NCBI GenBank assembly: GCA_002269645.1
Contig: NIVC01000067.1
Span: forward strand, 372,001 to 436,000
DNA length: 64,000 nt
Reading direction: 5' to 3'
From: Macrostomum lignano
Lineage: Eukaryota
A model generated the notes under the pieces. The model worked only from the letters and a program-made list of their open reading frames with translations, was not told the DNA's origin and did no database searches. This document shows positions 1 to 64,000 of this stretch, piece by piece. Position 1 is the first letter of the stretch; each line of letters starts with the position of its first letter. Both the position numbers and the translations under genes were made by a program.

Positions 1-580
1 TGGCTGTATGATCAGACTGGAAACTGGCTGTGTGATCAGACTGGGAACTGGCTGTATGATCAGACTGGAAACTGGCTGTATGATCAGACTGAGAACTGGC
101 TGTATGATCAGACTGGGAATTGGTAGTAGAATCAGACTCAGAGCTTTATGACTAGACTCAGAGCTTTATGATCAGACTCGGAGCTTTATGATCAGACTCA
201 GAGCTTTATGACTAGACTCAGAGCTTTATGACCAGACTCAGAGCTTTATGACCAGACTCAGAGCTTTATGACCAGACTCAGAGCTTTATGACCAGACTCA
301 GAGCTTTATGACCAGACTCAGAGCTTTATGACCAGACTCAGAGCTTTATGACCAGACTCAGAGCTTTATGACCAGACTCAGAGCTTTATGACCAGACTCA
401 GAGCTTTATGACCAGACTCAGAGCTTTATGACCAGACTCAGAGCTTTATGACCAGACTCAGAGCTTTATGACCAGACTCAGAGCTTTATGACCAGACTCA
501 GAGCTTTATGACCAGACTCAGAGCTTTATGAACAGACTCAGAGCTTTATGACCAGACTCAGAGCTTTGTGACCAGACTCT
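1..580. repeat. Compound minisatellite: 24-bp unit changing into a 20-bp unit (ACCAGACTCAGAGCTTTATG)
   Basis: Direct reading; the array runs off the window start. Confidence 0.95.
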
Positions 581-1059
581 ACAACAAGAATAGACGTGTA
601 AAATCATAAAAAGATTACAGAAGATCCATTAGCACTGGCTTCTGCTGTTTAAAAGCCATTTTAGACATTAGGACTGAAGCCACCGCGGATTAGAAATCGC
701 AAATTCTAGGAAATATTTGCTTGCTACCAACTGTATCGAATTAAACTCGAACGCAGATGTCCAGAAATTGATTCTAATTGTGGATAATCTGTCAGTGAAT
801 TTTTGTTTATTTTTAGTCAAGAACAGTCTTGACTTTGCTACATTAAGTAGCTGATCTGATCAAAATAGATTAATGGGTTTATTGCTGCCTTATCAGAATG
901 GCAATATTCAGGCACTTGCTCCCCTGTCCACCTGTCAAATATCTACTTCTTCCAGTCACACATCCATTTTCCCCAGTCACGCATCTACTCGTCCAGCCCT
1001 TCCTCCTAGCAGTGAAGTATTAATGAATCAGTGATCTTGTGCTCTCACTCAAAATACAA

Positions 1060-1500
1060 CTCTGTCACTCAGAATGCCACTCTGTCACTCAGAATGTCAC
1101 TCTGTCACTCAGATAGTTACTCTGTCACTCAGAATGCCTCTCTGTCACTCAGAATGTCACTCTGCCACTCAGAATGCCACTCAGAATGTCTGTCACTCAG
1201 AATGTCACTCTGTCACTCAGAATGTCACTCTGTCACTCAGACAGTTACTCTGTCACTCAGACAGTTACTCTGTCACTCAGAATGCCACTCTGTCACTCAG
1301 ATAGTTACTCTGTCACTCAGAATGCCTCTCTGTCAATCAGAATGTCACTCTGCCACTCAGAATGCCACTCTGTCACTCAGAATGTCACTCTGTCACTCAG
1401 AATGCCGCTCTGTCACTCAGACAGTTACTCTGTCACTCAGAATGCTGCTCTGTCACTCAGAATGTCACTCTGTTACTCAGAATGCCGCTCTGTCAGCCTA
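1060..1500. repeat. 20-bp minisatellite (ACTCTGTCACTCAGAATGTC)
   Basis: Direct reading. Confidence 0.95.
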
Positions 1501-2057
1501 AATGCAACTATCACTCTGAATATCCCGCTGTCCCTATAATTGTAACCATCACTCTGTCACGGCCCTTACTCCAAATCCCTCATTCATCACTCAATCTCTG
1601 TCCCTCAATTGATTTGAGTTCAGTTTTTCGACAACAAAAACACAAACAGGTTTTTTTCTGGCGCATTGCTGACGAGCTGCAGAAATTAATCATTCTGCGG
1701 CTCACACAAAAAGCAATTAGCTCCATCGTAATAAAATATGCATGCGATTTCCGAGGCAGAACTGAATTGCACTGACGACTTTCGAGTTAATAGCGTGAAA
1801 GCAAAGGATTAGTGAGAGATGAGGGAATGGGGGGAAGCGGATTACGAACTCTTTTGTCGCGAGAATTTTCCTCAGTTCGACCAGGAAAGAATTCACTCCC
1901 TCTTCCCTTTGAGGAGGGTTTCGCCTTCCACCAGCCTACCTAGACTCCTGTGAGAGCAATTATAATATGGAACTCACCAGTTCGAGTGCTTTTTAACAAA
2001 TTAGGCAAAAACTTCAACTTGAATATTGCGAATTTTGAGTTAAAGTGCAGCGCTGTC

Positions 2058-3134
2058 GGAGAGCTGAGTGAGATCTGCTCAATGAGATCTGAGTGAGATC
2101 TGCTCAATGAGAGCTGAGTGAGATCTGCTCAATGAGATCTGAGTGAGATCTGCTCAATGAGAGCTGAGTGAGATCTGCTCAATGAGATCTGAGTGAGATC
2201 TGCTCAATGAGAGCTGAGTGAGATCTGCTCAATGAGAGCTGAGTGAGATCTGCTCAATGAGATCTGAGTGAGATCTGTTCAATGAGAGCTGAGTGAGATC
2301 TGCTCAATGAGATCTGAGTGAGATCTGCTCAATGAGATCTGAGTGAGATCTGCTCAATGAGATCTGAGTGAGATCTGCTCAATGAGAGCTGAGTGAGATC
2401 TGCTCAATGAGATCTGAGTGAGATCTGCTCAATGAGATCTGAGTGAGATCTGCTCAATGAGAGCTGAGTGAGATCTGCTCAATGAGATCTGAGTGAGATC
2501 TGCTCAATGAGATCTGAGTGAGATCTGCTCAATGAGATCTGAGTGAGATCTGCTCAATGAGATCTGAGTGAGATCTGCTCAATGAGAGCTGAGTGAGATC
2601 TGCTCAATGAGATCTGAGTGAGATCTGCTCAATGAGAGCTGAGTGAGATCTGCTCAATGAGAGCTGAGTGAGATCTGCTCAATGAGATCTGAGTGAGATC
2701 TGCTCAATGAGATCTGAGTGAGAACTGCTCAATGAGATCTGAGTGAGATCTGCTCAATGAGATCTGAGTGAGAACTGCTCAATGAGATCTGAGTGAGATC
2801 TGCTCAATGAGAGCTGAGTGAGATCTGCTCAATGAGAGCTGAGTGAGATCTGCTCAATGAGATCTGAGTGAGATCTGCTCAATGAGATCTGAGTGAGATC
2901 TGCTCAATGAGAGCTGAGTGAGATCTGCTCAATGAGATCTGAGTGAGATCTGCTCAATGAGATCTGAGTGAGATCTGCTCAATGAGAGCTGAGTGAGAAC
3001 TGCTCAATGAGATCTGAGTGAGATCTGCTCAATGAGATCTGAGTGAGATCTGCTCAATGAGAGCTGAGTGAGAACTGCTCAATGAGATCTGAGTGAGATC
3101 TGCTCAATGAGATCTGAGTGAGATCTGCTCAATG
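2058..3134. repeat. 25-bp minisatellite (GAGATCTGAGTGAGATCTGCTCAAT)
   Basis: About 43 units, ending 24 bp before the first identified RasGRP exon. Confidence 0.95.
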
Positions 3135-3158
3135 ACCTTCACTGCAACCCAACCGCAG

Positions 3159-6100
3159 CGGTGAGTCTGAACTTCTGCTGAGCGACCACCCAAACGACGA
3201 CCTGAAAGTTCGCGGCGGCACCCTTCGCGGCCTCGTGGAATTCGGAATGAGCTGCTTCGGTGAGGCCAGATTCAAAATCCTTGGCAAATCGAGTCAAACG
3301 CAATTCTTAGTATCAAAATAGATCTTTACAAAATTCCAATCTGCAACCTGCAGAGGTGTGCAACAAAGAGCTGCAGGTGCGAAATCAGCAATATCTTCGG
3401 GTGCTGTTCCTTATGCACGAGTGGATCACCGACTCTGTAGCCATGGCGTCCACCATTATTGAGATTTGCGAACAGAACAGCCAGATGACCAGGCGCGGAC
3501 TTTTTATGATCAGGCGAGTCCTGGACTGTTTCGGCTTGCCCTTGGGACTTTTGGGACTATTGGGAGCTTCGGGACTATTGGGACCTTCGGGACTATTGGG
3601 ACCTTCGGGACTATTGGGACCTTCGGGACTATTGGGACCTTCGGGACTATTGGGACCTTCGGGACTATTGGGACCTTCGGGACTATTGGGACCTTCGGGA
3701 CTATTGGGACCTTCGGGACTATTGGGACCTTCGGGACTATTGGGACCTTCGGGACTATTGGGACCTTCGGGACTATTGGGACCTTCGGGACCTTCGGGAC
3801 CTTCGGGTCTTCAAGTGAAAGATTGTGCAATAGCATCACCCGTTACTCATCAACTTCGCCCGATCGTGCAGATTCTGGATTCAAAAATATCCCAACGCAT
3901 TCGAAGGCAACCGAGCCCTGGCCAGGCTTGTCGAAGCCTTCTTCGAGCGAGTCAACGCTCGCGACATCGACAACATCGTGTCCTCGGCTGACCTGCGGGC
4001 CACGTGAGTCCGCGGGCTGAAGTGACACGATGAGAAAGAACGCTGTCAATAAGTGCAAGGACCCCTAAATTCGCAAATCTTGTGCAAGACGCCGGCGAAA
4101 CGCATTGGCGAGATAGCAGGCTTTTTCAGCTAACTTTTTTGCTCTAAAAAAGATCCCTACCGACAAACCATTTTTAGTATATAGGACTAGCAATCTGCGC
4201 CCCCCCCCTTTGGGGAGGCCATAAAAAGTGAAAAAAACAATTTTTTATTAAGCTACACGTAGCTTTTGACCTTGTAAAGTCACCATGCTAGTGAGGGAAA
4301 AAGATGTTTAAAGCAGAAAAAGCATCGGTCCTGAAAGCCAGATATCCAGCCTAAGATATCAGCATTCCCTTTGAGCTTTGGCATCAAAGCATCTCTTAAG
4401 CCATAACTTAACTCTAACAATCTCTTTGATGCTTGGCCTACTAACAACTCACAATTGACCCTTGGCATCTCAGCGATTCCCTACATGACCCTTGAGATCT
4501 CAGTAATTCCCCACGTGAGTCTTGAGATCTCAGCAGTTCCCCTACATGAGTCTTGAGATCTCAGCAATACCCCCTGAGTCTTGACATCTCAGCCTAATGC
4601 ATTTTGCTGCAAGGACAGGGCAGGGCGTACAGTAAAATTCGCACACAGGTTGCAAGCGTAGTGTCCCTCCACTCCAATCTCACCCGCAGTGTCAAGCACG
4701 AATGGCTGCGGCTGGACTCGCTAAAGAAGGGCCGCGTGAATCACGAGAGCGTGAACTCGCTGGTGTTCAACCAGCTGGAGCCGGAGCAGCTGGCCGCCCA
4801 GCTCACCGTGCTGGAGTTCAAGGTGTTCCGCCGGATTCAGGTCTGATTGGTTGGCGGAGTTTTTAGCTGGGGTTGGGGTTAGCTCTGATTGGCTGGGGAG
4901 TTTTTAGTTGGGGTTGGGGTTAGCTCTAATTGGTTGGGGAGTTTTTAGTTGTGGTTGGGTTAGCTCTGATTGGCTGGGGAGTTTTTAGTTGGGGTTGGGG
5001 TTAGCTCTAATTGGTTGGGGAGTTTTTAGTTGTGGTTGGGTTAGCTCTGATTGGCTGGGGAGTTTTTAGTTGGGGTTGGGGTTAGCTCTGATTGGCTGGG
5101 GAGTTTTTAGTTGGGGTTGGGGTTAGCTCTAATTGGTTGGGGAGTTTTTAGTTGTGGTTGGGTTAGCTCTGATTGGCTGGGGAGTTTTTAGTTGGGGTTG
5201 GGGTTAGCTCTGATTGGCTGGGGAGTTTTTAGTTGGGGTTGGGGTTAGCTCTAATTGGTTGGGGAGTTTTTAGTTGTGGTTGGGTTAGCTCTGATTGGCT
5301 GGGGAGTTTTTAGTTGGGGTTGGGGTTAGCTCTGATTGGCTGGGGAGTTTTTAGTTGGGGTTGGGGTTAGCTCTGATTGGCTAGGGAGTTTTTAGCTGGG
5401 GTTGGGTTAGCTCTGGTTGGTTGGGGAGTTTTTAGCTGGGGTTGGGGTTAGCTCTGATTGTCTGCAGTTTGGGACAACCTCAGCTTAAACTATGACAATG
5501 TCATAAAGTTAGCCTACAAACTGGTCGAAAGGATTCTGATTGGCTACGCTGTTTTATAATTCAGTGATCAACACCAGTTTAGAGTGTTCAACTTAGAAGT
5601 TTAAACTTTGACAACTGATCATACACACAGTAATTTCGTATCTCTCAATCTCTCACAGGTCTCCGACTTGCGGAACTATGCTCAGGGCGAGAATTTGAGA
5701 GGCAGCCCATTCCTAGAGAAGTCGGTGACACTGTTCAATGGTCTGTCGCAGTGGGTGCAGTGTATGATTCTCAGCAAGACAACACCAGCTGAGAGGGCCA
5801 CGGTTTTGGCCAAGTTTCTCGAAGTTGCGGAGGTGAGTGAGACTGAAATTTTGGGAGCTTACAATGAGGGATTAATAAGATTATCGAGTGAGTAGATACG
5901 GTGATTAGGCACATGATTATCCAGCAGGGCGGCACGGTGATTAGACACGAGCAAAGTGATTAAATACATGATTATCTAACAGGGTGATTAGATACATGAT
6001 TATCGAGAAGACTGATTAGATACATGATAATCGAGAAGAGTGATTCGATACATGATTATCGAACAGGGTGATTAGACACATAATTATCGAAAAGAGTGAT

Positions 6101-9100
6101 TAGATACATGACTATATAATAGGGGGATTAGATACATGATTATCGAACAGGATGATTAGACACGATTATCGAGCAGGGTGATTAGATACATGATTATCGA
6201 ACAGGGTGATTAGACACGTGATTATCGAACAGGGTGATTAGACACGTGATTATCGAGCAGAGTGATTAAATGCAATGATTGTCCAGCAGCAGCAATCCAA
6301 ATTCCGCAGGAGCTGAGGAAGGTGCGCAACTACAACTCGCTGATGTCGGTGATTGGCGGTCTGAACCACAGCGCCATAGCCAGGCTGAGCAAGACTCACG
6401 CCTGCTTGTCGCAGAAGTCGCAGAAGGTGAGCGAGTAACTTTTGAGGCTGAGAAGTCTCTGAGAGTAAAAAAAATATTAAACAAGTTGTACAGGAATAGA
6501 CGCATATAAAGACGTGTTGATTAGAGCAGGAGTAGACGTCTGAATAGAGTGTGACTAGATATCTGAGTACATTATGACTAGATTTATGAAAAGATCATGA
6601 TTAGACATTTGAATAGATTACTATTAGACATCCGAAAAAAATTTGATTAGACATTTGAATAGATCATGAATAGACGTCTGAATAGATAAATAGACATCGG
6701 AATAGCTTGTGATTACACATCGGAATAGATTATGATTAGACATCTGAATAGATTATGATTAGACATCGGAATAGATTATGATTAGACATCTAAATAAATA
6801 ATGATTAGATATCTGAATAAATCATGATTAGACAGCGAAATAGATTATGATTAGACATCGGAATAGGTTATGATTAGACATCGGAATAGATTATGATTAG
6901 ACATCTGAATAAATCATGATTAGATATCTGAATAAATCATGATTAGACGTATAAATAAATCATGATTAGACGTCTGAATAAATCATGATTTAGACATCTA
7001 AATAGATTGTGATCAGACATCTGAATAGATTGTGATTAGACAGCTAAATATACTATCATTAAACACCTCGATGGAATACAATTAATAAACTTCGCAGATG
7101 CTGCTAGACCTGGTGGAGCTTCTGTCTTCCTCGAACAACTTCACCAACTATCGCAAGGAGTACGCGGATGTACAAGAGTTCAAGATACCAATTCTGTGAG
7201 GAGGGCACTGAATACAAAGCGATTCGGCAATGCTTTTATCATCACAAATGAATGAAAATAATTCTAATAATTTTCCTAAATCGTTCCTGAAAATAACATA
7301 AAGCAGGAGTGGCTATAGGTGCATGAGTAATATTAGATTCTCAGATTTTTAGCGCTAAAACTTTTAGTATAGCGGACTAGCAATCAGCGCCCCCCCCTTG
7401 TTGGGGAGGCAACAAGGAAATGAATAAAAAATAGGCTGTTCAGTCTAAGGACTGAAGGTTGCCACACACCCATTTTACAGCTGGGTGAACTGAAGTAATA
7501 TAGAGTAAAGTGTCTTACACACAAATTGTTCCATTGGGATCGGGAATCGAACCCCGATCTCCAATTCGACCACTAGGCTACAACCTCTCTTGAAGATTAC
7601 TTCAGACTACTCCAAACCCATTGCAGAGCAGTCCACCTGAAAGATCTGATGCAGCTGAACTCGGCCCTGCCGGACAGACTCTCTGGCCCGGCCAGCAGGT
7701 TCATCAACTTTCGCAAGCTCGCCCAGCTGGCGCAGACAGTCGGCCTGCTGACGGCCGCTCAGGGCACACCGATGAGCATCGAGGAGAACCCGAACCTCTG
7801 CAACACGCTCACGGTGCGATTCCTGTCTGCATTCCAATGTCTATAAGATATAAATGCTGCTCATCGCTGATTGGCTGCGTGGTTCGCAGTCTATACCAAT
7901 TTTTATTCTTGATGTACAAATGTACAGTCTCTTCGGAGGGGGTGAAAATTGGCGGCAAAGCGCTTTGCTCTGATTGGCTATGATAATTTTTACAGTGTGA
8001 GGCTACAATTTCTCGGCGAGGACCTCATAAAGACTTGGGCCGTCAACGCAGCCAGACCGGGGGTAATTAATAATGATAATTGCAGGTGGGTTGTGGGCAC
8101 CCACGGCGAAATTGTGCCACAACCAGCGCTGAGGCAGTTCCGCTCACACAGGGTGTACAGCGGCCCTGACTTTCTTATCGTCAGGCATGTACACTCTGTG
8201 CCTTGTTGGTTGACCCTCACGAAGGTGTAAATCGCTCAGCGCAAAAGTGCATGTAGACTAGGTATCACTGAGTACTTTCTTACCGGTACAGGCAAGTCGC
8301 AGAGAATCTGCAACTGAACTCTGCACACCTGCACAAACCCGCAGCTGTCGCTGGACTGCCACTACACTGAGGACGACATTTACGAGGTCTCTCTGCTGAG
8401 AGAGCCGCGCTGCCTGGCTTCGGTGAGTCTGCAGGCCAGCTTGAGCAGGCCAGCTTGAGCAGGGCTGCGGCTTCATTATCGATGACAGATTAGCGAGGTA
8501 AACCAAGCTTATTTCAGACAGTAAGCAGGAGGTCTTTTACTCGATCCTAATTTAATTTGAGATCCCCCAGGGACTGATTTGATGGAGCTGAAATTTTACT
8601 TTTACTACCTTGGATTTTCTCTCCGTCAGTCCCTTGCCCTCCTTCATGGGTGATTAAAGCCAGTTTGTTCAGTGCCTTCAGCTCAGATTTTGTGCTAGGC
8701 AGACAGACTTAAGTAAGATGGAGAATCCTGCGTGGCTTATCTCCTGCGCCCTATTCGTTAATTCTCTAGGAGCAGCGAGCAGGAGTTAAATACAAAGAGT
8801 TGCGCACAAAGTGGCACACATCAAAAAGAATAATAGCTGTATAGCCTCTGGCGCGTGCAAAATCTCGGTGCAGAACATTTTTTGGGAAGTTAGCAACAGT
8901 CAGATCAAACTACTCCTGGAGACACCTAGAAAGGGACTAAAGAACTTTGACTGCTCATCGTTCCTACGATTTCCCTGTCCAATTATCCTGACCCTCCCCC
9001 GAAATTGTGTTCATCTCTTATCAAAGGATAATTAGGAGAGAAATGTGACAGACAGACATGAAACTATCCTGGAGAGAGGCCCCTGGTTCAAAGTGAAGTC

Positions 9101-12100
9101 CTGAGCTTTAATAACGGGCGCAAAGACATGCCAGGGATCTTAATTAGCTCCTATGGAGCACACTCACCCTTCCGACCCCAGCACCTGCATCCCACAGCAC
9201 CCTCCCCGATCTTCACCCCTACTCCACATGGCTGACCCAAGCACCTGCACCCCACAGCACCCTCCCCGATCTTCACCCCTACTCCACATGGCTGACCCAA
9301 GCACCTGCACCCCACAGCATCCTCCCCGCGCCTCACCCCTACCCCACATGGCTGACCCAAGCACCTGCACCCCACAGCATCCTCCCCGCGCCTCACCCCT
9401 ACCCCACATGGCTGACCCAAGCACCTGCACCCCACAGCATCCTCCCCGCGCCTCACCCCTACTCCACATGGCTGACCCAAGCAGCTGCACCCCACAGCAC
9501 CCTCCCCGATCTTCACCCCTACCCCACATGGCTGACCCAAGCACCTGCACCCCACAGCACCCTCCCCGCGCCTCACCCCTACTCCACATGGCTGACCCAA
9601 GCACCTGCACCCCACAGCATCCTCCCCGATCTTCACCCCTACTCCACATGGCTGACCCAAGCACCTGCACCCCACAGCATCCTCCCCGCGCCTCACCCCT
9701 ACTCCACATGGCTGACCCAAGCACCTGCACCCCACAGCATCCTCCCCGCGCCTCACCCCTACCCCACATGGCTGACCCAAGCACCTGCACCCCACAGCAC
9801 CCTCCCTGCGCCTCACCCCTACCTCAGAAGCAATCTTCATGCCTCCTATTGACTCAACAAGCCACTCACTCTGCACTGACCGACGCAATGCTTTGCAGCC
9901 CTCAACGCCGACCAAGCCAGTCGTATTCGCTCAGTGGGTCTCGGGTTCGAAGCCTCCAAATCCGGAAACGCTAAAGAGGCACATATTCGACATGGTTGAG
10001 GTGAGCTGTGTGCCTACACTTCTCAGATTCCGAGTGGACCAAGCCAGTGTCCTGCTAACATACAAGTTATTAACTCCTTCCAGGCGGTTTTCAAGGTTTA
10101 CGATCACGACAAAGATGACATGATCTCTGAGAGCGAGTTCCAGCAGATTGCCGAAAATTTCCCCTTCATCGACTCGTTTGCTGTGCTGGACACTGACAAG
10201 TGAGTCTGCCTGCTGCCTTGGCTTGAATTTTACCTGCAGCTGGGGCTTTTGAGTGACTCAATGTGAGCGGACAGGTGCTTTGACTGATACTGAGGAGTGA
10301 CTCAATGTAAGCGGACAGGTGCTCTGACTGATACTGAGGAGTGACTCAATGTGAGCAGACAGGTGCTCTGACTGATACTGAGGAGTGACTCAATGTAAGC
10401 GGACAGGCGCTCTGACTGATACTGAGGAGTGACTCAATGTAAGCGGACAGGTGCTCTGACTGATACTGAGGAGTGACTCAATGTGAGCAGACAGGTGCTC
10501 TGACTGATACTGAGGAGTGACTCAATGTAAGCGGACAGGTTCTCGCAATCTAACAGCTACCCTACAAATTCAGCTTTCGCTCTCACGCATCGAGTTTAAA
10601 AGTGCTTCGTTGCGTCTCTCGCAGCAACCCCCCCTGGTCCATATTAGGAATTTGATGGAAATCATCCCCCGCACACAAGAGTGCTCTAGATACAGGTGTG
10701 GCTTGCAATTCCAACCCAAGCATATATTGACAGACCTGGTCCTTGAGTAGCATGATACGCCGGCTCAATGCAGCAGGATCAACAGCAGCTGGGTTGACAC
10801 TATCAGACTCCTCAAATATCTCTCATTCTATCTAGTTGCTAGGGTCAGCCAGTCCGACTAAGGGGGGGGGGGTAAGCCGAAATGAGAATCAATTTTGTCT
10901 CGATCTTCCGCCCCTAATATTCTTTGTCATGCGCCGTGAAAGCACCTGCCTTATTCTCAGTTCCGATCTCCCTTCCTCCCGACTGCCAGGAAAGGCGGGA
11001 GAGGGGGGTCAGTCAATAAAACCATGGCAGTCGCGGGTCACAATGGAGACAGGCTAAAAATGATTTGGAGGCAGCGGGGCCGAATGGGGATGGGGGATTT
11101 TGCGGTTCGTGCCAATGACTGCGGTTCATTTCTGCGATTTATATTGCGATGGAAGAATAGGGTGTGGGCCTCAATCCATCATCACTGATACGGAGTATGC
11201 AGCTTAGTGATGGCTGTTTAAGTACTGTTGTGATAATCTATTGCTTTAATTATTGCAATTGTACTTGAGAAAAGACTTGAGGACTTAAAATGGGGACGTT
11301 AGAGGCTATTGTTTAGAGAGACTCATTAGAGAGACTCATTAGAGAGACTAATTAGAGAGATTCATTAGAGAGACTCGTTAGAGAGACTCATTAGAGAGAC
11401 TAATTAGATAGACTAATTAGAGAGACTCGTTAGAGAGATTCATTAGAGAGACTCATTAGAGACTCATTAGAGAGACTCATTAGACAGATTCGTTAGAGAG
11501 ACTCATTAGACAGATTCGTTAGAGAGACTCATTAGAGAGACTCATTAGAGAGACTCATTAGAGAGACTCATTAGAGAGACTCATTAGAGAGACTCATTAG
11601 AGAGACTCATTAGAGAGACTCATTAGAGAGACTCATTAGACAGATTAGTTAGAGAGACTCATTAGAGATAATCATTAGAGAGACTCATTAGAGAGACTCA
11701 TTAGACAGATTCGTTAGAGAGACTCATTAGAGAGACTCATTAGAGAGACTCATTAGACAGATTCGTTAGAGAGACTCATTAGACAGATTCGTTAGAGAGA
11801 CTCATTAGAGAGACCCATTAGAGAGACTCATTAAAGAGACTCATTCTCTCACAATGTTGCAGCTCTACCTATGCTACTGTGAGTAATAAAATCAAGGTCG
11901 ACCAACTTTTCCCCCTTGTCACTCAAGCGACGGCATGATATCGAAAGTGGAGCTGAAGAACTACTTCCTTAGGGCGAACTCGCAGGCCCTGAAGAGCAGC
12001 TTCAAGCACGACTTCCACGAGACATCCTACTTTAAGCCGACCTTCTGCGACCGCTGCGCCGGCCTGCTGTGGGGCCTCATCAAGCAGGGCTGGAAGTGCC

Positions 12101-13565
12101 GGGACTGCGGCATCAACGTGCACAAGCACTGCAAGGACACCGTGGTCATGGAGTGCCGGCGGCAGGCCGCGTCCGCCTCTGCCGGTCACGGCCGCTGCGC
12201 AGACAGCGGAACTTCGTCTGGTGCGGCCAGCGGAGTCCTTTGACTTTTGTTAACTGGCCTGACCGTGTCAACCGAGTGACCAGAATTAACAAATGACCAG
12301 AATCATCAGAATCACCAGAATGACCCGAGTGACCGGAATGACCTGAGTGACCAGAATGACCTGAGTGACCAGAATGACCCGAGTGACCAGAATGACCTGA
12401 GTGACCAGAATGACCTGAGTGACCAGAATGACCCGAGTGACCAGAATGACCCGAGTGACCAGAATGACCCGAGTGACCAGAATGACCCGAGTGACCGGAA
12501 TGACCTGAGTGACCAGAATGACCCGAGTGACCAGAATGAACCGAGGCCAAAATGACCCGAATGACCAGAGTGACCAGAACGACAAAAATGACAGATTTTA
12601 CAAATGATCCAAAAGACAGGTGCAGGAGCGACCTAAACGACCGAACTGATTGAACTCAAGCCACAGAAACCAGTGTGACACAAATAACCAATTATCTGAA
12701 CTGCTAGACTGCTAGCCGCTACCCAACCTCGGCCACCCCCAGCGGATGGACGAGCTGACCACCGCGGACAATATCCGAGACCTCCGCGCCTTCGTCCGGG
12801 ACTCCGGCCGGATGAGGGTCGCCGATGCCTCCACTGCGGACCTGCCGACTACTGGCGGGGACTGGGCGCACCCCCAAGGCTAATCCTTGTGCTCTTTTAC
12901 CTTGGGGTTGCGATAGGGGCCTCGCGGCCTATTCGCGGCGCCTGCGCCCCCCGTCAGTAGTAAGTAAGTAAGTAGCCGCTACCCAAGCCCACTCAACATT
13001 CAGCAGTCCTGTCTTGCACGAGGCCATCGCCCAATCTGAAGTAAGAATGAATCCTCGCTTAACGACATCCTTAGGCTGCAGCGCTCCGGTCAGCTGTTCG
13101 ACCTCGGTTTCCGGCGTTTCGACTGCGTGTTCGCAAGCTGACGGCCTGTCGGCAGCGGCCGCCGCCTCCGACAGTCAACAGCCGACGAGGCGAAGATCGA
13201 TGGCGGAGCAGGCAGTGCAGACGGAACTCACTGCCAGCGCTGCTGACGGCTGCCGCTGGCTCGGCAACGACGAAGTTGAGAAGCTGGCGCAGGTGAGGGA
13301 CCGGCTGCTGAATGAGAATAGTTTGAAATTTAAGCAACTTTGAGTCAGCTGTGTGACCCAATCCTGACCCTCTGTGACCATATCCTGCACGCAGGAGAAT
13401 GACCAACTGCGCGAGGAGACGACACAGCTGCGCCAGCAAGCTCAGAGCCAGGCCGCCAGCATTGCCAGCCTGAGATCGCAGATGTTCAGCATGCGGCAGC
13501 AGACTTTGAACTTCATCATGCGACAGATGGACGCGCTGGAGATTCAGCGGAATTCCGAAGTTTAG
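3159..13565 (+). CDS. RASGRP: Ras guanyl-releasing protein (RasGRP/CalDAG-GEF family): REM, CDC25 GEF, two EF-hands, C1 and C-terminal coiled coil; 5' exon(s) not located
   Basis: Phase-consistent exons: 3159-3259, 3354-3513 (GC donor), 3872-4003, 4690-4840, 5659-5832, 6310-6426, 7098-7195, 7627-7813, 8345-8422, 9899-10000, 10084-10199, 11928-12220 (AAG acceptor), 13075-13292, 13395-13565 (TAG). Motifs: [71 protein letters not shown]; EF loops [12 protein letters not shown] and [12 protein letters not shown]; C1 [42 protein letters not shown] with all Zn ligands present. Confidence 0.95.
3545..3810. repeat. 18-bp intronic minisatellite (GGGACTATTGGGACCTTC)
   Basis: Direct reading. Confidence 0.95.
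4850..5460. repeat. About 40-bp G/T-rich intronic minisatellite (AGCTCTGATTGGCTGGGGAGTTTTTAGTTGGGGTTGGGGTT)
   Basis: Begins at the donor (GTCTGATTGG) and reuses its TCTGATTGG. Confidence 0.93.
5900..7060. repeat. Two related degenerate arrays (about 28 bp at 5900-6270 and about 22 bp at 6520-7060) sharing TGATTAGA(C/T)ACAT
   Basis: They flank RasGRP exon 6310-6426. Confidence 0.85.
7435..7590 (-). mobile_element. Degenerate, internally deleted copy of the same SINE
   Basis: Shares GGCTGTTCAGTC, CCCATTTTACAGCTGGGTGAACTGAAG, GGGAATCGAACCCC and GCTACAACC with the copy at 31790. Confidence 0.7.
8098..8222 (+). repeat. Unclassified dispersed hairpin repeat, copy 1
   Basis: GGGTGTACAGCGGCCCTGACTTTCTTATCGTCAGGCATGTACACTCTGTGCCTTG recurs near 16330, 27905 and 28610. 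Confidence 0.7.
9165..9822. repeat. 60-bp C-rich intronic minisatellite
   Basis: GCACCTGCACCCCACAGCA...ATGGCTGACCCAA repeated 11 times. Confidence 0.95.
10250..10540. repeat. 44-bp intronic minisatellite containing TGACTCA
   Basis: GAGTGACTCAATGTAAGCGGACAGGTGCTCTGACTGATACTGAG, about 7 copies. Confidence 0.93.
11315..11845. repeat. 13-bp intronic minisatellite (TCATTAGAGAGAC)
   Basis: Direct reading. Confidence 0.95.
12285..12575. repeat. 18-bp intronic minisatellite (GAATGACCCGAGTGACCA)
   Basis: Direct reading. Confidence 0.93.
12727..12972 (+). mobile_element. 5'-truncated LINE 3' end inserted in a RasGRP intron
   Basis: 14-bp TSD TAGCCGCTACCCAA (12713-12726 and 12973-12986). Insert has an ORF tail ([28 protein letters not shown]...HPQG*), a short 3' UTR and a (TAAG)3 tail. 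Confidence 0.85.
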
Positions 13566-13696
13566 ACAGTGTGATTTTGCCGGCAGCAGTTGCGAGACAT
13601 TGAGAGAGAGAGAGAGATGCGTTCGCGCACTTTATCCGGTAGTTAGGGCTTTTAATGCTGTACATTTTTACCCTAGATTGGGAAATCAAAGGTATG

Positions 13697-13952
13697 TACA
13701 CTTTGCAGTCACGTGACTCCTTCCATACATTTCTGCCCTAGATATAATAAGCTGGTCTACTTTGCAGTCACGTGACTCCTTGCGTACACTTCTGCTCTAG
13801 ATATAATAAGCTGGTCTACTTTGCAGTCACGTGACTCCTTCCATACATTTCTGCCCTAGATATAATAAGCTGGTCTACTTTGCAGTCACGTGACTCCTTG
13901 CGTACACTTCTGCTCTAGATAGAATAAGCTGATCCACTTTGCACGTGACTCC
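13697..13952. repeat. 59-bp tandem repeat downstream of the RasGRP stop, with GTCACGTGAC in each unit
   Basis: Palindrome at 13708, 13767, 13826 and 13885; a fifth partial unit has GCACGTGAC. Confidence 0.9.
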
Positions 13953-14682
13953 TCTCGGAAGAAGTTTGTGATTGGATAAGCTGACAAAAACCACCACTGT
14001 TCCCATGATGTGACAATCAATTTCCCCTTGTTCTCTGATTGAATTTTGAAAACAATACAAAGTGACATATTTTTCTGAACATTAATAATTAACCACAAAG
14101 TAAATTTGCGTGCAACTACAAAAGCAACACAGAGGCAAAAACACAGTGCGACTTAGTAATACCGAGGTTCCATATATATTAGCTGATAGAATATCTATGA
14201 AAATGGACGCATGCGACATGACAATTCTGAACGTTTTAAAAGTACAACATCTGCACACATTGCGACCAAAGCTGAGTAATTCCATTTATAATTATTACAG
14301 ACCAGATCCAAGAGAGAAAAACTATGCATTTTATAATATGAGCTGCTCGCTCGAAAAATTCGAATTTTATCAATTATTAAAATAGAAACGAAAGTATTTG
14401 ATTTGATAAGAAACACAAAAAATTGCCGACTTATAAAACCCCATCGATGGATGGTGACGAACTGACACAACAGCGGGAACTCCTGTCCGGTAAAAGCGAA
14501 CAAAACGACCGATATTTCTATATCTCTGGCAGTGGATTTTATTATAAAGATGTGCATTTATACTGCTTTCAGTAGGCTACGAAAAAAAAATAAAGCTAAA
14601 AATAATACAAAATATTTCGTAGTTTTTTAAAATCTATGAAGAGCCACGCCAATGCGGCGTTGGATTAGCGGAGATTCGAGAC

Positions 14683-15062
14683 AGAGTGACAAGTAAGGGA
14701 GTGACAAGTAAGGGAGTGACAAGTAAGGGAGTGACAAGTAGGGAAGTGACAAGTAAGGGAGAGACAAGTAAGGGAGTGACAAGTAAGGGAGAGACAAGTA
14801 AGGGAGTGACAAGTAAGGGAGTGAGTGACAAGTAAGGGAGAGACAAGTAAGGGAGTGACAAGTAAGGGAGTGAGTGACAAGTAAGGGAGAGACAAGTAAG
14901 GGAGTGACAAGTAAGGGAGAGACAAGTAAGGGAGTGACAAGTAAGGGAGTGAGTGACAAGTAAGGGAGAGACAAGTAAGGGAGTGACAAGTAAGGGAGTG
15001 ACTAGAAATGGAGTGACAAGTAAGGGAGATACAAGTAAGGGAGTGACAAGTGGGGGAATGAC
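14683..15062. repeat. 15-bp intergenic minisatellite (GAGTGACAAGTAAGG)
   Basis: Direct reading. Confidence 0.93.
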
Positions 15063-16324
15063 AAGTAAATTGTTAAGAGGTCAGATGGTAAAACGTCAAT
15101 CCAGGGTGTGATAAGTAAAGACACGAAAAGTCAGAAGGTGAGAAGTAAGGTAGTGACAACTTGTCAACTGACTTGACAACTGACAAGTCTGCGTTGACAA
15201 GTTAAGGGGTACGAGGCCAAGACAGATTAACACCAGACCAGATTTAAATAAGGTATAACCTAAGGTAAACTCAGGTGAACCGAAAGACGAACCCGACAGG
15301 GTGACAAGACCGAGAGGACAGAGTGAAAGAGTGAAAGCAGTAGAAGGCCAGAGTGCTGGGACGGAGTGACAGGCTGCAGTGACGAAATAGTGTCCAGACA
15401 GTGCAAGAAAAATGATTAGAAGAGCAGAAATCTTCTAGGAGACAGGTCTCGGCCAGGTACTACCTCATTCACAAGCGTTCTTCTCACCCGAGGCCAGAAA
15501 GACTGTACTGGATTGTTTCCGCAGACGATATTGATTGATGCCTCACCGAGGACAAAACACAAGATCACATTGCGAAAACTGATTCATTTACAAGGCATGA
15601 CTTCGCTACGTTAGGTTTAAAGATTCAGTACCATGACAACTGACAGTGCAATTATGAAATTGTATGAATTCAATTTGCTATTAATTGACAGCTAACTTAA
15701 GAGGACACTGCACTCGCATATCGTGTCAACGGGGGTGGGGGTGGGGGTTTACAATTTATTAAATCTTTTAACAGTTCCTTAATTTGGCACAGATTCTAAA
15801 ATAACTAGATGGGCCACTCAGGCATATATACTTAGTAAAACAGCTTTCTACTTTCCGTTCAGTAGCAAAGAAGAATGCATAAGCTATTTTAAAAAAATAA
15901 AGGCAGCTGAAATGACTTTGATAAGTTTAGAAGCCCAAGCTTGCAGGCGTAAACAACTTGCTAATTGGTTCAGCTATAATGTACATTAGCCAGTCCACTG
16001 AAATGTACATGGCCGCTTTCGACTGGAATTCCGAGAAAGGCAATAAAAATTGGGCCGGGGCGAGGGGGTAGTCTGGAAAGGCGCGGTTGAAGGGTTTAAG
16101 CTGGAGGGTAAGAGCCAATAAATGAGCCTTGGCTTTAAAAATACATTAAAATGCTTCTGTTTAACTTACTACTGAACTGAAAGTAGCTTACACGCAAATG
16201 TACTGAGTGACCCATCTAGTTATTCTATTATCGGTGTTACATGTAATTGGCAAAAGTTCTACTTCTGAGCTTCCCGAATTGATGTATAATTTCAGTCAAT
16301 TTCCGCGGGGGGTTGTCCGTGCAA

Positions 16325-16510
16325 TTCACACCCATGTATGTCAACCCCAAAGGCACAGAGAGTGTACATGCCTGACGATTAGAAAGTCAGAGGGCCGCTG
16401 TACACCCTGTGTGAGCGTGTGTGTGAGTGCGTGGCTGTGTACAGTGTTGGCGCGCTTGTATGCTCTCAGGAGTCAGCGGAATGGATGGGCAGAATCCCAC
16501 AGGCCCCTCC
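16325..16510 (-). repeat. Unclassified dispersed hairpin repeat, copy 2 (longest)
   Basis: Reverse complement of the 8098 motif plus the left part also seen at 32278. Confidence 0.7.
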
Positions 16511-16627
16511 TGCTAATGTATTATTTATTAAAGCGCACGACTTGCGAGTGTAGCGTCTGTCTGCTCTTGTTTTCCATCATAAATACTCAAAGTCTGAGTC
16601 CAGCCGGGCATCCGAGGTGCAAGCTGC

Positions 16628-18622
16628 TCACTTTCCCACCCGACCGACTGAGGGCTGCTGCTGCTGCTGCTGCGGCGGCTCGATGGGTTGAAAGCCGCGC
16701 ATCTCGCTGTTAATCCGGTCCCGCTCCATCAGGTACTCGCCCTCCGAGCAGCTGCCCAGGGCCGAGCTGCGCCCGCTCTTGGCCTGGGGGAACACCGCAC
16801 GCTCGATTACTGCAAGGTTGTAGCGGGGTTCGGACACGTTCGGGATTTGGACACATTTAAGATTTGGAGACTCAGGATTCGGACACACTCTGGATTCGGA
16901 CACATCAGGATTCAGACACACTCTGGATTCGAACACACTTGGGATTCGGACACACTTGGGATTCGGACACACTCGAGATTCGGACACATTTGGATACACT
17001 CGGAATTCGGACACATTCGGGATTCGGACACACTCAGGATTCGAAAAACTCGGGATTCGGACACATTAGGATTCGGACACATTAGGATTCGGACACATTA
17101 GGATTCGGACACATTAGGATTCGGACACATTAGGATTCGGACACATTGGGATTCGGACACATCCGACATTCGGACACACTCAGGATTCGGACACACTTGG
17201 GATTCGGACACACTCGGGATTTGGACACACTCGGGATTCGGACACACTTGGGATTCGGACACACTCGGGATTCAGATAAACTCGGGATTCGGATCAACTC
17301 GGACACTCACTAGAAAGCTGGTACTGCACAGCCTGCAGGTTGTACAGGCAGGAGTGCAGGCTGTCCTGCAGCTGACTCCTGTGCTGCTGCTGCCTGTCGG
17401 GGCTGCGCTGCTGCAGCATCGGCAGATCGTCGGTGGGACTGGGCGTCCGGCTCAGATGGCGGCTGCGGCGCAGCTTAGAAAGCAGTTCGTCGGAGCAGCG
17501 GCGCAGCTTGCAGGACATCTGCAGAAGGCTCGCAGCCAGTACGGAGTCGTAAGCCGCGCCGCTGTCGGCTGCGGCGGCGGCAGCGGCGGCAGCGGAAGAG
17601 GGCGACGCGGAGGCAAGAAAAGCTGCGGAGCGGCTTCGGTGGTTACCAAGAGTGGCGGCTGAAGGTGACTGACAGCAGTGCACTGGGGAAAAGGCGGAAT
17701 GCCGGCCGGAGATCGCGTTAAAGTCCTGCGGTTGATAGGCGGGGTAAGACTGGTCAACGGAAAGACTGTGTTGCCTGCTTGCTCGAACAAGACTTAAGCA
17801 CCACTCTAGCCAACTCACTCCCCTGCCGCACCCATCCCAGTCCGACAGCTAACTCACTCCCCTGCGGCACCTATCCCAGTCCGACAGCTACCTCACTCCC
17901 CTGCCGCACCCATCCCAGTCCGACAGCTACCTCACTCCCCTGCCACACCCACCCCAGTCCGACAGCTACCTCACTCCCCTGCCGCACCCATCCCAGTCCG
18001 ACAGCCACCTCACTCCCTGCCGCACCCATCCCAGTCCGACAGCCACCTCACTCCCTGCCGCACCCATCCCAGTCCGACAGCTACCTCACTCCCCTGCCGC
18101 ACCCACACCAGTCCGACAGCCACCTCACTCCCCTGCCGCACCCACACCAGTCCGACAGCCACCTCACTCCCTGTCGGTCTCTAGGAATTTGCAAACGCGA
18201 CTTACCTCGTGCCTAGTCAGGCGGTCCAGGTCTCTGCTGAGCTCTGAGCCGGAGCCGAACCTGGTCTGGTGGGCCAGCAGCTGCCGCGCAAGCAGGTCCT
18301 CGCTAGAGGCGCCCTGCTGCTGGTAGCGCATGCTGGCCTCGTGCAGGCTTAGCGGCCTGTTGGAGCCACTGGAAACTCCGCCGAAACCCCGGGCCTCCTG
18401 AGCGTGCTGCCTCTGTTGATGCTTGCCGCGCTGAAGCAACATTAACTGCTGCTGCTGTTGCTGTTGCTGCTGCTGAGAGTAGCCGCAGGCTGCATGTCTT
18501 GAAGCCTGATTAGGCACCTGAGACGCCTTCAGAGAGTGCCGGCCGTACTCAAACCGCACCGGTTCGCTGGAGCTTCCGCCGCTGACGCTTCTCAACCGCT
18601 GTGCTTGTTGTTGTTGTTGTTG

Positions 18623-18669
<47 letters not shown>

Positions 18670-21600
18670 CGGAAGTCAGGCCTGAGGTGCTGCCCCGAAG
18701 CGTGGAGAGCCGGGACCTGATCCCGCCGCCGCGGGGAGGCGGCACAGTGTCGTAGGGATTCGCGCACTCCTCGGCGAGGGCGTCGACAACGGCGGATGGC
18801 AGCGAGCCGCGCTTCTTCCCCACTGGGTGCTGGTGCTGCAGGTGGTGCTGGTAGCCGCGGTACGTCGCTTGCGGAGAAATCGCGGCATCTTCGGAATCGT
18901 CCGACGAAATTTCGTCGTCAGCAGTGGCAGCCGACGCCGCTGAAGCGGCGGCCGCGGCAGCAGCAGCAGCAGCAGCAGCGGACTCCTCATCGTCTGCGTA
19001 AGGAATGTCGAGGGCGCTGCGGGCCAGGCGGGCCTCCATGTCGTGCAGCAGTGCCGCCGTGTCGTGCAGGAGACAGGCGGTGTCCATGCCGGCGGCCGCG
19101 GCGGCGCCCGAGCCGAAAGCGTCGTCCTGCTTGAGCCGGAAGGACACCATGCTCTGACTCATGATGGCCGCGGCTGCGGCGGCGGCGGCGGCTGACGCTG
19201 TGCTCTCTGTGCCGGACGCTGATGGCTTCGACTGAGCAATGGCGTCGGCGGCGGAGCTGGAGGAATCGGTGGCCGCCGCCTTCGACTTGGCAGCCACTGC
19301 TGCCGCTGACGTCACCGAGTGAAAATTTCTGTAGCCGAGCTCGTTCAGCTGCGAGTCTGAGGCGAGCATGCGCCTGGTGTCCTGCATTTGCTGCTGCTGT
19401 TGCCTGCTGTACTGCTGCTGCTGCTGCTCCCTGTCTTGCTGGCCACTTTTCTTCTTCTGGTCGCGTCTGGTCGACGAGTCTAAATGGCAAAATGTAGGGT
19501 GTAGGTACGCTTTTTGGTGTCTGCTGGTTTTCTAGTGTGTCTGGCTTGCCAAGATGCAAGCTTTTTTAGTATCTGTTTCGCCAAGTTTCGAGCTGGTCAA
19601 GTTTCGGGTTGGTCAAGTTTCGGGTTGGTCAAGTTTCGGGTTGGTCAAGTTTCGGGTTGGTCAAGTTTCGGGTTGGTCAAGTTTCGGGTTGGTCAAGTTT
19701 CGGGTTGGTCAAGTTTCGGGTTGGTCAAGTTTCGGGTTGGTCAAGTTTCGGGTTGGTCAAGTTTTGGGTTGGTCAAGTTTCGGGTTGGTCAAGTTTCGGG
19801 TTGGTCAAGTTTCGGGTTGGTCAAGTTTCGGGTTGGTCAAGTTTCGGGTTGGTCAAGTTTCGGGTTGGTCAAGTTTCGGGTTGGTCAAGTTTCGGGTTGG
19901 TCAAGTTTCGGGTTGGTCAAGTTTCGGGTTGGTCAAGTTTCGGGTTGGTCAAGTTTCGGGTTGGTCAAGTTTCGGGTTGGTCAAGTTTCGGGTTGGTCAA
20001 GTTTTGGGTTGGTCAAGTTTCGGGTTGGTCAAGTTTCGGGTTGGTCAAGTTTTGGGTTGGTCAAGTTTCGGGTTGGTCAAGTTTCGGGTTGGTCAAGTTT
20101 CGGGTTGGTCAAGTTTCGGGTTGGTCAAGTTTCGGGTTGGTCAAGTTTCGGGTTGGTCAAGTTTCGGGTTGGTCAAGTTTTGGGTTGGTCAAGTTTCGGG
20201 TTGGTCAAGTTTCGGGTTGGTCAAGTTTCGGGTTAGTCAAGTTTCGGGTCGGTCAAGTTTCGGGTTGGTCAAGTTTCGGGTCGGTCAAGTTTCGGGCTGG
20301 TCAAGTTTCTACTTGTCAAGCATGGAATTTGTCTAATTTTAGACTCATGTAAATGCAAAGTTCAGTAGGGGCAGATTTTCTCTGGCCTCGTGCTCTCTCT
20401 CCGAAGTGAACTAATTTTAGAAAAACCTTGGTTGAGCAGGGGAAGCGACTGAGTGCGAGGCGCAGATCTCATCCAACTCAACACCCGAGATGAAACAAAA
20501 ATCGAGAAGAAGCAGACCCATCGCTTGATGAGGCTCCCTTGCTGATCTGCTTTTTTATATAAAAAAACAGCAGCCTACTCAAGAGAAGCAGACAGTCGGG
20601 TAAGGCTATTGCTATTCTCAAAATCTTCTCAGCCCAGAACTGCTCAAATCAATTGTACTATTAATATTGAAAAAACACTGTTGTTCCCTCAATGCTCTCG
20701 CACCGTTCTGCCCCAGTACTACAGGAAGAGATGGCGACGTTGACAAGACAGGAAAGAGGACTGACTGCTGGAGCAGACACGATTGTCTGGTTGGACTGGC
20801 TGTCGGATTTGACTTTTTCCTTCTACTCTCTCTCTGGCCCTCTCTCTCTCTCTCTGTACGTGGCTCACCTGAACTGGACTTTGAGCTTCTCTGGCTCGGT
20901 TGCGACACGTTCAGATAGCCGTTGTTGCTGGCCGCAGGCTGGAATGCCATGCCGCCTGCGCCGCCACCGCCTCCGCCGTCTCCGGGACCGTCCATCACGT
21001 CTGACATCCACTTAGGACTGGTGCTGGTCTTCAGCTCGAGCTCCTGCGGTGCGACGGAGGAGGGTTTGGATTGATGAGGTTAAGAGTGTAGAGCGAGGGA
21101 GTGAGAGACTTGAGTGATGGGGGTGAGAGACTGGAGTGATGGGGGTGAGAGACTGGAGTGATGGGGGTGAGAGACTGGAGTGATGGGGGTGAGAGACTGG
21201 AGTGATGGGGTGAGAGACTGGAGTGATGGGGGTGAGAGACTGGAGTGATGTGGGTGAGAGACTGGAGTGATGGGGTGAGAGACTGGAGTGGTGGGGTGAG
21301 AGACTAAAGTGATGGGGTGAGAGACTGGAGTGATGGGGGTGAGAGACTGGAGTGATGGGGGTGAGAGACTGGAGTGATGGGGTGAGAGACTGGAGTGCTG
21401 GGGTGAGAGACTGGAGTGATGGGGTGAGAGACTGGAGTGATGGAGTGAGAGACTGGAGTGGTGGGTGAGAGACTAAGTGATGGGGTGAGAGACTGGAGTG
21501 GTGGGGTGAGAGACTGTAGTGGTGGGTTAGAGACTGGAGTGGTGGGGTGAGAGACTGTAGTGGTGGGTTAGAGACTGGAGTGGTGGGGTGAGAGACTGTA

Positions 21601-22171
21601 GTGGTGGGTTAGAGACTGGAGTGGTGGGGTGAGAGACTGGATGGGGTGAGAGACTTGGGTGACGGAGTGAGATACTGGAGTGAGAGCAAACGGGCCGTCA
21701 GGGCAGTGTAATTTTCGGTCTGAATGCTTGCTCAGGTTGCTGAGGCCAAACGGTTATTCGCAACAGACCGAGCAGCTGGAGTTTGTCGATATTTCATCAA
21801 AACACGGCCGCCCGCCGCCCCCCCCCCCGAGTCCCGAGCCAAAGAGAATTGCCGGGGGGGGCGAGTGGCGCCATCTGCCCGCTTGGCCGCCCCTCCCTGC
21901 CGGGGCATCGGATGGCCTGCCTGAGTCTGGGCGGTACGTGAGGCGAGTGACTTGAGCAGAGAGAGGCGGAGAGTGACTTGAGCAGAGCAGGGCGGCGCAC
22001 ACGATAAGGACAAATTAAGTTGGCAGAAATTGGGACAAAAACGGCTTGGGAAAAAGCTGGCTGGCTAAGTAAGCCTTCTGTATCCCAAAAATCGGTCACA
22101 TCTCTGGCATGGAAGCTGAGCTGTAAGAAAAACTAACAGATGAAGAACTAGAAATTAGCAGACTGACAGAC

Positions 22172-22262
<91 letters not shown>

Positions 22263-22263
22263 C

Positions 22264-22344
<81 letters not shown>

Positions 22345-25300
22345 TAGACAGACAGACAGGCCCTGGGAGGCCCTGGTGAGGAAATGTGATTCAAGATTAG
22401 CATTTTGCTAAGCCAACACAGGCAGCGGAGATGAGTTCAGGGAGGCCCTGGCGAAGAAGCAGAAGGGATGCCTCGCATCAGCCTCTGTATGCCGATTTCC
22501 TGTTTTCCCCTTCTCTCTTTCCCCATTTCATTCGCTTTCTCTTCTCCTAGCCTGCAAATCGGAATTCCCAGACGCGTCTTTGAATTGATCTTCTCCCAAA
22601 TCCAGTCTGGAATTCCGGGCTCGAGTCCTGAACGCGCCTTACATTTCCTTTTCTAAATTTTTGCAAATCATCTTTTTTTTCGATTTTTCACCGAAGCCGG
22701 TTCGGCGCACCCCCCCCCCCAACCCCAGGTCACTGATGAGGTAATTGAAAATCGTTTTGAAAAAAAAAATCGGATTAAAAATTCTTTTAAGGAAGACATG
22801 AAAAGATATGAGAGAGACAGAGCACGAGACACAAGGTGGGGAGACAGAGAGAGAGGGAGACACAAGGTGGAAGACAGAGAGAGAGAGCGGGAAACACAAG
22901 GTGGAAGACAGAGAGAGAGGGAGACACAAGGTGGAAGACAGAGAGAGAGAGCGGGAAACACAAGGTGGAAGACAGAGAGAGAGAGCGGGAAACACAAGGT
23001 GGGAGACACAGAGAGAGAGCGGGAAACACAAGGTGGAAGACAGAGAGAGAGCGGGAAACACAAGGTGGGAGACAGAGAGAGAGCGGGAAACACAAGGTGG
23101 GAGACAGAGAGAGAGCGGGAAACACAAGGTGGGAGACAGAGAGAGAGGGAGACACAAGGTGGGAGACAGAGAGAGAGAGAGCGGGAGACACAAGGTGGGA
23201 GACAGAGAGAGAGGGAGACACAAGGTGGGAGACAGAGAGAGAGGGAGACACAAGGTGGGAGACAGAGAGAGAGAGGGAGACACAAGGTGGGAGACAGAGA
23301 GAGAGAGGGAGACACAAGGTGGGAGACAGAGAGAGAGAGGGAGACACAAGGTGGGAGACAGAGAGAGAGCGGGAGACACAAGGTGGGAGACAGAGAGAGA
23401 GAGAGCGGGAGACACAAGGTGGGAGACAGAGAGAGAGGGAGACACAAGGTGGGAGACAGAGAGAGAGAGAGCGGGAGACACAAGGTGGGAGATAGAGAGA
23501 GAGGGAGACACAAGGTGGGAGACAGAGAGAGAGCGGGAGACACAAGGTGGGAGACAGAGAGAGAGAGAGAGCGGGAGACACAAGGTGGGAGACAGAGAGA
23601 GAGGGAGACACAAGGTGGGAGACAGAGAGAGAGGGAGACACAAGGTGGGGAGACAGAGAGAGCGGGAGACACAAGGTGGGGAGACAGAGAGAGAGGGAGA
23701 CACAAGGTGGGGAGACAGAGAGAGCGGGAGACACAAGGTGGGAGACAGAGAGAGAGAGCGGCAGACACAAGGTGGGAGACAGAGAGAGAGAGAGAGAGGG
23801 AGACACAAGGTGGGGAGACAGAGAGAGCGGGAGACACAAAGTGGGGAGACAGAGAGAGCGGGAGACACGAGGTGGGAGACAGAGAGAGAGAGCTGGAGAC
23901 ACAAGGTGGGGAGACAGAGAGAGCGGGAGACACAAGGTGGGAGACAGAGAGAGAGGGAGACACAAGGTGGGGAGACAGAGAGAGAGGGAGACACAAGGTG
24001 GGGAGACAGAGAGAGCGGGAGACACAAGGTGGGGAGACAGAGAGAGAGGGAGACACAAGGTGGGGAGACAGAGAGAGGGGGAGACACAAGGTGGGGAGAC
24101 AGAGAGAGAGGGAGACACAAGGTGGGGAGACAGAGAGAGAGGGAGACACAAGGTGGGGAGACAGAGAGAGAGGGAGACACAAGGTGGGGAGACAGAGAGA
24201 GCGGGAGACACAAGGTGGGGAGACAGAGAGAGAGGGAGACACAAGGTGGGGAGACAGAGAGAGAGCGGGAGACACAAAGACAGCAAAATCTTACCCGTTT
24301 CAACTTCATGAAAGGCCGGGAGAGAAAGTTAATCATTGCAGGCTACAATACTAAGCTCAGGTTTAAATACGCGTATATAAGTTTGTCGATTCGATCGAAA
24401 TTGCGACTCCGCGGGGGAGAGGGGCCGGGAGGAGGAGCTGTAAGACGCTGAAGTCGCCGCCGACCTCAGAGACCTCAGAGGGCTCAACTGCCTCTCTAGT
24501 CGCAATCTGTCCGAGCTCTACCGCCGCCGCTGCTCAAGGATCCGCCCCTGCTGCGCTAGCGAATCTATTTTCTTTAGCTAAGATATTCTCCGTCCCACCC
24601 TATTTCAGCAGACTGCCAGACGGAAGGGAGAGAGAGATATCGGCAAGGGCCGTGGCGCCTTCTCAGCTAGATCGTTGGGGATCTACAGGAAGGGAGGTAA
24701 GGCGAGTCACATCGGCCCGCACATGGCCAACCCCCGGTCCTGGACCAGAGTACACCGCGGAGAGGGGAGTCCGTGAGGATGGGAGAGTCGCCGAGAAGGC
24801 AGAGAGACGAGAGGAGAAGAGGCTGGCAGATGCGTGTGTATGCAGACTGTGAGAGGCCTCATCCCAGCCAAGCAGAATGGCTAAAGGGGGAATGGGATAA
24901 ACGGTGAGTGTGTGCTTGGGATAACTGGCTACATAATGCGGCATGATTTGCTGCTCCCCTCCCCTCCGGGCAGCAATTGCTTGGCCTTGTTTGAGGATGC
25001 CGGGGCGGGGATAGCGGAACAGCTCTGGTGCGGCTTCAAGCATGCAGTCAGGGCCGCTTGTTGCCTCAGTCCGACAAGTGCTGTTTTACTGTTTTGCTGT
25101 TTTGCTGTTTTGCTGTTTTACTGTTTTGCTGTTTTGCTGTTTTACTGTTTTGCTGTTTTGCTGTTTTACTGTTTTGCTGTTTTGCTGTTTTACTGTTTTG
25201 CTGTTTTGCTGTTTTGCTGTTTTGCTGTTTTGCTGTTTTACTGTTTTGCTGTTTTGCTGTTTTGCTGTTTTGCTGTTTTGCTGTTTTGCTGTTTTGCTGT

Positions 25301-28300
25301 TTTACTGTTTTGCTGTTTTGCTGTTTTGCTGTTTTGCTGTTTTGCTGTTTTACTGTTTTTCTGTTTTACTGTTTTACTGTTTTGCTGTTTTGCTGTTTTG
25401 CTGTTTTACTGTTTTGCTGTTTTGCTGTTTTGCTGTTTTACTGTTTTGCTGTTTTGCTGTTTTGCTGTTTTGCTGTTTTACTGTTTTGCTGTTTTGCTGT
25501 TTTGCTGTTTTACTGTTTTGCTGTTTTGCTGTTTTGCTGTTTTACTGTTTTGCTGTTTTGCTGTTTTGCTGTTTTGCTGTTATGCTGTTTTGCTGTTTTT
25601 CTGTTTTTCTGTTTTGCTGTTTTACTGTTTTGCTGTTTTGCTGTTTTACTGTTTTGCTGTTTTGCTGTTTTGCTGTTTTGCTGTTATGCTGTTTTGCTGT
25701 TTTTCTGTTTTTCTGTTTTGCTGTTTTGCTGTTTTGCTGTTTTGCTGTTTTGCTGTTTTGCTGTTTTACTGTTTTGCTGTTTTACTGTTTTACTGTTTTG
25801 CTGTTTTGCTGTTTTGCTGTTTTACTGTTCTGCTGTTTTGCTGTTTTGCTGTTTTGCTGTTTTACTGTTTTACTGTTTTGCTGTTTTGCTGTTTTGCTGT
25901 TTTACTGTTTTGCTGTTTTGCTGTTTTGCTGTTTTGCTGTTTTGCTGTTTTACTGTTTTGCTGTTTTACTGTTTTGCTGTTTTGCTGTTTTGCTGTTTTA
26001 CTGTTCTGCTGTTTTGCTGTTTTGCTGTTTTGCTGTTTTGCTGTTTTGCTGTTTTGCTGTTTTGCTGTTTTGCTGTTTTGCTGTTATGCTGTTTTGCTGT
26101 TTTGCTGTTTTGCTGTTTTGCTGTTTTGCTGTTTTGCTGTCGGAAAAGCAAGCTTTGCTAGCTTCACTGAATCGCGGCAGTGCAAGTGTTTCCAGCAAAA
26201 AACCCAATGCATAATTTACACCGCTGGCCAAGTGATAGCCCCCCCCCTGCTCAAGCTCAATGCGACCGTTCGAGAGCCGCTTGGGAGTTGCCGAGTCGAC
26301 CGTCTCCCCTTTCCCTTGACCCGGCCAATTTGTCGGGGGCCTTCGGCAGCGAGGAAAATTGAAGCAGAGAGCCGCCGAGGGGATGTGGGAGCCGGCCAGA
26401 AAAGAGGAAGGAGAAAGTGGAGAGGGCGATAAATCATGTCGGACTGTCAGGAGGTCGGGAGCCGAGAGGGTTTCAGGGGTGAGTCCGGGTCATTCTTCAC
26501 ACTGCATTCAAAATATTCCCCACCCCATCCCCAGTCAGCTCGGAGAAGAGAAATGAAAACGTCAATCAAATAACCGGGAGGGAAGAGCATTTTGTTTGTC
26601 CTGCATAAATGCGCTGGATGCGAAGTCAGTTTCGGTTCCAGAAATGGAAAGCAATACTAGACGAGGCTGTCGGAATTGTAAAATAATTATCAGCTCAGCC
26701 CAGCTCTCGTTTACAGATTTCAGTAACTCAGCACCACACACTGTACACCTGACACAGCTCAGCACCCGTCACTGTACACCTGACACAACTCAGCAACCCA
26801 CACTGTACACCTGACACAGCTCAGCACCCCACACTGTACACCTGACACAACTCAGCAACCCACACTGTACACCTGACACAACTCAGCACCCGTCACTGTA
26901 CACCTGACACAGCTCAGCACCCCACACTGTACACCTGACACAGCTCAGCAACCCACACTGTACACCTGACACAACTCAGCAACCCACACTGTACACCTGA
27001 CACAACTCAGCAACCCACACTGTACACCTGACACAACTCAGCAACCCACACTGTACACCTGACACGACTCAGCAACCCACACTGTACACCTGACACAGCT
27101 CAGCACCCGTCACTGTCCAATTACCCACCATCGCAGCATCGGTCGTGGAGTCCGTGGACGAGCCTGCGCCGGACAGACAGTCAGACAGGCAGCTGCCGAC
27201 ATCCTCCTCGAAGTCGCGGGCGCCCGGCTGGCCAGCTCCGTAGACGTCGTCGCGGTCGCGGCCCGGCAGGGTGTAGGTGCCGGTGTCGCTGTGGGCGTAG
27301 CAGGAGGAAGCCGGCCAAGCCTGCTGAAGCTCCGGCAACTCCGCCGCATTCGACAGATCGACAGCTTCGGCGGTGGCCACTTCGCTGGCGTCGCTGTTGA
27401 ACAGGCGCTCAAATAGGAAGCGCTTCGACCCGGCCGGCAGCACAGGAGGCGGGGGATCCGGCTGTGTCGGAGGCGGAGGCGGTGGGGGTGGCGGCGGCGC
27501 CGTCCGTTTGAGAGGCGGCTGGCTCGATCGGCGAGCGGCGGCCGGAGTCTGCGCTGGCGCTGGCGCGGCTCTTGTCGCCGGCGCCGCCGCTGCCGCCGCC
27601 TTTTTTAAAACTGGTTGCGTCCGGCAGCGAGCGGATGCGGAGGCGGATGCGGAGGCGGATGTGGAAGCTGGGCGCTGACGCACTGACGCTGTCGAAGATG
27701 AAGACGAGTGAGTGCGCGCCGTTTTCAATGCCAACGCCGTTTGCTGATTTGCTTTCGTCTTCTGCTGCTTTGGCTGCTGCTTTGGCTGCGGCAATTGCTT
27801 CTTCTGTGATCGCCCGCTCGAGAAAGATCCGCCCAGTGAGGCGATGGCGGCGGGACTCCTGCGGGTTCAGCGTCAACTCCTTGATAAATTAATATATAAA
27901 TATTCTCACAACCAGCGCTGACGGCAATTCTGCGCATTCCACTGACTTCTGAGCGCCAGCGCGCCAATACTGTACGGTACAGCGCGGCTCTGACTTTCTA
28001 ATCCTGTCAGACATGTACACTCTGTCTGTGCCTTGGGGGGGGGAATCGAACCAGTGGTCGCCGCGCGAGAGTCAGACGCTGCCCTGCACCTCGGCAACCC
28101 CCTCAGCTACCTGGCTGACGGCCTGCTCGCCGCCTGAGGCTGCTGCTCAGTCTGCGCCCGCTGCAGCCGCTGTCGGAGCTCCTCGAGCCGTCGCTGTTTG
28201 GACTGCTCGCGCTCCTGGAAGCTGCGGCGGATCCGAGGCGGCATTCGGCTGCTCTGCAGGTCGGTGGTCATGGCCGTCTCCGATGAGCCGCCACCGCCGC

Positions 28301-28377
28301 CATCGACGTTGGCTTCAACGATCTCGTCGCTGTCAAAGGTGATCATAAACGCCTCGGCCTGCTTGGGCGGCGGCGGC

Positions 28378-28408
<31 letters not shown>

Positions 28409-31400
28409 ATGGCGCTGGAAACTCCTCTGACTCCATCGGCCGTTCCGGGACGCCATCAGGCTCGGGTTCTTCGTCGACCTCCATGCCCCACCAGGCTGGC
28501 TGGCCGAACAGCTCTGCTCAAGATGTTCGGAAAGGCGGGTTCGTCAGTTAATTTTCAGGGGGGAGGGGCTGTGGGCGCTGCCGCTAGTCATGGGCAGCGA
28601 GGAGGTAGACACGCGCTCACACGGGGTGTACAGCTGCCCTGACTCTCTCATCGTCAAGGGCATGTACACACTGTGCCTTGGGGGTTGGCCGTCATGAGCG
28701 AAACTCCCTCTGACCCAATCGCAGGCCAACTAATGCGCACAGAATCGAACCCCGGCACCTAAACCTTGACTTGAGGCATGGGGGCCTCAACCGAGAATTC
28801 AATACTGAGTGCCTCAGAGTCAACATGTGCCTGAAATAGAGGCACGGCTTGCTAGAGAGATAGTTTAAGGCCAGACATGTAATTAGCTCTTCTGAGCTCT
28901 GTCCCACCTGAAGAGGCAATCCGTAATAACAGAAGCCAAGACTGAAACTCTCTCCTAGGAGAAGAAGGCTGCTTGCAGTCAGCCGCGTCAAGGGCTATAA
29001 GAGTTGATAATGACAGGCAAATAGGCAGGTGACTTGCACGGCATCCCTTCGCATCTCCCAACGCGCAGCATCTTTATCTCGCCTCATCTAATTTTCCCCC
29101 GAAGAAAATAACCCGCCGCCTAAATTAGCTTTTTCTTGTCCTGAAGGCTCGGTGCGAGCTGCTCAGGCAATTTGAGGCGACAAGAGCTGTCATTTGTACG
29201 GTGGTTCGGTAAGCCGCTGGCTAATCACTGCAATCACCATTATCATCCTGTTTGTCAGGGCTGATGTAGGCGGGGGCGGGTGAGGCCAAAATACTAAAAT
29301 AAGCGCAATCTTAATTAACTACACCGGGCAGAGAAAATTTTATGAAATCGCAGAAAATTAACCTCGAATTTTTCGCCTTCGAGTGGCTTCGTTGGCAACC
29401 GTCATATTTGAGTCGGTGGACACCCCTGGCTGATCGTCTGGACAGGCAGCAGCGGTCACCCTCGACTGGCTGTCTGGACAGGCAGCAGCGGACACCTTTG
29501 ACTGGCTGTCTGGACAGGCAGCAGCGGACACCTTTGACTGGCTGTCTGGACAGGCAGCAGCGGACACCCTCGACTGGCTGTCTGGACAGGCAGCAGCGGA
29601 CACCTTTGACTGGCTGTCTGGACAGGCAGCAGCGGACACCCTCGACTGGCTGTCTGGACAGGCAGCAGCGGACACCTTTGATTGGCTGTCTGGACAGGCA
29701 GCAGCGGACACCTTTGACTGGCTGTCTGGACAGGCAGCAGCGGTCACCCTCGACTGGCTGTCTGGACAGGCAGCAGCGGACACCTTTGACTGGCTGTCTG
29801 GACAGGCAACAGCGGACACCTTTGACTGGCTGTCTGGACAGGCAACAGCGGACACCTTTGACTGGCTGACTGGACAGGCAGCAGCGGACACCCTCGACTG
29901 GCTGTCTGGACAGGCAGCAGCGGACACCCTCGACTGGCTGTCTGGACAGGCAGCAGCGGACACCTTTGATTGGCTGTCTGGACAGGCAGCAGCGGACACC
30001 TTTGATTGGCTGTCTGGACAGGCAGCAGCGGACATCCTCGGCTGACCTTCTCGACCAGAATCCATGGTCGCCATGGACTGTCCCATCGAATAGGCGGCCT
30101 CGGACACAGTCGACGACTTTCTATCGGGTTCCTTGCTAGCTGGAAGCTGCTTGCTTTTACTTTCAAACTCTGCCGCCCCAGAATCCGTATTGAAGTTTAG
30201 CAGCTCCTTCTCGTGATAGGTGCAGAGCCTGTCTCTGTCCAGCCGGCTCCAGTCCAGGTTGCTGTCGCTCACGCAAGCCTACGAATGAATAATTATGAAT
30301 ATTATTATATGAATACGAGTAATTATAATGAATATGAATATGCTTGCGGTTATGAATATAAATTGACGAGAAACAAAGATTTTTTGTAAAATTTTAAGAG
30401 GCTGGTTTTACCAAAAAATACATTACGGAGAGATAGAATGTTTTCATTTTTTTCAGCACGAAAATTGTTATTGAAATTGATGGGAGGCAGAGCCAATGTC
30501 CAGCTTTTGATATGTCTGGCCTTTCTCATAGTTCTGTGGATTTTCATAGACCTTCTAGTTTATAAAATAAGGATTCTATGCTAATTTCATATCCTACATA
30601 CATGTCCTGTGTCTGGAAATCATAAAAATGGCGTGACTCATCGGCTTTATTAATGTGATTTTGACTGCGTTGTCAATACAGTAATTATTATGTAAGTTGA
30701 TAAGATTATGAATTTGAATATTATTTAAACACCCAAATTTCCATTGGCCTTTTTAATCTATAATCTATATGATATTTTAGATTTAAAAATGAAGGGGTTG
30801 TAGCCTAGTGGTCAGAGCGTCGGACTCACGACTGAAAGGTCGGAGGTTCGATTCTCGACCCACTCGAAACAATTTGTGTCCTTGAGCAAGGCACTTAACT
30901 CCGCATTGCTTCAGTTCACCCAGCTGTAAAATGGGTGCCAGCATTAGCTGGGGTAATTGAGGCTGTGTGTGGCGACCCCCCAGTCCTTGGACTGAACAGC
31001 CGTACGCAGCCTTCAGGTGCGCCGCGCAATAGCTGCGGCTGAGCTGTCGGTTGCCCATCTGCCTAATCAATTATTATCATCAATTATTATTATATGACAT
31101 TATACGGTATATTATTAAACATTTACATCTGATAAGCGCTTTGTTTGGCTTGCAGTACTCAGTTAATGAAGCCACACTTGCCATTCACTCGATAGATAGT
31201 GAGATAATAAAGCACAAATACACAATGTCAACCATGTTTGACGACATGACACCGTCAGGACTCCATACTAGCTACTCACTAGTAGGCTAATTAGCAAATT
31301 AAAATCGCTTCAGTCAAACAGCTGAGTAGGCCGGGCAGGCACGCAGTTTACCGAATGACTCACAGCGGGGAAATCCCTTTAGAGAAAGGCTACAGGGCGA

Positions 31401-34400
31401 CAGTTGGAAGAAATGAACTCTGCTGCTCAGGCTGTGACTCACCCGCATGGCTACTTGGGGGGGGGCTTCAAGGGAATCCGCAGCCGTGCACAAAAGGGAA
31501 GAAAAGTGCAAATCAGTCTGTAGCAGCAGCAGGGGTTTTAGCGCAGGGGAAAAATGAGTCAGGAACAGCAGAAGCAGAAACACGGGTGACGCATCCGGAA
31601 TGCGAAGGGTGCAACAGGGCCGGCTGTTGCCGTCGGGCCGAGTGAAGTGACGCATTCTGCTTTCGGAAATTTGCGCTACGCAGAAATTACTGATATTGTG
31701 GAACAATCTGGAGCGCAAACTCATTTTTAAGAGCGGACTGCTTCTAAGAAACCCCAGCATCAGTATTGGAGCTTTTCGAATTACGGATAATATTAATAAT
31801 AATAATTGATTACACCTGCCCCATGGGCAGATGTGCAACCGACAGCTCAGCCGCAGCTATTGTGCGGCGCATCTGAAGGCTGCGTACGGCTGTTCAGTCC
31901 AAGGACTGGGGGGTCGCCACACACAGCCTCAATTACCCCAGCTAATGCTGGCACCCATTTTACAGCTGGGTGAACTGAAGCAATGCAGAGTTAAGTGTCT
32001 TGCTCAAGGACACAAATTGTTCGAGTAAGACCGGGAATCGAACCCCCGACCTTCAAGTTGTGAGTCAGATGCTCTAACAAATAAGCTACAACCCCATCGC
32101 ATTAGAGAGCAGAGTGAGTTTTTATAAGCAGACTGAAAGGAAATAAAAGACTCAAATCAGAGCTTGTATCGAAGTCAGAATCAAGATAAAATCTGCGCCT
32201 TGCGGCGGGCAGGGCCTGTCAAGAAGGAGGTCCTCTTAAAGTTGTGTATATAATTAATAAATACTTGCCGGACATTGTCCCACAATCAGCGCTGTGAGGC
32301 AGTTCTGCCCATTTCGCTTACTCCTGAGAACACATACAATCGCGCCAATACTGTACACACGCTCGCACAGGGTGTGAGTCGCACGACAACCCCAAGCAAC
32401 CCGACTTATAGTGATAAAAATCGTTTAATCTATAGTCTATGGCCCAAAGATAATGGATTTCACACCACAGGTTTTTAAAGTTGTCGGTTTATTGCGTCAC
32501 ATTTTAAAAAAATGAAAATGAACTAATTGCTTTTTCAAGACTGGTGTCAAGACAAGTTCATAGCATATTACTCAATAACATACAAAAATTTTATTCAGCT
32601 TTAAAATTAGTCGAATTCACAAAAACCCAGTGAGCCTGCAGTCTGTCTAAAAAATGAGAGATTGAGGAAATGTTTTGTTACTCCAAGCTAGGGGTGTTCG
32701 GGGTTCGGGGTCGGGTCGGGTTTCGGGTCGGGTTTTGGTACCGGGTTCGGGGTTCGGGTCGGGTTTTGGTACCGGGTTCGGGGTTCGGGGTAGGTGTTCC
32801 GGGTCGGGTTCGGGGTTCGGGGTAGGGGTACCGGGTTCGGGGTTCGGGTCGGGTTTGGCCACCGGGTTTTCGGGGTTTTCGGGGTTTTGAACAATTATCA
32901 TTCTCAAGAGTATTTTCAAGCACTTTTTACTCCTTATGCAAAATCCACAATGCGAAAGATATGCATTGAGTTTCAGGTACAACTTAAGTTATATTTTACA
33001 TACAATTTGAAACGGAAATAGCAGATAGAACCATGGATTCATTTACACTTTCTGGTAAATAACGATTGTCGTTTTTCGACCCATTCAGTCTTGCAGTTGA
33101 TGATTTAAAAAATTACGTTCAGTAATAATTTTACATGTGCTACGTGTAACATGGTCTGAACTTCTGGATTGGATGAGGAAGCTTAAAATTTATAAATACA
33201 CTATTATTCTCCACGCATCAGTCGCCAATAATTAATTATCACTATGATTACCTACTCATATCAGCATACAATTTTATGTAAAGACGTAACTTTAGTTTTT
33301 ACATAGCAATTCTGTTATACCACTACTGACTTACTGTTAACTGTAGTCAAAAGTAAAAATAAATATATATTTGTGATTAACTCTCCTGTTTCATTGTATC
33401 ATTGTTTTATCTGTGCTATCTCTTTATCGCTCTAGTTCTATCTCTACTGATATCTACACTACAGGGTATAATCTAATTTTATTGTACTCTATTTTTGCAG
33501 CTTAAATAAACTCATAGATGTAATATTACTATGAAAGCAATTTCGTTGTAAGTATAGGTACGAAATGGTCCTGATTTTAGTTGTGAACTTTCATGTATCT
33601 TACTAATAGATCTTGGGTCTTGGTATTCCTTCCATCTCAATCCCAATCCCATTGCAAGAAGTGTTTCATATTTCTTTTCCTAGTTGTAGAGTAGCTAAGG
33701 GAAATAAAACCACAAGGCTAAGTGGTTGAAGCTGTTAAGGCACATCTCAATGTATAAAACTGATTTTAAAACTGAAATTCAAACTAAAAACTGAAAAATT
33801 GAAAACTGAAAACTGAATTTATTAAAATGATTGACCAAAATAAGCGTGAAAATGTTCGGGGTTACGTTCGGGGTCGGGTCGGGTTTTGGTACCGGGTTCG
33901 GGGTTCGGAGTTAGAAGAAATGTTCGGGACGGGGTTCGGGGTAGGGGTACCGGGTTCGGGGTAAACCCCGAACCCCGAAAAAATGGCCGACCCGAACACC
34001 CCTACTCCAAGCTGGCCCCGATTCCTCCCTTAACTACGCGGTAGTTTGAGAATTAAGCGTGTGAGTCATCGAGGCAAGAGAGCGAAACAGGTCTAAGAAT
34101 GCGACGCAAAGTTCGTCAATCTTTTTCAACTACACCTGTAGCATTTTGCAGCATCGAGTAAAATATGTAAGTACTGGTACAAGCTGGCCAAGAAAACTAA
34201 TTAGAAACTACATCCAATTAGGTAAAGGCCAAGCCAGTTGGGTGACCGGGACCAATACTTCACTATTTGGTTGCTAGAAAATCGCCAGTACACTACGAGT
34301 AAAAATTGCACCTCCGCAAAAAACTGAGGTACAAAAAACTGTGTTTCATATTTTCGTCTGGCGCTGTGGCTAGATCCGGTCAGGCAAGCGGGCATCTTGG

Positions 34401-36604
34401 AACTTTTCTGGCTTCCTGTAGTTGCTACCTGCCCCCTCACCGCCAGGCTAAATTTAGCCCATGCGTTCAGGACAGGGTGGGGCCTCCTGGCCCTGCGCCT
34501 CAAGGATTTTCGCTCCAACGGAGACGCAAAAGGCAAGAGAGAAGCGATTCATACAGCCGGACAGGACAGATGGAAAACTGTGCATTCTGTGCTGTGCTGT
34601 ACTATTGCATACTGCCTCTCCTGTGCTGCCCATTCTCGAACATTCCTAACAACAAAAGCCATAAATTGCTCGATTGTTTTTGCAACTGGTTTCTAATGCA
34701 GTTCGGGGAGCCGAATACCTGGTAAACATATGTACTTTAAATAGATCTTTTAGACCCAGCCAGATGCTTCAGAAATCTCATTGACTGGTCGTAACTAAAT
34801 CTGATACAAAATTGTTTACGATCCTTCAGAACCCTACCAGATCGATCAAAAAACTGCCAGATCCCTAGGAATCCTACCAGGTCCCTCAGAACCAGATCCC
34901 CCAGAATCCTACCAGGTCCCTCAGAACCAGATCCCCCAGAATCCTACCAGGTCCCTCAGAACCAGATCCCCCAGAATCCTACCAGGTCCCTCAGAACCAG
35001 ATCCCCCAGAATCCTACCAGGTCCCTCAGAACCAGATCCCCCAGAATCCTACCAGGTCCCTCAGAACCAGATCCCCCAGAATACTTCCAGATCCCTCAGA
35101 ACCAGATCCCCCGGAATACTACCAGATCCCTCAGAACCAGATCCCCCAGAATCCTACCAGGTCCCTCAGAACCAGATCCCCCAGAATACTACCAGGTCCC
35201 TCAGAACCAGATCCCCCAGAATCCTACCATTCCCTCAGAACCAGATCCCCCAGAATCCTACCAGGTCCCTCAGAACCAGATCCCCCAGAATACTACCAGA
35301 TCCCTCAGAACCAGATCCCCCAGAATACTTCCAGATCCCTCAGAACCAGATCCCCCAGAATACTACCAGGTCCCTCAGAACCAGATCCCCCAGAATACTA
35401 CCAGGTCCCTCAGAACCAGATCCCCCAGAATACTACCAGGTCCCTCAGAACCAGATCCCCCAGAATACTTCCAGATCCCTCAGAACCAGATCCCCCAGAA
35501 TACTTCCAGATCCCTCAGAACCAGATCCCCCAGAATACTACCAGATCCCTCAGAACCAGATCCCCCAGAATACTACCAGATTAATCAGAACACTACCAGA
35601 TCAATCAGAACGCTACCAGATCCCTCAGAACACTAACAAATCCTCTAGAACACTACCAGATCAATCAGAACACTACCAGATCCCTCAAAACACTACCAGA
35701 TCAATCAGAACCCTACCAGATCCCTCAAAACACTAACAAATCCTCCAGAACACTACCAGATCCCTCAGAACCACACCAGATCGATCAGAACCCTACCAGA
35801 CGTTTCACTCACTGGGCACTCGGCAATCACGGTGACTCCGCCGCGGCAGTTGCGGGCCCAGGCGGGCAAGTCCCTGACAACTGACACATCTGACTCGTAG
35901 CCCCCAGAGTCCTCGGATCGCTTGCGCCGGACGCTAACTGCCGGTCGCCGTTTTGCGCCGTCGCCGCCGTCCCGCGGGCTGGCGGTCAGGGCGGCCGCGT
36001 CTGGCGAGAAGCGCACCAGCCGGAGCACGTTCGAGTCGTAACCAAACCGCAGCGAGTCTCCGCTCTCTAGAGGGACCGGCGTCTCCTCTGGTATTCGAGA
36101 CTCGTTCACGAATGTCTGTGGGTTATTTGTGGAACAGAGCTTTTTACATGACATTTTTAACACGAAACACCAGACCCCACCCTCTGACTTTACCCCGTTG
36201 ACGCTGCCGAGGTCTTGAATGACGTGCTGCTGCAGCCCGAAGTCGAATGACAGCAGCGCGTGCTGCGGATCGACGCTGTGCGACTGAAATAAAAAATTAT
36301 TGATAGTTCGTAGTATTCTTGCAACTTGAAACTTGTTCTTCTGTCAACAAAGACTATCAACTGAAGTGTTAAAGTGTTATGTTAACAATATTAAAAAGTA
36401 CGCAACTCGTGAATTAAAGACACTCACCTTCACTAAAATGTCGCACGACTGCCCGCGGCCAATCAGAGTGGACACGGTCTTGCCGAGCCACGTCCGTCTG
36501 GACAGACGGTCAACGGCGCACCAGATGGACTGTGCGGCTGCATCCTTCGCAGCGCTGCGGCCTGGTCGGCTGGAGGTGGCAAGAAACACGTAGTCGTCCT
36601 CCAT
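16628..36604 (-). CDS. CEP170: CEP170/KIAA0284-like centrosomal protein with an N-terminal FHA domain
   Basis: Exons (minus): 36604-36428, 36283-36194, 36115-35813, 30278-30047, 28513-28111, 27858-27129, 21043-20869, 19479-18206, 17749-17311, 16809-16628 (TGA), plus a possible extra exon at 24342-24295. FHA reads [22 protein letters not shown]...[34 protein letters not shown]. Recalled CEP170 motifs: [23 protein letters not shown] and C-terminal [17 protein letters not shown]. Middle exons are low-complexity, so their boundaries are less certain. Confidence 0.82.
16825..17305. repeat. About 19-20-bp minisatellite (GGATTCGGACACACTCG) filling an intron
   Basis: Occupies nearly all of intron 16810-17310. 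Confidence 0.92.
17805..18172. repeat. 39-bp intronic minisatellite (CACCCATCCCAGTCCGACAGCTACCTCACTCCCCTGCCG)
   Basis: Direct reading. Confidence 0.92.
19585..20308. repeat. 16-bp intronic minisatellite (GGTCAAGTTTCGGGTT)
   Basis: About 45 near-perfect units. Confidence 0.95.
21103..21682. repeat. 21-22-bp intronic minisatellite (GAGAGACTGGAGTGATGGGGGT)
   Basis: Direct reading. Confidence 0.93.
22161..22338. repeat. (CAGA)n microsatellite
   Basis: Direct reading. Confidence 0.97.
22810..24278. repeat. About 30-35-bp purine-rich minisatellite (GGGAGACACAAGGTGGGAGACAGAGAGAGA)
   Basis: Units carry variable (GA)n tracts; this array explains the 500-aa pseudo-ORFs. Confidence 0.95.
25078..26140. 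repeat. 8-bp satellite (GCTGTTTT/ACTGTTTT)
   Basis: Direct reading. Confidence 0.97.
26728..27116. repeat. About 31-bp intronic minisatellite (CACTGTACACCTGACACAACTCAGCAACCCA)
   Basis: Starts about 10 bp from the donor at 27128. Confidence 0.92.
27905..28040 (+). repeat. Unclassified dispersed hairpin repeat, copy 3
   Basis: CACAACCAGCGCTG...GCGCCAATACTGTAC...TCTGACTTTCTAATCCTGTCAGACATGTACACTCTG. Confidence 0.65.
28610..28692 (+). repeat. Unclassified dispersed hairpin repeat, copy 4
   Basis: GGGGTGTACAGCTGCCCTGACTCTCTCATCGTCAAGGGCATGTACACACTGTGCCTTGGGGGTTG. Confidence 0.65.
29430..30035. repeat. 39-bp intronic minisatellite (GGACAGGCAGCAGCGGACACCTTTGACTGGCTGTCT core)
   Basis: Abuts the donor at 30046. 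Confidence 0.93.
30794..31093 (+). mobile_element. tRNA-derived CORE-type SINE
   Basis: tRNA-like head with A box TAGCCTAGTGG and B box GGTTCGATTC; central TGTGTCCTTGAGCAAGGCACTTAAC...CAGTTCACCCAGCTGTAAAATGGG resembles the recalled MIR/CORE domain; AT-rich (TTA)n-like tail. Confidence 0.8.
31350..31660. promoter_or_regulatory. Candidate enhancer: cluster of AP-1, CRE-like and NF-kB motifs
   Basis: TGA(C/G)TCA at 31356, 31435 and 31555; TGACGCA at 31587 and 31648; GGGAAATCCC at 31368-31377. Motif match only. Confidence 0.35.
31790..32095 (-). mobile_element. tRNA-derived CORE-type SINE, inverted relative to the copy at 30794
   Basis: Near-identical reverse complement of 30794-31063; both ORF-track translations share [24 protein letters not shown]. 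Confidence 0.8.
32278..32378 (+). repeat. Unclassified dispersed repeat, left-half copy 5
   Basis: CACAATCAGCGCTGTGAGGCAGTTCTGCCC...GCGCCAATACTGTACACACGCTCGCACAGGGTGT matches the left part of copies 2 and 3. Confidence 0.55.
32689..34004. mobile_element. Non-autonomous hAT-type DNA transposon in a CEP170-like intron
   Basis: 14-bp TIR TAGGGGTGTTCGGG, 8-bp TSD CTCCAAGC (32681-32688 and 34005-34012), subterminal GGGTTCGG-type repeats at both ends, AT-rich non-coding interior. Confidence 0.9.
34830..35800. repeat. About 36-bp intronic minisatellite (CCAGATCCCCCAGAATCCTACCAGGTCCCTCAGAA)
   Basis: Abuts the donor at 35812. Confidence 0.93.
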
Positions 36605-38349
36605 GGCATTTCTAGTGCGAGCTGCGGGTGCAAGACCAGTTTAAAGTGCGAGTTCAAAGTAGAACAATATAAATCTAATTTTAGTAAATATATAAATAAG
36701 CATTACATAACCTAATACATAAAAATGTACTATTTTAATAAAACCTTAAAAAAGTTTTTAAAGATAAGTCTCAGATAAATAGTTAGGAACTCAGCATAAT
36801 TTAAGCTTAAACTAAGTCTTTAACTAAGTCTCTAAGTCTAAAGCTTAGCTTTAGTTTTGAAAGCAAACAAGAATATTTCAGCTGTTATTCTTAATATATT
36901 CAGTGCTTTTAAATTGAATTTATAGAAAAATTAGAAAGTAGAAAGCATATGTTTAATTGAATTGATCTATGTCAGTAGTGTGCCAAATGTGTTCTTATAT
37001 GTGAATATTAGATCAATACAATCTTAGTGTCTAGAATAGAGTGAATAGTTAATTAGCTATCTTTGTTAGTTCATTACTAAACAAAATATGATTGAGGAGA
37101 TTTTGTTTCTTGAAATCTTCACAAACAATTCGATAAAAATGAATCGTTATTTATACTATAGATCATAATCATATATATCATATGTATACATTAATGTATC
37201 TATAAATCATATATATATACACAAATACTATTGACTACCAACAACGAATCAAAGAGCTCAAAGAGCTCAAATTCTAATGACAAAAAATGAAAAGAGATCT
37301 GAACAGATCTAGATTATAGTAGCAATCCAACACTTATGGAAGCTTTTAAGTCGAATTTTTCGCGTGTAGATGCATGAACGTTACTGCACGTTGCTCATCA
37401 ATGCACGCTGTTTGAACTGTTTCCTTGAATATAAGTGTTTTGTAATTGCGATGAATAATTAAAATATTAAAACAAAATTGTATTATTGCGAATTAGAAAC
37501 GCAAGTATTCACTCAAGTTTACTAAAAAATTGAGCTTAATAAAAAATCACCGTTGGATTTTGAGCTAAGTGAAATTAAATTTTTATTCAAGACCACGATA
37601 TTTCAAACTAAGCCGGATCTTCATTCTAATACATGTAAGGAGTGCTCTTTCGTGCGAAAAAGCAAAATACATTTACCAACACTACAGTAATTTGCTTTGC
37701 CGTTTTAAATTCGCAGAAACTGGCTTAATTTTATTTTTATAAGATGAAGCAACATATTTTGTTCAAACTTTCAGCCAACCTTAATATTTTTTATCGATCT
37801 CTTTTTGAGTCTCTTAGAGTCTAGATTACTCATAAATAAAAGGCACACATCCAATCATCCATTACCTATTGTGCATTTAAGAAGATAATTCCGTCATACT
37901 TTACAAAAGGGCAATGCAGTGATAATTATGTCAGGATTTATTCCTACACCTCGCAAAACTACTTTCTCATTCTACTGGCTCAATTCAACTTATCCACTGA
38001 TTTTTATCCATAATAGTATGCAATTCTTTTACAAAATAAATATACAAAGCAAAGTCGAGTATATGCAGGTAAATTCACTTTCTATATCTTTCTTTGCACT
38101 TGAACTCTTGTTTACAATTACACATACATGTACAATTGAAAACAAATAGAAACGCTTTCAGCTCTGCAGATAAAAACAAGGTGAGTAATGATCAAACGAG
38201 CAAAAGATTCCTTGGGTAAGGCTTAATCGCCTCAGATCAGGAAATAAATTTCCAGTTGAAGACAAGATCAATGGAGAGCAGGGAGAGGCTCCACAGTTGC
38301 GGATAAAATCAATGAAGAACGGGCGAGGCTTCAAATCAAACAGTCGCAG

Positions 38350-39404
38350 CTACGGCGCCATTGCCAGCGAGCTTAGGGCTGATGGCGCCGGCATAGGCGA
38401 TGGACGTGTCAACTCGACCATAGCGGTGTCGGCGAGCCGCGCCAGCTCGGCAACGTGGCGATCTTGGGCCGGGCCATCGGGCACTTCGCAAGCCATGAAG
38501 CGCGCAACTCCGCGCACGTAGTCGGCGTTGGCTCCGGCTCGGCCCGTTGCCATAGCAACCTGACGCGCCTGCCGATCAAGACCGGCCTCGCCCAGGTAGC
38601 GCCAGTTGTCGGGCTCTGCCACGTAGGTGAAGGCGGTGATATCGGGCGGAGGTGTTGTTGGAGGCGCCGACAGTGGTCTGAAGGTGACGCGGCGGAGTCG
38701 GTAACCGCCAAGGCGAGCTTCGCGCTCGCTAAGGTGCGCCATTGCGGCTAAAACGCTCTCGGCGCCGCTGACCTCGTAGAGGACGCCCCATGTGCAACAT
38801 TCGGGGTCCGGCAGCAGGGTAGCGACTCGACCGGGCTGCAGTTGAGAGCGGATTTCAAAATAAAGAAGTAATTTTAGTTCATAAAGGTCACTAAAAGGTC
38901 AAGTTGAGTCATCAAAAGGTTAACCAGGGTCAGCAGAGGTCAATCAAGATCAGCAGAGGTCAACTAGGGTCAGCAGAGGTCAACTAGGGCCGTTAGAAGT
39001 CAACTGGGTCGTTAGAGGTTAACTAGTTTAGCAAAGTGTAACCAAGGCCAGCAGAGGTCAGTCTGGATCAGCAGAGGTCAACCAGTCAGCAGAGGTTAAC
39101 CAGAGTCAGCAGACGTCAAACAGGGTCAGCAGAGGTCAAACAGGGTCAGAAGAGGTCAACCAGTGGCGGTAAACAGAGAGGGCCAGCGGCTCACCAGGTC
39201 CGGGGTGCCCCTGTGCCAGACGCTGCCCTGGTAGAAGCGCCGCTTGAACCCGGGAGCGAAGCCGACAATGCGCCCGCTGTAGGGAAATCCGGGCCGCCAG
39301 ATCAGCGAACCGTAGCCGAAAATCCTCAGCGGCGGTCCGTCAGCTGCCGCGGCCGCTGCGGCCGCCTCAGCCACCTCAACAGACTCAGGCGATTCTTCGA
39401 CCAT
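38350..39404 (-). CDS. CHAC1: ChaC glutathione-specific gamma-glutamylcyclotransferase (CHAC1-like)
   Basis: Two exons, 39404-39195 and 38835-38350, with a phase-0 GT-AG intron. Motifs IFGYGSLIWRPGF, RRFYQGSVWHRGTPDLPGRVATL, WGVLYEV, REARLGGY, YLG and GANADYV. Confidence 0.93.
38905..39160. repeat. Degenerate about 19-bp minisatellite in the ChaC intron (CAGCAGAGGTCAACTAGGGT)
   Basis: Direct reading. Confidence 0.8.
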
Positions 39405-39499
39405 TTTATTTGCTGTCCTGACGAATGCAGAAATAGAATTTCCTCCTGCTTCCCACTCTGTCCTTCCCACTCACGGCGAGGGTTTAAATAAAGCTACGC

Positions 39500-39620
39500 G
39501 GTTAAATGAAGGGCGAAGGGAAAAGGGAATTCCAAATCGGGCGGAGAGGCGGTGAGGGGTGGGGCGGTTCGATCGGGCCTCCTTTCTGCCCCCCAGCAGT
39601 TTTGGCCGCCCACGCGAATT
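39500..39620 (-). promoter_or_regulatory. Candidate GC-box promoter upstream of ChaC
   Basis: GGGCGG at 39539 and 39562 in a CpG-containing patch 130-170 bp upstream of the ChaC ATG. Confidence 0.3.
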
Positions 39621-39854
39621 TATAGGACTTTTTTACAGCTGATGCAAGGCGAGGAGGAGACGGGGTAGGGGAGGGCAGAGTGCCCTGATTCGAAGCTTCC
39701 TTTGAAATTGAAGTGGAGGAAGTGAGATGAGATTGTGATTGAAGAAGACAGGGCGTGAGCGAGTGAGAAAGGGATGGAGAGATGAGAAGGTTATGAAATC
39801 TTTGAGGTCATGTGAAGATTATGAAAAGGAGTTGAGTTTAGCAAGTGAGTTAGT

Positions 39855-40940
39855 GTCGGACCGTGTGTCTGACCGTGTTTCTGACTGCGTGTCTGACGTG
39901 TGTCTGACCGTGTGTCTGACTGTGTGTCTGTGTGTCTGACCGTGTGTCTGACTGTGTGTCTGTGTGTCTGACCGTGTGTCTGACTGTGTCTGACTGTGTG
40001 TCTGACCGTGTGTCTGACCGTGTGTCTGACCGTGTGTCTGACTGTGTGTCTGACTGTGTCTGACCATGTCTGACCGTGTGTCTGACCGTGTCTGACTGTG
40101 TGTGTGACCGTGTGTCTGACCGTGTGTCTGACTGTGTGTCTGACTGTGTGTCTGACCGTGTGTCTGACTGTGTGTCTGACTGTGTCTGACCGTGTGTCTG
40201 ACCGTGTGTCTGACCGTGTGTCTGCTGACCGTGTGTGTGACCGTGTGTCTGACCGTGTGTCTGACTGTGTGTCTGACTGTGTGTCTGACCGTGTGTCTGA
40301 CTGTGTGTCTGACTGTGTCTGACCGTGTGTCTGACCGTGTGTCTGACCGTGTGTCTGCTGACCGTGTGTCTGACCGTGTGTGTGACCGTGTGTCTGACTG
40401 TGTGTCTGACTGTGTGTCTGACTGTCTGACTGTGTCTAACTGTGTGTCTGACTGTGTGTCTGACTGTGTGTCTGACCGTGTGTGTGACCGTGTGTCTGAC
40501 TGTGTGTCTGACTGTCTGACTGTGTCTAACTGTGTGTCTGACTCTGTGTCTGACTGTCTGACTGTGTCTAACTGTGTGTCTGACTGTGTGTCTGACTGTG
40601 TGTCTGACCGTGTGTGTGACCGTGTGTCTGACTGTGTGTCTGACTGTGTCTGACTGTGTGTCTGACCGTGTGTCTGACCGTGTGTCTGACCGTGTGTCTG
40701 CTGACCGTGTGTCTGACTGTGTCTGACCGTGTGTCTGACTGTGTCTGACTGTGTGTCTGACTGTGTGTCTGACCGTGTGTCTGACTGTGTGTCTGACCGT
40801 GTGTCTGACTGTGTCTGACTGTGTGTCTGACCGTGTGTCTGACCGTGTGTCTGACCGTGTGTCTGACTGTGTGTCTGACTGTGTGTCTGACCGTGTGTCT
40901 GACTGTGTGTCTGACCGTGTGTCTGACTGTGTGTCTGACT
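39855..40940. repeat. About 12-bp satellite (GTGTCTGACYGT)
   Basis: Direct reading. Confidence 0.95.
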
Positions 40941-41382
40941 GAGTGGGCAGGCAGAGTTGAATCTACTTGCCGACAGCTGGCCAAGATCGGATAGGGAAAA
41001 TGTCCGGGGTTCAAGTCCAATTTATTTTAGTCTCTAACGGATGCATTCCCAAGCCACCAGCACTTTCAGGCCTGCCAACACCGCAAGGCAGTGTCTATTT
41101 TTGGAAGACATTTTCATCAAAGCTCGCAGCAAACACGCATGGGAAATGTGTTGCACTAGAAATTATTGGAAGACCAAACACGTGACAGACATTGAGGCTC
41201 TTTGGAAGCGCATTTCATCGTCACTGCAGCACTGTGTGACATTTGGTCTTCATTGGTCTTCATGCACTTATAAACTTTTTTAGTTGGATCTCTTACATAG
41301 GAAGTTTGACAATAGGCATAAACAATTTTCTAAGTAGCAAAAACAGAAATATGATAGAAATCTGTGTTTTCAGTACCTGTGA

Positions 41383-41615
41383 AAACAGGGGATGCTACCA
41401 CCGGTGCTGCAGTGAGCAACAGGGGATGCTACCACCGGTGCTGCAGTGAGCAACAGGGGATGCTACCACCTGTGCTGCAGTGAATAACAGGGGATGCTAC
41501 CACCTGTGCTGCAGTGAGCAACAGGGGATGCTACCACCTGTGCTGCAGTGAGCAACAGGGGATGCTACCACCTGTGCTGCAGTGAGCAACAGGGGATGCT
41601 ACCACCTGTGCTACA
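41383..41615. repeat. 34-bp minisatellite (GAGCAACAGGGGATGCTACCACCTGTGCTGCAGT)
   Basis: About 6-7 units. Confidence 0.92.
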
Positions 41616-42612
41616 GTTAACAATAGAGGATGCTACGAGTACAACAGGGGTGCTGAAGAGTACAGCGAATTACAGCGAATTACAGCGAATTACAGGTGAT
41701 TCAGTACAGAAACTGTATCGTACGACTTTCGAATAAGTTTTTAGAAGTGAAAATTAATTAGGCTTGGAATCATGTCCCTTTTTACTACTCACGTTAGTAG
41801 CAAAGTATATTTTTGTAAACAATATTAAACTGTATTTTATATTTTGGTATGCAATAATTTGTACAGTAGGAGCCGGGCCAACACCAATCAGTCAGGGCAG
41901 AGCTCTGTGTTGAAATTGCTTTGATGAAGCCAGAAACAGCATCTATAAACAGAAGCCCTAACAGGTTCGGACCAAAGGATATCGCACAAAATCTTCGATT
42001 TTAAGCTGGCTAGAATAGTAAGTAAAACCTTTACGTTTATTTACGAGTATTTGCATTTTCTTTTACCTGACTGACTGATCATTGATTGAGTCTATTAAAG
42101 AAATTCTTTGAAATTCCTTTTGCATCTATATGTGTATATAGCTTCTATATTTATCTGGATAAGCGCCAGCAAGCGTTATTATGGGATAAGTCGTTAGCCT
42201 GTGTACTTTGTTCCCAATAAAAGCTGGGGAGATTTTAAAACCAAGAGGCTGAGAAGTCACTCTGTAATTGAATCTTAGCTCATCGCCCCGATCTGCTCAA
42301 AGCCCCCCTACTGGGCCTCCGGGCAAGTAACGACCGTTTTTTCTTTGAGCCGCTAGTTCTGGGTTTTTTAAAACTCGACTACTTCACGGACACTCCGGCG
42401 CGGTCGCTTGGGTAATTTGAGCGTCAAAGAAATTTCTAGATCGCTTAGTGAAGTCTGAAGTGCTAGCGGGCCCGCTTTAACGAGTCCACTCAGTCAGTTC
42501 CTCGTCTAGTCTGCGCTCAAGCAAATTCACTAAGCTATCAACGGTAGGCTTAGAAAGTTAACTGTCCATAAATATCGGAAATGAAAATTTCTACAGCCGT
42601 ACGCCTCAAAAC

Positions 42613-43808
42613 CTACAGTGCAGTGGCACCCGAAACCTTACAGTGGCTCCCCAAGCCCAACAGTGGCGCCCCAAGCCCAACAGTGGCACCCCAAACACTA
42701 CAGTGGCGCCCCAAGCCCAACAGTGGCACCCCAAACCCTACAGTGGCGCCCCAAGCCCAACAGTGGCACCCCAAACACTACAGTGGCGCCCCAAGCCCTA
42801 CAGTGGCGCCCCCAAACTCTACAGTGGCGCCCCAAACTCTACAGTGGCGCCCCAAACCCTACAGTGGCGCCCCCAAACCCTACAGTGGCGCCCCAAGCCT
42901 ACAGTGGCGCCCCAAACCCTACAGTGGCGCCCCAAACTCTACAGTGGCGCCCCAAACCCTACAGTGGCGCCCCAAACCCTACAGTGGCGCCCCAAATTCT
43001 ACAGTGGCGCCCCAAACCCTACAGTGGCGCCCCAAACCCTACAGTGGCGCCCCAAGCCTACAGTGGAGCCCCCAAACCCTACAGTGGCGCCCCCAAACTC
43101 TACAGTGGCGCCCCAAACCCTACAGTGGCGCCCCAAACCCTACAGTGGCGCCCCAAGCCTACAGTGGAGCCCCCAAACCCTACAGTGGAGCCCCAAACCT
43201 TACAGTGGCGCCCCCAAACTCTACAGTGGCGCCCCAAACCCTACAGTGGCGCCCCAAACCCTACAGTGGCGCCCCAAGCCTACAGTGGCGCCCCAAACCC
43301 TACAGTGGCGCCCCAAACCCTACAGTGGCGCCCCAAACCCTACAGTGGCGCCCCAAACTCTACAGTGGCGCCCCAAACCCTACAGTGGCGCCCCAAACCC
43401 TACAGTGGCGCCCCAAGCCTACAGTGGAGCCCCAAACCCTACAGTGGCGCCCCCAAACTCTACAGTGGCGCCCCAAACCCTACAGTGGCGCCCCAAACCC
43501 TACAGTGGCGCCCCAAACTCTACAGTGGCGCCCCAAACCCTACAGTGGCGCCCCAAGCCTACAGTGGAGCCCCCAAACCCTACAGTGGAGCCCCAAACCT
43601 TACAGTGGCGCCCCCAAACTCTACAGTGGCGCCCCAAACCCTACAGTGGCGCCCCAAACCCTACAGTGGCGCCCCAAGCCTACAGTGGAGCCCCAAACCT
43701 TACAGTGGAGCCCCAAACCTTACATTGGCGCCCTCAAACCCTACAGTGGCGCCCCAAGCCCAACAGTGGCGCCCAAGCTCTACAGTGGCGCCCTCAAACC
43801 TTACAGTG
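42613..43808. repeat. 20-21-bp minisatellite (TACAGTGGCGCCCCAAACCC)
   Basis: Bracketed by a 17-bp direct repeat (see findings). Confidence 0.95.
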
Positions 43809-44252
43809 CGCCAAGCAAATTCACTAAGTACCCTAAGTTCCCCTCAACCCTAACGTAGCAGTGATGCCCCCCGAACCCCAAACTAGCTGCAGTGCTCATA
43901 AGAAGTAAATAAACAACTTGTACCCAGTAAAAGTACACACCAGCCTTGGAAAGTTGCAGGTTGCAGTCAGCTATTCCATTCGACCTGACAGACAGTATTG
44001 AATAATCAGCAATGCAGATCAAGGGTTGAATACACCAGCATTGCAGCATTAACCCTTCTCTCCTGATCCCTACCTCGGGGGCACAGCTCGAAGTCCCCCT
44101 CAGCTGGCAGCGGCAGCCCCCGGGAGCCAGCAGTCTCAGCTGGAGATTCGCTAATCAAAGGCAACATCTGATTGGCCGCTGCTCCACTCGGCCCTCTGAG
44201 GCAAAAGACCGCTCTGGCTTCGGAGGCCAGCGCCCTCTGGGTGCACTGAGCC

Positions 44253-45317
44253 ATGGCGGAGGCTGCTGACGAAGCTGCGGCACCTCTGCCGCTGATCTGC
44301 CTGACCGTCTCCGTGCTGGTCACCTGCTGTCACGTGATCTTGGCGACGTCAATCTCGGAGCTGCGCCGCTTGTACAGCTGGCCGCTGCTGTCGCCACTGT
44401 CGCTGCACCTGGCCAATGGCGCCTCCCAGCTGGTCGCCTGCGGCGCGGAGCGGCTCGGTGCCGGCTGGACCGACTGGCTGACGGCGGCCAACGCCAGCGC
44501 TCACCTGTTCGGGCTGCTCACCGCGTCCTGGACTCTCAGCATCGCCGTGAGCTTCTGGCGACAGCGCCGACGGTGGCGGCGCCACTTGCACGCATCGGCT
44601 GCTGATGTCGACGCCAGCTGGCTGTCGAAGCTGCGCCGCCTGGCCATCAGCGCCCTGTTCGCCGCTCCCTTCCTGGCCGCGGGCCTGGCGGGCGGTCCGG
44701 CCGGCCTGGACACGGCGCGCTACAACGCCAGCTTGCCGCAGATTTTCCGGCGCCAGCGGAACTGCAGCGAGCAGCAGCAGCAGCAGCAGCCGGCGCCGCA
44801 GGCGGTGGACGAGCTGCAGCGGGCAGCGATGTCGCACGCGTGGCTGCTCTTCCTGCCTGCCCTGCTGGCCTACGGGCTGCAGCTGGCGCCGCTGCTGCCC
44901 GCCTCCGCAGCAGCCTCGGCAGCGAAGCTGGACGCGCCGGAGCTGTCAGCGCCGACCATCGCCGCCGCCTGCGTCCGCTGCCGGGCGCTGTCAAAGTTCG
45001 CCGCCACCAGCCTGGCGGTGCAGGCGAGCGGCCTGCTGTCCGTGGCCCGGTTCCGCGGCTGCGACGGCCCCTGCCTGTGGTACGCGCACTACATGCTGCA
45101 GGCGCTGCAGTCAATCTTCATCGCGGTCAGCTGCCTGCTGTCCCGCGGCCCTGTCGAGGCGCTGGCTGACGCCTGCAGCGGCGGCGGCGGCCTCGGCGGG
45201 CTGGGCAGGGAGGACACCAAGCTGGAGTCCGGCCTGGGCCGCCTGGCCGCGGCGATGAACTCGCGAAAGTCGCCTGGAGGTCAGCGGCGCTGCGCCTACC
45301 ATAGAGCGGGCCGCTAG
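44253..45317 (+). CDS. Intronless 7TM protein, secretin/adhesion/Methuselah-like GPCR, with no ectodomain
   Basis: 354-aa GC-rich ORF with seven hydrophobic segments. TM1-ELRRL loop, TM3 AHLFGLLTASWTLSIAVSFWR and TM7 LQALQSIFIAVSCLL resemble family-B motifs (recalled HYFxLxxFxW and LQGxFIF). An in-frame TGA lies two codons upstream of the ATG. Confidence 0.65.
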   Translation: MAEAADEAAAPLPLICLTVSVLVTCCHVILATSISELRRLYSWPLLSPLSLHLANGASQLVACGAERLGAGWTDWLTAANASAHLFGLLTASWTLSIAVSFWRQRRRWRRHLHASAADVDASWLSKLRRLAISALFAAPFLAAGLAGGPAGLDTARYNASLPQIFRRQRNCSEQQQQQQPAPQAVDELQRAAMSHAWLLFLPALLAYGLQLAPLLPASAAASAAKLDAPELSAPTIAAACVRCRALSKFAATSLAVQASGLLSVARFRGCDGPCLWYAHYMLQALQSIFIAVSCLLSRGPVEALADACSGGGGLGGLGREDTKLESGLGRLAAAMNSRKSPGGQRRCAYHRAGR

Positions 45318-45439
45318 AGGCCAGGGCAGAGAACAGGGGGACATGTCACCTCCTGTAAAAGCTTTGCGGGGGAATTGCCAATGCTTTGTCCCCCCCAACC
45401 CCACCTTGTGACCCGTTGTAGTAATCAATAATTTTTCTT

Positions 45440-45850
45440 CAGGGCGCCAAAATAAGTGTCTGCGGCGCTAAAATGAGTGCCTGCGGCGCCAAAATGAGTG
45501 GCTGCGGCGCCAAAATGAGTGCCTGCGGCGCCAAAATGAGTGCCTGCGGCGCTAAAATGAGTGGCTGCTGCGGCGCCAAAATGAGTGGCTGCGGCGCCAA
45601 AATGAGTGCCTGTGGCGCTAAAATGAGTGTCTGCGGAGCAAAAATGAGTGCCTGCAGCGCCAAAATGAGTGCCTGCAGCGTTAAAATGAGTGCTTGCGGC
45701 GCTAAAATGAGTGTCTGCGGCGCAAAAATGAGTGCCTGCAGCGCCAAAATGAGTGCCTGCAGCGCCAAAATGAGTGCCTACGGCGCCAAAATGAGTGCCT
45801 GCGGCGCTAAAATGAGTGGCTGCGGCGCTAAAATGAGTACCTGTGGCGCC
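45440..45850. repeat. 21-bp minisatellite (AAAATGAGTGCCTGCGGCGCC)
   Basis: Lies downstream of the 7TM stop. Confidence 0.92.
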
Positions 45851-47169
45851 CAAAGGAGCGCTGACAACACGAATCTCAAAATAATGGAAATTTAGGAATT
45901 TAGTCATGTACATGTTGAATTCTTGGTTTTGTCCCCCCACCATAAAATCCATGGCGACGCCCCTGGCTGCCCACGTGGATCGGCCTTCCTCAGCCTTAGT
46001 TATGGTGGAAGGATGGCATCGCTTATGTTAGTCTGGCTGGCTCAACCATCTTGGATGAACTGCTTTTGTTACGTTTAAGAAAAACTTTTGGTCACGCGCG
46101 TTCTTCGCCTCTAAACATAGCAACGACCATCGAGCCTTCAGCCAATCAATTTTTGAAGGCCGATTCGAATTGGAACTCATCGTTATTTTGCACGCATTCA
46201 ATGCTTCGTTTTAAACTTTTTATTCTCATTTCGCCAGAAGCAGCGGTATTGACCGCTCGCCCAAGAGCTCACTGCAAGTTTTCGGCCCCAGGGCATCAGA
46301 TCAGATCGCGGTGCGGTCAAGGACCTCAGATGAATGAGAACTGGGATTAACCAGTAGCTATCAGCTTCCCTCGCACTTGTATACCCAGGAGAATATTGCA
46401 TGCATAGCTGGCTACTGTTTTTGCTGTTCCAAAAGGCGCAAAAGTACATGCAGACATGCAGAGTAAATTTTAAGCGAAAATTCTAAAGTTCTGCAGCATT
46501 AATATTCAGGGATATTCAAGGATATTAATAAATACGAGCGTATGAATGAATATTTATCGATATTAATGGACACCAATGGGTATTTTTGTAGACTCTGATT
46601 TGTAAACTGAGTTGAAGCGAGTGAGAAGACATCGTGAACTCTAAACTCTGGAGCATTGAACTCTCAGTGATCTGTATAGAGAGGCAGCACTTTAGCATGT
46701 CCCTGGTCTCTTGTCTCGAGTCAGTGGAATTCTGCCCCTGGGGCTCGCGGTAGCAGCAAAGCGAGTTAACCCCTCGGTTACTAGGAGAAGAAGATCGGAT
46801 ACGGAAGCTTCAATCCGCTCTTTGCTGGAGCAAATCACCGACCTGTACGCCTCATCTGTGCTCAAAAAAGTACACATTGAATGCTCTGGAATTTCCTCAA
46901 GTCAGCCAGTGCTCATGCGAGGGACAAAGCCTGTCCAGGCCTTCAAATCTGCATCTTATTAATACACCTGTGCTGGCCAATCTGCCTGCTGGCTCTCTCA
47001 GGGGACTGGAGTGGCCTCTGCAGCTGCCAGCACAGCAGATGAGAAGTCGAAATTACTTTGTAAGTAAACAGATTCACCTGACCGATTCAGGACCAATTTC
47101 CGAAGCGATTTTCTGAAACCAAATTGATTTCGTGAGGAAGTTCAGCGTCAAGGTACGGGTTGAATATGA

Positions 47170-47720
47170 AATAAATATGATGAACATGACAGATACATGA
47201 ATGAACATGATAAACATGATATAAACATGAATGAACATCATACACATGAGAGAAACATGAGAGAACATGAGAACAGAACAGAAAAATAATAGAAACATGA
47301 GAGAACATGAGAACAGGACAGAAAAATGAGAGAAACATGAGAAAACATGAGAACAGGACAGAAAAATGAGAGAAACATGAGAAAACATGAGAACAGGACA
47401 GAAAAATGAGAGAAACATGAGAAAACATGAGAACAGGACAGAAAAATGAGAGAAACATGAGAGAACATGAGAACAGGACAGAAAAATGAGAGAAACATGA
47501 GAGAACATGAGAACAGGACAGAAAAATGAGAGAAACATGAGAGAACATGAGAACAGGACAGAAAAATAATAGAAACATGAGAGAACATGAGAACAGGACA
47601 GAAAAATGAGAGAAACATGAGAGAACATGAGAACAGGACAGAAAAATAATAGAAACATGAGAGAACATGAGAACAGGACAGAAAAATGAGAGAAACATGA
47701 CATAGACGTGAGAGAACATG
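47170..47720. repeat. 40-bp purine-rich minisatellite (GAGAAACATGAGAGAACATGAGAACAGGACAGAAAAATGA)
   Basis: Direct reading. Confidence 0.92.
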
Positions 47721-48798
47721 CAAAACATCCAAGAATACATACAAGAACACTAGAGGTCATCAGATATTGAAGCACAAATAAACTCGGTTCCCAGAAGCAA
47801 TATAACTGCTTCGACAATCTTAAGCCACGAATTATGCCCAGTTTAAGCATGCTCATCTCGAAAGATGTTTGGTGGATAGAGTCAGTCCGACAGAGCTGCT
47901 CTGTACTGCCGCGGGCTCATAATTTTGAGGATTTTACAGTGCAGAGCTGACCTGACAGCGGGGACACGGGCCCAGATGCAGACACGCAAGGGTGTCCCAA
48001 TTAAAAACTGCAATCGTGTCCGCAAGTGCGCCAGCATTCGCAACACTTGGAGTTTTTATCGCCTTCCCGGGAGTTTGCGCCAAGGCCAAAAAGGATTTAT
48101 GGCCCATAAAACAAGAAATTTAAAAAGCTAGGAAGAGAAATATTGCCAGTATTTTTATTTCGGATTGTAGAGGATTCACGAATACTGAGCATATTTGGCG
48201 ATGGTATTTATAATTACTCACTTAATTACTCACTCACTTACTCCCTTACTTACTTACTTACGACTCGCTTACCTAATGAATTACTTACTTACTTACTCAC
48301 TCATACTTTCTTACTCTCTGACTTACTCATTTACTTACTTACTTACTCACTTACTCATTTTCTTACTCACTATACATGCCTTACAAGACACAAAAGCCGA
48401 GCAGTCGCCAAAGCAACGCCCTCAGTCATTCTGGTCACGCACTCACATAAACTGAAGCTCATTATTCGATCTAATTAAGACTGAATTGCTACTCCAAGTT
48501 TCCAATCCTTTGCAGTAAATTTGATTGAAAGAGATCTTGGCGCAGCACGAATGCCAGAGTCATGGCGACCTTGGCAGCGCAATGAATAGCATAGCTTGGC
48601 AAGTTCATCTGATACAAGCTACTACAAGTAGTTGCTGCTACTAAACGAAGGCATAAAAGACCTTGAAATGTATTCGATTGTACTGTCGGACTAAGTCTTA
48701 GCCCTTGGTTACTATGCTGGATTATTAAAAGGAATTCGAAAATACAGGATCCGCGGCCAAAACCGACATGTCACGATCGGCCCAGCTTGTCCACCCAA

Positions 48799-50525
48799 TC
48801 AGAGCTCGTCGGCGTCGTGCTCCGCCGGCCGCCGCCACAGCTGCCGGCAGTCGTCGCCTTCCAGCCGGACAGAGCAGGCGAAGCCGCCGCCGCTCGGAGA
48901 CAGCCGCTGGCCGGCACCGAGGCCGGCGGCCCGGCGGCGCAGTTCCAGCCGGCCGCGGTAGCGCCAGGCGCCGGCGGCCGAGCCGCAGTAGCTTAGCATC
49001 AAGCGCTGGCCTCTGGCCTCCTCGGACGGCCAGCTGAGCCGCCAGGCCTCCGTGACCGCCTGGCCGACCTTGGTGAGGCCCAGCAGCAGGGTGCCGTTCT
49101 CCGGCCAGGCCGCCACCACCCGGCGCTGCAGCTTCACTGGCGAGCCTTCGAATAAGAAGCCGCCGGTGGTCTGGCCGGCCTCGGCCTCCAGCAGCTCGCC
49201 GCGGCACGGATGACAGTCGTGGAACGGGTGGCCGCCGCGGACGGCCAGCCACAAGCCATCGGCTTCGGCCAGAGTGGCTGGGGGCCCCAGGCCTGCGAGC
49301 ATGATGAATAAAGTAAATTTAACCTGTTAGATGGCACCAAACATACTGGGACAACCTCACGAGACGCCTAATGATACACCTAATGAGGCGCCTAATGAAG
49401 CGTCTAATGGGTAACACAACTAGACACCTAATGAGACACCCAATGAGACACCTAATGAAATGCCTAAAGAGACACTAATGAGCACATAATGAGACACCTG
49501 ATGAGATACCGAATGAGGCACCTATTGAGACACTAATAAGGACCTAATGAGACGCCTAATGAGACACCTAATGAGACACCTAATGAGACGCCTAATGAGA
49601 CACCTAATGAGACACCCAATGAGACGCCTAATGAAATGCCTAAAGAGACACTAATGAGCACCTAATGAGACACCTGATGAGATACCGAATGAGGCACCTA
49701 TTGAAACACTAATGAGCACCTAATGAGACACCTGATGAGATACCGAATGAGGCACCTATTGAGACACTAATAAGGACCTAATGAGACGCCTAATGAGACG
49801 CCTACTAATGAGACACCTAATGAGGCACCTAATCAGACACCTAATGAGGCACCTAGTGAGACAACCTAATGAGGTGCCTAATGAGATGCATGATGAGACA
49901 CCTAATGAGACGCCTAATGAGATGCATAATGAGACACCTAATGGGATGCCTAATGAGATGCATAATGAGACACCTAATATGGAACCTACAAAGACACCTA
50001 ATGAGACGTCAAATGAGGCACCTAATGAAACGTCAAATGAGACACCTAATAAGACATCTAATGAGATCAAGACAATCTTTAAAATCTCTAATTCTTTATG
50101 CTTCAAGTTTAGACCTGCAGCTGTTCAGGCCGGCATTCGTCCTGATCCTCATCCCAATCCTTCACCCCGTCCGCCGCCGCAGGCGGACTCAACTCGACGC
50201 AGTTGTGCTCAGTCACGGCGCAGGTGAGAAAGTCGGTGAGCAGTTGCTCAGCCCGGCAGCGGTAGAGGCAGGCGGCAGAGCAGGTGTCGCCGGAGCCGCC
50301 GCAGCTGTGCAGGCAGGTGAGACAGGCGCGGCAGTCGGAGTTCACAGCGCAGGCGTAGGACTGGCCGGGGCAGCTGTAGGCCATGCACCAGGCGTCGAGC
50401 GAGTGGCCCGCCGCTGCGGCCGCCGAACGCAGCGCGTCGATGGCAGCAGCGTTGGCCGGCGGCGCTGCCAGGTGTAGAAGCGGCAGGGCCAGAAGCAGAA
50501 ATTGTTGCACAGCAAATTTCCCCAT
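48799..50525 (-). CDS. Secreted violaxanthin de-epoxidase-like (VDE/VDL/VDR family) protein: signal peptide, Cys-rich domain and lipocalin domain
   Basis: Exon 50525-50115 encodes signal peptide MGKFAVQQFLLLALPLLHLAAPPANA, then Cys spacing x4,x6,x5,x5,x3,x6,x3,x15,x6 ending FLTCAVTEHNCV. Exon about 49323-48799 encodes ADGLWLAVRGGHPFHDCHPC, TEAWR, LSYCG, WRYRG and EGDDC. The phase-0 acceptor at 49324-49326 fits the donor; a pyrimidine-richer acceptor near 49293 would need phase 1, so the exact junction is unresolved. Confidence 0.75.
49360..50065. repeat. 12-bp minisatellite (CTAATGAGACAC) filling the VDE-like intron
   Basis: Direct reading. Confidence 0.92.
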
Positions 50526-50884
50526 TCTATACGAGTAAATAGGTGGAACTTTCGCTAGTGTAGAATTTCAATTTTAAATACGCTCTGCGCAAACATGAGC
50601 TGCGCTGGCGGACTCTTGGCACCGCAGAGATCAAATTCCAATATAATGAAGATAACGACGCTCGAATCCTTTGGTAGCAGAGCAGCGGGCTTGCTGTTGC
50701 AGAAACTATTAATAGCACCATAGAAATCTATTGCACCACTGGGACACTACTTACTGTGGTCGGATGGTCAAAGTCTAGTTGGCTGGTGGGTTTTTAATTT
50801 AAATAAGAGCGTATGTATGCATTTGTATTTTTGAATTTATGTAGATCAGCTGAATATTTTAGGGCTGATAGTATGGGGAGGGTT

Positions 50885-52460
50885 GACTGCTCAACCTAAG
50901 AATCTGCGATGGTGACTGCTCAACCTGGGGGTCCGGGAGGGTGACTGCTCAACCTGGGGGTCCGGGAGGGTGACTGCTCAACCTGGGGGTCCGGGAGGGT
51001 CACTGCTCAACCTGGGGGTCCGGGAGGGTGACTGCTCAACCTAAGAATCTGCGATGGTGACTGCTCAACTTGGGGGCCTGGGTGGGTGACTGCTCAACCT
51101 GGGGGTCCGGGAGGGTGACTGCTCAACCTGGGGGTCCGGAAGGGTGACTGCTCAACCTGGGGGTCCGGGAGGGTGACTGCTCAACCTAAGAATCTGCGAT
51201 GGTGACTGCTCAACTTGGGGGCCTGGGTGGGTGACTGCTCAACCTGGGGGCCTGGGTGGGTGACTGCTCAACCTGGGGGTCCGGGAGGGTGACTGCTCAA
51301 CCTGGGGGTCCGGGAGGGTGACTGCTCAACCTAAGAATCTGCGATGGTGACTGCTCAACTTGGGGGTCCGGGAGGGTGACTGCTCAACCTGGGGGTCCGG
51401 GAGGGTGACTGCTCAACCTGGGGGTCCGGGAGGGTGACTGCTCAACCTGGGGGTCCGGGAGGGTGACTGCTCAACCTAAGAATCTGCGATGGTGACTGCT
51501 CAACTTGGGGGCCTGGGTGGGTGACTGCTCAACCTGGGGGCCTGGGTGGGTGACTGCTCAACCTGGGGGCCTGGGTGGGTGACTGCTTAACCTGGGGGTC
51601 CGGGAGGGTGACTGCTCAACCTGGGGGTCCGGGAGGGTGACTGCTCAACCTGGGGGTCCGGGAGGGTGACTGCTCAACCTGGGGGCCATGGGTGGGTGAA
51701 TGCTCAACCTGGGGGTCCGGGAGGGTGACTGCTCAACCTGGGGGCCATGGGTGGGTGACTGCTCAACGTGGGGATCTGGGAGGTGACTGCTCAGCCTGAG
51801 GATCTGGGAAGGTGACTACTAAGCCTGAGGATCTGGGAAGGTGACTGCTAAGCCTGAGGATCTGGGAGGCTGGCTGCTCGGCCTGAGGTTCTGGGAGGGT
51901 GACTGCTCAACCTGGGGGTCCGGGAGGGTGACTGCTCAACCTGGGGGCCATGGGTGGGTGACTGCTCAACGTGGGGATCTGGGAGGTGACTGCTAAGCCT
52001 GAGGATCTGGGAGGCTGGCTGCTCGGCCTGAGGTTCTGGGAGGGTGACTGCTCAACCTGGGGGTCCGGGAGGGTGACTGCTCAACCTGGGGGCCATGGGT
52101 GGGTGACTGCTCAACGTGGGGATCTGGGAGGTGACTGCTAAGCCTGAGGATCTGGGAGGCTGGCTGCTCGGCCTGAGGTTCTGGGAGGGTGACTGCTCAA
52201 CCTGGGGGCCATGGGTGGGTGACTGCTCAACCTGGGGATCTGGGAGGTGACTGCTCAGCCTGAGGATCTGGGAAGGTGACTACTAAGCCTGAGGATCTGG
52301 GAAGGTGACTGCTAAGCCTGAGGATTTGGGAGGCTGGCTGCTCGGCCTGAGGTTCTGGGAGGGTGACTGCTCGGCCTGAGGATCTGGAAGGCTGGCTGCT
52401 CGGCCTGAGGTTCTGGGAGGGTGACTGCTCGGCCTCAGGATCTGGAAGGCTGGCTGCTAA
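50885..52460. repeat. 30-bp minisatellite (GTGACTGCTCAACCTGGGGGTCCGGGAGGG) with higher-order variants
   Basis: The right third changes to CTGAGGATCTGGGAGGCTGGC-type units. Confidence 0.95.
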
Positions 52461-53439
52461 GCGTGCGAACTTAGGAGAGGTACAGTACCATCGCAACGAG
52501 AAGTTCCCAGTCAGAGTTAAAAAAAGCGAGACAAAATAGCGGAAACAATCAAAGCAGATTTTGCAGCAGGACTGCGACAGACAGTAAAAACGGATTCTGA
52601 CAAAAATAGATATAAAAAAGCCGGGGGCGGGCTGCGAAAATGTATTTGAATTCGGTGAAAAGCAACTGGGAAGATACTTGGGTCACAGATGTTAGGCCAA
52701 GGCATTCCAGGCCAGTCATGCGAGCGATAAAAATGTTATTATTAATATAAAAAAAACTTTTATTAAACATGGGTTAATCAACTTGCTGCGATTTTGCTTT
52801 TAGAAGTAGCAATTTTACAGAGAAGCAGACTAATAGAAGCCACGAGAGAAGAAGGAAGATTTATTGGCAAAGACGCGACATTAAAAAAACACAAGTAAAA
52901 CTGTACAGACACAGGTAAAAGAACGAGTCCAAGCAGATCCATATTGAATCGTTGGCCTGATAAGGTTGGGATAATTTCAAACACGATTAATAAACACTTA
53001 CTGGCTGGAAGCAGCAGTGCAGTGAAGCAACTCAGGCATTTATTTTTTTCTATTATCGCTTCTTCACACTGCATTTTGACGGAAAACATTTTGGAGGCTG
53101 AATTCATGTGCAACAGCGAATTTATAAAGACAAGTAAACATCAGCGAAAGTATATCTATGCAAGGATTAATTTATCTTAATAAATATATAAAAACGGTTT
53201 GCTGTACATGCATGGGGCGTTGGCCACATCAGATATAAATGTCTATTTGCAATACACAAGTAATATTGAGATCATTCTCTCAGAGCATGCTCAAAGCTCG
53301 CTACTAACACAGAAGATAGTAGCATAGGTAGCACTAACAGACAGAAATATATTCTAGTTGCTAAGACGCCATTTTAAGGCCAGTGGAACTTTGAAGCGAA
53401 ATTCCAGGCTTGGATGAATTAGCCCAACTGACAGGCTGT

Positions 53440-53695
53440 TTACCTGATCTGACAGACTGAGTAACTGAACGGACAGACTGAGTAACTGATCTGACAGACT
53501 GAGTAACTGATCTGACAGACTGAGTAACTGAACGGACAGACTGAGTAACTGATCTGACAGACTGAGTAACTGATCTGACAGACTGAGTAACTGATCTGAC
53601 AGACTGAGTAACTGATCTGACAGACTGAGTAACTGATCTGACAAACTGAGTAACAGATCTGACAGACGGAGTAACAGATCTGACAGACTGAGTAA
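53440..53695. repeat. 21-bp minisatellite (TCTGACAGACTGAGTAACTGA) downstream of the SCP stop
   Basis: Direct reading. Confidence 0.92.
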
Positions 53696-53773
53696 CCGAC
53701 CCCTGACAGACTGGTTATCTGAAAGAACGGCGCGACACATACAAACAGTCAGTTTAATTGTATATGGTGATAT

Positions 53774-56700
53774 CTAGGGTGACGAATCCGGAGACGAGAG
53801 GCCCAACAAATTTGGTGAGGTTTCCACAACTGGCCGAATATCCTGCAGCTGGACAGCATCGCCGTCCGTACCTGCGACATTGGCGGCGACATTATTAGCA
53901 ACGTCGGCAGCGACATTGGCGGCGACATCAGTAGCAACGTCGGCAGCGACATCATTGGCGACATCATTAGCAACGTCGGCAGCGACATCATTAGCGACGT
54001 CGGCAGCGACATCATTAGCGACGTCGGCAGCGACATCATTAGCGACATCATTAGCGACGTCGGCAGAGACACCATTGGCGACATCATTAGCGACATTGGC
54101 ACTATTTTCAGCGTCTCCCCGGTCGCTAACAGCAGCGACAACGTCGGCTGGCGGACCAGCAAATGTTGCCGGCAGTTGATGGGCCTGCGACAGAGGCGGG
54201 TAGTCGCGAAGGAATTCAGGAACGGAGGCGGCGGCAGCAAGCCGCTCCATATAAGGTAGCAGGTCGCGCAGCTCAGTGTCGGCCTGGTCGCCCACCCAGG
54301 TGTGCACCCGGATCTGCGGAGCAGACAGGGTCATGGTAATTCAAAGATGCAAACCATGAAGCCCAAATTTCAAAAATAATGAGATTTAGAACCTTAATTT
54401 TGACATATAATTCTAAAACATTTTAATCCGGATCTCAAATTATGATTAAATAAGGATCACAAGTCATCAAATTTAGAGCACCAATCAGCAAATGAAGGTA
54501 AAAAAAACAATAAATTCAGGTAACAATGATCAAGTCCAGGTCAGGACTCACCAAATTCAGCTCACAACTAATCAAATCCAGGTCACAAATCATCAAATCC
54601 AGGTCACAAATCATCAAATCCAGGTCACAAATCATCAAATTCAGGTCACAAATCACCAAATCCAGGTCACATACCATTAAATCCAGGTCACAAATCATCA
54701 AATGCAAGTCACAATTAAATAAATCCAGGTCACAAATAATCAAATCCAGGTCACAAATAATCAGATCCAGGTCAAAAATCATCAAACCCGGGTCACAAAT
54801 CATCTAATCTAGATCAAAATCATCAAATCCAGGTCACAAATCATTAAATCCGGGTCACAAATCATCAAATCCAGGTCACAAATCATCAGATCCAGGTCAC
54901 AAATCATCAAATCTAGGTCACAAATCATCAAATCCGGGTCACAAATAATCAAAATCAAGATTCTGAAACCTCGAAACCTAGGTCGAAATAAGATTATATA
55001 ATGATTCTGAAATCCAGATAGCACCAGACCCGAAAATTGAAAGAGATGAGAGCTTAAAGAACTACAGTTTTCTGTCTGTGAGCTTTCCAATCCAGATGAC
55101 TGTAAATCAAGCCAGCCAAGGACACGAACCGCATTCTCCGTATTGAACATGTAGGACGCGGGCGAATTATCAATGATAACGCAGCGGTCAACCGGCCGGC
55201 CCAGCTGGGCCAGGTCCTTCACGAAATTGTCGCAGTGAAGGACGCAGGACTCGCGAAACAGGCGGTGCTTGAATGTGGACCACCGGTCCAGACGGTCCGA
55301 CACGGGGTCTGCGTACTGCGGGTGAAAATATTACTGTTTAAAATAAGACTCTGGGAGAACGCGATCGCCAGTGACCCCGGGTTCGATTCCGCGCGTGGGG
55401 CCACATTAATTAGGGGCTTGAGCACTAATCAGCGGACAAAGGTTCTATTGAGAGCTAACGGTGCAAGAAATACCTTAGCGAGGCTGGCGGTGAAGAGCAC
55501 GCATTCGTACAGCTGGCCCATTCTTTCCAGGAATTCGTCCGCGTATGGCCGCTTCAACACGTACACCTGGTGCACCAGGCCTTCGATTTCAACGTCGATG
55601 ACAAAGTCCGGCTCATCGACGAACTGTTAGAAAAATTATATAGCGAGGTCGAGAGCTAATTTCAGGTCGAATATAAATGTTATTTTGAGGACCTGAAGGA
55701 CGTTTGCCCAGCAACTGAGGATCTGGGAGGATGGCCCAGCAACTGAGGATCTGGGAGGCTGACCCAGCAACTGACAATCTGGGAGGATGTTGGTTGAGCA
55801 ACTGAGGATCTGGGAGGATGGCTCAGCAACTGAAGATCTGGGAGGCTGGCCCAGCAACTGAAGATCTGGGAGGCTGACCCAGCAACTGAGGATCTGGGAG
55901 GCTGACCCAGCAACTGAGGATCTGGGAGGATGGCTCAGCAACTGAGGATCTGGGAGGCTGGCTCAGCAACTGACGATCTGGGAGGCTGGCCCAGCAACTG
56001 ACGATCTGGGAGGTTAGCCCAGCAACTGGGGATCTGAGAAGCTGGCCTAGCAACTGGGGATCTGAAAAGCTGGCCCAGCAACTGAGGATCTGGGAGGCTG
56101 GCCCAGCAACTGAGGATCTGGGAGGCTGGCCCAGCAACTGACGATCTGGGAGGTTGGCCCAGCAACTGGGGATCTGAGAAGCTGGCCCAGCAACTGAGGA
56201 TCTGGAAGGCTGGCCCAGCAACTGAGGATTTGGGAGGCTGGCCCAGCAACTGAAGAGTTGGGAGGCTGGCCCAGCAACTGACGATCTGAGAGTCTGGCCC
56301 AGCAACTGACGATCTGGGAGGCTGGCCCAGCAACTGACACTCTGGGAGGCTGGCCCAGCAACTGAGGATCTGGGAGGCTGGCCCAGTGGAAACCTGGTAG
56401 CAAAGCCAATGCCCAACCTTGAATGAGCTGTGCACCAGAGTTTCGTCCAGGTCAATAACAGCACAAATCTTATCGCCCAAGTCGGGATCTCGCGGTCCCA
56501 GCAGGTCGATAGAGAATGTCTGGCCATTCTGCCCGTGATGGTGATGATGGTGATGGTTGTGGTGCTGCTGTTGCTGCTGCTGTTGTTGGCGCCTCCTAGT
56601 GGACGAGCGCCGATTAAAGCAGAAGCAGCAAAGCAGCTCTCGAAGCGGCCGAGGCTTTGACGGCTCGTTGACAGTAACGACATCAACTGTTGGCCCATCT

Positions 56701-59600
56701 GTGTCGGCTTTTTCTGCCGGGTCCTGCACAATCGGACTGATGACCTCATCCGAAGCTGCTGCAGTATCACCTGGTGGTAAGCAAATCATAAGTTTTGGTC
56801 ATGTACCCTACCCGAAACCCATTTCTGGATAGTTTTTTGAATTTTCAAGATCCAAACCAAAATAGAAGACTTAATTTTATGGAAAATATCTGGGCACATA
56901 ATGTTATGAGTAGATAAAATGGCATTGATTAGATAGAACATGTAACAAGTTTGTTTTGTAAAAATTGTAAATTTAATGTAAAATACATGGCATTGTATTT
57001 GAATAGACTTACTATCACTTGTCCTAGCCCCCTCTCAATCTTAGTGAAGTGCATAGTGCTTGGCTGACTCCAAGCATCTGCCAAGTGGTGCAACACTTGG
57101 AATCGCAGGCAATCCTGTGCTGCCATCCCTTGCTACCCCCAGCTAGATAGAACCTTCTTTATGCTCAACCAAAGGGATCTTAGAGTAGTCAGCATGGCTG
57201 ACTTCATTTGCTATTACTTCCTCTAAGGCCAGGTACCTAAGGAGTAATGCTTTTTTGTAATTCAGACAGTACAATGCTAAGCAACTTATTTGCAACTGCC
57301 CAATTCTCACCAGGACCAGGCTCACTCACTTTGGGCCAAACCTGGTTTTCTCCAATATTTGCAGGCCTAAAAGCATACTATTGCTTGCCTGGTACCTCAG
57401 GGACATGGGATGATTTGAGTTCTTCCCTATCATTAGTGAGGAGGACCATACTAGAGGCAAGACCAGTGGGTCCCTTGAGCAACATCACTTTAATGGGAGT
57501 CCTTGGTTGCCAGGGCCTAGCAGAATGGGCGATCTCCCTTGCAAAGAATCTGTTCAAATTACAGTTTAATTAACAAATAATGTCATCACATTTACATAAT
57601 CATGTCTGGTGATGATAGACTGTTTGAGAGTCTAGCTGAGAATGACCAGAAGTTAAAGTTTCCCATTATTGATGCTGGTCAGCAACATCAAAGAAATTCG
57701 GAATAATGTGTCCACAGTCACCTGGTGTTATCTGTTGAAGGAGCTAATGGTGTTGGGGCAATGATTGAATGCTTGAGAAACTAGTTGAGGATGTGTAGCA
57801 GTTCAGGTTTGCCCATTATTGAAGCTTGATAAGAAAAACCTGACATAGTTACAAAAGGATGTCCATAGTCACCTGATGCTACCTGTTGAAGGTGCCGATA
57901 GTGTCAGGGTGATGAAAGAATGCCTAGGAGACTAGTTGAGGGTGTCTGACAATTAAGGCTTGAACACTGTTGAGGCTTAATGGGCAAAACTAGAGAAATT
58001 TATATCAGAGTGTTTATAGTCATTGCCTAGTATCATCTGCTGAAGGTGCCGATGGCATTGGGGTTATGACAGAATGTTCAAGAAACTAGCTGAGAATGTC
58101 TAGCCAGTTGAGGCTTGCCCATTATTGAAGCTTGATAAGAAAAATCTGACATATTTGCAACAGGATGTTCATAGTCACTTGGTGTCATCTGTTGAAGGTG
58201 CTGATGGTGTCAGGGTGATGACAGAATGCTTGAGAGACTAGCTGAGGATGTCCAGCAGTTGAGGCTTGCCCACTGTCAAGGCTTGATCAGCAAAACTAGA
58301 GAAATTTGCAACAGCATGTCCATAGTCACCTGGTACCACCTGTTGAAGGTCCAGAAGTTCCACCTGGACAAAAGCTAGTGACCAACAAAGTCAGAGCTGA
58401 TGCAGACACATGTGGTCAATGTGTTGATGAAATTTGGAGACTTGGCAAGGCTGCACTGAGGCGCAATGCTAATTGGCGCACAGGGGTATACTGAATACAC
58501 TGGCGCTTATAAGAAAAATGGGACTTTCTGGCAGAATTGTTGAATATCTCAATGGTCCTTAAGGCTGGTGACTTGATTCTTGTTTGAGAAGGTATGCAAC
58601 AAAAAGTTGGCCCATGTTCTTGAATTTCACATGCCTGTGTTGCTCTGTTCTGGCATAGCAAAAAAATTGTCAAGGGGGAAATCCCCCTTCTTGGTAGTTT
58701 GATCGGTGGAAAAATGGCTTGGTATTCTTACTATTAATGAAAATCTTAAACTTCTATTAATGGCAAAAGTGATATTTACTAATAAGCATTAATCTGTTAA
58801 TAGTAACAAAAATATAGGAAATTTACACTTTTTCCAAAACAGGTTTCATGATGCACTGTCTTTGCTTTTCTATCTTTTTAGCCAATAAAGAAAGGTCATC
58901 TAAGCAATTTATGTACTAAAAAGTAGCAAAAAATAAAAAAACTTGTATTTAAAATACTACTAAAAGTGAAAAAACAAGCTAAAAGTATTATTTACTTAAA
59001 ACTTGAAAGTCGTTTAATTAATAAAAAAATAAACATAAAAGTTGTTTCAAAGTACTATTTTTTTATAGGTATTATAGGCATAAGTATATAGATTGTATTA
59101 TAGTAGGCATATTAGAAAGTTTTGTAAGATTAGAAAAGAAGTAAATCAAAGTAATGCTCATGTGCAAGCAATAAAATTTTTTATTTATTATTTAAAGTTC
59201 ATAATTAATTAAGTTAAGATTTTGTTTTATTTGCATTATTATTAATATTAGAGATACTGTATTTATTAAATTTATTATTATTTGTTTCTGTTTATAAAAT
59301 TTTATTATTGCACCAATAATTTAAATTAGTTTTACTTATATATTATTTTCTAAAAAATAGACTTATCAAAGGGTCTGTTATTACTATATTAGTAAAAATA
59401 ATGCCAAATAATATCAAGCTCTAAGATTTCTTACCTTGGCCATGATTAGGCCTATTATTTGAATGTTCCATATTTGAAGCATCATTATTTGAAGAGGCTT
59501 TATTTTCAGGATTTGATTTTACTTCTAAATTAGGCCTCTCAACATCAGTTGAAACAAAGTCAGGGTCATTTACTTGTGTTATAATTGAAGAAATATCCAT
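53774..59600 (-). CDS. CTDSP: CTD small phosphatase (SCP/CTDSP, FCP1-like HAD phosphatase) with an Ala/Asp/Val/Asn-repeat C-terminal tail
   Basis: Exons 59600-59435 ([11 protein letters not shown]-terminus), 56770-56418 (LLCCFC; [18 protein letters not shown]), 55623-55474 ([13 protein letters not shown]...[11 protein letters not shown]), 55315-55130 ([10 protein letters not shown]...RLFRESC...IIDNSPASY) and 54313-53774 ([14 protein letters not shown]...TAG). All phases join, and the DxDx(T) catalytic motif is intact. Confidence 0.93.
54515..54950. repeat. 21-bp intronic minisatellite (AAATCCAGGTCACAAATCATC)
   Basis: Direct reading. Confidence 0.92.
55700..56390. repeat. 28-bp intronic minisatellite (GGCCCAGCAACTGAGGATCTGGGAGGCT)
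   Basis: Direct reading. Confidence 0.93.
57600..58350. repeat. Old, diverged tandem repeat of about 150 bp in SCP intron 1
   Basis: Anchor CA(T/C)AGTCA(C)CTG...TGAAGG recurs near 57714, 57864, 58015, 58170 and 58321. Confidence 0.75.
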
Positions 59601-60354
59601 GATATGATGGTTGATGGCACTAGTTGAAGTTGAAATAAATATATGATTCCAGTTTTTCTTAAAAATTAGTATTAGTAACTAGGCCTGACAAAAAGCAGAA
59701 GCTGTCAAAAAGTAAATTAAATAGCCAATGTCAATCTTTTTATTCACTGTTTTAGTATTTATAGGCTATACAGGCCTATTAAGCCTGGTTGGTAGTTATA
59801 TAAATCTTTAATCTAGCTTGGTTTTTGTAACTACAAAACCAGCTGCCTGAAATAATATTAATATGCAGACATTGTTTGAGCCAAATTAGACACAATAGTA
59901 CTCTGGTCAGTGAGTAGTGCCAAAAATATTCGACCCTTGGCCTTGACCAGTGACCACGATTGTGTTTTTATGTAAAACTTTTGCAAAAACGGTGTTCGCT
60001 TTTTCAACCCATTAACCTAAATACAATGGCTTATGCACAAATTTTACAAAGAAAGAACCGCACAAGGCGTTTTATAACAGTGCTAGTAATCCGTAGATTA
60101 AGGCTCCCGTCGCGTGTGTGCGCGCTTAAATTAATATAATTTAATAGTCAGATTGAATCGAGACGCAATTTATAAGAAACGAGGAACTTAAATATGTCGT
60201 CTAAAATCATTGCTATCTTGTCAATTCACCACAATTTTTATGTTTGCTCTAAGTTAATAAACATTACTTAGAATGTTTGCATACTAATATATCATAATAT
60301 TTTTGTTTTTTTGTTGTACTTTCAGTTCTTCCGTATATATTTAGTCATCATATA

Positions 60355-62800
60355 TTAGGACGCAGAGAGTAGACCCTTGGCCCACTTGGCAGTGCGCGGG
60401 CCTGGCCGCAGCGCAGTTGCTCAGTCGGCCGGTGCAGCAAGAGCGCAGCAGCGATCAGTAGAGCGCATCCAGGGCTCGCTCTCGCGTCTCGGTCAGTGGC
60501 ACAGTCTCCATGCCGTAAAGGAGGATCGGCTCTACGGCCGTGCGGAATAGGAGCACCTTCGGGTCGTCTCTGGCCAGCTGGATTGAGACGTTTCTGAGGA
60601 GGTGCGTGGCGCGCCAGGCCGCTGAGGTAACGGAAGTCCTCGCACGCCGCGATGCCGTCTCCATTGGGCAGCGTGAGAGTTGTGGTGGTATTTGAGATTT
60701 GTGAGCAGCCCAGCAAGGGTGCCCTCGCGCAGGCCTTGTGAGAGCGCGCTGGGCGGCAGTTAAATCGCGGCAGAGCAGCAGCGTCATAATACGTAATTCG
60801 TCATAATACGCGAGAGCGGGCAGCAAAACAGGAACCCAAGGACGCCTGAGCGGTGCTGAACTTTCTGTGGGATCATCGCTCGATATGACAAATTAGGCCC
60901 TGGAGTCAGGCCTGGACACCGAGTCAAACGCCTGCGGGAGTCAACAAAGAGGATTGCCACGGAGGGCTGGCGCGTCTTGCAGGCCTCGATGACAAAGAGG
61001 ATGGTGGCATTTAATCTATAGAATCTATAGAAGACGCTTGCTTTGGAGGCTCAGCAGCAGCGGGCTGAGGCCGGGCAGGAGGCTGTTGCGCAGAATTGCG
61101 TTCAGCAGCTTCGGAGTTGTGCATTCTAGCGCGATGCCCCGCTGGTTGTCCAGATTTCCAGGACGCCTTTCTACGGGATAGAGACAATCTTGGAGGTGCG
61201 CCATTGCCGAGGAGTTGATCAAACGGTCTCGTTGCCTCCAAAGCTGCACTGCTTTTCAGCGGGCTGGTGATTATTGTGGTGATCTCGGGCAGCTTCAGGT
61301 GCGCTGTTCTCGTCTCTGGCAGCACTGGCCTGGTCGCTGTCGTGGCCGTGGAGTGCAGCAGTGCTCTGCATTTCCCGCTTTGCCAGGGAGATGATGAGAT
61401 CGCTGTCCCACAGGGCCTTTGGATGGTTTGCCTGCCTCCGTTGGAGAAGCACTGCAGCATCATCAATGGCGTGATGGAGAGACTCGAAGGACCCGGCAGG
61501 AGCAGGAGTGGCGGCAAGCAGCTTGCGTAGGAAGGCCTGCCGCGTGTCCGGGTTTCTTAAGTCTGCCCAGAGTGGGTGAGGTGGCGCCATGGATGAATGA
61601 ATAGAATGGATTGCTATTCTGGCTCTGGCTATTTTCGTTTTTGACTCTTTTGCATCCGGTTCCCCCCCGTGCCTTTTCATTGGTTGATGATTGCCATAGA
61701 CAATTTTCGGCCTTCGCCCCTTTCTTTCGATGCACAAGCGCTTTCGCTCGTGTTTTGAAATAAAGGGGGAAGACCTACAAGCACGATTCGAGAGTCGATT
61801 CGTCTACAATAAAATCAGTTCTTTGCGCTTGTGCATCGAAAGAAAGGGGCGAAGGCCGAAAATTGTCTATGGCAATCATCAACCAATGAAAAGGCACGGG
61901 GGGGAACCGGATGCAAAAGAGTCAAAAACGAAAATAGCCAGAGCCAGAATAGCAATCCATTCTATTCATTCATCCATGGGTGGCGCAGGCCGGAGCTTTT
62001 GCCAGAACAGATTGAAGTCACTTGCCACCAGGCAGTGATCAGATTGAACGCAGTCGGGGCGGATGTTGAGGAGGACTCTGCGCACCTTGGACCTCAATGC
62101 ACTTGGGCTGCAGAGAATCCAGTCCAGCCAAGTGGTTCGCCCGTTAAGGGGCCAAAGAAAGTTGGAAACTTTCTGAGGCGCTATCGCATGGAGCCATTGA
62201 CAGCCATCAGATATCTATGGCCAGGATAAAACTGGTTGGAGAGATGATCGAGTTGGCATTGGGGATGCCACAGCTGTTCTTCACCAGGCGGTCGTAGGCT
62301 GGCAATAGCGAGATGAAATCACCAACAACAATGACAGAGTCCCGAGCAGGGATGGAATCAAGCATGCACCCCAGAGTGTCGTAAATGGCTTCTGTCTCAG
62401 ATGGATCTTCGCTGGTCCGGGGGGCCTTTGGAGCATATAGACGCAGATGATGGGAATCCGCCTGTCTTCCCCGGCAATAGAGGCGTGTCCCAGGCGCTCG
62501 GATGGGAACTTGATGTCCTGCAGCGCTCTGAATGCGGCAGAGCAGGATGCCTCCAGTTCCCTGAGGAGTGGCTGGGGGTCCAAGTTGGGTGGGAGCACTG
62601 GCCCTAGAGGCTCCGGTAGGCCGCAAGTCCTGGTGGGTTCGACAAGCATTGGCGCGGACCTCCTTGCGCCGCACATTTAAGGGCTGCCGACGGCGCTTGG
62701 AGGCCTTCTGACTCCATCGTGAGCCTCTGTGAGTTGTCTCGATAAAACATTCAATTCGATCCTGTAAGTAAGCCGAATCAATTGTGAGTACGAGCGAGTA
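60355..62800 (-). mobile_element. Decayed RTE-like LINE (endonuclease, linker and RT/C-terminal remnants), frameshifted and internally deleted
   Basis: Remnants in different frames: ERLGHASIAGEDRRIPIICVY/YAP...YDTLGCMLDSIPARDSVIVVGDF (endonuclease); LAYYDE at the YADD position, with a direct 12-bp duplication CGTCATAATACG at 60782 and 60799; EDFRYL; KVLLFRTAVEPILLYGMET...ERALDALY. Interrupted by a MITE. Confidence 0.8.
61588..61978. mobile_element. Non-autonomous MITE, P-superfamily-like
   Basis: Perfect 154-bp TIRs (61588-61741 and 61825-61978) starting CATGG, an 83-bp spacer, and an 8-bp TSD GGTGGCGC at 61580-61587 and 61979-61986. Confidence 0.88.
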
Positions 62801-62855
62801 GCACCATTCAGCTCGTGGTTCTGTGGTGCATAGCAATGGGCATCGAAATGATCGA

Positions 62856-62935
62856 GGAGGGTGTTTAGGAGAGCAACGGCCTGCGCCTCCCCGAGGTGCC
62901 CTCTGGAGGACCGCAAGGTCCACGAAATGCAGGCC
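62856..62935 (+). ncRNA. HDV-like self-cleaving ribozyme (predicted)
   Basis: P1 GGAGGGT (62856-62862)/GCCCTCT (62898-62904); P2 GGCCTGC (62878-62884)/GCAGGCC (62929-62935); P3 GCC/GGT; L3 TCCCCGA; P1.1 CC/GG; P4 GGACC-GCAA-GGTCC; J4/2 A-C(62923)-GAA-AT. Confidence 0.75.
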
Positions 62936-63020
62936 AGCAACGGGCCCCTCCCGAGGCCCAGCACCGCAACGCAGTCTCTTCGCCGCCCAATTGGCATCTG
63001 GCGGCCACCCTGCCGATTAA

Positions 63021-64000
63021 ATGACTAGCCGACGCCTGAACCAGCCCACCGAGCCTCAACGGCGGGCCCCCGGCGGCGCGAGGCGCCCCCCCCCCACCCA
63101 GCGGTCCGTGCGCGCGCGGCCCCCCAGTAGCCTGCACCTCCTGCAACTCAACGCAGAGGGCGTCGCCTCTAAGATGCCCGAATTGTGCAAGCTACTGCTG
63201 GACCTGCGCATCAACGTGGCGTGCCTGCAAGAGACCCACACCACCGAAGGTCGGGATCCGCGCCTGCCGGGGTTCAACACGATCTGGCGCCACCGACAGA
63301 GCGGCCGGCGCTCCGGCGGCCCCACGCGCGGAGGAGGAGACGTTGCAATCCTCATCCGCGAGGGGCTGCGCTTCGAGGTGCTGCAGGAGCGCCCCAGCGC
63401 CCCCGATGATGTCACCACGGAGTGGGCCGGCGTCCGGGTTTTCCCCTCTGAAAAGAGCGTCGAGAGCCTGGACATTCACTGCCTCTACATCCCGCCGATC
63501 AGAACGGCTGAAGGCGACGACCGCGTGCAGCGCTTCAGCCCCCAGCACCTCCCGTCCGGCGTCAACACGGTGATCCTGGGTGACCTGAACGCGCACCATC
63601 CCGCCTGGGACCCCGAATCGGAAGAGTCGGACCTGGGCACGGCCGTCTTCGAGTGGTCCGTGGTGTCCGGCATGCGCGTCCTGAACGACGGCAGCGCCAT
63701 CCACATGCCACGCTGCGCCAACACCCGGCAGACGGCGCCTGACGTCAGCCTGTGCCTCAAGTCGCTCGCCAACCGGGCCGAGTGGCAGGTTCGGGGAGAC
63801 GTCGGCTCGGACCACCTGCCGATCTGCATCACCATCCACCACAGCCGAGGCGCGGCCAAGCGCGCGGGCGCCGCCCGGCGGTCCTGGGCGAAGGCGGACT
63901 GGGCCAGTTTCCGCGCCCGGACCGAGGAAGCCCTGGCTGGCTGGGAGGCCTGCCCGCCCGAGTCAGTCAACGAGGCCAACCAGCAGCTGACCACGGCCAT
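63021..64000 (+). CDS. LINE ORF: apurinic-like endonuclease domain, open to the window end (not in the supplied ORF track)
   Basis: ATG at 63021 directly follows an in-frame TAA. Translation includes LLQLNAEG, VACLQETH, RGGGDVAILIR, LYIPPIR, VILGDLNAHHPAWD, VLNDGS, APDVSL, GSDHLPI and WAKADWASFR, with no stop to 64000. Confidence 0.9.
   Translation, partial: MTSRRLNQPTEPQRRAPGGARRPPPTQRSVRARPPSSLHLLQLNAEGVASKMPELCKLLLDLRINVACLQETHTTEGRDPRLPGFNTIWRHRQSGRRSGGPTRGGGDVAILIREGLRFEVLQERPSAPDDVTTEWAGVRVFPSEKSVESLDIHCLYIPPIRTAEGDDRVQRFSPQHLPSGVNTVILGDLNAHHPAWDPESEESDLGTAVFEWSVVSGMRVLNDGSAIHMPRCANTRQTAPDVSLCLKSLANRAEWQVRGDVGSDHLPICITIHHSRGAAKRAGAARRSWAKADWASFRARTEEALAGWEACPPESVNEANQQLTTA

What the first reader, a model, noticed from the sequence alone, without database searches (positions are those of the whole stretch)
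48799..50525. Animal gene encoding a secreted violaxanthin de-epoxidase-like (Cys-rich plus lipocalin) protein
Seen: signal peptide, then ten Cys spaced x4,x6,x5,x5,x3,x6,x3,x15,x6 ending FLTCAVTEHNCV, then DGLW, GGHPFHDCHPC, TEAW, SYCG, WRYRG and GDDC. Recalled knowledge: the plant VDE N-terminal domain has spacing x4,x6,x5,x5,x3,x8,x3,x14,x6 ending FNECAVSRKKCV, and its lipocalin has NGKW, GLNPTFDAFDC, QDDW, YYRG, WDGYGG and DNTC. The Tyr of the YYRG motif is kept, the catalytic Asp position appears to be Glu, and the Glu-rich tail is absent. VDE/VDL/VDR enzymes are known for xanthophyll chemistry in plants and algae. This copy has a spliceosomal intron filled with a host-type minisatellite, host-like GC-rich codons and metazoan neighbours, so it is integrated rather than contamination. 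Inference: an uncharacterised animal carotenoid-binding or carotenoid-modifying protein, possibly handling dietary algal xanthophylls, from ancient retention or horizontal transfer.
Basis: partly seen in the sequence, partly recalled or inferred. Interest (0 to 1): 0.8.

Follow-up and report, generated by a model that had tools for sequence, protein, structure and literature searches.

The report
Flatworm gene for VDE-like lipocalin
The flatworm Macrostomum lignano carries in its own chromosomes a gene for a secreted relative of the plant and algal xanthophyll enzyme violaxanthin de-epoxidase, a family that reviews still treat as confined to photosynthetic organisms; the copy in this window has a one-base frameshift.

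Summary
The homology is real. The spliced protein passes Pfam PF07137 (VDE) at 54 bits against a cut-off of 25.7. A profile of its relatives hits the Arabidopsis VDE lipocalin crystal structure at E=9e-29. An AlphaFold model shows a helical Cys-rich domain followed by an eight-strand lipocalin barrel.

The window is 100% identical to Macrostomum lignano contig NIVC01000067.1, gene BOX15_Mlig021800g1. It is not contamination: the contig is 1.13 Mb, there are three collinear copies beside a CTD-phosphatase gene, and the intron carries a minisatellite.

This copy lacks one base 4-12 nt into exon 2, so the annotated product is a truncated 189 aa. Two other copies encode 301 aa.

The protein belongs to a distinct clade of short proteins with a signal-like N-terminus. 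That clade also occurs in bivalves, amphioxus, a chytrid and a vampyrellid, and separates from long N-terminally extended, presumably algal forms with 100% NJ bootstrap. The pocket residues follow the VDL/VDR pattern: Glu at Asp177, with Trp179, Tyr198 and Asp114 kept. The Glu-rich tail and the histidines I checked are absent.

Function is inferred only. The most likely role is opening or tautomerising epoxy or allenic xanthophylls from dietary diatoms. Whether the gene arrived by horizontal transfer or is ancient is unresolved. Databases already auto-label it, but no paper found here studies the animal genes.

The parts
50115..50525 (-). Exon 1 (411 nt, 137 codons): start ATG, hydrophobic signal-like N-terminus, Cys-rich domain and linker up to ...DECRPEQLQ.
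   Evidence: ORF and translation. Identical to exon 1 of NCBI PAA91987.1 / BOX15_Mlig021800g1.
50451..50525 (-). Probable signal peptide (about aa 1-25, MGKFAVQQFLLLALPLLHLAAPPAN). The cleavage site is not determined.
   Evidence: Kyte-Doolittle 9-mer maximum of 2.87 at FLLLALPLL. All clade members have a short hydrophobic N-terminus 20-50 aa before the first Cys, against 57-320 aa in the long, presumably algal forms. No dedicated predictor was run.
50199..50387 (-). VDE-type Cys-rich domain (aa 47-109). Ten canonical Cys at 47, 52, 59, 65, 71, 75, 82, 86, 102 and 109, plus lineage-specific C68 and C90. Predicted to be helical.
   Evidence: Cys positions. Pfam VDE profile positions 3-124 align to aa 46-177. 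Nine of these Cys are invariant and C47 nearly invariant among 20 relatives. AlphaFold places helices at 45-106 with pLDDT 79-95.
50133..50135 (-). Codon of Cys131, conserved in the short animal-type clade but absent from the long forms. Its position shows that exon 1 runs to the 50114 donor.
   Evidence: C131 is nearly invariant in A1. It is present in group A and absent in groups B and C. The alternative model P0002 (donor 50188) deletes it.
49293..50114 (-). Spliceosomal intron (822 nt, GTCTAA...CTCGCAG, GC 0.42).
   Evidence: The same junction is annotated in all three genomic copies. The annotation they belong to was built with RNA-seq guidance (PMC5730564).
49361..50066 (.). Intronic minisatellite, 12-nt unit GAGACACCTAAT, about 59 copies, 74% matches.
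   Evidence: Tandem Repeats Finder. The intron has the same length in copy L002 and a shorter array in L001, where the intron is about 610 nt.
49280..49288 (-). Frameshift site: minus-strand run GGGGCCCCC, one base shorter than in the two intact copies.
   Evidence: Window against L001 and against L002. It is the only indel in 4.3 kb at 99.77% identity. Exon 1 plus exon 2 is 905 nt, which leaves a remainder of 2 on division by 3.
48799..49292 (-). Exon 2 (494 nt). The lipocalin-domain reading frame (LGPPATLAEADGLW...GDDC...DADEL, stop) is open, but it is shifted by one base (in the +1 register) relative to exon 1.
   Evidence: Outside the G/C run the CDS is identical to intact copy L002. A family profile hits PDB 3CQN at E=9.3e-29. 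AlphaFold gives eight strands at 150-257.
49134..49292 (-). Frameshifted tail of the annotated 189-aa product (AWGPQPLWPKPMACGW...SKARQ, stop).
   Evidence: P0003 sequence. The gene range in L003 is 1392 nt. Translation.
49293..49323 (-). Segment that would become coding (VKFTLFIMLA) if the upstream AG, giving an exon start at 49323, were used. This is the only canonical GT-AG pairing found that restores a full-length frame (311 aa) in this copy while keeping Cys131 and the 50114 donor.
   Evidence: Enumeration of GT/AG pairs. The same AG exists in L001 and L002, where using it would break the frame. No RNA evidence was available.

Best explanation
The window holds one of three genomic copies of a genuine, host-integrated, two-exon Macrostomum lignano gene, BOX15_Mlig021800g1.

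The intact form is 301 aa and is encoded by two sister loci. It is a secretory-pathway protein with three parts:
- a short signal peptide;
- the VDE-type helical, disulfide-rich N-domain;
- a lipocalin barrel.

It belongs to the VDE family (PF07137), but to a separate clade of short proteins with a signal-like N-terminus, no transit-peptide-like extension and no Glu-rich tail. Every member of that clade whose source organism is named comes from a heterotroph that lives on algae: bivalves, amphioxus, a chytrid parasite of an alga, and a vampyrellid amoeba. The clade has its own extra cysteines, C131 and C240.

The cavity residues follow the VDL/VDR pattern, with Glu for Asp177 and with Trp179, Tyr198, Tyr208 and Asp114 kept.

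Inferred mechanism, not shown: the barrel binds the end ring of a diet-derived epoxy or allenic xanthophyll. In this diatom-fed worm the likely substrates are violaxanthin, diadinoxanthin and fucoxanthin. In an oxidising and probably acidic compartment (gut lumen or endolysosome), the Glu/Tyr pair would protonate and open the 5,6-epoxide. That would give a VDL-like tautomerisation rather than the ascorbate-driven two-electron de-epoxidation of chloroplast VDE.

The copy in the window carries a 1-nt deletion 4-12 nt into exon 2. It is therefore either a very young pseudogenised duplicate or a consensus error in a G/C run. As annotated it yields only the Cys-rich domain.
For: Homology:
- Pfam VDE at 54.4 bits against a cut-off of 25.7.
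- Profile of 20 relatives against PDB 3CQN/3CQR at E=9.3e-29, followed by weaker lipocalins.
- AlphaFold mean pLDDT 74.8 and pTM 0.70, with the helical Cys-rich domain and eight strands.
- Foldseek returns lipocalins, including 3CQN, with TM-score normalised to the target of 0.55.

Identity and integration:
- 100% identity to NIVC01000067.1, a 1.13 Mb contig.
- 20 kb collinear with L001 at 91-95% identity, including the NIF phosphatase neighbour.
- 99.77% identical to L002.
- M. lignano has a recent whole-genome duplication and a redundant DV1 assembly (PMC7053086; PMC5730564).

Clade:
- Named relatives are from Branchiostoma, Crassostrea/Magallana, Saccostrea, Pinctada, Tegillarca, Quaeritorhiza and Leptophrys.
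- The animal genes lie on 16-92 Mb scaffolds beside animal genes.
- The short clade separates from the long forms in 100% of 200 NJ bootstraps.
- The signature cysteines are shown.

Residues:
- D163, E219, W221, Y239 and Y249 align to AtVDE D114, D177, W179, Y198 and Y208.
- The Glu-177 state is stated for VDL and VDR in PMC13181403.

Plausibility of substrate:
- M. lignano is fed the diatom Nitzschia curvilineata.
- Bivalves and tunicates convert fucoxanthin by allene-to-acetylene change and epoxide opening (PMC6949322).
- VDL1 and VDL2 catalyse epoxide-to-allene and acetylene-to-allene tautomerisations.
Against: - There is no functional, expression or localisation data for any member of the clade.
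- The M. lignano protein is the most divergent member. It scores 54 Pfam bits against 105-145 for its clade, and only the first half of the profile aligns.
- dN/dS between the homeologous copies is 0.81, based on only 10 differences. That cannot be told apart from neutral drift.
- One of the three copies is frameshifted.
- In oysters and ark clams the Asp177-equivalent residue is Ser, so an acid catalyst is not universal in the clade.
- Ligands other than carotenoids are possible for a lipocalin.
- The signal peptide and the acidic compartment are inferred.
- Most clade members come from unnamed transcriptome or metagenome contigs, so the label 'heterotroph clade' rests on five named lineages. 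Two of those, the chytrid and the vampyrellid, could carry prey or host sequence.
Confidence: 0.55

Rival explanations
1. It is a non-catalytic lipocalin. The family has been retained in algivores as a secreted carrier or sequestering protein for carotenoids or other hydrophobic dietary molecules, in the manner of crustacyanin or apolipoprotein D, with no epoxide chemistry.
For: - The lipocalin fold matches binding proteins about as well as it matches VDE in Foldseek.
- The profile also hits sandercyanin, ApoD and crustacyanin at E of 1e-4 to 5e-3.
- The Asp177-equivalent is Ser in oysters and Tegillarca.
- The VDE histidines checked (H121, H124, H168, H174) and the Glu-rich tail are missing.
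Against: - The polar cavity residues Asp114, Glu177 and Tyr198 and the aromatic Trp179 and Tyr208 are conserved across most of the clade and in M. lignano. The 2026 review reads that conservation as a sign of enzymatic activity in VDL and VDR.
- The disulfide-rich N-domain, which is essential for VDE activity, is fully kept.
Confidence: 0.25
2. It is a decaying relic in M. lignano. The gene was acquired or inherited long ago, is no longer under selection after the whole-genome duplication, and the window copy is simply the first of three to break.
For: - The window copy is frameshifted.
- dN/dS is 0.81 between homeologs.
- It has the lowest Pfam score in the family, and the C-terminal half of the barrel is not matched by the profile.
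- Composition is Ala/Gly/Arg-rich, driven by GC3 of 0.8-0.9.
Against: - Two copies keep a full 301-codon frame.
- All 10 canonical Cys, the clade-specific Cys and every conserved pocket residue are retained despite only about 25-30% identity to any relative.
- The gene models come from an annotation built with RNA-seq guidance.
- Ten substitutions are too few to estimate dN/dS.
Confidence: 0.15
3. The frameshift is an assembly artefact, and the window copy is in fact an intact 301-aa gene identical to Mlig021800g2.
For: - The difference lies exactly at a G/C homopolymer junction: GGGGCCCCC against GGGCCCCCCC.
- Mlig_3_7 is a Canu assembly of PacBio reads polished with Pilon. In blocks that are 99.8% identical, short reads map ambiguously.
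- The rest of the CDS is identical to the intact copy.
- The ML2-based model P0002 shows the same run, but ML2 was built from the same PacBio data, so it is not independent.
Against: It is the only indel in 4.3 kb of otherwise well-polished sequence, a stretch that includes a 700-bp minisatellite of identical length. It is accompanied by a base substitution, which is not typical of a simple homopolymer miscall.
Confidence: 0.4
4. It is contamination from the diatom food (Nitzschia) or another alga that was assembled into the flatworm genome. This is how the only earlier animal VDL sequence, an oyster EST, was explained.
For: - Worms are cultured on diatoms.
- Coesel et al. 2008 dismissed the oyster EST in this way.
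Against: - The gene sits inside a 1.13 Mb contig, between flatworm-type genes and minisatellites.
- Three collinear copies match the known genome duplication.
- The intron and codon usage are host-like.
- The protein falls outside the long, presumably algal group.
- Homologues lie on chromosome-scale scaffolds of four other animals.
Confidence: 0.01

Closest known systems
Violaxanthin de-epoxidase (VDE/NPQ1, Arabidopsis; lipocalin domain PDB 3CQN/3CQR)
   Same: - Same two-domain core: a 10-Cys N-domain with near-identical spacing, followed by a lipocalin barrel.
- Pfam PF07137 is passed.
- GxW, D114, C118, W179, Y198, G200 and Y208 are conserved.
   Different: - Asp177 is replaced by Glu.
- His121, His124, His168 and His174 are absent.
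- There is no Glu-rich C-terminal domain.
- There is a short signal peptide instead of chloroplast and lumen targeting.
- Extra cysteines are present (C131, C164, C240, and two at the C-terminus).
- The host is an animal.
- Ascorbate-dependent de-epoxidation has not been shown.
VDE-like proteins VDL1/VDL2 of stramenopile, haptophyte and alveolate algae (violaxanthin to neoxanthin, and diadinoxanthin to allenoxanthin, tautomerases)
   Same: - Glu at position 177 with W179 and Y198 kept.
- All ten N-domain Cys are kept.
- The Glu-rich tail is reduced or absent (PMC13181403).
- The long homologues that score next best to the M. lignano protein are N-terminally extended PF07137 proteins of this general type.
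   Different: - VDLs are reported only from chromalveolate algae and act in plastid carotenoid biosynthesis.
- The flatworm protein lies in a separate short clade with 100% NJ bootstrap, has clade-specific cysteines, and comes from an organism that, as far as known, makes no carotenoids.
- The long sequences in my tree carry no names, so their identity as VDL is presumed.
VDE-related protein (VDR) of plants, green algae and diatoms
   Same: - Glu at 177 and Tyr198 kept.
- Function unknown.
- No Glu-rich tail.
- The chytrid member of the short clade was evidently named through a VDR match, giving the misnomer 'Vitamin D3 receptor'.
   Different: - VDRs are about 520-590 aa and chloroplast-localised.
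- Coesel 2008 reported that they lack the PF07137 signature, whereas the flatworm protein passes it.
- A third group of long sequences, with Pro at the D117 position, Gln at 121 and Tyr at 124, is distinct from the short clade.
Uncharacterised VDE-domain proteins of bivalves and amphioxus (for example Magallana XP_034326102, Pinctada FSP39_008929, Tegillarca KUTeg_011027, Branchiostoma Hypp7811)
   Same: - Same architecture and size (260-290 aa).
- Same hydrophobic signal-like N-terminus.
- Same clade-specific Cys pattern, CCC..YCG..C..C.
- Chromosomal location in an alga-feeding animal.
   Different: - Only 25-30% identical to the flatworm protein.
- The bivalve genes examined (Pinctada, Tegillarca) are intronless, and amphioxus has three introns at other positions.
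- Oysters have Ser at the Asp177 position.
- Orthology with the flatworm gene is not resolved; bootstrap support is below 20%.
Animal ligand-binding lipocalins (crustacyanin, apolipoprotein D, sandercyanin)
   Same: Eight-strand barrel with the GxW motif and weak profile similarity. Some of these proteins bind carotenoids or bilins.
   Different: They have no Cys-rich N-domain and no VDE-type cavity residues, and the similarity is much weaker (E of 1e-4 to 1e-2, against 1e-28 for VDE).

Membership tests
VDE family (Pfam PF07137, VDE lipocalin domain) | Profile score above the curated gathering threshold | tested here: met
   54.4 bits against 25.7, E=1.6e-14, aa 46-177 aligned to profile positions 3-124. 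The intact copy P0004 scores 55.4 bits. Only the first half of the profile aligns.
VDE family (Pfam PF07137, VDE lipocalin domain) | N-terminal domain with ten conserved cysteines in the VDE spacing | tested here: met
   Cys at 47, 52, 59, 65, 71, 75, 82, 86, 102 and 109 give spacing 4,6,5,5,3,6,3,15,6. AtVDE C9 to C72 gives 4,6,5,5,3,8,3,14,6, from the numbering in PMC13181403. Nine of the ten are invariant in 20 relatives and C47 is nearly invariant.
VDE family (Pfam PF07137, VDE lipocalin domain) | Lipocalin barrel homologous to the solved VDE domain | tested here: met
   Family profile against 3CQN/3CQR at E=9.3e-29. AlphaFold gives eight strands. Foldseek hits to lipocalins include 3CQN. 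A single-sequence phmmer search against the PDB did not find it.
Canonical xanthophyll-cycle VDE (EC 1.23.5.1) | Catalytic Asp177 | tested here: not met
   Glu219 aligns to Asp177.
Canonical xanthophyll-cycle VDE (EC 1.23.5.1) | Tyr198 (ascorbate contact) and Trp179 (substrate contact) | tested here: met
   Y239 and W221. Residue roles are taken from PMC13181403.
Canonical xanthophyll-cycle VDE (EC 1.23.5.1) | Glu-rich C-terminal domain of about 100 aa | tested here: not met
   The protein ends 16 aa after the last Cys. The Glu fraction of the last 80 residues is 0.07.
Canonical xanthophyll-cycle VDE (EC 1.23.5.1) | AtVDE histidines 121, 124, 168 and 174. Their role in the pH switch is recalled from the older VDE literature, not taken from a paper read here. 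| tested here: not met
   The aligned residues are E170, E173, L210 and A216.
Canonical xanthophyll-cycle VDE (EC 1.23.5.1) | Thylakoid-lumen targeting and ascorbate-dependent de-epoxidation at acid pH | not testable with these tools
   The organism has no plastid, and there are only about 46 aa before the first Cys. Activity needs a biochemical assay.
VDL (VDE-like tautomerases of chromalveolate algae) | Glu at 177 with W179 and Y198 kept, ten Cys kept, and the Glu-rich tail reduced or absent | tested here: met
   judged against the criteria stated in PMC13181403.
VDL (VDE-like tautomerases of chromalveolate algae) | Phylogenetic placement inside the VDL1 or VDL2 clade | tested here: inconclusive
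   The short clade that contains the flatworm protein is separated from eight long, N-terminally extended homologues in 200 of 200 NJ bootstraps. Those long sequences carry no names, and no labelled VDL1, VDL2 or VDR sequences could be included.
VDL (VDE-like tautomerases of chromalveolate algae) | Epoxide-to-allene or acetylene-to-allene tautomerase activity on xanthophylls | not testable with these tools
   Requires an enzyme assay or heterologous expression.
VDR (VDE-related) | Long (about 520-590 aa) chloroplast protein, reported to lack the PF07137 signature | tested here: not met
   The protein is 301 aa and passes PF07137. Criteria are from Coesel 2008.
Short secreted animal-type VDE-domain clade (unnamed; bivalves, amphioxus, chytrid, vampyrellid) | Length of 250-330 aa, hydrophobic N-terminus directly before the Cys-rich domain, and extra Cys at the C131 and C240 positions together with C164, C167 and C277 | tested here: met
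   The pattern CCCEWYCC is shared by P0001 and most clade members and is absent from the long groups. See also alignment A1 and the 100% bootstrap for the clade.

The most novel reading that the evidence does not exclude
The short secreted VDE-like proteins of algivorous animals (flatworm, bivalves, amphioxus) may be the unidentified enzymes that remodel dietary algal xanthophylls. The reactions would be epoxide opening and allene/acetylene interconversion of fucoxanthin, diadinoxanthin, violaxanthin and peridinin end groups, the transformations catalogued for decades in marine invertebrates. On this reading they form a non-plastid branch of the VDE family. That branch would either predate the plastid enzymes or have spread among algae-eaters by repeated eukaryote-to-eukaryote gene transfer.
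Probability: 0.25. Interest if true: 0.8.

Novelty: new variant of a known kind. Interest (0 to 1): 0.6.

Why it matters
VDE, VDL and VDR are treated as proteins of photosynthetic eukaryotes. A 2026 review places VDL only in chromalveolates and VDR only in photosynthetic organisms. The single animal sequence noticed in 2008 was written off as algal contamination.

This locus, together with chromosomal homologues in bivalves and amphioxus, shows that animals do encode the fold. The animal-type proteins form a clade with their own cysteine signature and a short signal-like N-terminus.

That supplies concrete candidate genes for a long-standing gap in marine carotenoid biochemistry. Filter feeders convert fucoxanthin and related pigments through epoxide and allene chemistry, and the reviews read here name no enzyme for these steps. 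M. lignano offers RNAi and transgenesis for testing this, and it eats a diatom.

It also bears on the origin of the xanthophyll-cycle enzymes. Coesel et al. proposed that the Cys-rich domain came from the heterotrophic host lineage.

Tried and rejected
- Single-sequence phmmer against the PDB found only spurious WD40 hits. The family profile was needed.
- The search for homologous proteins with the M. lignano protein, and then with an alignment led by it, returned almost only M. lignano. A trimmed alignment led by the oyster sequence recovered more bivalves but few other taxa.
- The listing of cluster members on the long homologues gave no organism names, so groups B and C could not be labelled as VDL or VDR.
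- Shared intron positions were tested as evidence for vertical descent among animals. None is shared: the bivalve genes are intronless, and the nearest amphioxus intron lies 8 residues away from the flatworm one.
- The NJ bootstrap placement of M. lignano within its clade is unresolved. The best partner appears in under 20% of replicates and Branchiostoma in 8%. No maximum-likelihood program was available.
- The gene model P0002 (donor 50188), which keeps the frame, was rejected because it deletes the clade-conserved Cys131.
- dN/dS between copies rests on 10 differences, too few to be informative.
- Literature searches for the gene IDs, for PF07137, and for VDE together with Macrostomum found nothing on the animal genes. 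One broad search was wasted.
- Pfam scans of ORFs at 60-64 kb and of several repeat-derived ORFs gave no hits. I therefore make no claim of a retroelement there.
Full report
**What is in the sequence**

The feature lies on the minus strand.
- Exon 1 (50525-50115, 411 nt) starts at ATG. It encodes a hydrophobic N-terminus (MGKFAVQQFLLLALPLLHLAAPP...), a cysteine-rich segment and a linker that ends ...DECRPEQLQ.
- A GT..AG intron follows (50114-49293, 822 nt, GC 0.42). It is largely filled by about 59 copies of the 12-nt unit GAGACACCTAAT.
- Exon 2 (49292-48799) carries an open frame that reads ...LGPPATLAEADGLWLAVRGGHPFHDCHPC...TEAW...SYCG...WRYRG...GDDC...DADEL and then a stop.

The ten canonical cysteines (47, 52, 59, 65, 71, 75, 82, 86, 102, 109) have the quoted spacing.

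**Is it more than chance?**

Yes.
- The spliced protein passes Pfam PF07137 (VDE) at E=1.6e-14, 54.4 bits against a gathering score of 25.7.
- An exhaustive phmmer scan of 1.84 billion representative proteins found 97 relatives at E<=1e-3. The best outside Macrostomum reached E=1.9e-13 at about 30% identity.
- A profile of 20 of those relatives hits the crystal structure of the Arabidopsis VDE lipocalin domain (3CQN/3CQR) at E=9.3e-29. Ordinary lipocalins (sandercyanin, ApoD, crustacyanin) follow at E of 1e-4 to 1e-2.
- An AlphaFold2 model built on that alignment has mean pLDDT 74.8 and pTM 0.70. It shows a helical Cys-rich domain (helices 45-106, pLDDT 79-95) followed by eight beta-strands (150-257).
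- Foldseek against the PDB returns lipocalins throughout, including 3CQN with a TM-score normalised to the target of 0.55.

**Whose genome, and is the gene integrated?**

The region is 100% identical to Macrostomum lignano assembly Mlig_3_7, contig NIVC01000067.1 (1.13 Mb). There the gene is BOX15_Mlig021800g1, protein PAA91987.1.

Two further genomic copies exist:
- Mlig021800g2 on NIVC01000995.1 (locus L002) is 99.77% identical to the window over 4.3 kb.
- Mlig011564g1 on NIVC01001700.1 (locus L001) is 91-95% identical. It is collinear with the window over at least 20 kb, including the upstream NIF/CTD-phosphatase gene.

This fits the recent whole-genome duplication and the redundancy of the DV1 assembly (PMC7053086; PMC5730564). 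Exon GC3 (0.79-0.90) matches neighbouring ORFs. Contamination from the diatom food can be excluded.

**The flaw in this copy**

In L001 and L002 the two exons join in frame and give a 301-aa protein.

In the window, exon 2 is one base short. The minus-strand run at 49280-49288 reads GGGGCCCCC, against GGGCCCCCCC in L002 and GGGGCCCGCC in L001. With the annotated junction the product is therefore the 189-aa P0003. That is the Cys-rich domain plus a frameshifted tail ending at 49134.

It is the only indel in 4.3 kb between the window and L002. However, it sits at a G/C homopolymer junction in a PacBio/Canu assembly polished with Pilon. I therefore cannot decide between a very young real frameshift and a consensus error.

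The UniProt model A0A1I8G4Z2 (P0002, 276 aa) restores the frame with an upstream donor at 50188. That choice deletes Cys131, which is conserved throughout the clade, so I reject that model.

An upstream acceptor, giving an exon start at 49323, would restore the frame in this copy only, by adding VKFTLFIMLA. No RNA data were available to test it.

The Mlig_3_7 annotation was built from RNA-seq-guided transcript assemblies. This is indirect evidence that the exon junction is real. I saw no read-level evidence for this gene.

**Relatives and the clade**

The relatives fall into three groups.

| Group | Length | N-terminus | Distinguishing features | Pfam bits |
|---|---|---|---|---|
| A | 250-330 aa | Short and hydrophobic, directly before the Cys-rich domain | No Glu-rich tail; extra cysteines at positions 131 and 240 (the latter replaces Arg199 of AtVDE) | 105-145 |
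| B | 340-670 aa | Long extension | T or N at the 199 position | 214-248 |
| C | 400-600 aa | Long extension | Pro, Gln and Tyr at AtVDE positions 117, 121 and 124 | 84-97 |

The flatworm protein belongs to group A. Every group A member that carries an organism name is from a heterotroph:
- Branchiostoma lanceolatum;
- Crassostrea/Magallana gigas and angulata (once named by NCBI 'violaxanthin de-epoxidase, chloroplastic-like');
- Saccostrea cucullata, Pinctada imbricata and Tegillarca granosa;
- the chytrid Quaeritorhiza haematococci (mis-named 'Vitamin D3 receptor', evidently from 'VDR');
- the vampyrellid Leptophrys vorax.

The animal genes lie on 16-92 Mb scaffolds beside ordinary animal genes. 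In an NJ analysis of 258 columns, group A separates from eight group B sequences in 200 of 200 bootstraps. Bivalves cluster at 81-93%. The position of M. lignano inside group A is unresolved, with no partner above 20%.

Gene structure does not help. The Pinctada and Tegillarca genes are intronless, amphioxus has three introns, and none coincides with the flatworm intron. Ancient retention with many losses and repeated transfer among algae-eaters therefore both remain open. What is weakened is a transfer specific to Macrostomum from a plastid-type algal gene.

The caveats are that most group A sequences are unnamed transcriptome or metagenome contigs, and that groups B and C could not be labelled as VDL or VDR.

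**Residues and likely mechanism**

Aligned to the 3CQN sequence, the flatworm protein keeps several AtVDE residues:

| AtVDE residue | Flatworm residue |
|---|---|
| Trp103 (GxW motif) | W152 |
| Gly108 | G157 |
| Asp114 | D163 |
| Cys118 | C167 |
| Trp179 | W221 |
| Tyr198 | Y239 |
| Gly200 | G241 |
| Tyr208 | Y249 |
| Asp177 | E219 (replaced by Glu) |

His121, His124, His168 and His174 are not kept, and there is no Glu-rich tail.

According to PMC13181403:
- Asp177 is the proton donor to the epoxide.
- Tyr198 contacts ascorbate.
- Trp179 stacks on the carotenoid.
- Glu at 177 with Tyr198 kept is the state in all VDL and VDR proteins.
- VDL1 tautomerises violaxanthin to neoxanthin, and VDL2 converts diadinoxanthin to allenoxanthin.

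It is the VDL/VDR signature.

M. lignano is raised on the diatom Nitzschia curvilineata. Bivalves and tunicates are known to convert dietary fucoxanthin by allene-to-acetylene change and epoxide opening (PMC6949322).

My best inference is that the intact protein is secreted into an oxidising, probably acidic compartment. There it would bind an epoxy or allenic xanthophyll end group in the barrel, and the Glu/Tyr pair would open or tautomerise it.

The steps that are shown are the fold, the conserved residues, genomic integration and the clade. The signal-like N-terminus is seen in the sequence but was not run through a predictor. The steps that are inferred are the compartment, the substrate, and catalysis as opposed to simple binding.

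Points against:
- The flatworm sequence is the most divergent in the family, at 54 bits with only half the profile aligned.
- Oysters have Ser at the 177 position.
- dN/dS between homeologs is 0.81, based on ten differences.

**Comparison with what is known, and novelty**

By every sequence and fold criterion tested, this is a member of the VDE superfamily. It fails the features tested for the canonical xanthophyll-cycle enzyme other than Tyr198 and Trp179. It resembles VDL in its pocket, but it lies in a separate clade.

Databases already auto-annotate it as a 'VDE lipocalin domain-containing protein'. One clam genome paper lists a VDE gene family (PMC5499747).

The specialist literature still treats the family as confined to photosynthetic organisms. 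It dismissed the only animal sequence noticed earlier as contamination (PMC2483416; PMC13181403). No paper found here studies the animal genes.

I rate it a new variant of a known kind and of moderate to high interest. It supplies concrete candidate genes for animal xanthophyll remodelling in an organism where RNAi and transgenesis are available. The function is untested, and the copy in this window is broken as assembled.

Noticed in passing
window 53774-56789 (-): Multi-exon gene for an NIF / CTD small phosphatase-like protein (Pfam PF03031, E=8.7e-15 on the exon at 54809-55303; [12 protein letters not shown] motif in the exon at about 56300-56400). Its introns are filled with minisatellites. 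It is the conserved upstream neighbour of the VDE-like gene in the paralogous locus L001.
   Followed up: partly
window 38350-38742 (-): An exon-like ORF matches the C-terminal part of ChaC-like gamma-glutamylcyclotransferase (PF04752, E=8.7e-16).
   Followed up: partly
window 44253-45317 (+): A GC-rich 354-codon ORF (GC3 0.89) with several hydrophobic stretches and no Pfam hit. It is conserved at about 95% identity in the paralogous locus L001 (15270-17923), so it is probably a real lineage-specific gene.
   Followed up: partly
window 9151-9974, 19514-20352, 22639-24451, 24912-26432, 42581-43858, 45425-45952, 47074-47856, 50876-51500: Dense minisatellite arrays produce long spurious ORFs in several frames at once. 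An example is the 29/145-nt repeat directly upstream of the VDE-like gene. This agrees with the reported 15% simple and tandem repeat content of the M. lignano genome.
   Followed up: partly
P0005 (UniProt A0A1I8IR09, 883 aa; ML2 annotation): This is a fused gene model. It begins inside the NIF phosphatase, contains the VDE-like Cys-rich motif at residue 263, and is named as an HTH_48 (transposase) domain protein. It is almost certainly an annotation artefact of the older assembly.
   Followed up: no
P0010 (NCBI KAJ3084678.1, Quaeritorhiza haematococci): The chytrid homologue (Pfam VDE, 144 bits) is deposited under the name 'Vitamin D3 receptor'. This is evidently a wrong expansion of the abbreviation VDR (VDE-related).
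   Followed up: partly
L004 6001-6786 (Pinctada), L005 6001-6816 (Tegillarca), L006 6001-8820 (Branchiostoma): The two bivalve VDE-like genes examined are single-exon genes on chromosome-scale scaffolds. The amphioxus gene has four exons. Intronless genes in intron-rich bivalve genomes are compatible with retroposition or horizontal acquisition.
   Followed up: partly
window 18164-19387 (-) and 27069-28484 (-): Large GC-rich ORFs rich in poly-Gln, poly-Ala and poly-Pro, with no Pfam match. They may be exons of low-complexity nuclear proteins.
   Followed up: no
window 35765-36163 (-): This ORF has a weak FHA-domain match (PF00498, E=0.001, just below the gathering score).
   Followed up: no
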